Shown here: in pieces, positions 1 to 64,000 of the stretch | How the letters are laid out: every line of letters begins with the position of its first letter | Numbering within the stretch: position 1 is the stretch's first letter | From: Spironucleus salmonicida | Taxonomy: Eukaryota | NCBI RefSeq assembly: GCF_000497125.1 | Contig: NC_090597.1 | Location: forward strand, 1,127,797 to 1,191,796 | DNA length: 64,000 nucleotides | Direction of reading: 5' to 3' | Notes under the pieces: generated by a model | Seen by the model: only the letters and a program-made list of their open reading frames with translations | Databases searched by the model: none | What the model was told of the DNA's origin: nothing | Program-made: the position numbers and the translations under genes

Positions 1-167
1 TCGTCACGGACACCGGCGCCCACTTCACCGGGACGCTGCTCTCCTACGACCTCTACGGCAACCTGGTGCTGGACGGCGCCGCGCAGAGGCTCTCCAGCAC
101 GGAGCTGGCCCCCGCCGGCGTCACCACCATCCAGGCGTCCCGCGTGCAGTTCGTGGGGCTGCTCTGA
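1..167 (+). CDS. Sm/LSm-fold protein, 3' part (5' end outside window)
   Basis: Frame from nt 3: VTDTGAHFTGTLLSYDLYGNLVLDGAAQR...GVTTIQASRVQFVGLL*, matching Sm1 motif (G.L..yD.y.NLVL.da) and an Sm2-like strand; TGA at 165-167. Confidence 0.75.
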   Translation, partial: VTDTGAHFTGTLLSYDLYGNLVLDGAAQRLSSTELAPAGVTTIQASRVQFVGLL

Positions 168-187
168 CGTGATTCGAAGCCTCTCAC

Positions 188-1264
188 TCAGTAGGTCGCG
201 CTGACCTCCCGCGTCGTGCACTCTGCGTCCGTGAGCCGGTCGACGGAGATCAGGTGCGCCTTCTCCTCGAGGATCGGGTACCTGCTGATCCTGCCCGTCT
301 TCTTCAGCCACACGATGAGCAGCACGAGGCCCACTAGCAGCGCCGTGCAGCCCACGCCCCCGAGGGCGATGTACCCCCAGACCGGCATCCTGAACCCGCT
401 CGCCGGCTGCACCCCGGTCACGAAGGCGTAGTCCCCGAAGGCGAACACCGCCCCCACCGAGTACGCCATGTGCCGCCTGAGCTCGGCCACGCCCTGGAAC
501 CCCAGCTCGCCGGCCGCCGATCTCCCCAGGGCGTACAGGTCGCCGCCCTTGAGGTACAGCACGCCGTCGGCGGTCAGCGCGTAGGAGGCGACGCCCGAGT
601 CCACCTGCAGCGTGTCGTAGAACAGCGCCCCGGCAGCGCCCAGGTAGGTTGACGCGTTCGTGAACTGGAGGCACTCGGCCTGCTGGCGGACGTACCGGCC
701 GCGCTTGGCGACGTACACCACCATCCCGCTGTAGAGCGCCAGCACGCCGTCGAAAATAGTCAACTTGGTCACCGGGAACGGCACCTTCAAGGGGGCGAAC
801 TCGCCATTCTCGGTCGTGAAGACGCTGCCCTCGCTCAGGAGGTAGACCGTCTTGTTGCTGGCCAGGATCTGCGCTATCGGGCCGCCAAACGGCACCTCCA
901 GCGCGACTTCGGTGTGGTTGGTGCCCTGGAACAGGCCCAGCACGAGCACTGCGGCGGCGGTCTGGACAGCCAGGAAGTGGTCCGCGCAGGAGATGTTCAC
1001 CGCCGCTATGCCGTCCAGCTGGCGCAGCGGCTTCGGAGCCTCGAAGTACGTGAAGCCCTCGAACAGGTTCCTGCCCCAGGCAAGCACCCTGCCGTCCGCG
1101 AGCCCGAAGGCCCTATCCCTGCAGAGGGCCAGGTGCTCGAAGGCGGTGTCCAGCCCAGCGAAGGCGTACACGTTGGAAGTGACCTTTGGTGAGAGGGAGA
1201 GGCCCAGCTTCCCGCTGTAGTTGGAGCCGGAGGCCAGCGTGGAAGCGGCGAGGAGCGCCAGCAT
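188..1264 (-). CDS. RCC1/BLIP-II-like repeat type I membrane protein
   Basis: ATG at 1264 gives signal-like MLALLAAS; RCC1-like segments (LADGRVLAWGRN, GDLYALGRSAAGELG); C-terminal TM followed by KK; GC-rich. Confidence 0.65.
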   Translation of the reverse strand: MLALLAASTLASGSNYSGKLGLSLSPKVTSNVYAFAGLDTAFEHLALCRDRAFGLADGRVLAWGRNLFEGFTYFEAPKPLRQLDGIAAVNISCADHFLAVQTAAAVLVLGLFQGTNHTEVALEVPFGGPIAQILASNKTVYLLSEGSVFTTENGEFAPLKVPFPVTKLTIFDGVLALYSGMVVYVAKRGRYVRQQAECLQFTNASTYLGAAGALFYDTLQVDSGVASYALTADGVLYLKGGDLYALGRSAAGELGFQGVAELRRHMAYSVGAVFAFGDYAFVTGVQPASGFRMPVWGYIALGGVGCTALLVGLVLLIVWLKKTGRISRYPILEEKAHLISVDRLTDAECTTREVSATY

Positions 1265-1828
1265 TGTGATCTTTGGGGTACGGGCTGTAATGCCATATAA
1301 TAGGTGTCCCGCAGAATGGGAAAGGAAGCGGAGATCTGCAATGGTAGGGCCGAGCGCCGCACATGCGCACAAGCAGTGCTGGCTAAAGCAGCTTGGCGGT
1401 CGGTTCGTAGGTTCCACCGAGTGCGGTAGGGGCTGAGTACTGTTTCAGCCCGCCAACCGCCGCTACCACCAGGTCGCTGGATTCCGCCAGGCACGCGCCC
1501 TGGAAGGACCGGGCCGTTGGTGTCAGAGCATTACCAGGGCGGAGCAGGGCTGATAAATGGACGCGAATGGTAATAAGGCTGGCAACATAGGATACTGCAA
1601 TAAAGCGGTAGGGCTTCGAAACCCTGGCCAGCGTAATGTAGTAAAAAGGAATCACTCAGATACCTATCGCTATAACTAAGACTGAGGACATGATTTTCGG
1701 CTGAGCAGGGGTTTGCTAGTAAAGGCACGCAGCGTACATCAGGCTGGGGAAAGGCCCGTTTAAAATACCATCACATAGCGTAATACATATTTGTTGAAGT
1801 ATAATAATAATTAATTTCATTTTTAAAA

Positions 1829-4036
1829 ATGATAAAATTTCCATTAGCATTATCTTATCATACGATTAATCTCTATTTGTTTATACTATTTAGTGAAGGT
1901 ACAAGTAGGTTGTCTTATTTTATACTATAAGGAATATTAAATGTCTTTGTCACTAAAGGAAGATTACGAAATGTAGTCATAAATAAAAAACTCTATAGTA
2001 TAATAATTATTATATTCTAATAGACGCATTGATTATCAATGAATGGATGAAATAGCTAGTACAAATAAGTTTAATCAGTAAATTTGTTGCTAATATTAAT
2101 TTGTTATATAAAGTTAATTTTTATATTTTACCTAAAATAACTCATATAAAAATTACAACTAAAGGTATTTCTAGAAAATTGACTCGCTTCATCTGTAGCT
2201 AAAATATTTCGAACTTAATTAATTATAATTATAAATAACTAATTATTTTACAACTAAATAAACCTAATTATTAATTTAATTTGATTCGGAATATCTTATG
2301 ATATATTGTAAAATATCATGCAACACATTTATAGGATATTTATTATCTTTTACTTCAATGCATTTCTACAAGTATTAAATACTTATGTAAAATAGTAGTA
2401 ATTATTAATATCTTTATTCTAGTACGCATACACATTGATGATGAATTAATTAATATTATGTTACGGTATTATTTTATAATACTCAAAAATGATGACCACA
2501 ATATTAGCACTAAATTGCTTCACTAATACATCAGTGATATATAGATAATAAACATAAGAGCTGGAGATAAGTGGCTTATTTAATTAGGCATTAAGCTTAG
2601 TAGATAAATAATCATGCGATGTATTTATTGGAGAGAGTATTAAAGTCTATATATAAATTGGTGATCTCGTATTTTAGTCTGATTATTAAATGTATAACCC
2701 TACACAATTAGTATCATCTTTGAGTAAAACCGTTGGGGATTTAACAAAAATTAACTAATTCTCAGTAGCTTCTTTTACTATAAGTACTAAAGAAAATAAC
2801 ATTTAACAAGCTGGTATATCAATACATTTTAGTACCAGAATATTTGATAGAACAAATTGTTTTAAAAATGTAAATATGCTATATAATGCTTCCACAAATG
2901 AAGTTATTTTACAAAAAGTACCTTAAATACTTTGTGATTTTCAAACTGATGGAGCTGTTGAATCAACTGTTTTTGTTCGTATAGAAACTCAATATGAAGC
3001 GATACTAACTGTAAGTTTAGCAAATAACTATGTTGATTGGTTTCTAACTAATACTACTTGCGATACGCCATCATGTACATCCTATATATAAGAATTTTAA
3101 TCGTTACTTGTTCCTCTTGGATATTATAATGTAAAAATTCCTTAAAAATTTACTAAAAAAACATAAGCATATGCACCACAAGGGTCGCTTGTAGAATAGG
3201 ATACAGAGTTTACTATTAATTTAGTATTACGATAACCTATTACATAGTTTATGTCTTAAGAATAAATTCCTACTATTTCTGATCCTATAATAAGGCCATT
3301 ATATAAATCAATTGAACTTAAATAGACAATCACACCTTCTCCTTCGGAACTATATGAAGATTATGATGAATTCCTTATTAAGATATGTGTAGCTGCTAGT
3401 AATAGCAATTCATCAGACTCATATTGCTTTGCTCATTCTGATCCTAAGTTTCATTCTTATGAAACTTTTACATTTCGATGTGATCAACAGAAATTTTATA
3501 CATATGAAGAATGCATTCGAAGATTGCTTGTAATAAGTAATTATCCTGATACTTAGATAGGAATTGTTTTCTACGATATGTATAAGAATGATGTTATGAT
3601 GGAATCTTTTAAATATTATTCTACCGTAATGCGCAATAGTTTTAGCCATGTTGTATTAACATGCACATCAACATACGCTTGTATTTAGTTTACTATCAGA
3701 GAAAGCTTCATAATATAATAAAGAATTGATGAATTTATTTTATAGTGGACTACATCTGCTGGTACACATCGATTGTCAAATGTTTTCAAATATCCGAATG
3801 CAGAAGGATAATATTGCTTTCCTTCAAATATCAGTTCACTAAATGAACTTACAGATAAAAACACTACAGAATTTATCATTTATATTGGTAATTAGTATTT
3901 ATTTATTAATTCAGTTGATGACCTTATATGCCCTGAAATTTTTACATATGGTATAATAACTATGTTTGTTCTTTTTATATTAATAGGTGGAGGCCTACTC
4001 TTGATCATGCTACTCCGGACTCGATTAAAAAAGTGA
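1829..4036 (+). CDS. Hypothetical single-pass membrane protein (735 aa, TAR=Gln)
   Basis: ATG 1829 in frame with AAG TGA at 4034-4036; scattered Cys; C-terminal hydrophobic segment (IITMFVLFILIGGGLLLIMLL) then RTRLKK; interior only partly translated. Confidence 0.7.
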
Positions 4037-4279
4037 TATTATTTTCCAAATTCTAATTTATGGATTCTATTATTACTTTACTTATTAATGCTTATATATA
4101 TGACAATTGAATCCTTAAACTACTAGTCAGAATGTGGCTTTATATTAAAAAAAATCAACAAATAATTACCAGAGAATTTAAATATATATCATTAGCATAA
4201 TTTTATATTCATTTTTTTTATGATATCTATAAAATAAATTACAAAACACGACTCCTTGTAATTTTTGCAACCAAACCAT

Positions 4280-5215
4280 TCACTCTATCTCATTATGACC
4301 CTTTTTATCCTATTTCTAAAGATCTTCCTTCTCCTAATCTAATATTTCTTCTTATTTCCCCCTATAAAGATTTTCACCAACTAAACCATCCTGCATAATA
4401 ACACCATCAACACCCCATTTTTAAAACCCAAGCTTCTACTAAAGTGCTTCCAGCTCTACTAATTTCTTAGAGTAAAATATGCGATGCTACTCGAAGTCGA
4501 AGCGTACCTTTTATACTGAGTCAGTAAATCCAGCCATTTCCACGTTGTTCAGGCTTACTGTATTTTCGATCTTTTTTAGATCAAGCAAATCATTCTTGAT
4601 TTATGCCCTCATAACTGCGAAAAATGGGACGTAAAAACTGTCCAAAAACTACTTATTTTTAACACTCAGATCAGTCTAGTTGAGCATATCCTGTAGCTTC
4701 CATTCTTAAAGTGCAATTTAGCGCTCAAACTGACCGACTGGTACCATGGTACCGTGAAGCAAATCTAAGAAACACGTCTGTGAGCTGTTGCTTGTTTGTA
4801 ACATGCCTATTTTTGACCCCACACGGACGCCTAGATTTTTCAAGTTTTCAAAGACATTGTTGACTTCGTGTTTGAAATCCTTAGTATAATAGCAGTGCTA
4901 GAAGAAATTTCTCAGGTTCAGTTCGTTTTTGTATAAAAACTACGATTCCAAAACTAGTGTGAAAAACCACCAAAAAGCTTACTAATCAAAATCAGTTATT
5001 GTACCAAATAGTCCTGGAAATTAGACGTATTTTTGTGGGAAAAGCGGTTAGTTCGAAAATTGCATGATCTGGAGCCCTGTACGCTCAAAAATCTGATTTT
5101 AGTAAATAAACAGAGCTAGAAAATTTCTATTCTAATCTAATCTTACTGAAGAAGGTTCAATATGTTGCAACTCTGTATTTTTCATAATATTCGAGATCTC
5201 CTCGTTTGTGAGCAT
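4280..5215 (-). CDS. Hypothetical protein (311 aa)
   Basis: Continuous frame MLTNEEISNIMKNTELQ...HNEIE* with TAR=Gln; ends GAG TGA. Confidence 0.7.
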
Positions 5216-5329
5216 TTTTAGATAAAATGACTAAAATTAGATATTATATAATAATACTAATAATAATTAATATTTAAAAATCAAAAAATATTATTAATAT
5301 TATTATGTGATGATAATCTTATAATAATA

Positions 5330-5641
5330 TCACAGAAAATTACCATTTACGCCCTCGCTGATAACGTAGAAAACAAACACAATAGCGATGAACAGGAAGC
5401 AGTTTACCATCAAACTGACACTCATTGCGGCATCTTGTTTTCTAGAAATTTTAGTTAGCTGTGCCCTGTCTGCGCGGATTATCGTCAGGTTCGGCGTTTA
5501 GAGTCTCAACATTTCGAGCCTCTCGTCTGCGAGCTCAATTTTTGTGGCAAAATCATCAATTTTCTCATTAATTGAATCCAAGTTCGATATCAAAAGCTCA
5601 GAACGCGAATACAGCTGATTTGCAAATTCATCTAGTTGCAT
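5330..5641 (-). CDS. Small tail-anchored coiled-coil protein, SNARE-like
   Basis: MQLDEFANQLYSRSELLISNLDSINEKIDDFATKIELADERLEMLR heptads, then C-terminal TM (VSLMVNCFLFIAIVFVFYVI); C-rich motif upstream. Confidence 0.6.
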
Positions 5642-5701
5642 TTTCAAAATTGAGGAGTGGAAATATATATTAAATATTATATAATAATAATATTTAAACT
5701 A

Positions 5702-6046
5702 ATGATGACGAAAATCAAAATTCCAGAAGGCAACATACGAATTAATGGTAAATAAGTTTCTGTAGTTATCCTACTAGAATTATACGATGTATAAAAATTT
5801 TTTGACACTGAGATCTTTATTCGTGATGGCGAATTATAATTTTTATAGAACTCTGACCTTTAAGATGTATTAGAATTAAGAGTTGCATAAATTATAGCAT
5901 ATATTGAGATTTTGTCCAAATATGATGATTAAATTTCAGAATTAGATAAATTTGATTAGTTTATTGCCTATTATGAGAAAAACGAAGGGAATAAAGAATT
6001 AATGCAGGACGAGCTGGTTAAAAATTTAAAAGATTAATTGAAGTGA
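5702..6046 (+). CDS. Hypothetical protein (114 aa)
   Basis: ATG ATG ACG AAA ... AAG TGA open with TAR=Gln; divergent from the SNARE-like gene. Confidence 0.6.
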
Positions 6047-7409
6047 TGATGATTATGATGATTAAAGTTAGAGGATGTGACTTTACCTTATCTATCTATA
6101 AGATATAATTATCCAATAAGTTTTATGTATAGAACCAAAATTATCTATCCATTCAAAGATTATTATTCCCTAAACCCCATATTTTTAACGAAAACTAGCA
6201 TGAAACATGTTTATATTATATTTTTTAAACCGTCTTAAAAAATTATATTCGATAGATGTTTGCTGTCACCTAAAATTATTTAAGATTCGTTTTCATCTGC
6301 GTTTTTGAATATACTTGTGTATATCTATGAATAATTTATGTGACAACTCCAACTATAATCTACGACGTCTGGAAGGAGTCTTAAACTCGACATTAATTCT
6401 TAATATATTATATTGCACTTGTTAAATTTAGTGAGTGATAGGGTACTATCCATAAATTCTATGTTTATATGATTAATTACTTATTACTAAGTAAATTTAA
6501 AAGGTGAGCGATAACTATCTATCAAATTAAGGTACTTATGTATTTTAATATAATCATAATAATATTTGATCAGTTTTTCGTAAAAAGTTGAAAATTATTT
6601 CTATACGAATATTCTATCATATATCTTTAATAATTAATAGAATTATAAATAACAGGAAATTAGTGAGACAAATTAATACTATATTATTTAGGTAATTATT
6701 AAGGATTATTATTGTATTCTTTTCAAAAATGAAGTTGCATTCAGAGTTTACTGTAATCAACAAGATGCTTATGTGCTAAAAGAACAGGATAATAAAATAT
6801 AGCTAAAATCTATATATTGATTGCTGGGAAAGCTATGATAGTGAATATGAAATATCTATGTGAATAAAACCAAAAGTTTTAGTCAATACTATTTTAATAC
6901 TTTACCTTCCTGTATACTGTTTTGGTATATTTATTCTGTATATTAAGATTGACTTGTTATAATTAGATTAATATTTCACATTTATATAAAAATATCATTT
7001 CAAATGAAATCTAAGACTCCTAATATCAACAAGTACTATAATTTTCAGTCAACTAATAAATAAAACGTCAATATCCTAGTTTAACTCAGAGCACTAGTTC
7101 ATTAGTAAAGTTAAACGCCTAAATCTATATATAAAGTGAATTACTCACAACTCTTGTATCAGACAATATGCATATTACAAGGAGAGCAGGTGAATCAATT
7201 TATTATGTTTTATTTGTATTTTATTATTATTTTTTGATTCAATTACTTTACTATTTAGAAAAATTACTCGACAGTTGTTATAATTCATAATGTATCGTGC
7301 TAACTTACTACATTATTTGATAGTAATCCAAACATCAGCATAATTAGAATCATTATTCCCAGATATTAAACAACGTCTAACTTTATTCTTACTCTCAATA
7401 TGCATAAGC

Positions 7410-8294
7410 TCACTCCACATCAACAAAGCTCACATTCATTTAGCTATCTATTCTCCAAACTTTCATATCCGCCCCTACAACAACAATCTAATCTTCATCA
7501 AATTTACAAATTGCCTGTGAGCAACCAATATCTTACTTAAAAAAGCTTTTTATTTCATTTTCGCTCTCCTATATCTTAAATACATGTAAAGTTTTCGAAC
7601 TGCTAGTTACAGCGATAATATCATTTTCCCCAAAAGCTATACTATTAATACAGGCCTATGTATGCCCTCTACGTAATTCACAATATTTACGCTATGAATG
7701 TACACTCCAAATTCTAATGATAGTTCCTTTTTCAGAAGCTGTTGCCAGATATTTCCCATCACTGGATAATTAAATATGTTAAATGGGTGATTTATGTAGA
7801 TTTGAAAGAAACTTAGAATAGTCATTTTCGAAAAATACTTTTACAGAAGATGGGATATTTCCTAAAATTGCAAAATGCTGTGTTGAAGAAATGGCCCCCA
7901 TTGGATTAGGAGCAGTTTCATATGTTTATAGAATTGCCATATCATTAAGATTCAATATCGATGTTTTTAAATGCTCTACAATGATAATAGTGGAACGCGT
8001 TAGATTTATTTAAAGTATTTTTGACTCAAACGAATGTTCACCAAGAAATCGTTACGATTGATCATCATATAAGGATAATAAATTGTCAGATGCCAAAGCT
8101 GTAATTGAAGATTTGAAAAGCAAAGATGCTATGTTGAAATTTGTCGCAAATTCTGTAGAGTATAAATGCTTAACTGGTTTGGTACTGAATACAGAAAATC
8201 CGCGTCTTGTAGTAGTGATAAAACAGGAAGCATCCTAATTGAATTACACAGAGGTGATTGGATACTGATTATTACCTTTCGACTAGATTTACAT
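7410..8294 (-). CDS. ATG18: PROPPIN WD40 phosphoinositide-binding protein (Atg18/WIPI family)
   Basis: Motifs FNQDASCF, TAPNPMG, LSSDGKYLATASEKGTIIRIW, ELRRG (L/FRRG lipid-binding motif), SSSKTLHVFK. Confidence 0.9.
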
Positions 8295-9765
8295 TTCGTG
8301 GAAAGATCTATCAATTGTATTAAATGCAACTTATTTATTAGAAATTAATCTATTATTAATATTTAACTATTATCAACTATTATATACTTAAAAAGCAAAT
8401 TCTATTAATAAATCAAAGTATCTTTTACTCTTTACTCCTGGCGTACCATTATAATGCCCATAAACTACAATCAATTGAATCATGAGTGAAATAATTCAAG
8501 TCTACGATAAATAGTTTATTATTTTTGCTAATTACGCAGTCAAACGCTAAAAGATCTAATTTAAAAATACTATATAACTATTAGCTTATTAATCTTAACT
8601 ATTAATAAATTAAAGCCGAAACTGATATATTTATACCGTAAATTTTACTTTTATCAATTTAGCTATCAAAATTTATCGGAAGCTATTTCTAAATTCTTGC
8701 TTCAGCATAAACCAGTTCTTCAAAAACACAATAAGCTTTTATCATAATATCGGTATCAATTAGCGATTAACAGTGATTATCTGGATCAAAACTTTCTGAT
8801 ATACGCATTTTGTGAGAAAGTTTATCTCCTGCAGCTTTATTAGATTTGATAATAAAATACTAAGATTTTTGAAAGGGTAAAAACTTAGTTAATTACGAAT
8901 TTTATAACTATTTGAAAGTTAAATCTCTATTATATAGTATTGACTGCGGTAGAAAACCAATATGATCGTAATATTGTGATTTTTACAATATGGGAAATTT
9001 CGCTACTTTTTATGGAATATCATCTACTTGTATATTTATTCCATGTTATTTAAAAAAAATTATAACTTTTTATAATTTTTGATCATTTAATTTTATTTTT
9101 GGAGCTATAATAAGAACTTCATTCATTCTATAAATATATAATGAAAACATATAATAATTACGTTAGAGAGAATAACTTTGAGAAATACTAAATATACTTT
9201 TATGATAAATAAATTCATTTTTGTTGACCCTTACTTTAATATAAAAAATATTTATATTTATATTAATTATAATAACCTAAGGTATTTTGAACTAGAAATA
9301 ACTACAGTAAGATCAAACTAGAACCTTTTAATAAGAAACTCAATCATCCTTGCGGCGTGCTGTTAGAGCCTCATCAGTTAATTCCAATCCATTTAGATAA
9401 ATCTAACTACTATTAAATTGCTTCATTTTCGTTCTTTATGAAACTAGTGTTTATAATTTATCCTGATTTTACAACACGGGAGGAAGTGTGCCCAGGGAGA
9501 ATAATCTATTTGGTTATGCATTAAATCCTTAATGTTTTTTGTGTAATAGACTAATTTTATACTTTGCTCGATTAGTCAATTTCATTTATAAAGTGAAAAT
9601 CAAAATAATAATGACATATAATATAGTTATGTCTCTTTCATCATATTTGATTACATTATATAGTAAGATAGACGATCTAGCTAACTGTAATGTACACTAT
9701 TTTTTGTATATTCCTTATTATAACGTTATACTAAGATCTATGTTTTATTGTGTTTTCGCAAAAGG

Positions 9766-9861
9766 GAGCACGACTAGGAATCGAACCCAGGTCTCTTAAA
9801 TCTCTAAGTAACATTACTAAATGTATACGGTTTAAGAATGTTACCATTACACTACCGCACC
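9766..9861 (-). tRNA. Atypical tRNA-like gene with ~25-nt insertion in the anticodon loop; isotype unresolved
   Basis: GGTGCGG TA GTGT-AATGGTA-ACAT T CTTAA [32 nt] TTAAG AGAC CTGGG-TTCGATT-CCTAG TCGTGCT C; intact A and B boxes; TTTT just downstream. Confidence 0.65.
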
Positions 9862-10060
9862 CGAATATAAATAGTTTATAATAAGTATTACTAATACAAA
9901 TCTTATAAGTTATTTTGATATAAAACTATATCCTTACATTCTAAAAAGTATAAAACATACATCTCTGTTTTAACACATAAAAATCATCTATCTTATTTTG
10001 TCAAAACATATATTAATTTATATTATATATAATAACTATCTTTATTTTGCTCCATTCCCT

Positions 10061-11257
10061 ATGATGCTAAATTGTGAAACTGTCAACGTAACAGACAATA
10101 AAAAATGCGACCTTTGTGAGGATCAATTCTCTCTTTCCGTAGATTAATCATCGTGTACATCTTGCACTTCAGTTTCTCTATCCTGTACCTGCAACTCCCA
10201 CTCTATTTCCTCCTGCACTTCCTGCAAGAACAATACTTGTGGTTCATGCTTACCAAATTACACATTATTTAATAATACATGCTCATAGTCTTGTACCGTT
10301 CCGTTTTGCAAAGTTTGCAATCCCACAGATGTCAAAAAATGCACATCCTGCAAGACCTTCTATTTTGTCTAAACTGATGCCACATGTGCAAAATGTCCCG
10401 ATAATTGTGAAACTTGCAACTCCAGTTCGTGTCTTACCTGCTCTTCAGGATATGGTATATCCAACAAGAAGTGTTTGCCATGTCCAAGAAACTGCAAAAA
10501 CTGCGTTTCCCAAACTTGCAATTCGTGTTTTGACGGTTACGTTTTGTCCAACAATTCCTGCATTGCCTGCCCTTTAAATAACGCAATTAGCGCACTTTTC
10601 ACATCAGCATGCCCATGTGGATTGGGTAAAAATTGTGCAAACTGTGGAGTTAAAGGATGTGGTAACTGTCTGGTGGGTTATCATTTGTCAGCGATTACCT
10701 GCACAAAATGTCCTGACCAAACGACTTAAATAGGCCCTAAAGCTTTTTGTAAAACTGAACTATGCCGGGACTAGAACTGCATCGATTGCCAATATAAGAA
10801 AAACGTTTGTCGGCTATGCCAAAATGGATTTGAAATTAACGCTATTGGTAAATGCGTATAAGTTTGTTAATAAACGTTGAAAATGAATGAGTATTGCAAT
10901 AACGGTAAAGTTAGTCCCTGTGACAGCAAATAGAACATTGGAGCGTGTTACTGCACCGGCGCAGAAAACTGTCAATCCTGCGATACAACTGGAAACAATT
11001 GTGCAAAATGCTTTTTGGGATATAAATAGAATAAGGATGGAAAGTGCGTAGAATGTGACAAAAACTATCTTTATGAACCTGGGAACTTACGCTGCAATCC
11101 TCTAGATGTAGAAGTTATCAGCGGCGCTGGTATCTCTGCCATTGTCTTTGCATGCCTATGGGTGATCGGCGGTATCGCTTACGGCATTTTCAGGTATAAA
11201 AAATTTTGCAAAATAGAAAGGGCTTTCATTTCTGGAAAACCTGAAAAGATAGAGTGA
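10061..11257 (+). CDS. Cysteine-rich membrane protein (CXXC repeats, CRMP/VSP-like)
   Basis: Dense CXXC/CXC; C-terminal TM GISAIVFACLWVIGGIAYGIF then RYKK...PEKIE*; 398 aa with TAR=Gln. Confidence 0.85.
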
Positions 11258-11298
11258 AAATTGTATTATATTATATAATAGTATATTCAAGTTGTTGA

Positions 11299-12768
11299 TA
11301 CTTTTTTAAACTAAAACTATATTTTTGCGATTAACTCTCCTCCTGCGTCTGCAACAGCGGCACCCCCAAACCATCCTCCCTTCCTGGGTGCCTCAAGTGC
11401 GCGCAGGCCAACACCTGCACTGAGTGTGCTTCTGGCCTTTTCCTGAGCACCAATACCTGCGTAGAGAACTGCCCTAGCGGTACCTACGTGACCGCCAGCG
11501 CCCAGTGCATCGCCTGCTCCAACTCTACGCCAGCTATCGGCTGCATCTGCGGGAAGCAGGCGGTCCAGTACTGCGTCTCCTGCGATAAAAACTTGTGCAA
11601 CACATGTCACATAAACTTTGAGCTCGACTCCAATACCCATAAGTGTGTCAAGTGCAAGAAGGGCTTCACCTCTCCAGACGGTAAGAGCTGTATCGAGTTC
11701 AACTGCCCCGATGACTGCCTAACCTGTGCGGACCCGAAAAAGTGTGATTAGTGCGAGCTGACGTTCACGTTAAACACAGGCAACAGCTGCACGCCATGCT
11801 TCGCGAATTGCGGCAAGTGTACGATTAACATGGGTACAACTGAGGTTCCAGCTCCGACGACCTGCACAACCTGCCTAGATGGGTTCTTCATCCAGAATGG
11901 CGGACTGCACTGTCAGGAGTGCGGTATCAAGAGCTGTAAAACATGTACCCATACCACACTCCCGTTCCCAATCATCACCTGTGACACGTGCACGGATGGG
12001 TACCATCTGGAGGGCGGGTTTTGTGTTATTTGCTCACCCAAGTCGAGCATCAACTTGGCATCCAAGGTTTGTACGTGCGGATCAGATACGACCGGGAACT
12101 GCGGGAACTGCTCCAGCAACAGCGATCACTGTGGGTACTGCTTGATTGGATATGGGCTAAATTTGGACGGGACGTGTACGAAATGCGCAGGAGTGTTTCC
12201 AGTTGTTGGGCCTCTCGGTAATTGCGTCAGTAACGAGACCTGCTTCGATGTTTAGTGCGTGGACTGTGGGAACTCGATAGATAGCTGTCGTAAATGCCGA
12301 GATGGGTTCTAGCTAGATATAACCGGGGTTTGCGTCAAGATCTGCACAATCAAGTTATAAAATGGACAGTTTTGCCGACAGAACGAGGATCTTACAATAG
12401 ACCCAGTTGTAAATTTCTGCCCAGTAGATGGGCCTCTTATATAAACAATCACCACCGCCTGCTACTGTGGTGGCACAACCGAGAATTGTGCTAACTGTAG
12501 CGGCTCGACGATAAATCAGTGTGGTTCGTGTTTGAAGGGGTATAGTTTAGATGAGGATCATAACTGCAGTCTCTGTGCGTCAGGTTATCAACGTGACATG
12601 AGCAATTTGCTATGCGTCCCATCGGGAGGAAATTCTAGCTCCGGCCTGTCCTTGGGATGGATAATTGGGATTTCGGTAACCGGGTGCCTGCTTTTGTGCA
12701 CTCTGATAGTTGGGTTGATAGTTTGGTTTGTCAGAAGGGGCAAATAGGAATATACGAGAATCAGATGA
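11299..12768 (+). pseudogene. Cysteine-rich membrane protein copy lacking its N-terminal ATG
   Basis: Same CXXC frame as 18083-19591, but in-frame TGA at 11296-11298 and no ATG before the first Cys repeats; ends RRGKQEYTRIR*. Confidence 0.65.
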
Positions 12769-12971
12769 GTGATGCCACATTGTCTCGATTTTGGTTGGCA
12801 CAGAGCCTAATAACTGTGACAATGCGATTTACCATAAGTAGATTTAGTGATGAGATCGTTCGAATAAATTGATTGAAATCGTATTGCTGCTGCTATAATT
12901 TGTATACCCCAGCATTGTATATTATGTATGGGTTTACAACTTATATATATTAAGCGTCTATTTACTTAAAA

Positions 12972-12984
12972 ATTCCCTTCCACA
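12972..12984 (+). promoter_or_regulatory. C-rich start-proximal element (example)
   Basis: ATTCCCTTCCACA immediately before ATG 12985, preceded by an AT-rich TATATATT tract; similar motifs precede many genes here. Confidence 0.5.
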
Positions 12985-13572
12985 ATGCTTAATTTTACGA
13001 AACATACACTTGCAGATGCAACTGCAACAGCTGCCACTAGATATATTTCTGACTCCCTTTCATCATTCAAGAATACGCCTACATTCCTTAACCCGGTCAA
13101 ATTATCATACGATCTCCCAAGGCTCAGTCCCGCCGTGCTCGTCCCGGAAATAGTACCAGCTGCAGCCCAAGAATTATTCTTCAGTAGGTTTCACTCTGAG
13201 TGGAGAGTTGTTAATTCCTTTAATGAGGCTCTTATTGACTGCCTCGTAGATATCGCACTATCTAAAGTAGTTGGCACGCCACTTAACTGGAGTAAGGTTA
13301 CAGATCACGGCTTGAACTAGTTTATACGATCAGTAGTATCTGGATATGGAAGCAAGATGTCGGCTAACGCGAACGGAAGAAGAAGACCATCTTATACAGA
13401 TGAGTTTATATGGGGAGTTGCTGGAAGCATCTGCGGATAGGTAGCCGTTAATCTTGCCCGTGGTGAAAAGCTAGACCGGGATGTGTTAAAGAGAGGTATC
13501 ATAGGTGGATTTTGTCGTACTGGGTATGGCTACGTAAGACGTGTTGTGGAGGAAGGACTTAGGGCTGAATGA
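12985..13572 (+). CDS. Hypothetical helical protein (195 aa)
   Basis: Supplied ORF continues through TAG: ...HGLNQFIRSVVSGYG...GYGYVRRVVEEGLRAE*. Confidence 0.75.
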
Positions 13573-13581
13573 AGGAATTGA

Positions 13582-13878
13582 TCACTACATACTGCGTAAA
13601 ATCTCTTATAATATGCCAACACTTATTTCTTATTTTGGATGTTCCCTGTTACGCGCCTTTCGGATTGCTTTGCGAAAGTTATAACGGTCTGGGTTCTATC
13701 GCATTCGGAATAACTTTGACGTGCACTAAGCCAAACTGCGGTCAGGAAACACCTCCTTGATATTAACCCAAGAAACGTATCCTTTTGCCAACCCATGTGC
13801 CATAACATAATCGAAGAGTAGTTACTCCTCAGCTTTAGTCCAAATAGGAGCTTTGATATCCGAATAATCTGGGATCAT
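13582..13878 (-). CDS. Single-repeat Myb/SANT protein
   Basis: MIPDYSDIKAPIWTKAEEQLLFDYV...VSWVNIKEVFPDRSLAQCTSKLFRMRQ; W...W Myb pattern. Confidence 0.85.
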
Positions 13879-14036
13879 TTTGTAACAAGTAGAGATATAA
13901 AGAACTGCATATATATAAAAATAGTGTACATGATTGGTTGCGTAGACTCTCTAATATTTCAATTATAGAAACTACGCTAAAAGGCCTTGAAATACAGCCA
14001 CTATCCAAAAAATTAAATGATAATATCTTAGATGAT

Positions 14037-14354
14037 TCATTTTTATGGATTTGTCTGTTTTCGTTTTTGATATTATTGATACTATGAATAGCTAGCAACC
14101 TTGGGTTTTCGCCTCAATTCATCGTTAAACCTAAATCTATACTATACTAGCTATGTATCAGCTATAGCAGTGAATATACTTTTGTGCACGACAACCTGCT
14201 CATGGACGTCTAACTTCTTTAGTTAGAAGCCACCATCTTCAAGCTATGCTGCTAAAAAATTACCTGAGGTAACAATTTTATGTTTTTAGTTTTATTATGC
14301 TTGTATCCTGACGGGAGAAAGCACTTGAGGTGGAGATATTGGTAGTAGTCGCAT
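14037..14354 (-). CDS. Hypothetical protein (105 aa)
   Basis: MRLLPISPPQVLSPVRIQ...QTNPQK* with TAR=Gln; mirror of 16497-16814. Confidence 0.55.
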
Positions 14355-14471
14355 TTAGGTAAATATTTCGGTATATATTATATAATATCTAGTAATTTCA
14401 AAAATATACCGCGAGAAAATTATAAAGTAAATATTATTCATTATAGCATAGATATCTTTCCAGCAGTCCGC

Positions 14472-14729
14472 ATGCCAAATATAGTAGGAAAACTTTAATA
14501 GTAAGCACATAAGCGCCTCCATAGAGATGAAGATGTTGACACTGGTAATAGAGGTGTAACTTCGAATTTATATAATTCTGTATCAATGTTCTAAGGACCA
14601 GTGAAGCCGGTAAGCTACCCACCCCCACTTCAAAAGTAAGACCCGCACGAACTAACTGTTACCATTAACCAAAAAACTCCCAATACCTATGGCTCTATAT
14701 CCAGACAAGGTTGTGATGGAGCACAGTGA
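14472..14729 (+). CDS. Hypothetical protein (85 aa)
   Basis: MPNIVGKLQQQAHKRLHRDEDVD...GCDGAQ*, ends CAG TGA; convergent with Yip1. Confidence 0.55.
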
Positions 14730-14754
14730 TACAATTTTCAAAATTTAAAACCAG

Positions 14755-15474
14755 TCACTTGACAACAAATAGGACGCATCCTAGCGCTACCATAATGCAG
14801 CAGTGGACACCTATAAATCCAACGATAAATCCTATTTTCTTTCCTTTATCACTAGACTATTGTTATCCATATTTAATAACATTTCTGCTAATAAAGATAG
14901 TACTCCAAATAGCACCTAACGTAAATATTATTGGTAAAATGTAGATAGGCAAAAATCCAACTAAAGGAATTAACGCACAAGTTGGAATTAATACAATTAG
15001 AGAATATGCAGCTAATTACATGCATACAGTATAGTCTATTTTCATATCCATACACCAAACAATTCCCCACAGAATGAGGGTGATAACATAAACATATCCT
15101 GCTACAATTCCTGAAAATATACCAATACTGTTACTAATTGATGTACCTGACTTGATAACCATTAATACGACTTATGCAAAAAATGCTATAAAAACTAGAG
15201 TAACTGGGATCCAGAATGGCATAAATAAATCTGGTTCAGCTAATGCTGCTGTAGTGAGGAAATCACCTTTAAATATTACTAATGCTGATAAGACTCTTTA
15301 AAATATATCTAATTGTGTGAGTTAGAAATACTGCTACCAAAATGCAAGTTTGAATACTTTAGTGCAACCTTAAGGTAAATTATCATTAATAACATTTTAT
15401 ACAAAGGCAGGTGGCTGTTAATATAATGTTTCAGATACTTGTTGATTTGGATTATTCGGATCAAAATCAGCCAT
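14755..15474 (-). CDS. Yip1 domain protein (YIPF1/2-like)
   Basis: FWQQYFQLTQLDIFQRVLSAL...EPDLFMPFWIPVTLVF (cf. PDLYGPFWI) followed by about five TM segments. Confidence 0.85.
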
Positions 15475-15556
15475 GATTTATAAAGGAAAGGTATTACTAT
15501 GTAATAATATATAAAATAATAATATATAGATATACACTCCATTTTTCACTTTAATA

Positions 15557-15952
15557 ATGCCTAATTTAATTTCACCTATAGCAAACCCATTAGCTGATGA
15601 AAAGTTAGAATCCACTGCTTATAAGCTTTTAGAAAAATTGCATCCATTAAAATAGCTTGCTAGAGGTGTTAAAGAAGTTAAAAAACAGCTTAAACGTGAT
15701 AAAAAAGGTATCCTTTTATTAGCTGCAGATTGTATGCCTACCTAGATTCTTGCGGCTTTCCCAACAATGGCTGCTGAAAAAAATGTTCCTTATATGTTTT
15801 TACGTTCTAAAAGTGACATAGCTAAAGCATGTGGATTGAAAGATTCAGTTGTTGCAGTATTAGCATATGAAAGTGAGGATAAAGACTATAAAAAAGTATT
15901 TGAAGCTGCTCAGAAGAAGATGATCGATAATGTTGGATTTAAAGTAGTGTGA
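15557..15952 (+). CDS. NHP2: L7Ae-family RNA-binding protein, NHP2-like (H/ACA snoRNP)
   Basis: MPNLISPIANPLADEKL...RGVKEVKKQLKRDKKGILLLAADCMP...VPYMFLRSKSDIAKACG. Confidence 0.8.
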
Positions 15953-16121
15953 TCATTTATTTTTATTATTGCAAATAGTGGATCTTTTTAAGGATATTAT
16001 TCTTCTTTTATTGGCTAATTTTATGATTTAAGATTTATAGGTGTCCACTGCTGCATTATGGTAGCGCTAGGATGCGTCCTATTTGTTGTCAAGTGACTGG
16101 TTTTAAATTTTGAAAATTGTA

Positions 16122-16379
16122 TCACTGTGCTCCATCACAACCTTGTCTGGATATAGAGCCATAGGTATTGGGAGTTTTTTGGTTAATGGTAACAGTTAGT
16201 TCGTGCGGGTCTTACTTTTGAAGTGGGGGTGGGTAGCTTACCGGCTTCACTGGTCCTTAGAACATTGATACAGAATTATATAAATTCGAAGTTACACCTC
16301 TATTACCAGTGTCAACATCTTCATCTCTATGGAGGCGCTTATGTGCTTACTATTAAAGTTTTCCTACTATATTTGGCAT
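16122..16379 (-). CDS. Hypothetical protein, copy of 14472-14729
   Basis: Mirror copy in the inverted repeat. Confidence 0.55.
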
Positions 16380-16496
16380 GCGGACTGCTGGAAAGATATC
16401 TATGCTATAATGAATAATATTTACTTTATAATTTTCTCGCGGTATATTTTTGAAATTACTAGATATTATATAATATATACCGAAATATTTACCTAA

Positions 16497-16814
16497 ATGC
16501 GACTACTACCAATATCTCCACCTCAAGTGCTTTCTCCCGTCAGGATACAAGCATAATAAAACTAAAAACATAAAATTGTTACCTCAGGTAATTTTTTAGC
16601 AGCATAGCTTGAAGATGGTGGCTTCTAACTAAAGAAGTTAGACGTCCATGAGCAGGTTGTCGTGCACAAAAGTATATTCACTGCTATAGCTGATACATAG
16701 CTAGTATAGTATAGATTTAGGTTTAACGATGAATTGAGGCGAAAACCCAAGGTTGCTAGCTATTCATAGTATCAATAATATCAAAAACGAAAACAGACAA
16801 ATCCATAAAAATGA
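16497..16814 (+). CDS. Hypothetical protein, copy of 14037-14354
   Basis: Mirror copy in the inverted repeat. Confidence 0.55.
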
Positions 16815-16972
16815 ATCATCTAAGATATTATCATTTAATTTTTTGGATAGTGGCTGTATTTCAAGGCCTTTTAGCGTAGTTTCTATAATTGAAATATTAG
16901 AGAGTCTACGCAACCAATCATGTACACTATTTTTATATATATGCAGTTCTTTATATCTCTACTTGTTACAAA

Positions 16973-17269
16973 ATGATCCCAGATTATTCGGATATCAAAG
17001 CTCCTATTTGGACTAAAGCTGAGGAGTAACTACTCTTCGATTATGTTATGGCACATGGGTTGGCAAAAGGATACGTTTCTTGGGTTAATATCAAGGAGGT
17101 GTTTCCTGACCGCAGTTTGGCTTAGTGCACGTCAAAGTTATTCCGAATGCGATAGAACCCAGACCGTTATAACTTTCGCAAAGCAATCCGAAAGGCGCGT
17201 AACAGGGAACATCCAAAATAAGAAATAAGTGTTGGCATATTATAAGAGATTTTACGCAGTATGTAGTGA
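16973..17269 (+). CDS. Single-repeat Myb/SANT protein, copy of 13582-13878
   Basis: ATG 16973 to TAG TGA 17264-17269; Myb W motifs. Confidence 0.85.
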
Positions 17270-17278
17270 TCAATTCCT

Positions 17279-17866
17279 TCATTCAGCCCTAAGTCCTTCC
17301 TCCACAACACGTCTTACGTAGCCATACCCAGTACGACAAAATCCACCTATGATACCTCTCTTTAACACATCCCGGTCTAGCTTTTCACCACGGGCAAGAT
17401 TAACGGCTACCTATCCGCAGATGCTTCCAGCAACTCCCCATATAAACTCATCTGTATAAGATGGTCTTCTTCTTCCGTTCGCGTTAGCCGACATCTTGCT
17501 TCCATATCCAGATACTACTGATCGTATAAACTAGTTCAAGCCGTGATCTGTAACCTTACTCCAGTTAAGTGGCGTGCCAACTACTTTAGATAGTGCGATA
17601 TCTACGAGGCAGTCAATAAGAGCCTCATTAAAGGAATTAACAACTCTCCACTCAGAGTGAAACCTACTGAAGAATAATTCTTGGGCTGCAGCTGGTACTA
17701 TTTCCGGGACGAGCACGGCGGGACTGAGCCTTGGGAGATCGTATGATAATTTGACCGGGTTAAGGAATGTAGGCGTATTCTTGAATGATGAAAGGGAGTC
17801 AGAAATATATCTAGTGGCAGCTGTTGCAGTTGCATCTGCAAGTGTATGTTTCGTAAAATTAAGCAT
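17279..17866 (-). CDS. Hypothetical protein, copy of 12985-13572
   Basis: Mirror copy in the inverted repeat. Confidence 0.75.
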
Positions 17867-18082
17867 TGTGGAAGGGAATTTTTAAGTAAATAGACGCTTA
17901 ATATATATAAGTTGTAAACCCATACATAATATACAATGCTGGGGTATACAAATTATAGCAGCAGCAATACGATTTCAATCAATTTATTCGAACGATCTCA
18001 TCACTAAATCTACTTATGGTAAATCGCATTGTCACAGTTATTAGGCTCTGTGCCAACCAAAATCGAGACAATGTGGCATCAC

Positions 18083-19591
18083 TCATCTGATTCTCGTATA
18101 TTCCTATTTGCCCCTTCTGACAAACCAAACTATCAACCCAACTATCAGAGTGCACAAAAGCAGGCACCCGGTTACCGAAATCCCAATTATCCATCCCAAG
18201 GACAGGCCGGAGCTAGAATTTCCTCCCGATGGGACGCATAGCAAATTGCTCATGTCACGTTGATAACCTGACGCACAGAGACTGCAGTTATGATCCTCAT
18301 CTAAACTATACCCCTTCAAACACGAACCACACTGATTTATCGTCGAGCCGCTACAGTTAGCACAATTCTCGGTTGTGCCACCACAGTAGCAGGCGGTGGT
18401 GATTGTTTATATAAGAGGCCCATCTACTGGGCAGAAATTTACAACTGGGTCTATTGTAAGATCCTCGTTCTGTCGGCAAAACTGTCCATTTTATAACTTG
18501 ATTGTGCAGATCTTGACGCAAACCCCGGTTATATCTAGCTAGAACCCATCTCGGCATTTACGACAGCTATCTATCGAGTTCCCACAGTCCACGCACTAAA
18601 CATCGAAGCAGGTCTCGTTACTGACGCAATTACCGAGAGGCCCAACAACTGGAAACACTCCTGCGCATTTCGTACACGTCCCGTCCAAATTTAGCCCATA
18701 TCCAATCAAGCAGTACCCACAGTGATCGCTGTTGCTGGAGCAGTTCCCGCAGTTCCCGGTCGTATCTGATCCGCACGTACAAACCTTGGATGCCAAGTTG
18801 ATGCTCGACTTGGGTGAGCAAATAACACAAAACCCGCCCTCCAGATGGTACCCATCCGTGCACGTGTCACAGGTGATGATTGGGAACGGGAGTGTGGTAT
18901 GGGTACATGTTTTACAGCTCTTGATACCGCACTCCTGACAGTGCAGTCCGCCATTCTGGATGAAGAACCCATCTAGGCAGGTTGTGCAGGTCGTCGGAGC
19001 TGGAACCTCAGTTGTACCCATGTTAATCGTACACTTGCCGCAATTCGCGAAGCATGGCGTGCAGCTGTTGCCTGTGTTTAACGTGAACGTCAGCTCGCAC
19101 TAATCACACTTTTTCGGGTCCGCACAGGTTAGGCAGTCATCGGGGCAGTTGAACTCGATACAGCTCTTACCGTCTGGAGAGGTGAAGCCCTTCTTGCACT
19201 TGACACACTTATGGGTATTGGAGTCGAGCTCAAAGTTTATGTGACATGTGTTGCACAAGTTTTTATCGCAGGAGACGCAGTACTGGACCGCCTGCTTCCC
19301 GCAGATGCAGCCGATAGCTGGCGTAGAGTTGGAGCAGGCGATGCACTGGGCGCTGGCGGTCACGTAGGTACCGCTAGGGCAGTTCTCTACGCAGGTATTG
19401 GTGCTCAGGAAAAGGCCAGAAGCACACTCAGTGCAGGTGTTGGCCTGCGCGCATTTGAGGCACCCCGGGAGGGAGGATGGTTTGGAGGTGGTGCTGCAGA
19501 CGCAGGGAGATATTGAATTGCAACTAGTACAAATTTTGCTGTGGCAATACTCTTAAATAGAGCAATTATCTGTTGTAGTGCATGCTGACAT
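18083..19591 (-). CDS. Cysteine-rich membrane protein (CXXC repeats), intact copy
   Basis: MSACTTTDNCSIQEYCHSKICTSC... (alternative ATG at 19600); CXXC throughout; TM GWIIGISVTGCLLLCTLIVGLIVWFV then RRGK. Confidence 0.85.
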
Positions 19592-20051
19592 TTTAAACAT
19601 AAAGATATTTATTATCATAATATATATAATAATATTATTATTTTAAAATATTTTTATGGAATATAAAATATCAACTAATTAATAACCAATGCACAAAGGA
19701 ACTAGTGAATATACTTAATTAAATACAATGTTCGAAAATACTCATTGAGTATACATGCTAATATTAATCTACACTACCATTGTTTAATACAGATAAAATT
19801 TTGTCCATTTGGTAAAACAGTATTAATACTTGTTAATAGTTTAAAATTTTTAAACATAACGTTATTAAAACCAATTTATTATATATGGATATATGAATAT
19901 ACCATTATTTTTTCATATTCTATGATTATTATTTACTTAAAATAATAATCCTAGAACTTATTGTATTATTTGTACTCAACTCTATACACTGGTTCTCAGT
20001 TTCACGTCCATTTTATAAATAATAATATTATGATCTTTTCCTTTCGATCAA

Positions 20052-20480
20052 ATGCCAAAGCAGTCTATTGATTCAGACGCAGCCATTACTGCAATATCAC
20101 AGCTTTTATCTATCACAGTATAATAAGCACTTAATGATTTTCCAGCTTTAGATCGTTTGATATCAGAAGGAATGAGTTGGTCAATTGCTGCCGTGTAACT
20201 TAATATTCCAAGAGATAAATTATATCACTGGTATCGTGACACATATAGGCGTCGAAATCTTAGTTAAGTCACTGCAGCAGATCGTAATTCTATTGACCTA
20301 GCTGTATTAGAGAAACTTATGACTGGTGTATTAACATCTAACTCTAAGAAGGAGCTTCATGCGATCTTCCCATAATATGAGTGGACTGTATTCTCTGTAG
20401 CATATAATAATGCTCGTGCAAAAGCTAAATCTAATCCTAATATACTAAATCTTATATAGTATATTTTTTACAAAAAATGA
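20052..20480 (+). CDS. Hypothetical protein with HTH/Myb-like segment
   Basis: MPKQSIDSDAA...SWSIAAVQLNIPRDKLYHWYRDTYRRR...; 142 aa open with TAR=Gln. Confidence 0.6.
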
Positions 20481-21421
20481 AATTTATTTACTCTATAATT
20501 CTATCTTTATTTATTATAATTAAGATTATATCTTTAGAATATGCAAAAGTACAATCGTAACAATTACTACAAGTAAGTATAGCCTAATAGTGTTAAACGA
20601 TTTCATAGAATATATTTCCACCTCAGTATTAAATTTATTATATATTTTTACAAATAATGACTAAATATATAACAATTTAGATTACTAATTATTTAAATCT
20701 AATGATACATAGTCGTTAATTAAATTTAATTTTAAGACTTTAAAATAATAGAGGTAAATTTATTACAACAGTTCTCTAAATCTATATCAATTGATATTAA
20801 AAATTTCAACTTTACTCCTGAGTACATAATCGTTATATTTTTATAAACTTGCTATCTAAGTATGTATTAGGTTGTACATAGGATAAATTTTTTGAAGATT
20901 AGCATTATAAATGAAATCATCTAAATGAATTTATTAACAAAAATTATGTATACATTGATACATACTTCCGTATTAGCCTCTCTGCTACCTCAAAATTACT
21001 ATTAGCTAAATCTTAAATTAGTTTGCATAGCAAAATGAATTAATTGCTACCTTTCATAATATCTAACTGGTTACCATATACCATATTTTAAATTATAAAA
21101 TAACTATTTCAACTACCAAATCAACCTGATATAAAACTATAAACATTATTACCTACAATCTTATTCAATCCCAATTCTTCAAAATAAGCTTTAATAAGCT
21201 TAAGTCTCAGGTTGCCTAACCGCCTACTAAAATGACAATCAACCATCAACTAAAACACCCAACCTCATTTAACTCCCTCCTATCACTATTCTTAGATCCC
21301 AAAGTCTTTCACTGCGTTCATTATGTCATCTCCGAATTACATTTTCACTTGAAATTATTATATATCATATAGCGTTTTATTTCATTCCTCAAAAATTCAT
21401 AAATTCTACATTTTCGTCAGC

Positions 21422-22030
21422 TCAGACATCGCCCCCAAGCGGTCCCTCTTCGTACCCGTAGCTCACGCAGTGCCGCGCGCTTGAACCCACGAAATCGATC
21501 ACGAGAATCCTCCCTGCTGGCGCGTGCACAACCTTTACCTTCGGGTTTTCCCAGACCTCGCCGCTGCCCTCAACGCCGTTGACGACAAACAGCTTGCCCC
21601 GCACGTCGCCCAGAACGCGGTCAAATAAGGCCGCCGGGCACCCAATTTTGCAGTTTTGAGGGCTGAACGGCGTTACCAAAACCGAACTTTTGGTCCGGAT
21701 CTGGCGCTGGATTTTCGTCGTTTGGACGCATGCAAATTCTGTCCAAAAAACCGGCTCGGCCGTGCCGAATTTGATGTGTTTCTTGGCTGGAAATGCCAGC
21801 AGTTTTCCGTTCCTTATTCGGTAGATTTGCTTGGATACGAACTGGTGCAGAATGGTCGAGAATTCGTGATCTGGAAACGGGTGCTCCGGAAGCTCCGGAT
21901 CGTCGAAGGTGAGCAGCGCATCGATCTAAAAATTAAGCCTGCCAATAATTCGTAGTATTTGCGGTAGTTTGTGCTTTAATTAGTAAATTTGGTTGATTTG
22001 CACTAATTTGAAGGTGCTGATAATCTACAT
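21422..22030 (-). CDS. Hypothetical protein (202 aa)
   Basis: MQIISTFKLVQ...GPLGGDV* continuous frame; GC rises toward the 3' end. Confidence 0.65.
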
Positions 22031-22536
22031 TAGTAAATGTAATTATTGATTACTAATATATAATAATATAATATTACTTTTGTAATCAATAATTTTTCTA
22101 AATTTGAAAATACTAGTTAATAGTATAAGAATACATATAAGTTTTGACTCTAATGTATTTTTGCTTAGTATACGTAAATGTATACAATATCTAAATTATA
22201 GAATGTGTAATATGATTTATTGATGTCTTAATAAAGTTAGATGATTTATCTATTAAAATAGTGAAAGGATAGATGCATTAAGGATAAATAAAATTTGGGT
22301 AATTTAATTGATAGGTATGTATTAAAGCACGAATCCCTTAAATTTATTAATGTTAAAAAACGACCTAACACAAAAATTAACACTGAAATTATATTAAAAA
22401 TTTGTGGCTAAGCCTAATAATAAATAATTAATATCCTTAATTTAATAGTAATAATCTAGAGTGAATAAATACGCCTGACTTTTTATTATATGTATAAATA
22501 CAAGTTTAAGGTGTCATTATTGAATAAATGTAATCG

Positions 22537-23796
22537 TCACTCTTTCCAGTCATCATTCTAGTTTCTTCTTTCGGCTTCTTCTCCAAGGAAAGCCAGTTAT
22601 TTTTGTTGATCTTTGCTTAAGGTTCCGACCCAATCTTTAACTGCCTATCTTTCACCACCGTACATAAGCTAGGCCATATCTGCACAATGTTCAATAAGTC
22701 TAGAATCTTCACAGCATTTTCTAGCACATTCACTTTCATTTAAATATTTTCTCTAATACTCATTAACTGTTATCAAAGGTTGAGGGAATCCAGTTCCTAC
22801 TGGATTAGGCTTTCTTCTATCTGCCATCCATCTAGCATGCCCAGCAGCCTACTCATCATGTGCTATTTTAAGCATTTCTTAAGGAATATCATCATGGAAC
22901 TGTCTGTTCGTAGTTCTAGTATCATATCTAAGTTCCTTCACAATTGACATATCACTAATATCATCGCTTTTAATTTTGCGTGTTAATGTAGTTCCTCCTT
23001 GATAAGGTCTCATTGGACCAGTCTCTTCAAAGGAACGTAGCTTAGTAGACGCTAAGAACTTTTCCTTAGGCTCATGAACACAAGCCTCACGAGTAAGATG
23101 TTTTGTAATATATGCTCCTGGAATATCTTCTTTTGCCTTAGCTTTGTAATCAATTGTAAATTCTTAACCGTCTTCTCCTGTTGCCTTGAATACATTACAA
23201 ATTGGTAGCAATCCAGCATCAGCTTTATTATTAGAGTTTAAATCATTCATAGTTTAACTTTTTAAGAAATTTTCTCTCCAAAGTGTTTCACATGACTAAG
23301 CCAATGCAGGAATAACAGAAGTCTAACCTAGCATGGATTTTTGCATCGAAATCTATTTATGGACATTACCAGGAGGAACATAAATATACTCCTGGTTAGG
23401 ATGAAAACGTTCATGATAATGTGGAAGTTTATCTTCTTTCTTTTATTTTACGATATCTGCTCTTACTGCATCACGTTTACCTGTAATTCTTTCTATAGCA
23501 ACTGGAGCAAAACCACGCTATTTTTTCTCTGTTTCAGTAAGAGTATGTGCAAGCGCTTTTTATTTCCCATACGCATATAAAGTAGGTGCTGCTGAGCGAT
23601 TGATGGCACGTAATGAGCTAGAAGAAGGTTTATAAAGAGGATCATGTTATTCTGCTTAGCTATAACCTTATTGCTGAGCCATCTACTAACTTTCGCTATT
23701 TGATTTAAACCTTTCTGATTACAATCTTAACTCCTCAGATAGATAATGTTCACGTTACGAACATGTTTTATTAAAGTCCGTAAAAGTCTGTGTCAT
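22537..23796 (-). CDS. Hypothetical protein (419 aa)
   Basis: MTQTFTDFNKTCSQREHYLSEELR...NDDWKE*; C-rich motif upstream; GAG TGA end. Confidence 0.8.
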
Positions 23797-25232
23797 TTAA
23801 TGGAGGTAAATGCGGAAAAATTAAATTAAAAATAAAGAAGTATATACATATATAAATAATTAAATACATTTTTAATAAACTATTTACTTGTAAAATATAT
23901 AATATTAATATTCGTTATGGGCATACTTATATCTATAGGTTAATATATAATATATAATGCAAATATAGATGAAATATATAAAATAACAATATTTTGAGTA
24001 TCATCATTCTGTGAATAAATCTAGATAATGAATTAATAAAACTTTATAGAATTACTAGTAGATATTTGTAATTATCATCAACAATATGTATTTGAAGTTT
24101 TTATTAGCAGTATTTTAGTAATTTTTCTGAAAAATAGTGATCGGATAAATTAATTATCTCTTAAAAAATACTATTATGAAGATAAACTTCATAACATTAG
24201 ATAATATATTGTCTCAAATGGGTTTAAGAAGAATGCTTGTTTCATGCATGTTAAATAGATCATTAAGATGTCTTTATTATATTAATCTATGCTCTATAGG
24301 TTTATTTTATTTTAGTAGTTTATCTTATATGGTTTCGTGTTTGAAATTTATTAATTGAGTAAAGGAGATTTATCAAGATACATAATATGAGATATCTTTA
24401 ATATTTTATGTACAGTATTATACTACCAGTTAAGTTATCATTTAGTTATTACTTAAGTTTTATTCTACCTAATAATAATTATAACGTAAATATACTGTAT
24501 TGAAAAAATGGTATATGATCTAATCACAATATGTGATCAATTTAGTTTTATTATAGTATAGTATTATATTTGAGAATTATCTAATAATAAATATGTTTTT
24601 AATTATATTATCTGGTAAAATTATACAACTAAATTACAATTATTATAGGATGTAGAAATTGCGATACACTATGTCATGCGAAATAGATACACATCAAAAT
24701 TATGATATCATAAATTTCAAGACTGAAATTAGGTATTACCTTTTTATAAGTAAATTAACGTATAGTTTATATTTATTGTATCTATTTTCTATTATCAGAG
24801 TAAAAATGGAAAATATCAATATACTAACTTAGGGAAGCTTTTTTAATTGGCTATTCCTACCAACAAATATTGGCAGTCAATGCTTTTATCTGGTTCCAGT
24901 AAATACTTTAAGATAAATTTGCAATTAACCATTTTAATGATTATCATCGTATTTTTCTTTGAAAACCATAATTGTAAAGGCAGGTTTTATTTTTGATATT
25001 ATGTATAAAAAAATAGTATACACTAACCTTATTTACTAATGTTTGGAAATTATTTTAATAGCATTCAGGTAGTATTTACAAATTATAGTATCAACTAAAT
25101 GTCAGAGTAAGTTATGTTTAAATTGCTGATAATGAAAATACTATTTTTGCTACTTTTACAGTTAGTTCAGTAAATCAAGCAAACAGACATTAATACAAAT
25201 AATAAAATATATAGCTTACAGAAACGAACTGG

Positions 25233-25517
25233 TCACTTCATAGCTTGCAATACTGCTAATAACACATCCACCTAAATTACTGTATTATTATCACGTATGT
25301 TCTTCTTTCCTAGCTTCCTAAATTTAAAACGATCAGTATCTTACCGCATACGGTGTAACTTCGAAGTACATTACGAAAGTGTTCGGTTAGGAAGATAGTT
25401 ATTAATATCTGTCCAATCAATATGACCCGTAGAAAATACATGTGCTTCAACATAGTTAAATAAAATCTACTCCTCATCTGGTCCCCAACATGGTGGGCGT
25501 ACTCTAACTTAAATCAT
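25233..25517 (-). CDS. Single-repeat Myb/SANT protein, AT-rich paralog
   Basis: MIQVRVRPPCWGPDEEQILFNYVEAHVFSTGHIDWTDINNYLPNRTLSQCTSKLHRMRQDTDRFKFRKLG; clear paralog of 38256-38534. Confidence 0.9.
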
Positions 25518-26192
25518 TTTTGGACAGAGAATATTAAATTGTTAGTAATTATTTAATCACAAATGGTATTTGGGGTAGCATTATTTTTATAATTGAATAT
25601 ATATTAATAAATTATATGATTAATAAAAACGCTAGAAATGAATATTAAGTTTGATACTAAAATTTTAATAGTTCTCCAAAATACGAAACCAAGAAAATAC
25701 TATATATCAAATCATTATAACTGAGATATTATATAATTATTTATTAGTAAGAATATTATTAATATATATTCTATTTTCAGAATTGGTTTTATATTGTTTG
25801 AAAGAACGATATACTATAAGAGTTAATATACTTTAAAAAATCAAAATATAAAACTTCAAAAAACGTACATTTTACTAAACTAATATATTATTTTAATTGA
25901 AACTTTATTTATGAATACCATTTAAAAAATAAGTTTTTCAAAAATTATTATAAGAGTTACATTCTCCAAGGTGCCAGCCTGCAAGTCTTCAGAGCTTCAT
26001 ATTAAATTTGGCAAAAAATTTGCTTAAACTTATCACAAAGAAATTAAATTAAAGGCAAAACATCTAAATTTTTAGTAATCTAAATCAGCTCCACACTATC
26101 TCTAATATCCTTACCTTAAACCTTATAAATAATGACTTTACATCAAATTGTGATGCCTCCCAGACTTTACAAAAATATCGATCATAATGCCG

Positions 26193-27443
26193 TCACTCCC
26201 TCTGTTTTTTCTTCTTTAAGCGCATGCAAACGCCCAGTATTGTACCTGTAATGAAAGCAACCAAGAATATCAACAAAAATCCCTCCATGGGATTCAAAGA
26301 CCCCGTTCTGCGCCATTTTTTAAACGACCCATCAAGCTTATCCAGCCCGCTGCTGCCCTATTTTACGTACCCGAAGTAGCTGCTATCCACCTCTGAGATC
26401 CTGCTTTTTTGTTCCAGTTTTGCCACCGCCACGCTGTAATACTGCTCGCTGCAAAGCGTGTTTTGGCCTCGCTCAACGTAGAAGTATCCGTAGTTGCCCC
26501 AGTGGCTCCCCCATGTGTTTTTCAGCACCCAAACGTCACGGCCTTTGAATCTTCCATAGCCGGCGAAAAGCACCTAGTGGTCAAGCGCTGCGCTGCAACC
26601 GCCACCAAGGACGTCCCCTGCGAACGAGCTGAGGAAAATACGATTTAGAAAGGTTGCAGATTTGACAGACATAGCGCCTGCAACGGCATTTCCAGCGTCG
26701 ATATGCTGCATGATCAGCTTTTCGTCGTCTGATGAAAACTTCAATTTTGAGACCGTGAAAACGCTGGAAAACAGCTCGGCGTACGTCATTTCCGGCATCG
26801 AGGGTATTGGAGTTTTTTGGTCTAGAAACTCTCGAATTGCCACTCCAAAATCGCCCCCTTTGCAGCCAAAGTTGTTTTTGGAGTCTTGCATGATTTGCGA
26901 TTCTGCGATTCTCGCCTTAATGTTGCTTTGCAGCAGCCGGTTTTCGACCGCGTAGGCAACCACGACCGCCCAGCAGGAGCCGCAGGAGCCCTGGTTTCGG
27001 GACAGCGACTGGAGGCCGGTTAGCCTGGTGTCAATACTCATTTCGAACGTTCGTAGTGAAATTAGTGAAATATTACATTTTTTGATACGTTTAAAAATCA
27101 ATTAGGTAGCAAATAAAATGTAGATTACAGAGAAGTGGAATTACTATTGCAAAATAGTGCAAATAGTGTTTATATGGAGATGGCGTATTAAGATATGTTT
27201 ATTGGTTGGGTGAACATTTTAACAGTAGTTATAATTTTTTGAAATTTAGATCTAGTAGATGTAATGTTTTTGATATAATTAAGTAAAAAATAAGATTTCC
27301 AGATAGATATCGTGAAAACATTAGATTGACCGTGCATTATTAATGCTGAATAAATATTGAATACAGCAAATTTAAATTTTGAAGTATAGCAGATAGTATT
27401 TAAAATCTAGAGAGAATAAATAAATAATTAAGTTTAAAACCAT
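26193..27443 (-). CDS. Papain-family (C1A) cysteine protease with C-terminal TM anchor
   Basis: NQGSCGSCWA (catalytic Cys), LDHQVL (His), LKNTWG (Asn); TM LLIFLVAFITGTILGVCM then RLKKKK. Start uncertain: frame open to ATG 27443, alternative ATG at 27041. Confidence 0.85.
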
Positions 27444-27490
27444 TATGTATTTTTAATTTTTTATAAAATAAGATAGTTTGTTAAAAATTA

Positions 27491-27994
27491 TCACATATCT
27501 TCTTCTCCCTCACATTCAAATACATCGATTATTTCAGCTCCTCCAACCACTTCACCAGTGCCACCAATCTCCTCGCAGATTCTAATTTGTTCAGAATTTT
27601 TTATGTTTTATGCCATATTTTATATTTTTTCGTTTCTTTCAAATTCGTATTCAGCACATTCTGCTGCTGCATGAGATTAAGCTGCCTGAGAGGCTGCTAA
27701 CAGATATTATGACTGCAATTCAAAAAGTTCATTTTCAATATCATCTCTACTTTTAGGCGAAGGACGGGTAATATTAGTAGAAACATGCACTGATAATATT
27801 TATGAACGTAACGGTGAAGTTATTTTATTACAAATTTCTAGCTCCTTGTCTAAATCTAATTTATCTAGTGACGTTTATGATTGTGCTAAAAAGTCTTAGT
27901 TCTTATTTTCTTATTCTTATAACTAATTTATTTCATTTTATAGATCTTTTTAGTGAGCCATTGAATCGAACTGCTATGTAAGATAATCTGACAT
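27491..27994 (-). CDS. Hypothetical coiled-coil protein (167 aa)
   Basis: MSDYLTQQFDSMAH...ECEGEDM*; C-rich motif upstream. Confidence 0.7.
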
Positions 27995-28051
27995 TTTTAA
28001 CTTAGAGTGGGCGGAAGAATAATATATTACCTATTATATAAAATAATTAAT

Positions 28052-28708
28052 TCACTAATTATCATCGCATTATCTTTCCACTAAGCATTCAACTATATTT
28101 TCCCAACTAACAATTTGAATTTTATCTTTGGGGAATATTAGCCCCGCTCGCATTATGGCTCCTCCTTCGTACTCTTCAGGAAGAACTAAGCTAGCTCTAC
28201 TTTCTCTGCAAGCACATACGGTAAATGGTGTCTTAACCTTTTTAAGCTCCATTTCAGCTGGTTTTCTTTATAGGAAATAATCTATATGTGCAATTTTTTG
28301 TTCTAACTCGCTGATTTAAACTGTAAGTAATTCATTTTCAGCTTAAATCTCTTCTTAAGTAGCGTTTTCTAAAAATTACTCTGAGTATTTGCAGTCAGAA
28401 GATTCATCATCAAGATTTGCTGACAAAGAAACTGAACGTGAAATTGGAGCACCTTCAGAACCAGGAAAACCTTTCCAGAATAAAACTTTTTCGGATTTTA
28501 CAAGTAAATCTAAAGCTAAAAACGTAGAGAGAGAATCATAGATTCTACGCTTTACTGTCGCATGTTTTCCTGTATCCTAAAGTAACCCCAAACGGCGTAA
28601 TATTTCCATCTCTAGATCAGTTTATTTTGCTACACCTTTTTCATACATCACATCACGAATATAATGCGTGATAGATGCTAGAAAGCCTTCTTTATTTTCC
28701 TCTGTCAT
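28052..28708 (-). CDS. E2F/DP winged-helix transcription factor, DP-like
   Basis: TVKRRIYDSLSTFLALDLLVKSEKVLFWKGFP matches the DP RRVYDALNVLMA...IKWIGLP motif; coiled coil follows. Confidence 0.8.
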
Positions 28709-28801
28709 TTTAAAATTTTAAAATTATATACATTATATATAATAACTTCCTATTTATTGATAATACAGGAATTATTTTATATATAATATATTAATTAAAA
28801 A

Positions 28802-29104
28802 ATGGAACGACCTAAAATAAGAATCAAACCTAAATTATCATAAGAAGACACTAGTAGCTAAGCTACAATTAGAAATATATCATAAAATTAAACCAATGAA
28901 TCCTAAAATATTAAATAGAAAATTAAAAACAAAAACAAAAATGAGTAAATAACTGTGAATACTAAGTCTTAAGTGTATTTAAGATTTTTTAAAGATACTC
29001 ATGAAATGAACCTTTAAAAACTTGTATTTGAGTTGTCTGATTCTGATCTCTCCTAACATTCACAAAAATGCGAAAAATTTAATATAACTTCAGACTCACA
29101 TTGA
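28802..29104 (+). CDS. Hypothetical protein (100 aa)
   Basis: MERPKIRIKPKLSQED...TSDSH* with TAR=Gln. Confidence 0.5.
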
Positions 29105-29285
29105 TATCTAGATTGATCTTTTTCAGTATATATTTAGCATTATTAGTTATTTATTTTATTGTCATGATATATTAATGATAATTTTTATTTTCTTGCCTAC
29201 CAGCTTCTCAATCAATTTCAGAAACAAAATATCAACTTTATATATAGTAATTTATGCAAATTTTTACGTACCCTTTCTTTTAGCA

Positions 29286-30170
29286 ATGAACTTACGAGGT
29301 TTCAGAAAACTATTACTCTTAGCGACAAAATCTGTACTTAAAAATGATTTAACATTTCAAGATGTTTTTACATCTTATCCAAACTTACCTACTCCTGTTA
29401 CACCTTCCTAGCCGTAGCCTAAAAATTCGTCAATATACTCTGTTATTTCTATATAATCATAAATCTAAAATTCTTCTAGATTATCTAATAAGTCATCTTA
29501 ACCAATAGTGTAATATAAGTCTTCTCCTAAGACGCCTTAACCTAAAAATTATTTGAAAACTACCTTTTTAAATAAACTACAGTAACAAATATCATAAATT
29601 CTATTTCAACATTTCCATAATGCAATTCTTCCTAAGCCGTTTGCTAATGAGCAAACATTTTCACTTTATATTTCGGCACTATTAACCTTATCTCACTATA
29701 AAATTTACACGGCAAAAAATTTAAACTCATAATATGAATCGCAATCTCTAACTTAGTTTTCGTTATAAAATTTTTTACAGCCAATGTTTAGCAGGTAGCA
29801 GACTAAGGATCTTCTAAAAATAGCTACAGCAGCAGATAAAATTTAGCTAGGTTAAGAATTTGGAATTTCTATAGATTAGCTAGACGAAATAGAAAATTGG
29901 ATTCAATATGCTTTTTCTGTATAAGTTGATAGTATAAATAATAAAACTCCAGATAATGATAATGAGAGTGTGTATGTTGATGATAATTTTGATGATTTTT
30001 TGTTTTTTGAAGAGTAAGACTTTAACGAAACATAACTAAATATTATTGCTCGCAACATAACTATTACTTAACAGAATCAAATTGTTAAGAAAAGTGTTAT
30101 TTATGAGGAAAATAACGTAGATCCATTTAGTAGAAAAAAAGGTAATAGAAGAAGTAGAATTATGAAGTGA
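29286..30170 (+). CDS. Hypothetical protein (294 aa)
   Basis: ATG 29286 in frame with AAG TGA ending at 30170; acidic and basic C-terminal patches. Confidence 0.65.
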
Positions 30171-30830
30171 GTTATATCTAGTACTCATTTGTTTTATTTT
30201 TATTATTAATTATGATTAATTTTATAGTATTATAACATATAACAAAACCTAACATTATATATTTTAGGCTTTCTTGACAATAAATTATCCTGCTTAACAA
30301 AGAAAATAATAGTCCTATTCAATGAGTATATGAATGGGTTACCATTACGCTTAATTTATTTACGACTACTATTATACAATTTAGTTAATGAGATTAATTA
30401 ACATATTTTGATAAAGGTGATCGCAAAACTTTACATTAGATATATTTCAATATTTAGATAAAATACTTCATAGCAAATTAAAATATTTATATAACTATGT
30501 TTTTAACAAAGATCTATTAATATCGCATTTATGGGCAAATATCATTATAACCATAGGTATATTTATTATTTTGCTATTCCAATTAGCCTAAAAACGTATT
30601 TAAGATTAAATAAGAACTAACTGCTTTAATAATTAGAAAATATAATATTATAAATGCTTTCATTTTTAAATGTGAATTAAAAGTGCATTATAGACTTAAG
30701 ATAAAATAATCCCTAAATTGTGGTATGAATAAACCTTTCTAAAGGAGAGTATAAGCAATGTTTTTAACATTTTAATCTAATTATATATCATAATTATTAT
30801 ATTTTACTTATGCTTTCCCTTTTACATATA

Positions 30831-33293
30831 ATGACCAAACCTTCATAAGATACTGAGATCAAAAAAGGTCACACCGGTGACTACGTCATTAAGAAAACGA
30901 AGACCGAGTTGAGCGAGATGAGGTTTCCCAACCGATTCATAGTGGAGGACTACGCCGACGGCGACAACTCGGTCGTCCAGATCAACCCCACGAAGTTCGA
31001 CCAGCTGGAGTTGTTCCAGGACGACATCGTAGAGATTCGCGGCAGGTTCAAGAAGTTCACCCACGCCATGGTGACGCCCAACCCCAGCCTGGACCCGACG
31101 AAGATTCTGATGAATAAGTCAGTGCGCAAGAACGCCAACGTCAACCTCGGCGACATCGTCTCCATCCACGCCGCCCCGGAGGTGCAGCAGGGCGCCCGGA
31201 TCAAGATCCTGCCCTTCAACGACGATGTGGCCGGCTACACGGAGGACTTCTTCGACACGCACATCCGCCCGTTCTTCAAGGACAAGTTCCGCCCCATCAC
31301 CGAGAACGACACCTTCATCATCAACGAGGGCCCCAAGCCGATCGAGTTCAAGGTGGTCCTCGTCGACCCCTCCCCGGTGTGCATCGTCGCAGAGGGCGTG
31401 GAGATCTTCACCGAGGGCGACCCGATCTCCCGCGAGGAGGACGAGAAGACCCGCAAGGAGATGATCGGCTACTCGGACCTCGGGGGCATCAAGAAGGAGC
31501 TGCAGCAGATCCGCGAGATGATCGAGCTGCCCCTCAAGCACCCCCAGCTCTTCGAGAACCTCGGCATCAAGCCGCCCCGCGGCATCCTCATGCACGGACC
31601 ACCGGGCTGCGGCAAGTCCTCCATCGGGCGCGCCATCGCCAACGAGACCGGCGCCTTCTTCCTGCTCATCAACGGCCCCGAGATCATGTCCTCCATGGCC
31701 GGCGAGTCCGAGAAGAACCTCCGCTCCGCCTTCGAGAAGGCCGACGAGGAGGCGCTCGCCCGCGGCTGCGCCATCATCTTCATCGACGAGATCGACGTCA
31801 TCGGCGGCTCCCGCGAGGAGTCCAAGGGCGAGGTCGAGAAGCGAATCGTGTCCCAGCTGCTCACGCTCATGGACGGCATCAAGCCCCGCTCCAACGTGCT
31901 GGTCCTCGCCGCCACCAACCGGCCCAACGCCCTGGACGCGTCCCTGCGCCGCTTTGGCCGCTTCGACCGCGAGATCTGCCTGTCCGTGCCTGACATCGAC
32001 GGCCGTCTCAGCATCCTGAAGATCAAGACCAAGAAGATGCGCCTCGCCGAGGACATCGACTTCGAGTACCTGGCGGACAACACCAACGGCTTCGTGGGCG
32101 CCGACATCGCGCAGCTCTGCACCGAGGCCGCCATGCTCTGCATCCGCGAGAAGTCCGAGATGATTGACTTCGAGGAGGCGAACCTCCCCGCTGGCATGAT
32201 CGACTCCATGTTCATCGAGATGGCGCACTTCAAGACCGCGCTGAACTCAATCAACCCCTCCACGCTGCGCGACACGGTCGTGGAGATGCCCAAGACCACC
32301 TGGGACGACATCGGCGGCCTCCACGAGGTCAAGAAGAACCTCAAGGAGCTCATCCAGTACCCGATCCAGTACGCCGACCAGTACGAGCGCCTCGGCATCG
32401 ACCCCTCCCGCGGCTGCCTCTTCTTCGGTCCACCCGGGAACGGCAAGACGCTCCTCGCGAAGGCCATCGCGAACGAGTGCCAGTCCAACTTCATCTCCGT
32501 CAAGGGCCCCGAGCTCATGTCCAAGTGGGTCGGCGAGTCCGAGCGCGGCGTGCGCCAGATCTTCGACAAGGCCAGGCAGGCGCAACCCTGCGTGCTCTTC
32601 CTCGACGAGCTCGATTCGATCGCGAAGCACCGCGGCGGGGGAGGCGGCGGCGAGGGCGTGACGGACCGCATGGTGAACCAGCTGCTCACTGAAATCGACG
32701 GCGTGGGCGCCAAGAAGTCCGTATTCGTCATCGGGGCCACCAACCGACCTGACACGATAGATCCCGCCCTCATTCGCGGCGGGCGACTCGACCAGCTCAT
32801 CTACATCGGCATTCCTGACTATGATGGCCGTTTTGGTATTCTTTCGGCTGCTCTCCGAAAGTCAAAAATCGAAGACGGTATAGACCTTCAAAAAATAGCA
32901 CAAGCAACTGATGGATACTCGGGTGCAGACCTTAGCGAAATCTGCCAGAAGGCAGTTTAGTTTGCGATTCGCAACAGCGTCCGGAAATTCAATGAGGGAA
33001 TGGCGGCATGCGACGGCGATATGGAGGCGGCAAGGAGGCTAGAGACAGAATTTCAGAGCGGTGTTATCTAAAAAGAAGACTTTGTTAACGCGGTAAGGGA
33101 ATCCCGCTAGAGTGTATCGTCCAAGGATTTGATAAAGTATGAGGCGTTTAAGGAGATGTTCTGCGGGGGCGCGAGCAAGGGATCAAGTTCCAACGAAAAA
33201 ATCGTGAATTTCGACTTCGAATCCGTAGGGGCTCTGCTGAAACGGAAGCCCCAAGGCGGTAAAAAGGTCCTCAAGGACGACGAGATGTTCTGA
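30831..33293 (+). CDS. CDC48: CDC48/p97/VCP AAA+ ATPase, paralog A (820 aa)
   Basis: MTKPSQDTEIKKG...; N domain; D1 GPPGCGKS/IIFIDEID; D2 GPPGNGKT/VLFLDELD; reads through TAG 32958 to ...KDDEMF*. Confidence 0.95.
30852..32836 (+). repeat. Left arm of 1985-bp inverted repeat (shared CDC48 core)
   Basis: x maps to 75605-x; only two differences noticed (Ile/Val codon in EGDP[I/V]SREE; synonymous ATT/ATC in EMIDF). Confidence 0.95.
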
Positions 33294-33321
33294 GCTTATT
33301 ATATTATGAATAAATTAAAAT

Positions 33322-34281
33322 TCACGCCTCGGTGTTTCCGATCTAGCAGCTTCCGTTGGCCTGTTCCGAAATGCAGACTGTATCAGGGTCTGTGGGGACG
33401 ACGTTTTGTTGCTTTTTCTCTCCGAGCCACTCAGCTACGATGTACAGCACTACGCTACCGAGCATCCCGAAGCCGATTAGAATCTGCCACCATACAAACT
33501 TGCTCTTGAAATGCAAAACATCGACTGGGAATGTGAAGACGGGCACCAAAACGCTACACATCATGAAAAACACAGCATTGCTTCTTCCAATCACGTACAA
33601 ACCGAGGAAAATATAAAAAGCAGCAATTATTCCATACAAAACCAGAAGGCCAATGCCCCCAGCATTTGCTGCAACGAAAAGCGACGTCTCCAGACTCACG
33701 CAAAGCACCACACTTAAAAGCACGCCACTCAGGCCCATTTTACTCATATACTCGAAAGTGCTCATCTAGCTGCCGAATTTCTGCATCATAACGCTGCTAA
33801 GGCCGAAGAGAAAAGCTCCTAGAATGCCTAAAATGGAGCCTGTAAGCTTCGTTCCTGAGTAGTCAGTACCAGCAAACCCAGCAGAAAATCCCATGGCTAA
33901 TAAAACTGCGACAATATGGAGAGCTGTAAAACGGTTTTTGATGATACATAGTGAGAAAATTAGCGAAGCTGGCATCGCAAGCGTCTAGAAGAGCGAAACT
34001 GAGGATACGGATGTGAGAGGAAATGCGTAAACAATACATGCTGTACCAGCAAAATCTACTACTCCATTAAGTAAAGGAAAAATGCACTATTTCCAGTGCT
34101 TGTGCGAGCTAGGGAAAACTACCAGAATAGCCTAGAAAAAATAAAAAGTAAGCGTGGAGAAAAATGGCATAGATAGTGAATATGATGTATCTACTTGCTT
34201 TTAAATTATTCCAAGAGATGAATTTAGAATAGCAAGAATAAGTCCAAGTAAAAAAGTCACGGCGGTCTAAGCAAATCTCAT
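33322..34281 (-). CDS. DMT/EamA superfamily transporter, SLC35F-like
   Basis: About 10 TM segments; DFAGTACIVYAFPLTSVSSVSLFQTLAMP and GSILGILGAFLFGLSSVMMQ resemble SLC35F1/2. Confidence 0.75.
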
Positions 34282-35036
34282 TTGTGAAGTGTATGAATAC
34301 ATATATATGATAATAATATTAAATTAATCATTAAGTCTCATCAAAACTTAAAAAATATATAAGGTGATTCTAAATATAGCTAAGTATAATGGGTAAAAAT
34401 TATTGACATACCTTATTATATAAAAGATCTGTATGTAATTTGTATATAATAAAGCTTTATTCTCAAAGAAATATGTGTGGTTTTTTGGTATTATTAATAA
34501 ATCATTCAAATTGTGGTTTTATAATAATACAACTAATACGTATAATTTTAAGTAATTTCTGATTAGTGTCAACTTCTTTTTGTAATACTATATTCTAATA
34601 AAATAATAAATAATATTGATAGGAAACAAAATATTTTATTGAAATAATAATGTATGCTTAAACAGTTTGGCTAAAAATTTACAATATAAAATTTATGAGG
34701 TATTTAATTTCTATTTTAAAAATTATAATTGTGTTAGTTTCTCTATTATTATTGAAATGTAAGTATATAAATTATCCAAAGGATTAAAGTTATTTCGTGA
34801 CATATTAATATATATGAATTTTGAAATTTTTTCAAATTATATACAATGCCGTATATTATAATAGGAATAATATACAAATTATATATTAGTATATAATATT
34901 ATTTAAATATTAAATTTTCATTTAGAAGTTATATTTGATAATTGGTTAAATATTATAGTACATAATTATGATTTTGTCCACCAATTTTAATATATATATA
35001 TATATCTTCATTAATAATATAAATAAAACTTAAAAA

Positions 35037-36803
35037 ATGATTACTCTATTAACAGCATAATTTGGATATTGTTCCCCAACAGAAATGAATTTTTATACTA
35101 CTAAGTTTCCTTAATTCATTACAGAATGGTGGAATAGTAACCCCAATATATTTACGTCTTTGTTATCGTCTCCTAAGTTATAAGAGACATTTCAATTGCA
35201 AAAATAACAAAGAATTATTGTTGTTGGTACTTTACTGTAATATTTAGATGAAGATTTAATGAATATTAATAATATCATAAAAGATTATAAGTAAATTATA
35301 TAGATTCCCCTTCCAGATGATTCTACGATGGCTTAATATTTTGCCGCACTCAAAAGTATAAAGTTAGAGGATAATGATGTAATTTTACTTCCAGTATTTA
35401 ATTGTAGGAGTCATGATAATTTTAATCCGACCGAGACTCTTTATGATAGAACAAATAATTATTATAAAGGTTCTAATTAGCTTCCCTTTTCACGAATATA
35501 ATCGTTAGAATAAATTTAAGAGAGTATATAAGGATATAGAGATTTATTTACTCACACGGTAACTACCAGTTAAACTTATCATAGTTTTAATTTATAAAAA
35601 CTTTCAATGTAGAATATTTTAATTATCACATCTGCACTGGATATGACTTCATCACTACAATTTAATTCTCTCTAATTCTGTCATATATCTCCTAATTACT
35701 AGCCTTAAACATCTATTGATAGTTGCTTTATAGCTGTTCCAATAGGAATGGGTAACAGAGGTATTAATGGAACGGGCAATATAGGAAACGGATTTGATAT
35801 CGTGACTAAATTTTATCTTCAATTTGAAAGAAATTAGTTACAGATTCATCATATTTTTAATGCATTAAAAAGCGCAATTTCATTAAAAAAATAAAATAAT
35901 TATTAAATAGAAGGATTTGGTAACGGAATGACGGATTTATCTTCCATAAGTCATATTATAGAAATAAATTAATAAGATGATTCTAATAACATTTTTGATG
36001 TTATAACAGCTGGAAATATTAAATCTGGTTAAATATTATAACTTAAGACATTTTAAATTTTAAGAATTTATGTCACTGCTCGTGGTTCCGTTGATGAATT
36101 TAATCCTATTTATGAAAATACATATAAAACTTCGTTACCAAATAATTAAGACGCTATGTTGAAGTATCAAAATATTAGATTCTATATTTGTTAAAAGCTT
36201 GGTACACTATATATACCTTAATATATAGGATAGCTACGAGGACATAGAGGATCATATTAGTATCTTATTTAAAGCTCATAATTATGGGGATAGCATATTT
36301 AAAATGATGTAATAGTGTGGTTTTCATTTGAATCAGACATAGTTAAAGTATAGCATGAAATAGCTTAAAACTTATAAATAGACAATGATCTAACTGTTTC
36401 ATTATAGTTTATAGGGTATACAATTGATGTATCTTTGTTAAGTATTTCTGATCCAAGATATGCAACAAAAAATACAGCATTGTATTTTTAAACTGAAGCA
36501 CGACATATTTATTCTGCGTGTGTAACTAAAACAATTGTTACAGTAAAAAAGCATAATATTGAATTATATGGTGATGATGTTTTGTCTATATAATTTGAAA
36601 ACGGAGAAACATGTAATATTTATTTTTGCATTACAGAACAGTCTATTCTTAATGTAATGCAACATGACTGTGCTAGGTCTTATGAATTTTATGTTGATTA
36701 ATATTCATCCGCAAGAGTTTTTTATGCGGGTATTGCTATAGGTATATTCTTTTTAATCTATTATTTAATAGTAATAATTCTGGTTTCCCGCTATAAATCT
36801 TGA
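35037..36803 (+). CDS. Hypothetical type I membrane protein (588 aa)
   Basis: MITLLTAQFGYC... in frame with TGA 36801; C-terminal TM (VFYAGIAIGIFFLIYYLIVIILV) then SRYKS. Confidence 0.7.
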
Positions 36804-36944
36804 GTAATATTCAACATATTAGTATTAAGTATTATTGAATGAAAACCATTTAACCAACCGTAAGTGAGTCTATTTTAGATTTTTTTAGACATACAATATT
36901 ATATTAAGTTAAATTTATTATTACTCTCTTCTTTCCGCAATAAA

Positions 36945-37403
36945 ATGCCCTAACATAGTTTCCTTAAGACGTCAAAAGCATATGACACTTCATATGCACA
37001 AGGCAACTCAATTACTTATACTCCAACTCCATCTGTTGAAGAACGTTAATTTTGGTCATAATCTTAATACAACGAAACAAAACCGTTTGGCATGAATTTA
37101 GCATCTACTACCTTAACTACGTATGTTGAAAAACCATCAGCTTGCATTCATAATTGCACATACCATGCAAAGGATATTTTATGTAAATCACGTCCCATTA
37201 AATTAGATACTTCAACAAGACTCCCATCTAGCTACAATTAAACAGCTCTTAATGAGGCTCCTAGCAACTCTGCATTTGCAGAGAATAATCACAATCTTAA
37301 TGTTACTTTGCCTTTTGTTAGAGATCCAGCAAAGAGATTTACTACTGAAAAAGTAAAAACTTAAAGATATGTTAAAGATATAAAACCGGTTGGATGGTTC
37401 TGA
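36945..37403 (+). CDS. Hypothetical protein (152 aa)
   Basis: MPQHSFLKTSKAYDTSY...IKPVGWF*; CTTTCCGC upstream. Confidence 0.7.
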
Positions 37404-37489
37404 GAAAATTATTATCTCTATTTTTATTATTTAAATTCAATTATATTTTAGTACAGTATAATAATTAACTTTTTCACTTCAGCAAACAA

Positions 37490-37900
37490 ATGGATTTAAC
37501 AACAATTGACTTAACTAGCGCAAATTAAATCCCAAATGATCTTAAGTTCAACGCGGAGCTGGACTTCGTGAACCAGCTGGCCTACGACGAGTACGTGGTG
37601 TACCTGCTGGAGCACGGCTTCTTCGAGCAGGAGGCGTTCATCCGCTACGTGCGCTACCTGAACTACTTCGCCCGGCCCGAGTACGCACGCTTCCTCCGCA
37701 ATGCCCGCTCGGTGTTCTACCTGGAGCGCCTAACGGATGAGACCTTCCGGCGCAACCTGGCTGTGCAGATCACCATCGGCGAGGGCAGCGTGGCGGAGGA
37801 GCACACCTACTGCAACTTTCTGGACTACTGCCAGCAACAGAGCCAGGTGAGCCAGAACTACTTCGAGGCCAAGGAGCGTGCCGTCGAGCAGGGCGAGTGA
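37490..37900 (+). CDS. MED31: Mediator subunit Med31/Soh1
   Basis: KFNAELDFVNQLAYDEYVVYLLEHGFFEQEAFIRYVRYLNYFARPEYARFL matches RFEVELEFVQ.LA...YL.YL...YF....FI.YL.YL.YW..PEY. Confidence 0.85.
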
Positions 37901-37962
37901 GTGCGTGCCAGTGTGGAGCGGACGTTCCGGGCCTTATATATCTGCATCCGCGTCCCCCCAGA

Positions 37963-38175
37963 ATGTTCCGCCAAGAGGACGTGCAGGTCTTCCTCCGCCG
38001 CAACTTCCCCGGACTCAAGCTGGCGCACACGACGAAGCCCCTGCTCGCGGACCTCGCGAACCTGGTCGCCGCCGCCGTGCTGCTGCGGACCGTGCCGTCC
38101 GTGCGCAAGCGCCAGCGCGTGGAGGCGGGCCCGGCGGACGTGCAGCGGGCCATCGACCTGGTGCTTCCCGAGTGA
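37963..38175 (+). CDS. Minimal histone-fold protein (H2B/CENP-W-like, 70 aa)
   Basis: VQVFLRRNFPGLKLAHTTKPLLADLANLVAAAVLLRT...RQRVEAGPADVQRAIDLVLPE has the helix spacing of H2B IYKVLKQVHP...REIQTAVRLLLPGE. Confidence 0.6.
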   Translation: MFRQEDVQVFLRRNFPGLKLAHTTKPLLADLANLVAAAVLLRTVPSVRKRQRVEAGPADVQRAIDLVLPE

Positions 38176-38255
38176 TCGTAAGGCCTCACTGCCCGGGCCG
38201 TACGGCGCCCGTCGCTCTGTAGCCGCCAGGACTCAGCGCAGAACCGCAAACACAC

Positions 38256-38534
38256 TCACTCCATGGCCTGCAGCACCGCGAGCAGCACGTCCAGCTGGAT
38301 CGGCGCGTCGGCCTCGCGCGGGAACTTCCTACCGAGCCGCCTGAACTTGAAGCGGTCGGTGTCCTGCCGCATGCGGTGCAGCTTGGACGTGCACTGGGAC
38401 AGCGTGCGGTGGGGCAGGCAGTTGCCGATATCCGTCCAGTCGATATGGCCCGTGGGGAACACATGCGTCTCCACGTAGCGGAACAGGGTCTGCTCGTCCT
38501 CGAGGGGCCAGCAGGGCGCGCGTGTGAAGGCCAT
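38256..38534 (-). CDS. Single-repeat Myb/SANT protein, GC-rich copy 1
   Basis: MAFTRAPCWPLEDEQTLFRYV...IDWTDIGNCLPHRTLSQCTSKLHRMRQ; start set by alignment with 25233-25517. Confidence 0.9.
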   Translation of the reverse strand: MAFTRAPCWPLEDEQTLFRYVETHVFPTGHIDWTDIGNCLPHRTLSQCTSKLHRMRQDTDRFKFRRLGRKFPREADAPIQLDVLLAVLQAME

Positions 38535-39247
38535 TTGTAGCGGAGCGGCGTGTTTTCCGAGGGCAGTATATCCGGGTATCGCGGCGTAATACGCGACTCT
38601 AGGAATCTGGCGGCAAGCAGACGGCCGCGCAATGCGATATACGACGGATATTGTCGGGTTCCAGAAACGGTTTCTGGCGCGGTTGCGGGTATTGTGCCCC
38701 AATATGCGAGGTGGAGCGGGATGGACCAGAGATAATTCTGCATATCGCGGCGGAATACGCAGGTAGCAGTTCCACCAGTTCCAAAATGCACGGCTCGCGG
38801 GCGGGCGCAGCAGCAGAGAATCCCGCCCCAGTTTCAGTCCAAGTTCTAGTGAGAAATTGACAGTGCTCAGGTTAATATAATGGTAATGATGAGAAATCAA
38901 CCAGAGCCTAAATTAAAGATAAAATTCAAATTCAGAGCAGAGAAACTGATTAACTAAAGATAATTATTAATTTTGCTCCTTCAAATCATATTGTATTGGT
39001 CATTTGTGCAGAGACATTCAATCAGTTAGTTTAGACTGCCACTAAACCTTAGTTTTTGATTCACAATTACAATAAAAATAATTAGCTTACTATATAACAT
39101 ATTAGTCGATTAGCTATTTAATAAACTTAGTTATACTTCTTTATTTTATTTGTGTATAAATTTATATACAACTATCTCGATATTAAACTTATTTTCATTA
39201 AGTTATCATTATTTTATACAATATATACTTATAATATTTAAATCAAA

Positions 39248-41524
39248 ATGACTACTCAATTATAATACTATAAGTAAAGTTAAATAAGTCATCTACAAAC
39301 AACTTTAGATAAGTAAGTTAGTGATATTAATTAAGTAATAGACTTTATAGCAACTCAAAGTTATATTTTTATGAATCTCAAGAATGGTAAACTATTGCTT
39401 TCATAGAACAACACTTAACCATAATTTATAGACTAGTAAATTTTTAATCACAAATTTATAAAAATATTCATTAGTGACACCATAATATGTGTAGGTAGCG
39501 ATATTTTAGACGGCATAGAAGTTTACAGTGTAAAATAATATCAAATTAAGGATATGTTATTGAAAGAGAAAGGTATTGAAAAAGTTCAGATAAAAATTTA
39601 ATCTGTATAAATGACAGAAGATATGTAACATTTAGTTGTATTTGGCGAAATGAAATTTTATATACTGAACTTGAAGTAAACATTCCTTAAAATAAAAAAT
39701 AATAATATTACTATTTAGCTAGAATCATAAATATCTTTATTCTAAGTATTTTACAATAGGTATATCATTATTTAGTCTGAAAATATATAATAGATTCTAA
39801 AAATTTCTTTTTAAAATTAAAGTTTTGAGTTAATTAATCTACCCAAACTACAAATGTACAAATAAATTACTTGTGTAAATAAAGAAATTTTTGGTTTAAC
39901 TGATTAGGGAGTTGTTTAGTTGAATTTTACTTTTTAATAATAGTTTATTAATACGAAATTTACTCCAAAATTAATAATAACGTCATAAAATATAGAATCT
40001 ATTCATTCAATAGATGGTTTTTTAGGAATTACTGACAATGAAAATTTCAAAATATTTGATGATTCTTAGCTTTAAATTTTTTAAACTACTTAACTTTTTA
40101 CCAAACTGACATTCTTTTAAGATACATTTTTATTTTTGTAATTAAATTTTACTATTACACTATTTACAAAGCTATCAACTCATTTAATTGTTCATTAATT
40201 AATAAAAAATAATCTTGTAAATCATGCTCTTAAGTATAATTCGAGCAAAGATCTTGTATATTCTATATTAGCATTTTAATAATTTGATCAAAACAAGCTT
40301 AAAAGTGCATTTGAAAGCATACTTTTATGTTTACAACATGGATTTCCAATCGGCCTTGTCGTAAAGAAAATTTATAATAATATTATTTTTCTTGAATAGG
40401 TATTAGATCATATTTACTACTAAACAAATTAAACCACTATTGTTAATCTATTTCTTTGTGTTTTAATTAAAAATTAAAAATTCAATGAATTCACAAAATT
40501 GGTTCGTGAACTTGAGTAAGGTGATTTTAACCCTAGCCTTAATATTGATAATTTATTAATTTTATGCCAAGAGACCTAGTAGCTAAGCTTTTTAACTAAG
40601 GAGATATAGTTCAGTTTAGGATCATAAATGGAAGCAGTAAAGATTTTGGTACTTTAAAAATAGTATAACATGGTATTAAATTTTTTAGTGTGTTGTGAAG
40701 AATAGTATTTAAGCACATAAATATTATTATAATTTGGTGAAGAATTATTATAAAACTCAGACTGGAAGCTATTTTAAAAGGTAGTGTTAAATTTGCTAAC
40801 AGCTACTCCTCCTTCAAAATTAATCTCATTGGAACAATTTTATTCGAACGAAGATACATTTTGGTGTTAAGTAATATCTTATAGATCATAGAAATTCCCT
40901 TAAATCTATCCAATTGATATCTCGATATTTTTCCCGATTTTCGAAAACCATATTTAGTAGTTAACTGATATATACAAGCAGGTTATAAACCAAGCGATTT
41001 CAGGCATATTAAAGATAACTTTATCGGAAACAAGCATTTTAACATATTTTTAATTGCTAATTTTAACAAAAAGCGATGATGAAATCGTTCAATAATTACA
41101 AGGAATATCGTTATTTTAGGAGTTAAATTATGAATAGTTACTTAATTTATTTATTAATATTCAGTTCGTAAAATGTGTTATTTTCTGTTGCTAAAAACTA
41201 AAATTCGAAGTCTTATTAATTTAATATTATCTATTGTAAGGAGATATAGAATAAGCAATTTAAGTAGGCGAATTTAAACATAAATTAGAGTTATTGAAGG
41301 GTTGCGCTAAACAAGATGACTATCTTTAATAATTGATATAGACAGTTGACTTTAGAGAGTTCAATTAAGATCTATTAATAAATATAATATTAGGTGAGAA
41401 TAAACATATAAATTATATACAGGTATAAGATTTACTTCAAATACATATCAAATCAGATTAAATTAGCAATCAATGGTAATAAGAAGGCTAAGATCCGTTT
41501 GAGGTGCTGAGGAATATGCTGTGA
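39248..41524 (+). CDS. Large hypothetical protein (758 aa), possibly beta-propeller plus alpha-solenoid
   Basis: ATG 39248 in frame with TGA 41522-41524 (...QDPFEVLRNML*); interior partly read; family not established. Confidence 0.6.
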
Positions 41525-41724
41525 ATTTATTAGGATTTTATAATGCTTAAAATATAATACGATAAATTAATATTATTACAAACCAGGTATTTATGTTAAT
41601 TAATATATTAATAAATATATGAAATATAATAATATATGTTATGTAAATAAAAAATTTATTTATTATAATTATTATATATAGAAAATATGTATGCGCATTT
41701 TTCCAAAAAAACTTTCCTCATTAA

Positions 41725-42084
41725 ATGGAAGCACTTTTATCATCCTCAGTTTTGATTACCCAGTAGCCTATCAGAGCATTAATTTATGAAATAGATATGG
41801 AAAATTCACATGCGAATTTTTAAATTCAGTCATCGTTTGCAGAAGTTGAAATCCACAATCGCACACTGGACGAACTGAACAGGGACTAGTATGGAGGAAA
41901 CCAGGACAGAAATATTTCAAACGCTCTCTAAAAGATTAGAGAGGGTTAAACCACATTAAATTATATGCAGTCCACTCACTACAATGTTGAAATTAAGCAT
42001 TTTGAAGATGCCGATGAGGACTAAATTAAGCTTTACATCGAAAAGTAGCGATAAAAGAGCTTAACTATGGGTAAGAACAAGTGA
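41725..42084 (+). CDS. Hypothetical protein (119 aa)
   Basis: MEALLSSSVLITQQPIRALIYEID...MGKNK*, AAG TGA. Confidence 0.65.
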
Positions 42085-42100
42085 CATTTTTTTATATCAT

Positions 42101-42171
42101 GCACCACTAGTATAGCGGTAGTATGGCACCCTTCCAAGGTGTATGTCCGGGTTCGACTCCCGGGTGGCGCA
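42101..42171 (+). tRNA. tRNA-Gly(TCC)
   Basis: GCACCAC TA GTAT-AGCGGTA-GTAT G GCACC-CT TCC AA-GGTGT ATGT CCGGG-TTCGACT-CCCGG GTGGCGC A; one A3:C70 mismatch. Confidence 0.92.
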
Positions 42172-42248
42172 CATTTACCACTACTGTTCTAACTCTAGAA
42201 CATCTAAAATAAAACAGTACACTTATTACATAAAATTACCGCATTTAA

Positions 42249-44756
42249 TCAGAAAAATTCATCATCGTCTTTCTTCTTTTTAGGTACTGCTTCCTCCTTG
42301 ACAGCCGCAACGGCCACCTTCTTGCTACCCTTAGCCACAAACTTGAAACCCGCAACTTTGGGATTGTTGACATCACCACCCTGGCTGGCATCGCAAAACT
42401 GCATTTTGAACGCTTCATATTTTTTCAAATCTGAATCAGAAACACTCTATCTTGATGTCCTAACTGCCTGCTCGAAATTCCTCACAGTGAGTATTCCACT
42501 GCCAAATTGCTCCTCGAATTATCTACTTTTCCTCTCAAATTCTTCGATATCGACCTCTTCATTGGCGTCTTCTTTCTATTTTTTCTGTAAATTCAGCATC
42601 GACATATTAGCATTAAACTGCCCAACTGACTCTCTTATAGCCATTTAAACAGCTTTCTGACAGATTTCGCTCAGGTCAGCGCCAGAATATCCTTCCGTTG
42701 CGTCTGCTATTTGTGCCAAATCAACGTTTTCTTCCATTTTTGACTTCCTCAAAGATGCCTTCAAAATGCCAAAACGGCCATCATAGTCAGGAATGCCGAT
42801 GTAGATGAGCTGGTCGAGTCGCCCGCCGCGAATGAGGGCGGGATCTATCGTGTCAGGTCGGTTGGTGGCCCCGATGACGAATACGGACTTCTTGGCGCCC
42901 ACGCCGTCGATTTCAGTGAGCAGCTGGTTCACCATGCGGTCCGTCACGCCCTCGCCGCCGCCTCCCCCGCCGCGGTGCTTCGCGATCGAATCGAGCTCGT
43001 CGAGGAAGAGCACGCAGGGTTGCGCCTGCCTGGCCTTGTCGAAGATCTGGCGCACGCCGCGCTCGGACTCGCCGACCCACTTGGACATGAGCTCGGGGCC
43101 CTTGACGGAGATGAAGTTGGACTGGCACTCGTTCGCGATGGCCTTCGCGAGGAGCGTCTTGCCGTTCCCGGGTGGACCGAAGAAGAGGCAGCCGCGGGAG
43201 GGGTCGATGCCGAGGCGCTCGTACTGGTCGGCGTACTGGATCGGGTACTGGATGAGCTCCTTGAGGTTCTTCTTGACCTCGTGGAGGCCGCCGATGTCGT
43301 CCCAGGTGGTCTTGGGCATCTCCACGACCGTGTCGCGCAGCGTGGAGGGGTTGATTGAGTTCAGCGCGGTCTTGAAGTGCGCCATCTCGATGAACATGGA
43401 GTCGATCATGCCAGCGGGGAGGTTCGCCTCCTCGAAGTCGATCATCTCGGACTTCTCGCGGATGCAGAGCATGGCGGCCTCGGTGCAGAGCTGCGCGATG
43501 TCGGCGCCCACGAAGCCGTTGGTGTTGTCCGCCAGGTACTCGAAGTCGATGTCCTCGGCGAGGCGCATCTTCTTGGTCTTGATCTTCAGGATGCTGAGAC
43601 GGCCGTCGATGTCAGGCACGGACAGGCAGATCTCGCGGTCGAAGCGGCCAAAGCGGCGCAGGGACGCGTCCAGGGCGTTGGGCCGGTTGGTGGCGGCGAG
43701 GACCAGCACGTTGGAGCGGGGCTTGATGCCGTCCATGAGCGTGAGCAGCTGGGACACGATTCGCTTCTCGACCTCGCCCTTGGACTCCTCGCGGGAGCCG
43801 CCGATGACGTCGATCTCGTCGATGAAGATGATGGCGCAGCCGCGGGCGAGCGCCTCCTCGTCGGCCTTCTCGAAGGCGGAGCGGAGGTTCTTCTCGGACT
43901 CGCCGGCCATGGAGGACATGATCTCGGGGCCGTTGATGAGCAGGAAGAAGGCGCCGGTCTCGTTGGCGATGGCGCGCCCGATGGAGGACTTGCCGCAGCC
44001 CGGTGGTCCGTGCATGAGGATGCCGCGGGGCGGCTTGATGCCGAGGTTCTCGAAGAGCTGGGGGTGCTTGAGGGGCAGCTCGATCATCTCGCGGATCTGC
44101 TGCAGCTCCTTCTTGATGCCCCCGAGGTCCGAGTAGCCGATCATCTCCTTGCGGGTCTTCTCGTCCTCCTCGCGGGAGACCGGGTCGCCCTCGGTGAAGA
44201 TCTCCACGCCCTCTGCGACGATGCACACCGGGGAGGGGTCGACGAGGACCACCTTGAACTCGATCGGCTTGGGGCCCTCGTTGATGATGAAGGTGTCGTT
44301 CTCGGTGATGGGGCGGAACTTGTCCTTGAAGAACGGGCGGATGTGCGTGTCGAAGAAGTCCTCCGTGTAGCCGGCCACATCGTCGTTGAAGGGCAGGATC
44401 TTGATCCGGGCGCCCTGCTGCACCTCCGGGGCGGCGTGGATGGAGACGATGTCGCCGAGGTTGACGTTGGCGTTCTTGCGCACTGACTTATTCATCAGAA
44501 TCTTCGTCGGGTCCAGGCTGGGGTTGGGCGTCACCATGGCGTGGGTGAACTTCTTGAACCTGCCGCGAATCTCTACGATGTCGTCCTGGAACAACTCCAG
44601 CTGGTCGAACTTCGTGGGGTTGATCTGGACGACCGAGTTGTCGCCGTCGGCGTAGTCCTCCACTATGAATCGGTTGGGAAACCTCATCTCGCTCAACTCG
44701 GTCTTCGTTTTCTTAATGACGTAGTCACCGGTGTGACCTTTTTTGATCTCAGTCAT
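42249..44756 (-). CDS. CDC48: CDC48/p97/VCP AAA+ ATPase, paralog B (835 aa)
   Basis: MTEIKKG...; same D1/D2 motifs; reads through TAA 42645 to ...PKKKKDDDEFF*. Confidence 0.95.
42769..44753 (-). repeat. Right arm of 1985-bp inverted repeat (shared CDC48 core)
   Basis: Reverse complement of 30852-32836. Confidence 0.95.
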
Positions 44757-44844
44757 TTTAGAGGTTCTGTATAATCTTGAATTATATCATAACTATATAT
44801 AAGGTAGGATTTATTTGGAGTTCTTAAATGAAATGATATAAAGT

Positions 44845-45588
44845 TCATATTTTCACAATATCACAGCTACGTATAGTATCCTTTATGTTCAATATCATGT
44901 AGCTGCCTTATCCTATCCAAGAGCTTTTAAAAATAGTAGATTTTTCATCATTTATTATAGTATCTTTTTCAGTAGGACTTAAAAGATATGATGCTCCTAT
45001 CTATTCTTAGATTTAAAATGAATTTTCTTAAACAAGTAGCATATATGGCTTGTTATTATTCTTTAGTTACTATTTCAATCGTCTTCTACCAAGAATACTA
45101 TTTTTCCCCTATTTTATCAGTTTTAATGGTCCCATATTCATTTTTACCTCCTCACTACTATTAAGATTTACACGTATTATATTTTAACATATTTTCTTTT
45201 AAACTATTTCTTTAAAATCACTATCAGATAAAAATGGATTTTTCTCTTAAAATTTATCAATAGTTAAAATGCAACTAGGATAAATTTTATTTCGTTTTAA
45301 TGATGATATTATTAATGGTAATTGCTGCTTTTGCTAGAACAACCCATTAGCAACTAAGACTTTCATTATTAAAAAGTAAACCTTTTATAATTATTGTTAG
45401 TTTGCTAGTTGTAGAGTAAGTGATTAATAAAGCATAATATCTAAGTAAATTATAAATGACTATTTATAGCCAAGTAAATTTTTTACTTAAGCTTATACAT
45501 TAGTTAATTATCTAATTTATTATTAACATAATATTTAAAGCTTCAAAACGTTTATACTTATAAAGGAATATTAAATAGCAAAGAACAT
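44845..45588 (-). CDS. Possible hypothetical protein (247 aa)
   Basis: Frame open with TAR=Gln, but two + frames are also open here, so strand and start are uncertain. Confidence 0.3.
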
Positions 45589-45614
45589 ATAAAAAGTAAT
45601 CTTTATTACTTCCT

Positions 45615-45974
45615 CTTAAGTTCAACGCGGAGCTGGACTTCGTGAACCAGCTGGCCTACGACGAGTACGTGGTGTACCTGCTGGAGCACGGCTTCTTCGA
45701 GCAGGAGGCGTTCATCCGCTACGTGCGCTACCTGAACTACTTCGCCCGGCCCGAGTACGCACGCTTCCTCCGCAATGCCCGCTCGGTGTTCTACCTGGAG
45801 CGCCTAACGGATGAGACCTTCCGGCGCAACCTGGCTGTGCAGATCACCATCGGCGAGGGCAGCGTGGCGGAGGAGCACACCTACTGCAACTTTCTGGACT
45901 ACTGCCAGCAACAGAGCCAGGTGAGCCAGAACTACTTCGAGGCCAAGGAGCGTGCCGTCGAGCAGGGCGAGTGA
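45615..45974 (+). pseudogene. MED31: MED31 copy lacking the native first 17 codons
   Basis: Repeat begins at the LKFNAEL codons; nearest in-frame ATG is 45456 in unrelated AT-rich sequence. Confidence 0.65.
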
Positions 45975-46036
45975 GTGCGTGCCAGTGTGGAGCGGACGTT
46001 CCGGGCCTTATATATCTGCATCCGCGTCCCCCCAGA

Positions 46037-46249
46037 ATGTTCCGCCAAGAGGACGTGCAGGTCTTCCTCCGCCGCAACTTCCCCGGACTCAAGCTGGCGC
46101 ACACGACGAAGTCCCTGCTCGCGGACCTCGCGAACCTGGTCGCCGCCGCCGTGCTGCTGCGGACCGTGCCGTCCGTGCGCAAGCGCCAGCGCGTGGAGGC
46201 GGGCCCGGCGGACGTGCAGCGGGCCATCGACCTGGTGCTTCCCGAGTGA
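46037..46249 (+). CDS. Minimal histone-fold protein, copy 2 (Pro>Ser variant)
   Basis: Identical to 37963-38175 except TTKP>TTKS. Confidence 0.6.
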   Translation: MFRQEDVQVFLRRNFPGLKLAHTTKSLLADLANLVAAAVLLRTVPSVRKRQRVEAGPADVQRAIDLVLPE

Positions 46250-46329
46250 TCGTAAGGCCTCACTGCCCGGGCCGTACGGCGCCCGTCGCTCTGTAGCCGC
46301 CAGGACTCAGCGCAGAACCGCAAACACAC

Positions 46330-46608
46330 TCACTCCATGGCCTGCAGCACCGCGAGCAGCACGTCCAGCTGGATCGGCGCGTCGGCCTCGCGCGGGAACT
46401 TCCTACCGAGCCGCCTGAACTTGAAGCGGTCGGTGTCCTGCCGCATGCGGTGCAGCTTGGACGTGCACTGGGACAGCGTGCGGTGGGGCAGGCAGTTGCC
46501 GATATCCGTCCAGTCGATATGGCCCGTGGGGAACACATGCGTCTCCACGTAGCGGAACAGGGTCTGCTCGTCCTCGAGGGGCCAGCAGGGCGCGCGTGTG
46601 AAGGCCAT
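46330..46608 (-). CDS. Single-repeat Myb/SANT protein, GC-rich copy 2
   Basis: Same protein as 38256-38534. Confidence 0.9.
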   Translation of the reverse strand: MAFTRAPCWPLEDEQTLFRYVETHVFPTGHIDWTDIGNCLPHRTLSQCTSKLHRMRQDTDRFKFRRLGRKFPREADAPIQLDVLLAVLQAME

Positions 46609-47740
46609 TTGTAGCGGAGCGGCGTGTTTTCCTAGGGCAGTATATCCGGGTATCGCGGCGTAATACGCGACTCTAGGAATCTGGCGGCAAGCAGACGGCT
46701 GCGCAATGCGATATACCACGGATATTGTCGGGTTCCAGAAACGGTTTCTGGCGCGGTTGCGGGTATTGTGCCCCAATATGCGAGGTGGAGCGGGATGGAC
46801 CAGAGATAATTCTGCATATCGCGGCGGAATACGCAGGTAGCAGTTCCACCAGTTCCAAAATGCACGGCTCGCGGGCGGGCGCAGCAGCAGAGAATCCCGC
46901 CCCAGTTTCGCTACAGCTTTCGTGGTAGATCGAACGCTTGGTTATAATACCATAATATAATCTCATGTGGATTATATCTAAAGGAAACTAACAATAATAA
47001 TTATTAATACTATTTATTATAGACTGCTGATGCGATATTAATGAATAAAATAGACTAATATAATTTACCAAGAATTGTTTATTATGCATTAAAGCAGCTA
47101 ATTTTCTGATACACAAAATAAAAACTATTATTTAGAGTGCTCATTTCCATTACCCATATTAAGAAAATAAACTAAAGCAGAGGTGAAATGTAATTGTTAT
47201 CGATTTTATGCAATTCTTATATTTGAATATGAAGTTTATACTACAATTTAATGATAATAAACCAGAAAACTCATCAAATCTCGCTATATTTTCTATCTAT
47301 TGTCATAATAGCCTATTTAATCAATTAAAATACCTTTTTTTGTAATCTATTCAACATGTTACTTTTAATAATTATATTATAATTACGGATTTAAATGCAC
47401 TATTTACTAATTATTATATATTAAATATATAATATTACCTCATTGAATATAAAGTTTTCAAAAGTTTAAAATAATAATTTATAATAAAAATCTAAATCAT
47501 AAAAGAGAGCAATAATATTTTCTCTTTTTACAAAAACAACTAAACTACATAAGGATCTATCTAAGTATTGGTTTTAGAACAATTTATTTTTATTTTGTTA
47601 ATAATATAAATTTAAGTTTTAATATTGTAGAATAGTTTTACTAACACCATTTATAAATATAATATATAACATCAATAAAACGTGTTCAAATTATGTATAA
47701 TATAATTTTTCAATATATACTAATACTTTTTATTTTACAA

Positions 47741-48259
47741 ATGAAATAGTTCTAAGACCTAGATAATATTAGGTAAAGAGAGAGAAATTATTGTCCGAAA
47801 CGTGCATACCTTAGAACTAAAGTTCATTTTGATGAATTTAACACTATAGAGTCTACAAACCTAACGAACATCAACGAAATGGTTTTATCAAAAAATTAAG
47901 CTGCCGCAGTTAACCTTACCGGATCTTTAGCGATGTACAATCCACATTGTAAAATTAGTTAGGCCCATTATCTTAAGGAAAGTACAACGCTAAAACCGGA
48001 ACCGTACTAAATTTTAGAACTTATGCAAAGTCAACAGTTAACATAGTTTAAATTACCAGATATTAAACAAGTGTAATAACTTAGCAATACAATTTAGAAT
48101 AGAATTCATGTTAAGCACTATAAATCGATTAAAAATTGTAATCATACTGATTATAGAACTTTGACAAGGTTGCTGAGCCCATAATAACAAAGTGCTAATA
48201 AAATTAATGTTCAGTTACCAAAAATTTAATAGAGTGCAATGATGCTTACAAGATGGTGA
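47741..48259 (+). CDS. Hypothetical protein (172 aa)
   Basis: MKQFQDLDNIRQRERNYCPKR...MMLTRW*. Confidence 0.6.
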
Positions 48260-48492
48260 CTTTTTATGTTCAAAATATATTATGCAATAAATTGAATTTA
48301 AAATATAAATAATTTCATTCAAATATCTTTATATATGTTAGTTAACAACAAATATAATTTCTTTCATAAACAACTTTCAGTCTTATTTTCCCGGCACAAT
48401 TTAAAAAATATAATAATGCAAAAACATAAAAATGAATATTATGATCAACAGTAAAAATCTTAAACAATTTGGAATTAAATGTAAAATAAATC

Positions 48493-49560
48493 TCACTCAT
48501 ACTCATCTAACTCATCTAACCCATGATTGTTTTAAAATTCATTCTAATCTATTAAATCAGCGGTCCGGACTACACGACTTTGATAACTTTCGCCAATACC
48601 TTAAATTTTGCTATTCAATACTATTTTTGCTTTTTTAATAATTTCACTTTCATTTTGATATTCTACTTTATTTTCTAAATTCACAAACTCCAGATGAAGT
48701 AATTATTAAGTAGAAAGTCGATGTTCAGGGCAAATTTGCAGGCAGCTTGCAATGAACGAAATAGCTGGACCGCTAGCATTCCGCAGTAAAGTTTTTAGCT
48801 TTCCCTCAACCCTTGAAATCGAATTCGAACCTTCACTTTAAACTGGAGTGGAGGGAACGAAACCGATTCGTTAGCTTAGGGATGCAAATTTTGGATATTC
48901 TTAAGTACTTATTGGCCCCAAAACTTGCAATATTATATTCAACTGATCTAGTTCAGAATTTCCAGGGAGGAGTGGTTTTCCTAAATACATTTCGCATAAA
49001 ATTAACCCGAACGCCCAAATATCGCTTTAAAACGAATAATTTTAGTCTTACAGAAGAACTTCTGGTGCTCTATACCATCTTGTCCCGACATAGACAGAAT
49101 GTGGTTGTTTTCTGAGCTCTTTAGCACAGCCCAAATCTGCGATTTTAAAGATATTTTGGTCACTTATTAGGATGTTTTCGGGCTTCAAATCACGATGCAT
49201 GTATCCCTATGAATGTACAAAATTGAGACCTTATAATATCTAAAATGCAGCAGTACGGATCTAGATTTCCTGCCAGCTCTGTGTATTTTTCTAGCAAAGT
49301 GAACCGCCTGAAACTAGTTCGAACACAAAATTCAGAGTTCCATCCTGCTCACGAAATAATTCGTAAAGCTGCACGATATATGGGCAGTTTTTGAAGCGTT
49401 TTAACGAGCGTAGTTCTTGAAGATTTTTAGCTTCTGACCAAGTGGTTTTCTTATGTATCTGCTTAAGTGCAATATCACGATTATTTACTATATCATGTGC
49501 AAGGAAAACGGTACCATATGCACCAGAACCTAGAGTTTTGATTATTGTATAGTTTTGCAT
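48493..49560 (-). CDS. CMGC Ser/Thr kinase, RCK (MAK/ICK)-like
   Basis: [53 protein letters not shown] is RCK-like; 355 aa. Confidence 0.9.
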
Positions 49561-50524
49561 TTTTGAATATTGGAGTGGATCAGATAATAATTATTATATT
49601 ATAAAATAAAGATCTGCTGTAATTTTGCTTATGAGATATATATTAATAGTTTTTAGAGTAAGGGATTATGTTTAACGTATTTATTAGATAATTTCTTTAA
49701 ACTTTATTATAATATGCACATTATATTACAAAATTAAACAAGGGATACAATTACAAAGTGTTAAATGTACAAAATAATTTATAAAATATTTAGTTAAGGT
49801 CTATTCACTTAACGGCTACTTGTTTTATAAATGCATCATAATAATAATCCTCTACTTGATTTGCTTACATAGCTATATATACTAAGAGCTGAGTGAGATT
49901 GTGCCACGGATTTATTCATATTTTATGAAATAATTACACGCTCTGGTAAAGGTATTTTGTTATAAATTAGAGAATATTAGCTATATTTTTTATGAACCAC
50001 CATTTTTTAAACATTTTCTATTTATTACTAAAACTACTCTTTTTACTACCAAACTTAACCATGTTAATAATACTATATCATTGTCACCATTGCTAATATC
50101 ATTGAAATTTGTACTAACGTTATTTGCATTTTACAAAAATCTACTTACTAATAATATACAGTATATTCTATAATTTATTTGTCTACTTTCACAACTATGT
50201 TAATTAGAATATGATTACTGTATAATAATACATATTTTCTAATATTTCGCGTTTTAGCGAGTAGTGAATTATAATTTTAAGATGATCTATTATAGTATTA
50301 TCTTGTATTTTGTTATAAAATAAACTAACAAACTCTACAACATAAGATCTGGTAAGTCCATTTTCTAGATAGAATATATTTGTAGAGTAAAAATTAGAAT
50401 AAAGATATAAATGAGTGAAATAATGGAATCTAATTTAAATATATAGAAATTATAACTTATGGATAGTATTATATTATTATAACATTAAAAAACTAATATT
50501 TATTCTTAATAAATAACTAATAAA

Positions 50525-51115
50525 TCACATGAGTGTTTTCCAATCAATGTCACCTCCAATGATATTCTTAAAAACATTTAACTTAGCATTATTGACCTCC
50601 ATAAAATTTTATTAAATACTAACATTTTATTCTGAATCGCTACTCAAATTTTCTAGTAACTCACATAAATCTTTTTCAGTATCTTATAAATTCAAATGCA
50701 TAATATTTTTGAATAGATATTCATTATCTGTTAAATCTAAATTTATACATGACCCATTATTTGATGCCTTTGGACATGTGCCTCTTATTTTATTAGCGTA
50801 GCTGAACCCAATATCGTGATTTTACTAGAAATCATCTTAAAGTATTTCTTAAGTGATAAATTCTAGTGATTTAGAGTGTTATTTATTAAAATACAATTAA
50901 CCACTATTATTATCTTTCTATACTTTTGTATCCACGTTAAATTTGCTTGACTAATCGGAGTTCGAAAGATCTGGACAGCATTTCTTAATTTTGCTTAAAT
51001 TATGTAAATTATCTTATTGCAACCTATTTGGATATTATTTATTACTTATTTACTATCCAAGCACTTATAATGGCATGATTAGCTAATTTTTATTAAACTC
51101 ACGACTGGATTTCAT
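50525..51115 (-). CDS. Hypothetical protein (196 aa)
   Basis: MKSSREFNKNQLIMP...GDIDWKTLM* continuous. Confidence 0.6.
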
Positions 51116-51536
51116 TCGATATCTTATAATAAATTTTTAATATAATAAATATAGAAATGCATTGATTGACTAAAAATTATATTAACAAACGATAATAATT
51201 TAATATATAATGAAAAATATGTTTTATCTGTATAATTAATAAATAATACATTCGATTGACTAGATTTACTATACATCCTAGAATTAAGCTATAAAATATA
51301 TAATAATTTGATTACAAATTATAAAGCAAAGAGAAAATTCAACTTACAACTCAGTTGTTATTGCTATTATATTTTCTAATCTATATTTAATATCATTAAC
51401 AAGTATAAATTAAAGAAACTATTGTTTAAATAGTTGTAAAAAGTACCAATTATACAGTGAATTACTATTATTAGTAATATTATACCGGATGTATAGCTTT
51501 AAATAAAATATTAATATTTAATGATTGAGATATGAC

Positions 51537-52955
51537 TCACTCTTTCATGCATTATCCTCTCTATTACCAACCTTTCATAATAAGTTGAATAAATACTTCA
51601 TGTGGTTAATTATATCTACCATTAAACTATGGCAAGAAACTACATAAAATATACATAGGATGATCTTTAAGTTCTGCACATTTACATTCAGTTCCAGCTT
51701 TATTAAAAACAGTTCCAATCATACCAAATTACTCTAATTACTTAAATACTTCGTTATTGATGTTATTTACAGTGTAAAATCTTTCCATTTTATCATTTTT
51801 AAACAAGCCCTCAGCCAAACTATTTTTAAGAACACTGATTTCTTTATCTCCTATAATATTCCCTTATTCATCTTCATCAATTGGTTTAATAACTTATTCC
51901 CAGTTTTCAATATTATTAGATTATGCAAATTCTAGAATACCTTAATAAGCGCCTTAGCATATACCTAATAAGGGTATTTTATGCTCTCTACAATATTTGG
52001 CTGATATACGCTTTCCAAAGTGACCAGAGTCGCCAAATCCATCTAATAATATACAAGATTCAATATTTTTCATATTCGTCTCAATGTTTTGCTATGTTAA
52101 AAACTTACTATTGAGAGGAATAAATTCTATATTCATTTCTACTATCTACGCAGCCGCGCGTAAATTATCAACAACAGATAAATATGCAGATAGATTATTT
52201 ACATGACGACCGACAAGTGCTATTTTAACCGTATTTTTATGTTATGTTTTTTTAATTAAGTGTAAATAGGTATGGGACTAATCAAACTCAGATAGTCTTA
52301 TATTCAAATAAGAATATAATAAGTTTTTAAGACTGTTGGCTATGTTTGAGTTAATTTTCCTTTCCGAAAGCTGAGACTTAAAATCATTAAAATTAATAAA
52401 CAAAGTTGGTGGCTTTTTGAATACTTTAACGAAACTACTCTCATCTAAACCTAAATGAATGGATGAAATATTATTAATCTAGTCTAATTTCATTATAGAA
52501 CGAGCAAAAATTAAGCCAGCTTGATCATTTATCGAACCACCAATCTCTATAATATTTATAACAGCTTCTTTAAAATTACTAATATAATGATAAATATAGT
52601 CAACTAGTTATTCATCTACTGATAAAAAATCAAAACCAGAAGATTTGCTCGAAGTCTCTATTAAATTCACATGATTAACACTTTGACCCAGAGACAGAAA
52701 AGAATGCGAGGGTAAATTGTAAGACAAGGAACGTTCAATAATTCCTATATCCTTGTCTGTTTAAGCTCCATCATGAGTAATGAAAACCTCTCCAATTACA
52801 TCAGGTGATACTAAACCCATTTTTACTGTTAGTGCAGGGTTTAGTTTTATATAATTAATTTTAATTTAATTGTGATCTAAAATTGCAGCAATATATGAGG
52901 AAATTGCTGTTTTACAAGATGACTAGGCATCTGATGAGATAATTATCCACTTCAT
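51537..52955 (-). CDS. Divergent CTP synthase-like protein (probable pseudoenzyme)
   Basis: SPDVIGEVFITHDGAQTDKDIGIIER, IEIGGSIND, GFGDSGHFGK, PLLGICQG align to CTPS synthetase and GATase domains; 472 aa. Confidence 0.85.
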
Positions 52956-53444
52956 GTGTAATACTAAATGTGGAGTGCAAAGTTTATCGTTATTATATCA
53001 TAAATAAATAGTATTATTAAATTTGTGTATTATTACGGTTGCTAAAAGAAGTTTCAGTTTGAATCTTTTTATATCTATTTTTTTAAGTGTAACGTTAAAA
53101 ATTTCATATTCAAGCCAGAAAAATAAATGTATTCTACTCCAGATACGCCTAACTTATAGTATATATTTAATAACTTATTATGTATCTAATTTTTGTTTAT
53201 ATAATATTTATTAGTACATGTTTGATTATGTAAAAGTCACCTTTACCTGTTTTTAAATTAAGTATATGTGTTAAAAATGTATTTATAATTATAAAAACAA
53301 ATATTGTAAAAAATTAAAAACAATTTTTATAAATACATTAGTTAACAATATGTCAGATCTACGTTGGTTCTCTTGTAGTTAGTTAAAACCTGGAGGTAAT
53401 ATAGAGTAATACATTAAAAAACTTAATCATACTAAGATTTAAAA

Positions 53445-53831
53445 ATGAAGGATTATGAAGTCTGGTCTTACAACGAAAAACTTTAATTCCAAGAGCTTTC
53501 GGAGAAATACACATACCAGGGTAAGCTAAACTTTAAAGAAATTGCTGCTGTACTGAAGAGCAAAACTGCAAGATAATGCTACGACTTCTACACAACTCAC
53601 AAAAATCGATCAGAGCCTAGACATCTATGGTGTGCCAACGAAGAGCATCTGCTTTTGTAGTAGGCATAAATACGCAATAGAGACTGGGACAAAATATCAA
53701 AGGAGTTTTTTCCGGGTTTCAGTCGGAGCCAGCTCAGAAACAAGTACAACCACTTGGTTTGGAAAAGAAACTAAGAAATGCAGGATATTTCCTCAATTAT
53801 TCTAGCGATTAATCATATCATCTCTAAATGA
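53445..53831 (+). CDS. Two-repeat Myb protein
   Basis: WSYNEKLQF...FKEIAAVLKSKTARQCYDFY; WCANEEHLL...DWDKISKEFFPGFSRSQLRNKY. Confidence 0.9.
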
Positions 53832-54013
53832 CGAGATTTCAGTGATTACCATCCCATTTTTAATTATTTCAATGGGTGCATTACCTTCAAGCTCTTAAGA
53901 ACGCAAACCTCTCGTTATAGCTGCAAATGAGAGAAAACGGCAACAAAAACACCATTTTTCGACCAATTCATCTCTGATTTCTTCCTAAATCTGATATTAT
54001 CTTATTTTCACTC

Positions 54014-55123
54014 TCAAATTCCGTATTGGAATATTTTTCTGGCGCTTCCGACCATATATAAATCGTGATCATCACAAATAGCGTCCAGGACCCTCCCCTA
54101 GTCGTTTTTCTTGTCCATCTCCCGATCATAGCACTCTATTGAGTGGTAAGGCCTGCTGCACCTTTCGTCCCAGAGATAGCTCACGCCGCTTATATCAGTG
54201 CTGAAAAAGTGGCCTTTTCCTCTCTAGGTAAGCTTCACAACGTGACTTTTATGCCCTAAAAACGTTCTTTAAACTTGATTTCCAGCCCTTAAATCGTAAA
54301 CTCGAATCGCACGGTCGAATGAGCCGCATTTTGCAATGTTTTCGTCGTATGCAAAACACGAAACTTCGGGTCCTGGAATAGAAGAAACTATCTAATTTTA
54401 GATAATATCGTAGAATTTTACGGAATTCGAGCAGGAGAGTGCAAGATTTCCTTAGAATTCAAAAGCTTTTGTGGGGTTGTGCTGAGCAAGTGAAAAAGCG
54501 GGTTAAATTTGCTGGTTTTCTACTATTTGTAAATCCAGTAAATACACGTCAGAAGCTTCGTCAAATGCGAAAATACCGTCCTTGAAGGTGTTCATTGATA
54601 CAATTGGGGTTTAGGATGCTGATTTGAATTTCTGGATTTTTTCGCCATCTAAAACGTTGATAGTGCCGTCGTAACCTGCAGAGAAATGAAATTTGTTAAA
54701 AACTGAGCATGTTAGGGGCTATTTCGATAATTAGATGCTTTAGAGGGGTTTAAGGGTTTTATCAAAAATCTAAACACTTCCATCGTATGAAGTAACGTAA
54801 ATACTGGTATCAGATATAGAAAGAGAGCTACCCCAGTCTGGTATATCTTATTAATTTTTTAATACTGGAGGAATTGGAGATGGTGCGCATGCTATTTTAA
54901 CGGTTTATTCAATTGATATGTTGTTAAGATTCAAGAAATTTGTTAGATTTAAGGATACTAAAAGGTCATTAATGTAGAAATCAAAAGTTTGAGGTTATGA
55001 TGTAAGCGAATTGGCAAGCTCATTTAAATCAATAATAGATGTTGCTTATGGTATAACTAGGGGAGTTTCATCAATCTAAATGTCTCGATCTAGTGAAAAT
55101 AATGATACTGTCAGAGTTGACAT
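54014..55123 (-). CDS. YTM1: Ribosome biogenesis protein Ytm1/WDR12 (NLE domain + WD40)
   Basis: NLE/UBL N-terminus (TFDFYINDLL...ISIEQTVKI...PP...PDWGSS), SYDGSVQIFD, GSFDRAIRVYDLR, GHKSHV; 369 aa. Confidence 0.8.
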
Positions 55124-55145
55124 TGTGGTGAAGGGGAATGTGGAA
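55124..55145 (-). promoter_or_regulatory. C-rich start-proximal element of YTM1
   Basis: Minus strand TTCCACATTCCCCTTCACCACA immediately before ATG. Confidence 0.5.
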
Positions 55146-55687
55146 AGAGTAATTAATATTTTATTGAAAGATATTGAATCCTCTATAAAAATTATAAAAT
55201 TAATAATGAATAATATTTTAGGGGGATCAAACTACATTGCCTTTATCTATATAACGTTGTTCTTACAGAAGATTACTTGATACTTGAATATTAATCTATA
55301 TTATTAAACTAACAAAGTTCTTATAAAATGATATTTACTCTTATAATTAATATTATTTTACACCTAGTTAATAATTAGTATGCCTATGATTAATTATTTT
55401 AATTGTAGTAATCACAGTAACTAAATATTTCTATACTAATTACACAATTTTAATTATTGATTTTGCACTAATTTCATCTACGTTTTGTCACTCAATGAAA
55501 TACTAAAATGATAATTGTGTTATTAACCTAGGTAATTTAAGTTTAATGTAAATTATATTGGGTAATGTAAACTGAATTTTTATGTATACGTATTTATTTC
55601 TCAAAATTTAATGCAAATAAAAGATTATTGTAGGAAATAAATACAGAAAACATAAAATTCATAAAACATGCAAATTATATAATTAAA

Positions 55688-57226
55688 TCACGTCACTATA
55701 TAATTAAATTAGTCATACGATCAAATTTCATCAGGGTTAATAATTTTAATTTTATGTGTCACGTGAATGCGCTTAGGAATAATACTAACTACAAACATAA
55801 TAACACAAAAAATTGATGAGCAGATAACTGATAGAGATGAAAACATAATATATGTGCTCCTTAAACTCTATTCCACTGAGTTTGATACAATTTAGTCTTA
55901 AAAATCATCATCTTCATTATACACATATATTACAACATATTTATGGTCTCTTAATGGTTCTATAATAGCAAACTCATTATTAGAAATATTATTTATAATT
56001 TTATTCATGGAAGAATTATACAATAATGAGAAATCATAAGTATCTTTAAAAAGTGTTATTCCAGATGAAAAATCTTCAGGAATATTAAAATAACCTACTT
56101 TGAATGTATACAAATTAGTTTATTCCAAAACACATTTTGAACTTGTCATTTAAAATTAAAATTCTATAGTTTTGCTGAATATTAAAATATCAAGGCCACT
56201 GAAGCAAGAAGGCTTAAACACACCTACTTATTATATTATTAACTAATCGCCTATCTGGAAATAAAATATAATATAGCGGTCTGTTAATTATATACGTTAC
56301 ATTTAGGTTAATATAAATAAACAATCTTCTTCATTTTCTGTAACAGCGCATACCATATTTCCGTCAGATTTGAAAATATTTTCATTAATTTTTCCTGAAA
56401 TATAATGATGAGTGTCTTTAATAACCATTTTTATAATAAAATTAGCTTTTGAAAAATCTGCAGCAAGCATAAATTTGTCTAATTCACCTTTATTTCTTTA
56501 AAACTCTAAAGCCATATAAGATGAAAAAATTGTAGTAGTAAGTCCTGTGAAAATATTTGGTTGTTTTACAATTACAATATCAGAAGTTGTATAATTTTAT
56601 GAGATGTGTATTCCATTCTATAGGCCAGTTAACATCAAAATAGCCATATCTACATAAGGTATTTCAGACGTTGCAGTAAAACAATAAGAAGTAGTTTTTG
56701 AATCAAACTTTTCAACACCTTTATCGAATTCGGATTTACCCTCCCTATCTGAATGAATCTTTAAGATTGCTTTTCTTTCAGTCAAGTCCTTTCCAATATT
56801 AGCCTAATCTATAACTATACATGATTAGTCTCCTTCAACAGTTAAATGAACCCCTGGAGTAATACTATTCAGCTTCTTTCGTATATTCAAAACACTTCCA
56901 ATGCTGAAAACTGTTGTCAGTTATGGAGAGTCTATAACAACAGTACTCGAAATAACGTCATCGTAGGCAGCACATTTTGTGCCACAATTTATTTTTAGTG
57001 AAATAGTTTTATTGTAACTGAAACCAGTAAATATTTATCCAATATTTAATGATGAATCTGGGAACTATAGTTAAACCAAAACTCCTGTTGGAAAATCGCA
57101 AAGAACTCCAGATTCACGGTTAAGCTAAATCTCCAAATGGTCCGAGAAAAGATTTAGTTGAGAACGTTATGTGTAACAGTCCATGGTAGATACGACACTA
57201 TACACTGCCAATAAATATATATACAT
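55688..57226 (-). CDS. Hypothetical type I membrane protein, tandem paralog 1 (512 aa)
   Basis: Signal-like MYIYLLAVYSV, DCYTQRSQLNLF...LCDFPTG, C-terminal TM. Confidence 0.75.
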
Positions 57227-57540
57227 TTTATAAAAGTAATTTGTATATCATTTATATAATATTATTCTCATACGTTTTTTGTTTTTAATAAAAGATCGTA
57301 TACTATAATATATATGTATTAAATATTAGATTTTTGTATACGTATTTTTAAAAGATATAGGTTATATAGCAAATTATGGAGAATATATTTTCAATAGTTT
57401 TGTTTATTTTTATACTATAAAATATGAACAAAATAATAAATTAACGAAATAATAAATGGTAGTAAATTTCACCTATTTAAAATCAAATCATTCCATTGGT
57501 TACTATATGCAAGTGTATTTAAAAAGGTTCATTTCATAGC

Positions 57541-59046
57541 TCATAGTTCCTCAATTACCTTAGCTTTCGATCTAACTACACTGCGCTTCTTTTTAGGCAT
57601 GATTGTTATAAAAAATACTCCTGTGCAGATTACGGCGTTTGACAACACTCCAACAACAACATAGAATAAATAGGTCGTCATTAAGCTAACTTAAACAGTA
57701 TCTGCTAAAATTTAATCTAAATACTTTCCGTCGGCACTAAAAATATATAATACCGTGTATGGTTCATTTTTTAAATTTTCAATAATTAAAAACTAATTCC
57801 TACTAAATTATATATTGATTTCACGTTTAGTCGAATTGTAGTCTTTTTGAAATTCCTTAATTGAATTAAATTTTGAAAACCCCAATGCTAGTTCTTTATC
57901 CGTGTGAAAATATCCCAAATCAAACGTATAATTAGATGTTTCGATCATTGGACAGTCTTAAATTAAATGATCAAAGCCGAACGTTAAATAAGATTTTCGA
58001 ATAATCACATTTAATGTTTAGAAGCAAGTAGAATAAAAATTTTTAACTTACTTAATAATCGTCACTTTGTCAATTTAGAAATAGAAGGTTACAATATATT
58101 CGTTTTTTGAATGCTGTTTAAAAAGTTATAAAATATGTATGCAATCAGCTTCGTTATCACTTAATGCGCACACTATATTTCCACCATTTTCAAAAAGACT
58201 TTTTGTGAAGTTTCCGGCGATGTAGTAATTAGTATTATTCAAATTAATTTTAAGGTCAAATTTTGTTTTAGCAAAAGATGTGGATGTGATAAAATTGTCA
58301 TACTCTGGGTCGTTTCGGTCAAACTCAATAGCTATATAAGAAGAGAATACAGTTGCACTTAATCCTGTAAATATATTTGGTTGGTTTGGTATACTAATTT
58401 GCGTAGATGTATAGTTTTCCGAGATCGAAATTCCATCTAACCTGCCTTACAGCATTAAAATTCCTGTATTCACGAACGGTAATGAAAAGTTAACTTTAAA
58501 ACAATATTAAGTATTATCTGCATTAAATTCCTCAGTTGGATTTAAGTATTAAGTTGAACCATCCCTATCAGACTATATTTTTAATATAACTTGTTTATCT
58601 GCTAAATTCTTTCCAATATTTGGTTAGTCTATAACCATACAGGTTATATCATCCTTAACAGTAAGATGAACTCCTGCATTAACACGACTCATCTTCTTTC
58701 GTATATTTAAAACACTTCCAATACTGAATAGGGTGGTCAGCTAAGGAGAATCTATCAGAACAGTGCTAGAAATAACATGATCGTAGTCAGCACATTTTGT
58801 TCCACAGTTAATAATCAAAGAATTTGTATTTTCATAGCTAAAATTAGTAAATACTTACCCTATATCGAGAGCAGAATCTGGGAATTATAATTGTACCATA
58901 ACACCTCTTGGAAAATCACAAAGATCTCCAGGATCATGTCTAAATTGAATCTCTAGATGGTTAATGAATAGATTTAGTTGAGAACGTTATGTGTAGCAGT
59001 CTATGGCTGATACATTGCTATACAATGCCAGTAGAACTACGTGCAT
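57541..59046 (-). CDS. Hypothetical type I membrane protein, tandem paralog 2 (501 aa)
   Basis: MHVVLLALYSNVSAIDCYTQRSQLNLF...LCDFPRG; clearly homologous to 55688-57226 but diverged. Confidence 0.75.
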
Positions 59047-59243
59047 TTTAATCATAGTATTTTAGTTATAAATATATACTAGAAGTAGAGTAAGTAAAGA
59101 TAATGTGTGAATATAAATTATAGGTTATAATGTGATTAAAAAATTTAATCACTCTTAATATGTTCGTGAACATATCATCTAATATATATTATAATAATTA
59201 AGTATATTTTTTGATATCTTTTTCTTCGCACCATTCCCTCGGA

Positions 59244-59936
59244 ATGAACGCCGAACTCAAGAGCTCTAAATTCTCTAAAATTGTCAAGACCACAGTCAAG
59301 ACCTCCTAGATGGGTGTAGGTGTCCACACTCAGAAGGACCTCACCCGTTACGTTAGATGGCCCGCTTATATCCGTATCTAGAGACAGAAGGCTCTGCTCT
59401 AGACTCGTCTGAAGGTTCCTGGTGCAATCAACCAGTTCCACCACCCAGTTTCCAAGAATCTCAACATTGAAATCTTGAACTTTGCCAAGAAGTATATCAA
59501 GGAAACTCGTGAAGAGCGTAAAGTTCGTATCACCAAGATGGCTGAAACTAAGACTAAGATCCCTGCTAAGGCTTCTGTTATCTCTGGAATCAACGAAGTT
59601 ACCAACCTTATTGAAAAGAAGAAGGCTAAGTTAGTCTTAATCGCCAACGATGTTGATCCCATCGAACTCGTTATGTGGTTACCTTCTCTCTGCCACAAGA
59701 TGCAGATCCCTTATGCTATCATCCGTTCTAAGTCTGAACTTGGTGCTCTTGCTGGTTTGAAGACATGTGCAGTTCTTGCTATTGACGAAATCCGTAGTGA
59801 AGATACTGCCGCTCTCCGTTCAATCACCGATAAGATTGCCGTTGAGGTCAACTATGAAAAGACCATCAAGAATCACGGTGGAAACACTCTTTCATTAAGG
59901 TCTCAGCGTAAGCTCCCCTCTGTTGAAAAGCACTGA
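59244..59936 (+). CDS. RPL7A: 60S ribosomal protein L7a (eL8)
   Basis: [65 protein letters not shown]; TAG at the conserved Gln of IRIQRQ. Confidence 0.95.
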
Positions 59937-60190
59937 TTTTATTAATTTGTATCAAATTAGTAAAAGTTGAAGTCAATTTTTTACTACATATATTATAGTA
60001 TTTACGTTTAGCAGACGTCACATTCTTTTTATAAGATTATTATTTCTCTATACTATTACCACCTTTTGCGTTGCATAATTAAGCTATTCTAATTTATTTT
60101 ATCACTATTTTGACTAAATTTAATTTCTATTATATTTATTATTATTATACATAGTAAGCCATATTTATTTTTCCGCTCCAACCCGCAAAA

Positions 60191-61048
60191 ATGCAAGCTC
60201 ACCACTAGCAAAACCAAGTCTATCGTGACCCCAGAGTATTTCGCGATTCGACCTGGAAGGCCCAATCAGCACTTCCAGAGGCAACTCAGTAGCGCCTTCG
60301 TACACTCCAACAGGATGCTAAAACGTCAGTCAACACACTACTAAACAACATCCCCAAAATGCCACAAGAGCCCACCGTTCAAGTTCAAACTGCACAATTT
60401 TTAGAAGCTTTCCCAGACCGTATTGAGGAGCGCACCTCAAATACGTAAACAGATCCGATGCAGGAATGCCAGCAGCCAGCTCCCTTCAGAGCACCCCCTC
60501 AAGGGGTCGACAAACAGACAGAAATTCTTGTTGGTGAACTTTTCAACTTCGATCTTGAGGTTCAGCCCATGCTAGATGTTCTGATTGGGGCAGTTTTATA
60601 ATAATCCCTAATCGAATTTGCTGATAGCGAGGAAATTAAGGCAATTAGAAGGGCCAAAGTTACATTAAAGCAGAAAAAATAGGCGGAATTACAAGAAATC
60701 CGTAGAATCGAGGAAGCGGAAAAGAGGAAGAGAGAAGAAATATAAAAGAGAATCGGCGAAGACAAGAAAAGGGTAATGCAGGAAGAGGAACTCGCAAGGA
60801 AATGTGCTGCACAAGTATTTGCGAGAAAATTTGCTATGGATTTAGAGAAGGACGTTCTGGTAGGCTTAGAGGCAAAAGGTGCGTTTTAAAGTTAGTTGGA
60901 GACTGCCGTAACTGGTAAATTCGTGCCTGAAATTATACTAAAAGGAATGGAAAAAGCCAAATAAAGAGAAGGAATTCACGGTATCTTGAGAGAAATCTTG
61001 AGGTTAGCAGTAGAGAAGGGTGTTAGATTGGAAAATGGCGGATAGTGA
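60191..61048 (+). CDS. RSP3: Radial spoke protein 3
   Basis: DPRVFRDST, QTAQFLE, TQTD, GVDKQTEILVGELFNFDLEVQPMLDVLIG match the RSP3 domain. Confidence 0.85.
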
Positions 61049-61456
61049 AATGTGGGAGTTGATATAATTGATATTATATAAATAGTATATGAATATTGCG
61101 AAAGTTATATTTATAATTAAGTTGGATATAATTTTTAGGATACAAAGATTTAATATTTATTTTAGTTTAACTTTAAGAATGAGATTAGAATTTATTATAA
61201 TATATCATGAATTAGTATATACTTAAAATGTTTAGTTTAGTTAATATTAATTAATATTAAAAATATTTAAATATTATAATTTTTAATTGTAATTTTCTAA
61301 CTTATAATTATTTTTTTTCTTATATATGTCCATAACAATAATATATGTATACTTAGAGTAATAGTTTCTTAAATTTTCTAATTTGTAATTTTTCCTATTT
61401 GGATGAGGCTAGAATTACATTGAGATGAATATTTATTTTTGATATAACTTTATAAA

Positions 61457-61867
61457 ATGTAACAATTCGAAGAACTTTAGGTAATTTTGTTGTCTAATGA
61501 CTCTCATGGTTATCTTTCATATAATGATGAATTTCTACCATCGATATTTCCAACTAATATTTAATTCTCACGAATCCTTGGCAAACCAATTATTGCGCTT
61601 AATAAGTTTTCAAAAACACTGAAGACAATAAGAGAGAACCCCAAGGTTTCATTTTTCTTTGGAAATATTGAAGATGACTGGGCTGAAGTAAGTGGAACTG
61701 TAAGCTTCTTACCATTTATTTAGAAAAATTTCCCCGCTTTTGTCGAAGCTAGAAAGAATGTTATGTGTAAGATTACATGTGATGAAGCTCTTGTTATAGT
61801 GGTTTTAGATGCATGTTATGTTAAAATATTTTAGCATGGAATGTTAAGAGAAGTAAGATATGACTGA
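61457..61867 (+). CDS. Pyridoxamine 5'-phosphate oxidase-like (FMN split-barrel) protein
   Basis: HGYLSY...PSIFP...FSKTLKTIRENPKVSFFF...WAEVSGTV; 136 aa. Confidence 0.6.
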
Positions 61868-61890
61868 AATTATATTTTATAGTTAAAAGC

Positions 61891-63078
61891 TCACATTGTA
61901 GATTTGAATGATGAGCTCTCGCTAATTTCTATAGCATCTTTAAGCTATTCTTCAATTGGTAATCTACTTCTTTTTTATAGTCTCCAGCCCTTGCCGCTGA
62001 AGAACTGGACGCCGTCGTACACGAGGATGAGGTTGCCGATGCCGAACCCGAAGATGAAGTCGAGCCTGTCGTGCTTGGGGAAGTTCGCGTAGATGCTGAT
62101 GCCGAACATCTTGATGAGCACCAGCTTCCATATGATCTCCTGGTAGATGACGCCGCAGACCGCCGAGAGCAGACCGGCGAGGGTCCAGCAGATGACGATG
62201 TAGAGGACGTAGCCCAGGAACCCGAACTTCACGATGGAGTGGTAGATGGCGGGGCCGATGTGCCGGCCGACGAGGTTCATGCCCGCCCAGGAGATGGATA
62301 TGTAGTTGCCGACGGTGTTGCAGAGCTGGGCCTGGGAGAGGTTATCCTTCTCGTAGATGAGGAAGGTGATCCAGAAGACGATGAAGTACTGCACGAAGGC
62401 GACCACGATGGTGAACAGGCCGACGTACATGAACTGCTCGAACATGTTGTTGAAGCGGTACTCGTACAGCTTGAAGATGGAGAGCTTCTGCAGGTTCGTG
62501 AAGGTTATCGAGTTGCTGAAGGAGATGAGGATCTGGAACGTGTTGTGGTACACCGTGTAGTTCGTGAGCGAGGTGTTCCGCATCGTGGTGGAGGAGAACG
62601 TCGCCCAGACGACCCAGGAGAGGAAGTACTGGAAGATGCCCTTCGACGTCGCGGACCAGCCCGGCCCGTACCCGGCAGCCCAGGTGGTCAGGATGCCCCC
62701 GATGAAGAAGATGTTGGACTGATGCAGGATCACGCCCACGTCGTAGTTGCCTCCGTTCGCGATGAACTTTATGAACTTCAGGTCGATGAAGTAGAAGAAG
62801 AACGCGAGGGGGAGGTTGATCAGGTTGAAGAGCGTGATGTTGAACCAGAAGGGCTGCTTGCTGAACAGCTTCAGGATCTTCGAGTTGTGGTAGGAGGCCA
62901 CCATGAAGATCGCGCCGATAGAAACTGCGCCCACCATGCCGGGACCGTGCAGGAGCCAGTTCTCGGGATTCCAGCCCAGAAACGCGTAGATGATGCACAG
63001 CTCCAGCGTCAGCATCGGAATCGTCAGCGCCAGCTCGAAGAGCGTCTTGCCAACTGATTTGAGTAACTAGACAAACAT
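61891..63078 (-). CDS. Multi-pass membrane protein (395 aa)
   Basis: ATG 63078 (MFVQLLKSVGK...) continues into the supplied 346-aa ORF and through TAA to TGA 61891; many TM segments. Confidence 0.8.
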
Positions 63079-63263
63079 TAATGAAATTGAGAAAATAATA
63101 CATTGCCTATTACTAATAAAGTATCAACATCATAAAATGTGGTTCATGAAATACAACTAAATCAAGCAAATATATATGTAAAGGTATTTAATTATATTCT
63201 TTGGGAAAACTAATAAAATATTATATAGTATAACTAAATATGCATTCATTCATTTTCTTAAAT

Positions 63264-63590
63264 ATGACGATTTCAGTGCATTGCAAATCATCTGAAGTAG
63301 GTTGTAAATAGGATGGGTTCTGTGACATTGCAAATGGTTTTACAAAAGATATAAGAATAGATGGTTGTGTTTGTTAGACTTCTAGAATTTAAAGATTGGT
63401 ACTTAACGATTCATCTAAATACACCTGCCCATGGGATTATATGCTGACTATCATCATTTTAGTTTGTATTTTATGCACAATTATAGCTACACCATTCATA
63501 ATCAAATGGTACAAATATATCGAAATGGTCCTTGACGAGAATGATAGAATTGAGAAAGCCAAAGAATAGCAGCAGACATAGGACGTGTGA
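63264..63590 (+). CDS. Small Cys-containing single-pass membrane protein (108 aa)
   Basis: MTISVHCKSSEVGCKQDGFCDIANG...GCVC...CPWDYMLTIIILVCILCTIIATPFII. Confidence 0.65.
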
Positions 63591-64000
63591 CTCTTTATTT
63601 AACACAGTAAACGAGCATTATGCCTTAAGTACAGGTATGATGCTAGTATAGATCAAATTTAAGTAGTATTGTACTAAATTCAACGACAAATTAGTTCTAG
63701 TTGATAGTTATTGTATTCTCTAGTTTTAACTTTACTAATTATTTTTATTTTCCTAATTATGATAATATTTAGTTTATAGTGATTTTAATAATATAGTTTA
63801 TTAATATATTATATATACAATACTTAATTATATTAAATTCTATTTAATGTTAATATATATTATTTTAATATAATATAAATATATGTATTTATTTTATTTA
63901 ACTTTTAATAATTTTGTGCGAATCTATTATTAGTAGAATAGTAAAAATTTGTATCTGCCACTCCTTAAATGCATCGTCGTCGCCTTTCACCTTCCTTTCA

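Follow-up and report, generated by a model that had tools for sequence, protein, structure and literature searches.

The CDC48 gene pair

Two CDC48 genes, referred to here as CDC48-A and CDC48-B, lie in the window, which is the whole 64,000-nucleotide stretch of Spironucleus salmonicida DNA that was analysed. They are convergent, tail to tail, with a 9.9-kb spacer, and because of this arrangement their promoters lie outside the inverted repeat that the genes form and their tails inside it. The features are as follows.

30831..33293, plus strand: CDC48-A gene; 820 amino acids from MTKPSQDTE in table 6 translation; Pfam CDC48_N, two AAA, AAA_lid_3 and Vps4_C
42249..44756, minus strand: CDC48-B gene; 835 amino acids from MTE, table 6; tail resembles the Hexamita inflata orthologue
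30852..32836, plus strand: shared core, probably homogenised, arm A; codons 8-668 (N domain, D1 and the P-loop part of D2); GC 62.7%, GC3 0.93
42769..44753, minus strand: shared core, arm B; 2 of 1985 positions differ from arm A
32837..33293, plus strand: tail A; D2 lid and C-terminal extension; GC3 0.56; RNA contigs 32842-33292 (X5) and 32807-33294 (X6)
42249..42768, minus strand: tail B; D2 lid and C-terminal extension, orthologue-like; GC3 0.44; a 2481-nt X5 RNA contig spans core and tail B
42101..42172, plus strand: tRNA-Gly(TCC), from Rfam; 77 nt past the CDC48-B stop
37540..38835, plus strand: direct-repeat copy 1, within the inverted-repeat spacer; most of MED31 and a GC-rich stretch of uncertain coding; GC 63.9%
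45614..46909, plus strand: direct-repeat copy 2, outside arm B; GC 63.7%

The N-termini of the two proteins differ and both open reading frames are intact under table 6, as an earlier note on this DNA had stated. An in-frame ATG upstream of CDC48-A, at 30810, offers an alternative start that would give 827 amino acids; the 820-aa form belongs to the same 90% protein cluster. In both copies Pfam finds CDC48_N (E about 1e-16), CDC48_2, two AAA domains (E 2.5e-88, two stretches), lids (AAA_lid_3, two stretches) and Vps4_C, and so each protein has an N domain and then two AAA P-loop domains, both with lids, the architecture of the CDC48/p97 type II AAA+ ATPases. A phmmer search of the PDB with CDC48-B gives plant CDC48A (E 1.7e-276) and human p97 (about 1e-271) over residues 21-787. 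Both proteins end in an acidic tail with a terminal aromatic residue, ...KDDEMF in CDC48-A and ...KKKKDDDEFF in CDC48-B, and these align with ...EDEFF (Hexamita), ...EADMF (Giardia) and ...DDLYS-type ends. Such a tail is the cofactor-binding motif of CDC48. The Rfam scan of the window found nothing besides two tRNAs.

A shared core and two diverged tails

The inverted repeat was called with arms at 30852-32875 and 42730-44753 (2024 nt, 99%), and blastn extends it to 30838-32959 versus 44766-42646 at 98.0%. Within it lies a near-perfect tract of 1985 nt that differs only at 31425 (A/G, I199V) and 32165 (T/C, synonymous), which confirms the two differences noticed before. The tract begins at codon 2 of CDC48-B and ends with the P-loop domain of D2, before the lid. 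The earlier note had placed the end of identity in the middle of D2, and the differences do become dense from codon 669 (32837 / 42768), where ...GRFGIL|SAAL faces ...GRFGIL|KASL. Both edges are sharp; near-identity is restricted to the tract, and the flanks of the same gene pair are strongly diverged. The core has a dS of 0.002 and a protein identity of 99.8% between A and B. For a window with 31% GC outside its repeats, a 2-kb match with only two mismatches lies far outside what chance would produce.

The core protein shows 75-77% identity to Hexamita inflata CDC48 and no more than 62% to the proteins of Giardia, Dysnectes and Carpediemonas. Horizontal transfer of the core was considered and rejected; the core is vertical in origin, not foreign, because its closest relative is the Hexamita CDC48.

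The tails are a different matter. Only 79 of 152 residues are conserved between them (52% protein identity), and at silent third positions they disagree in 45 of 78 cases, the remaining 33 being identical where composition predicts an identity of 0.24; the strong divergence claimed for them is thus borne out. Tail dN is 0.52, NG86 dS is undefined and the silent sites are close to saturation. That 79 residues have been kept despite this silent-site turnover shows that both tails have remained under purifying selection. Tail A lacks about 16 residues that are present in tail B, Hexamita and Giardia, and tail B is 60% identical to H. inflata CDC48. A tail tree (12 rows, 173 columns, one close outgroup species) groups A with B at a support of 56/15 and gives tail A a branch six times longer than that of tail B; with B constrained to Hexamita the lnL difference is 0.06 and p-AU is 0.485, so neither grouping is preferred. 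The near-saturated silent sites therefore agree with the earlier description of an old paralog pair, but the tree cannot place the duplication before the Hexamita split. A homologue search for tail A, by a word index of limited sensitivity, returned 2 of 444 candidates, tail A itself and a katanin (E 4.9e-6), a result that at this sensitivity does not make tail A unique.

Support from public read sets

Near-identical arms might also arise if the cores were truly more different and had been homogenised by collapse or short-read polishing, and the reference was indeed corrected with Illumina reads (PMC9509377). The comparison drew on contigs assembled from 31-letter words for two short-read DNA runs (X1 and X2, which are possibly the source of the assembly and would then not be independent of the reference) and for two presumed RNA runs from another study (X5 and X6). 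At 33311 and 37414 the X5 contigs have loose ends of poly(A)/poly(T) and adapter sequence, which supports RNA as their source. In both X1 and X2 a single 1985-nt contig spans exactly the core, with no other letters, and branches to both tails. Its depth in X1 is 23.3 versus 10.2-10.8 in the flanks, or 2.2-fold, as expected of about two copies; X2, with 198.7 for the core versus 145-190, has no clear double depth. The X5 and X6 contigs carry the two letters of arm B and differ from arm A there and nowhere else. Because the DNA and RNA contigs reproduce the core, both junctions and both tails, we conclude that the shared core is not an assembly artefact; that explanation is largely refuted and is now extremely improbable. 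The depth in X1, together with a three-member protein cluster, also argues for two CDC48 copies.

Both tails are represented in the presumed RNA contigs, and so both are transcribed. The depths in X5 and X6 are 925.2 and 945.7 for tail B and 125.7 and 75.6 for tail A, although contig depth does not rank expression. The X5 contig of tail A has a 2-nt gap at 32864, near the contig end.

Base composition changes at the edge of the core

The composition of the two genes displays a simple pattern. GC3 is 0.93 in the core (661 codons), 0.56 in tail A (152 codons) and 0.44 in tail B (173 codons), and the step falls at the identity boundary, at the same codon in both copies. In 30-codon windows GC3 is 0.90-1.00 over most of the core, 0.60-0.71 in the first 30 codons and 0.77 in the last core window; directly past the boundary it is 0.27 and 0.37, with both copies stepping there. 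Glutamine is encoded in the core by 18 CAG, one CAA and no TAA or TAG, and TAA/TAG are used in each tail. Translational selection was considered as the source of the core GC and rejected. [quoted passage not shown]

The rest of the window shows related, if less regular, features. Its near-identical repeats are 53.1% GC versus 30.9% elsewhere, and of its 44 bins of 200 nt with a GC of at least 0.55, 31 are inside near-identical repeats and 13 are outside any repeat seen in the window. The other repeat edges likewise match GC steps. A second near-identical inverted repeat (11342-14819 / 16032-19506, 99.77%) is only 43.6% GC. GC-rich islands that have no repeat partner in the window occur at 1-1600, 21401 and 62001-63000; compared with Pfam, the long frames of the GC islands give weak hints only, RCC1-like at E 3e-6 (below the family cut-off) and Myb-like at E 3.9e-4. 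Genome-wide, 19.2% of S. salmonicida is duplicated at 2 kb or more and at least 95% identity, and the duplicated sequence has a GC of 44.7% versus 30.7% for the rest (PMC9509377).

Gene conversion as the probable explanation

Taken together, the pattern is probably best explained by recurrent GC-biased gene conversion between the inverted paralogs, from which the lid and the C-terminal tail have escaped. The earlier note had suggested conversion that spares the C-terminus, and the contrast between two differences in 1985 core positions and the diverged tails supports it, as does the GC3 step from 0.93 to 0.56 and 0.44. Non-reciprocal homologous recombination (interlocus gene conversion) would repeatedly copy one arm onto the other over a fixed 1,985-nt tract and would thereby keep the two proteins the same in the N domain, in D1 and in the P-loop part of D2. 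Upstream, the tract would be limited by the absence of homology; downstream, the D2 lid and the C-terminal tail may be too diverged to form heteroduplex, and selection for two kinds of tail may also keep them apart. If repair of the conversion heteroduplex were GC-biased, the GC3 of the tract would climb to 0.93 and the unconverted tails would stay nearer the AT-biased background. Two observations expected of biased conversion were made: GC3 is higher in the converted tract than in the rest of the same gene, and by the S. salmonicida codon table preferred codons do not account for the excess. Biased repair is presumably the source of the excess GC, although a recombination-linked mutation bias would look identical. 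Presumably the two tails also differ in function.

Could a single event have been enough? One recent 2-kb conversion or partial duplication that overwrote one paralogue would suffice for two differences in 1985 nt, with the core GC having another cause, such as a mutation bias of the region or some feature of the donor gene. The GC-rich islands without a repeat partner fit this explanation, as do the GC-rich regions of S. salmonicida with unusual codon usage, which a 2007 survey could explain neither by mutation nor by selection (PMC1805757). However, the donor would have needed a GC3 step exactly at the future tract boundary, given that both copies step at the same codon. Furthermore, GC3 falls toward both tract edges, as in a long-running process, and GC steps coincide with the other repeat edges of the window. 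A single event therefore seems rather unlikely, and we infer that the conversion was recurrent.

Does the locus invert?

The earlier note also suggested that a crossover between the arms would invert about 10 kb and exchange the tails behind the two promoters, like a shufflon. As a functional switch, this would require reciprocal crossovers to turn the 9.9-kb spacer around so frequently that cells alternate in the pairing of promoter and N-terminus with tail. The geometry fits, with promoters outside, tails inside and arms that are 99.9% identical; both tails are transcribed, and conversion between inverted repeats sometimes comes with a crossover. However, a Pfam scan of 55 ORF translations (34 + 21), a subset of those in the window, yielded no recombinase, integrase or transposase family, and the repeated arms consist of 2 kb of homologous coding sequence, not of short specific sites. 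All that a swap would alter is the promoter and an extension of seven residues at the N-terminus, and the products are present whichever state the locus is in. The data show no second orientation, although contigs of 31-letter words look alike for either one. The X5 RNA contig joins the arm-B letters to tail B like the reference, even if 31-letter words cannot truly phase a 2-kb arm. Only the geometric part of the suggestion thus stands, and such a switch is very unlikely. It is unlikely too, if slightly less so, that crossovers accompanying conversion flip the spacer often enough for cultures to mix the two states.

If inversion did occur, each CDC48 promoter and N-terminus would be joined alternately to the orthologue-like tail or to the fast-evolving short tail. 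An essential unfoldase would then switch isoforms through sequence homology and without a recombinase, and the MED31 repeats would change from direct to inverted orientation and back. This direct repeat, mentioned in the earlier note, is real: it is 1296 nt long with four differences between the copies, and the Med31 Pfam match has an E of 7e-19 in one copy and 5e-18 in the other. The loose ends behind 38835 in X1, X5 and X6 are the letters of 46910-46939.

Significance and comparison with known systems

This kind of process is already known, and the higher GC of duplicated regions has been published for S. salmonicida (PMC9509377); the locus is a clean example. The new point is the composition, that is, the GC3 step exactly at the identity boundary. 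It provides a natural experiment in one reading frame, where gene, promoter and expression level are the same and GC3 is 0.93 where copied and about 0.5 where not. This contrast inside one gene points to GC-biased conversion as the cause of GC-rich patches, and GC-biased conversion would in turn imply active homologous recombination in an organism without described sex. The locus bears on the genomes of hexamitine diplomonads, in which GC-rich regions of unusual codon usage are scattered in patches. It also shows how the D2 lid and the cofactor-binding tail of an essential hexameric ATPase can evolve apart in two copies whose motor stays the same. Our literature search found no paper linking Spironucleus with biased gene conversion. 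As for duplicated regions being GC-richer, the relevant passages of the 2022 chromosome-scale paper state only the correlation, without GC-biased conversion as its cause (PMC9509377). A search for Giardia and GC-biased gene conversion found one Giardia-centred work, which concerns rDNA (PMC10123126).

Several known systems resemble the CDC48 locus in part. An inversion here would exchange gene 3' ends behind fixed promoters, as in shufflons and other invertible-DNA switches. Such switches depend on short sites and on a site-specific recombinase of their own, whereas the CDC48 locus has no short sites, no recombinase among the ORF translations scanned and no observed second orientation. In the palindromes of primate sex chromosomes, arm-to-arm gene conversion keeps kilobase inverted arms more than 99.9% identical, and biased repair is held responsible for their raised GC. 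The CDC48 locus shares the kilobase inverted arms, the probable intrachromosomal conversion and the unique spacer. It differs in that the arm ends inside coding sequence, so that one part of a protein is homogenised and another is free, and in that the host is a diplomonad, for which no sexual cycle is known.

In Giardia, which is a related diplomonad, vsp genes also occur as identical inverted ORF pairs, head-to-head or tail-to-tail, a few kb apart and with abrupt divergence points, and the authors read them as recent duplications (PMC2996952). The vsp pairs are identical over whole ORFs and flanks (PMC2996952), whereas the CDC48 genes are housekeeping genes that are only partly identical. 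The locus fits the description of duplicated, GC-rich regions in S. salmonicida, and it adds a within-gene boundary case to the passages of the genome paper on such regions, which give none (PMC9509377).

Converted paralogues with raised GC3 irrespective of codon optimality are what the CDC48 pair has in common with multigene families. GC-biased conversion is known there from mammalian histones, Hsp70, yeast and Arabidopsis duplicates and rDNA. It has also been invoked for the rDNA of Giardia (PMC10123126). What distinguishes the CDC48 locus from these families is that it carries an internal control in one reading frame, with GC3 values of 0.93 versus 0.44-0.56 across one codon boundary.

Two CDC48 Genes with a Common Core

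The inverted repeat in the window has arms at 30852-32875 and 42730-44753 (2024 nt, 99% identity), and weaker similarity detected by blastn reaches 30838-32959 versus 44766-42646 (98.0%, 35 mismatches and 6 gap openings). With NCBI genetic code table 6, in which TAA and TAG encode glutamine, there is an intact ORF around each arm.

The two CDC48 genes and a neighboring tRNA gene
30831-33293, plus strand: CDC48-A, 820 aa from MTKPSQDTE, or 827 aa with an upstream ATG
42249-44756, minus strand: CDC48-B, 835 aa from MTE
42101-42172: tRNA-Gly(TCC), 77 nt past the CDC48-B stop

Both ORFs have the Pfam domains CDC48_N and CDC48_2, two AAA domains, two lids and a Vps4_C-like end, and both match solved CDC48A and p97 chains (E 1e-271 to 1.7e-276). 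In a codon alignment, codons 8-668 (30852-32836 versus 42769-44753, 1985 nt), hereafter the core, differ at only two positions, A/G at 31425 (Ile/Val) and a silent T/C at 32165, and dS is 0.002. The repeat coordinates and the count of two core differences in an earlier note on this DNA are reproduced, and the N- and C-terminal strings that it listed for the two proteins are seen in the table 6 translations. The 3' edge is sharp, with dense differences from codon 669 on. The 5' edge is as sharp, with identity from codon 2 of gene B onward and unrelated AT-rich sequence upstream.

In gene B, the Pfam AAA match of D2 covers residues 524-654 and identity ends just past it, after residue 656; the two proteins therefore have the N domain, D1 and the P-loop half of D2 in common. 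The diverged part is taken to be the D2 helical lid and the C-terminal extension, with the lid and cofactor-binding labels following the p97 structure.

Composition and Codon Usage

The contrast in GC3 between the core and the diverged 3' ends (tails A and B) is the main new observation of this analysis. At 62.7% GC, the arms stand out as GC islands from surroundings of about 20-30%.

GC3 of the core and the tails
core: 661 codons, GC3 0.93
tail A: 152 codons, GC3 0.56
tail B: 173 codons, GC3 0.44

In 30-codon windows, GC3 is 0.90-1.00 across most of the core, with the first window at 0.60-0.71 and the last at 0.77; just past the boundary, in both copies, it is 0.27 and 0.37. Glutamine in the core is encoded by 18 CAG and one CAA with no TAA or TAG, and TAA/TAG codons are present in both tails.

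Translational selection was considered as the cause of the high core GC3 and rejected. The codons favored by highly expressed S. salmonicida genes, which are taken to hold for this DNA, end in A or T for ten amino acids (PMC1805757, Table 2), and these account for 17 of 382 codons in the core, 23 of 89 in tail A and 43 of 100 in tail B. The core has GGC 45 times versus GGT three times, GAG 53 versus GAA once, CGC 27 versus CGT twice and no GTT. It also has 78 uses of those four-fold codons with a final G that are shunned in highly expressed genes. With so few preferred and so many avoided codons, core codon choice runs counter to the selected set.

Across the window, the near-identical repeats have 53.1% GC (13,515 nt) versus 30.9% in the rest; PMC9509377 reports 30.7% versus 44.7% for duplicated regions, which make up 19.2% of the genome. 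Inside near-identical repeats are 31 of the 44 200-nt bins with a GC of at least 0.55, and GC drops across both edges of all six repeat copies, e.g., from 0.605 inside to 0.235 outside at 37540. Two observations count against a simple rule that ties GC to repeats. First, the other 13 GC-rich bins (1-1600, 21401 and 62001-63000) have no partner within the window. Second, a 3.5-kb inverted repeat, 11342-14819/16032-19506 (99.77%), has just 43.6% GC.

The islands at 1-1600 and 62001-63000 (57-68% GC) have nearly all six frames open under table 6 and gave no convincing Pfam family; an RCC1-like hint (E 3e-6) is below the family cut-off. The 3.5-kb repeat (3478 nt, five mismatches, two gaps; outer 200 nt 62% GC) holds genes for cysteine-rich, weakly VSP-like membrane proteins, with a Yip1-domain gene (14755-15819) in its spacer. 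Tandem paralogues for a membrane protein of unknown function, 55721-57226 and 57541-59055, are a natural contrast to the homogenized GC-rich pairs. They have 76% nucleotide identity over 475 nt and a GC of 0.28-0.30, and this AT-richness fits an absence of conversion there.

Probable Gene Conversion

The best reading of these patterns is recurrent interlocus gene conversion between the inverted paralogues, with GC3 raised by GC-biased repair. Conversion would act over a fixed tract shared by the two genes, GC-biased heteroduplex repair would push the GC3 of that tract up, and the limits would be set by the diverged lid and tail on one side and by unrelated upstream DNA on the other. At the level of the window, the high GC of the near-identical repeats and its drop at their edges support this reading. 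A single recent conversion event would account for the core identity, but it leaves unexplained both the GC3 step at the same codon in the two copies and the taper of GC3 towards both tract edges.

Evidence from Sequencing Runs

An assembly artefact was considered with public runs: X1-X4 share one sample, which may be what the assembly was made from; X5-X8 belong to a second study and are presumed to be RNA. Logan contigs of X1, X2, X5 and X6 were placed on 29500-42740. In the DNA runs X1 and X2, the whole of 30852-32836 is in a single contig of exactly 1985 nt with no other letters. It overlaps a contig that enters tail A (32807-37569) and also one that links 32840 with the opposite strand at 42740, i.e., tail B. 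With a depth of 23.3 in X1, versus 10.2-10.8 for the flanking contigs, this core contig amounts to about two copies; the X2 values are 198.7 versus 145-190, without doubling, for which we suspect GC bias. The X5 and X6 contigs have the arm-B letters, G at 31425 and C at 32165, and no differences in the rest of the core. One 2481-nt contig of X5 passes from the core into tail B, and tail A is on separate RNA contigs (32842-33292 and 32807-33294). Loose ends with poly(A)/(T) at 33311 and 37414 support the RNA nature of X5. The contigs therefore indicate that the real core difference is about two sites and that both tails are transcribed.

The 76-nt contig of the tRNA-Gly(TCC) gene has a raised depth, 18.7 in X1 and 383.9 in X2, which suggests more copies elsewhere.

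The Tails and Their Relatives

Tails A and B are 51.7% identical over 149 aligned residues and end in DDEMF and DDDEFF, respectively; tail A is missing some 16 residues present in B, Hexamita and Giardia. Between the tails, NG86 gives a dN of 0.52 and an undefined (saturated) dS. At conserved residues, 33 of 78 silent third positions are alike, with 0.24 expected from composition. Since 79 of 152 residues are conserved despite this silent-site turnover, purifying selection has been kept on both tails.

The nearest named relative is Hexamita inflata (72-77% identity). The core is vertically inherited, with 75-77% identity to Hexamita and no more than 62% to other fornicates. Identity to three H. 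inflata CDC48 tails is 56-60% for tail B and 46% for tail A; compared with Giardia, the values are 38% and 40%. A maximum likelihood tail tree (12 rows, 173 columns) was made from rows hand-picked among 120 listed matches and cluster members: A, B, three H. inflata, Giardia, Dysnectes, Carpediemonas, P0004, Andalucia, Cavenderia and Willaertia. A, B and Hexamita cluster (support 91/95), and neither A+B nor B+Hexamita is favored (support 56/15, lnL difference 0.06, p-AU 0.485). The branch lengths are 1.33 for A and 0.22 for B. A tail-A search of limited sensitivity (2/444 candidates) found no closer relative. The earlier suggestion of an old paralog pair is right insofar as silent tail sites are close to saturation; the duplication may lie before or after the Hexamita split.

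The Proposed Inversion and the MED31 Repeat

A shufflon-like switch exchanging the CDC48 tails had also been proposed. The arms, tails and promoters are placed as claimed, and by this geometry a crossover between them would flip 32837-42768, leave each promoter with the other tail and put the MED31 repeats in inverted instead of direct orientation. The switch itself is unsupported. Pfam scans of 34 + 21 ORF translations gave no recombinase family, the candidate sites are 2 kb of coding homology, and a swap would leave everything but the promoter and a 7-residue N-terminal extension unchanged. A second orientation was not observed, but the contigs are silent on inversion, being built from 31-letter words whose graph is the same whichever way the spacer lies. 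Homologous inversions of the spacer now and then are plausible.

The MED31 direct repeat is as previously described, 37540-38835 and 45614-46909 (1296 nt, four differences). Copy 1 has an ATG 50 nt ahead of the repeat start (37490-37900 region). Copy 2 (45434-45974) has unrelated AT-rich sequence there, with the nearest in-frame Met about 60 codons upstream; this copy could have lost its 5' end or could start elsewhere. X5 and X6 contigs pass from the repeat into the right flank of copy 2 (46910-46939). In the GC-rich two-thirds of the repeat (37900-38835/45974-46909), no gene is clear; a Myb-like match on the minus strand at about 38259-38500 is weak (E 3.9e-4), and presumed RNA contigs span this part. 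The direct repeats interleave with the arms (arm A, first repeat, arm B, second repeat), and a crossover between them would delete 38836-45613, including CDC48-B.

Conclusions

GC-rich regions of S. salmonicida and their codon usage have been called unexplained (PMC1805757), and the accessible part of PMC9509377 mentions gene conversion for surface-protein genes only. No literature was found that links Spironucleus with biased gene conversion, or that deals with diplomonad gene conversion and GC-rich sequence. Nothing specific is in the accessible parts of PMC11787283 (the H. inflata genome) and PMC12669663. In Giardia, identical inverted vsp pairs, termed cryptic, are described in PMC2996952, and GC-biased gene conversion is invoked for rDNA in PMC10123126.

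In conclusion, partial concerted evolution at this locus is real and cleanly bounded; it affects an essential gene and carries a GC-biased signature. For gene families and palindromes, both partial concerted evolution and GC-biased conversion are established. The process itself is already known and the CDC48 pair is a further instance of it, which can serve as an example with an internal control and points towards what causes the GC islands of diplomonads.

Follow-up and report, generated by a model that had tools for sequence, protein, structure and literature searches.

What determines where the AT-rich DNA of the hexamitid diplomonad Spironucleus salmonicida (Eukaryota) turns abruptly GC-rich? 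Sharp shifts from 30 to 70% GC, genes with high GC3s and raised GC in non-coding DNA have been described in this species (PMC1805757, PMC2874811), a pattern that the 2007 paper calls unexplained (PMC1805757), and duplicated regions are reported to contain 44.7% GC vs 30.7% (PMC9509377, 2022). The 2022 paper states this association and appears to name gene conversion only for the expansion of surface antigens; neither it nor the 2007 paper, whose supplements may hold per-gene GC or duplication tables, appears to give an account of coincidence at the level of repeat edges, of intragenic steps or of a conversion bias. Our literature search found no paper crediting the islands to biased conversion. 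The question is taken up here in a stretch of 64,000 nt (the window; contig NC_090597.1 of assembly GCF_000497125.1, positions 1,127,797–1,191,796 of the forward strand) and in an 860-kb sample.

Results

Tract edges in the window

TAA and TAG encode Gln in the genes of the window (table 6); the standard code, under which CDC48 is cut at TAA/TAG, was rejected, and whole proteins are obtained under table 6. The CDC48 genes and their parts are as follows.

30831–33293, + strand: CDC48/p97 copy A, 820 aa (table 6), with CDC48_N and two AAA domains
30852–32836, + strand: GC-rich part of copy A homogenised with copy B (1985 bp with 2 differences), GC3 0.93, free of TAA/TAG codons
32837–33293, + strand: diverged tail of copy A, homologous to the B tail (52% amino acid identity over 152 aligned codons)
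42249–44756, − strand: CDC48/p97 copy B, 835 aa, tail closer to Hexamita inflata CDC48 than to the A tail
42769–44753, − strand: GC-rich part of copy B homogenised with copy A, the inverted counterpart of 30852–32836

The CDC48 inverted repeat was first drawn as 30852–32959/44753–42646 (98.2% identical, 38 differences), and the MED31 direct repeat as 37540–38835/45614–46909 (99.7% identical, 4 differences). A first-pass annotation had placed GC jumps within tens of bases of the repeat edges, and this holds for six of the eight edges (≤40 bp), where maximum-likelihood change points lie 12–37 bp away; since the arms of one repeat have a common inside sequence, the eight edges amount to four independent tract ends. 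The CDC48 edge 32959/42646 had been misplaced: 36 of the 38 differences fall in 32837–32959, so the homogenised tract is 30852–32836 and its partner 44753–42769, with the true edge at 32836/42769. GC falls there at 32797 (interval 32782–32832), ∼40 bp inside the identity cliff and 160 bp from the edge first drawn. Breaks in the short-read contigs fall exactly at 30852, 32836, 37540 and 38835, beyond which the contigs continue into unique flanks. Repeat contigs have ∼2.3x depth in run X1 (23–25 vs 10); run X4 gives the same breaks with a small rise in depth (199 vs 169), the two runs representing one sample that may itself be the source of the window DNA.

Three more features of the window belong to this map.

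1–1810: GC island (GC 0.63) formed by the end of an inverted repeat of 4.9 kb, with its partner just beyond the window
61972–63056: GC island formed by the homogenised core of an old gene pair in direct orientation; its partner lies 11.6 kb downstream, and the two ends have diverged and show lower GC3
11325–14819/16032–19523: inverted repeat with a cysteine-rich membrane protein gene, 99.6% identical

Partners had been predicted for the two islands that have none within the window, and both were found just outside it. The repeat at 11325–14819/16032–19523 is the third of the window and was absent from the first-pass annotation. It has only 44% GC, and its GC steps are confined to the outer ends: from 0.61 there, GC declines to about 0.3–0.4 near the spacer.

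Near-identical cores within old gene pairs

Synonymous differences between the CDC48 copies number 1 in 640 codons of the core and 46 in 78 codons of the tail (17/32 + 29/46), where synonymous sites are near saturation and GC3 is 0.36–0.64. Because the core is near-identical and the tails are near-saturated, we conclude that the two genes are an old pair held alike by conversion. The direct pair at 61894–63078 has the same structure, with no synonymous differences over codons 51–350 and diverged ends; at both loci a near-identical tract thus lies within diverged yet homologous paralogs, as is characteristic of interlocus gene conversion. The CDC48 duplication is older than the identity of the tract implies: the B tail shares 59.5% identity with Hexamita, as against 52% with the A tail, although a faster rate of change in the A tail may play a part. 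All three full-length CDC48 entries from Hexamita belong to a single 90% cluster, represented by a protein with a B-like tail, and no ortholog of the A type occurs among 88 hits. At the one polarisable difference, position 31425, copy B shares Val with Hexamita, and copy A carries a G-to-A change. The tails had been described as dropping in GC after the shared tract; they do fall below the core, to GC 0.50 (A) and 0.41 (B), but their GC3 does not reach the background of about 0.2. Upstream of the genes, no homology above that of shuffled sequences was detected; an upstream ATG at 30810 would extend copy A to 827 aa.

A GC step within MED31

The MED31 direct repeat contains coding and non-coding DNA.

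37540–38835: copy A of the 1296-bp direct repeat, which occurs twice in the genome; GC 0.64, flanks without relation to the copy B flanks
37490–37900, + strand: MED31 copy A (Pfam Med31, E 2e-19), codons 1–17 outside the repeat and AT-rich
37963–38175, + strand: 70-aa ORF, GC3 0.96, no Pfam match
38256–38534, − strand: Myb-domain gene (domain match), 92 aa, GC3 0.95
38535–38835: non-coding segment of the repeat, GC 0.58, aperiodic, unmatched in Rfam and without a stable fold
45614–46909: direct repeat copy B, with the 70-aa ORF (46037–46249) and Myb gene (46330–46608) intact

MED31 is AT-rich up to codon 17 and GC-rich from there on, as first described: 3 of 16 third positions are G or C at codons 2–17 vs 110 of 119 thereafter (p 5e-10). 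Copy B lacks the native first 17 codons; its frame is open upstream, with the nearest ATG at 45456. A protein search for outgroup matches to the MED31 N-terminus returned only MED31 itself. The intergenic part at 38535–38835 is likewise GC-rich, and its GC is flat over codon positions (0.58/0.57/0.60). A coding reading of this segment was rejected, a 207-aa frame being present in copy B only and showing no periodicity, and a non-coding RNA was rejected on zero Rfam matches and a fold z of −0.96 (minus strand folded only). Homology between the 300-bp flanks of the two copies does not exceed that of shuffles (z 1.3–2.0), and for this reason conversion is not demonstrated for the MED31 repeat, nor can its age be dated.

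GC follows near-identical copies across an 860-kb sample

Gene counts in the 860-kb sample were restricted to the 313 interior genes lying at least 40 kb from block ends, 89 of which are near-identical duplicates. Mean GC per 200-bp bin is 0.507 in near-identical DNA (n=989), 0.330 where there is no local copy (n=2840) and 0.356 in diverged paralogs (n=94). The difference between near-identical and all other bins (0.167) compares with a maximum of 0.070 over 2000 circular shifts, tracts covering about 23% of the sampled bins (989/4300). The possibility that GC islands are no more often multi-copy than other DNA is contradicted by the genes as well: GC3 reaches at least 0.8 in 68/89 near-identical duplicates vs 3/175 single-copy genes (odds ratio 186), and at least 0.9 in 54 vs 0. 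The window itself supplies two controls that behave as the first-pass annotation had described.

55724–59055, − strand: AT-rich tandem paralogs that have diverged, with 71% identical DNA across 752 bp (GC3 0.19 and 0.25)
59244–59936, + strand: ribosomal protein L7Ae-family gene (RPL7A), single copy, moderately GC-rich (GC3 0.49)

The association extends to the edges themselves. Of 158 tract edges, 140 have the higher GC on their inner side and 95 have a step of at least 0.15, a size seen at 5.2% of random points; over about 100 bp, mean GC3 climbs from 0.36 to 0.76, and genes that cross an edge have the higher GC3 inside in 37/42 cases. Every codon family shifts toward GC, C- and G-ending codons alike, TAA/TAG make up 6% of Gln codons in tracts vs 76% in AT-rich genes, and a protein with 39% FYMINK has GC3 about 0.95. 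Gaps between called genes have GC 0.59 in tracts vs 0.215 outside. GC is thus raised where conversion occurs, whatever the coding status or strand, with a log-odds shift in non-coding DNA (1.7) about half that of four-fold sites (3.7).

AT-rich near-identical repeats do occur: GC3 is below 0.6 in 11 of the 89 interior duplicates and 0.22 in a 7-copy tandem array with a 2.2-kb unit. GC3 of 0.6–0.8 is found in 37/175 single-copy genes, whose distance to tracts is no shorter than that of AT-rich genes (p 0.67), and a genome-wide search of eight distinct stretches found no DNA copy for four. Per pair, identity does not correlate with GC3 (rho −0.06, 48 alignment pieces); when synonymous differences are pooled, their number per third position drops as GC3 rises (24/1872, 46/7801 and 16/9452).

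Conversion between nearby copies and the direction of the force

We propose, with a probability of roughly 0.7, that long-acting conversion between nearby copies, with repair favouring G/C, builds the GC-rich tracts. Local duplications, inverted or direct and mostly within about 45 kb, would template each other's homologous repair, which would hold the tract 97–100% identical while sequence past its edge drifts. Were mismatches during conversion resolved more often to G or C, synonymous sites in the tract would climb over long times from about 20% to >90% GC against AT-biased mutation, and the GC step would be placed where homology ends. Identity cliffs do lie inside old paralogs, GC is tied to tracts in coding and non-coding DNA, and a force toward GC is still at work. 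The bias itself probably lies in heteroduplex repair, that is, in fixation rather than in local mutation; AT-rich identical repeats would then be young copies, and single-copy genes at GC3 0.6–0.8 presumably former tracts whose partner was lost. The proposal of the first-pass annotation that long-term local conversion builds the islands is accordingly supported by identity cliffs inside homologous coding sequences at CDC48 and 61894–63078; this evidence does not extend to the MED31 repeat, and the GC bias of conversion stands as the probable rather than observed part of the proposal.

Minor alleles were counted in families of three or more copies from the 860-kb sample and five extra loci, a test with small counts and one dominant family. 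GC-rich families have 36 A/T vs 32 G/C minor alleles. Synonymous sites (12:7) are compatible with 1:1 (p 0.36) and also with the 78% or so expected under conversion bias (p 0.16), and this polarised spectrum rejects passive decay (p 7e-8); non-coding or uncalled sites (12:18), most of them from one 96–98% family, depart from the expected 63.5% (p 0.012). The test does not separate conversion bias from GC-ward mutation. An unlikely alternative is that conversion is unbiased and merely homogenises, while repeat-paired or repair-synthesised DNA mutates toward G/C, the opposite direction to fungal RIP. The same edges and the same association would be expected; the near-symmetric minor alleles (overall and non-coding) and the rarity of G↔C differences in 2-copy GC-rich pairs (4/88) favour it, whereas the synonymous counts fit fixation bias too, and the single polarisable CDC48 difference runs from G to A. 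We know of no precedent for repeat-linked mutation toward GC. Its fuller form is similarly improbable: mutation or repair would write G/C into paired duplicates, and AT-rich birth, maturation (GC3 >0.9) and orphaning (0.6–0.8) would set the entire three-mode codon usage of the genome, including the near loss of TAA/TAG Gln codons in tracts.

Further points favour the proposal of biased conversion. The genome contains two MutS-domain genes, and metamonads are reported to lack NHEJ and to keep HR, MMR and BER (PMC8516963). The S. barkhanus orthologs of 14 high-GC3s genes all have GC3s below 75% (PMC2874811), an indirect indication.

Alternative origins of the tracts

Quite unlikely is the reverse or feedback order of events, in which GC-rich blocks of other origin duplicate preferentially or their duplicates persist. 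It has also been proposed for primate palindromes (PMC8981503), would accommodate the single-copy genes of intermediate GC, and is left room by the MED31 repeat, whose age no diverged flanks attest. Against it, steps fall inside single native coding sequences where homology ends (the 37 of 42 genes above), the highest GC3 class is confined to duplicates, old pairs are GC-rich solely in their homogenised part, and passive decay is rejected.

Very unlikely is synonymous codon selection in duplicated genes for expression, dosage or mRNA stability. The synonymous response is twice that of non-coding DNA and codon use in high-GC3s genes is non-random (PMC1805757), but the GC of non-coding DNA is raised too, and the step lies within one mRNA and tracks DNA identity, a within-gene relation that argues against expression. 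RPL7A, at 0.49, and highly expressed genes, near 0.4 (PMC1805757), likewise fail to bear out expression level as the explanation of GC3.

Foreign GC-rich inserts or assembly artefacts, which sharp edges and high GC resemble, are largely refuted: the best match of the CDC48 tail is Hexamita, steps fall within native genes, frames cross the edges and use TAA/TAG as Gln beyond the tract, and the four break positions recur in short-read contigs, which run on into unique flanks. A horizontally acquired GC island was considered and rejected, the expected combination of foreign best hits, whole genes and a distinct amino-acid composition being absent.

Discussion

GC-biased conversion is itself known; the tracts of S. 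salmonicida most likely show it at unusual strength. The proposal gives the compositional puzzle described in 2007 a concrete cause that can be tested. If true, it describes an extreme GC-biased conversion of duplicates, with a shift at four-fold sites of about 3.7 log-odds units, in a lineage that reportedly lacks end joining and in which sex has not been observed. GC3 would then record duplication history, not expression or lateral transfer, and near-identical paralogs could be very old, with consequences in diplomonads for gene dating, transfer calls and gene prediction.

GC-rich rDNA and histone arrays in concerted evolution reportedly combine a high conversion rate with high GC (cited in PMC8981503). 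Those are large tandem families, whereas the tracts here are mostly 2-copy dispersed pairs and the sampled long tandem array is AT-rich. In primate X palindromes, where arm-to-arm conversion is described as GC-biased, arms are >99% identical, GC exceeds that of the flanks in non-genic sequence too, and GC is intermediate where sequence is thought to have left the arm (PMC8981503); the first two are also observed here, and the last is presumed for the single-copy genes of intermediate GC3. The primate contrast is 46 vs 41% GC, and that in S. salmonicida about 64 vs 25% (GC3 0.93 vs 0.2); unlike the palindromes, the tracts span 0.4–13 kb, include direct repeats and cut through genes, and the primate bias was polarised with outgroups (PMC8981503), that of S. 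salmonicida being judged from minor alleles within families. In human duplicates subject to non-allelic conversion, converted tracts have 48.9 vs 39.6% GC within the same gene and diverged parts escape conversion, as they do here (bioRxiv 10.1101/135152). The average effect reported in humans is small, whereas in S. salmonicida conversion appears to set codon usage in a sizeable fraction of the genes (89/313 interior genes are near-identical duplicates).

Repeat edges and GC steps in the window

Whole ORFs were found in the window under NCBI table 6 only and the best match of the CDC48 tail is Hexamita inflata, so the window is of hexamitid diplomonad origin; it corresponds to G000:C2:1127797-1191796 (G000, this genome; C1 to C6, its contigs) in a 14.5-Mb genome. 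Self-BLAST detected three repeats, the two already annotated and a third. The features concerned are:

30831..33293, +, CDC48 copy A
42249..44756, -, CDC48 copy B
37540-38835 and 45614-46909, copies A and B of the MED31 direct repeat (MED31, a 70-aa ORF and a Myb gene)
55724..59055, diverged tandem paralogs, control
59244..59936, RPL7A, control

The first-pass annotation placed GC steps at the repeat edges. Six of the eight edges it named have a GC change point at a distance of 12-37 bp, and these six amount to four independent tract ends because inside sequence is common to both arms of a repeat; the other two edges had been misplaced. Since 36 of the 38 differences between the CDC48 copies fall in 32837-32959, the identical tract spans 30852-32836/44753-42769. 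GC drops about 40 bp inside this identity cliff. The CDC48 tails do fall in GC as proposed, to 0.50 and 0.41, but both stay above background. The switch from an AT-rich to a GC-rich MED31 was borne out (GC-ending codons 3/16, then 110/119), as was the GC richness of intergenic 38535-38835 (0.58, without codon phase), where neither an Rfam match nor a stable fold was found. Both controls held on re-measurement. Sequencing runs X1 and X4 are of a single sample, from which this DNA may come; their short-read contigs break at 30852, 32836, 37540 and 38835, and contig depth at these repeats is about 2.3x in X1 and barely raised in X4. CDC48 copy B is followed immediately at its 3' end by a tRNA-Gly(TCC) gene (42101-42172). 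A short-period repeat at 63730-63970 weakly matches sequence close to several contig ends.

GC richness follows duplicated tracts across the sample

The check first proposed, GC against self-alignment genome-wide, was run on a sample of 860 kb, taken as four blocks from four contigs and including the window. The sample is about 6% of the genome, and a copy lying elsewhere would go unseen. GC islands proved far more often multi-copy. Among 4300 bins of 200 bp, the 989 near-identical to another place had a mean GC of 0.507, compared with 0.330 for 2840 bins without a local copy and 0.356 for 94 diverged-paralog bins; 377 bins were mixed. The excess of near-identical bins over all others (0.167) was above all 2000 circular shifts (maximum 0.070). 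A self-trained caller gave 479 genes (53% coding, an under-call relative to the published species density of 69.5%). Of these, 313 are 40 kb or more away from any block end, and the counts below exclude the 34 partial and 15 diverged-paralog ones among them. GC3 was at least 0.8 in 68/89 of these interior duplicates versus 3/175 single-copy genes, and at least 0.9 in 54/89 versus 0/175.

Tracts of 600 bp or more have 158 edges, not independent of one another, and at 140 of them GC was higher inside. Steps of at least 0.15 occurred at 95/158 edges versus 5.2% of random points, with reverse steps at two. In 37 of 42 edge-crossing genes the inside part had the higher GC3. Gaps within tracts between high-GC3 neighbours averaged 0.59 GC (36 gaps) and those between AT-rich single genes 0.215 (73 gaps), although some gaps may hide uncalled ORFs. 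For eight distinct stretches without a partner in the sample, genome-wide search returned a near-identical partner for four and none for the other four.

Conversion and recent duplication

Within the CDC48 core, 1/640 same-amino-acid codons differ between the copies, compared with 17/32 and 29/46 in two tail segments; tail identity is 59.5% between copy B and Hexamita, 46% between copy A and Hexamita and 52% between the copies. The gene at 61894-63078 shows no synonymous difference from its direct partner 11.6 kb away over codons 51-350, and the termini of the pair are diverged and lower in GC. Its protein is 39% FYMINK, yet GC3 is about 0.95. Judged from these alignments, the near-identity of both pairs is due to conversion and not to recent duplication. 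The MED31 repeat gives no age for its duplication because the flanks of its copies are unrelated.

MED31 copy B (45614-45974) lacks the native 17 N-terminal codons. Its frame stays open upstream into AT-rich DNA, where ATGs stand at 45456 and 45315. This copy may be truncated and owe its intactness to conversion alone. The Myb frame reaches an ATG at 46953 in copy B only (46330-46953, -; 207 aa). In runs X5 and X7, at a guess RNA, contigs pass from the non-coding part into the copy B flank by 103-159 bases. An inverted gene pair (2489-4033 and G000:C2:1110624-1112166; 67% identity, AT-rich, GC3 0.18/0.21) directly flanks both arms of a GC-rich 4.9-kb inverted repeat and is the outer part of an old duplication missed by homogenisation.

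Exceptions and intermediate compositions

AT-rich near-identical repeats exist, with GC3 below 0.6 in 11/89 interior duplicates. The clearest counter-example is a tandem array at G000:C2:1041130-1055953 (GC3 0.22) of seven 2.2-kb units, mostly 99-100% identical with the last partly diverged, which is probably a young amplification. Over 48 alignment pieces GC3 could not be predicted from identity, and the GC-ward shift was 1.7 log-odds units in non-coding DNA versus 3.7 at four-fold sites.

Single-copy genes have a second mode at GC3 0.6-0.8 (37/175 interior genes), no closer to tracts than others in the 860-kb sample. In this third compositional class, NCG codons are as common as in tracts and AAG, TTC and NCC are reduced. 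To it belong three window genes of GC about 0.45-0.52: 21400-21950; 26196-27041, a papain-family protease (GC3 0.62); and 33325-34200, an SLC35/EamA transporter whose GC3 is about 0.3-0.4 away from the CDC48-A tail and climbs to 0.83 on approaching it. No DNA copy of the first two was found in the genome.

Seven loci chosen by eye among the 158 edges (G000 C1:711393, C1:760594, C4:653833, C4:678223, C4:683362, C4:704473 and C6:721517) carry one-sided GC-rich overhangs, with GC beyond the edge of 0.48-0.70 in one arm and 0.22-0.33 in its partner, as if one arm had lost part of a longer tract. Long inverted arms (G000 C1:683-703k, C4:756-773k, C6:705-735k) are layered inside, GC3 0.87 adjoining 0.45 within one arm at 99.9% identity, which suggests growth in steps of different age.

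Direction of change

In GC-rich DNA of families with at least three copies, 36 A/T-minor and 32 G/C-minor sites were counted. A refined count (singletons only, components of more than eight copies dropped) gave A/T-minor:G/C-minor ratios of 12:7 at synonymous sites in genes of GC3 at least 0.8 and 12:18 at non-coding or uncalled sites. The expected A/T-minor share is about 98% under passive decay, about 78% under conversion bias and 50% under local mutation bias. Passive decay is ruled out by the 12:7 count (p = 7e-8). That count is compatible with the share expected for conversion bias (p = 0.16) as well as with the 50% of local mutation bias (p = 0.36), and the non-coding 12:18 deviates from its conversion-bias expectation of 63.5% (p = 0.012). 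Most of the sites stem from one 96-98% family, and polarity is blurred by shared-stem changes. Because passive decay is rejected, we conclude that a GC-ward force, be it conversion bias or local mutation bias, is currently active in the tracts.

Mechanism and precedents

The most likely cause of the GC tracts is repair from a nearby copy with mismatch resolution towards G/C. Breaks would be repaired from that copy and mismatches resolved towards G/C, so that the homology edge becomes a GC edge; young copies would still be AT-rich, and orphaned tracts would decay. In metamonads NHEJ is reported missing and HR, MMR and BER are kept, according to PMC8516963, and this genome has two MutS-domain genes; frequent template-directed repair is therefore plausible, which is not in itself evidence of a bias.

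The feature is real, has strong statistical backing and exemplifies GC-rich ectopic conversion tracts well, with an unusually large effect. The class of process is known, and both the GC islands and their association with duplicated DNA have already been published. As far as the available portions of these papers go, sharp GC shifts and raised non-coding GC have been described in Spironucleus salmonicida, with highly expressed genes at GC3s of about 0.4, lateral transfer argued against as the source of the shifts and the cause left open (PMC1805757); none of 14 genes above 75% GC3s has an S. barkhanus ortholog that high (PMC2874811); and duplicated regions have 44.7 versus 30.7% GC (PMC9509377). 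In keyword searches screened by title and abstract opening, with thin coverage of subscription journals, no paper joining this species to biased gene conversion was found. As far as these searches reach, the edge-level coupling of GC to tracts and the mechanism are unpublished. The closest mechanistic precedents are PMC8981503 and bioRxiv 10.1101/135152.
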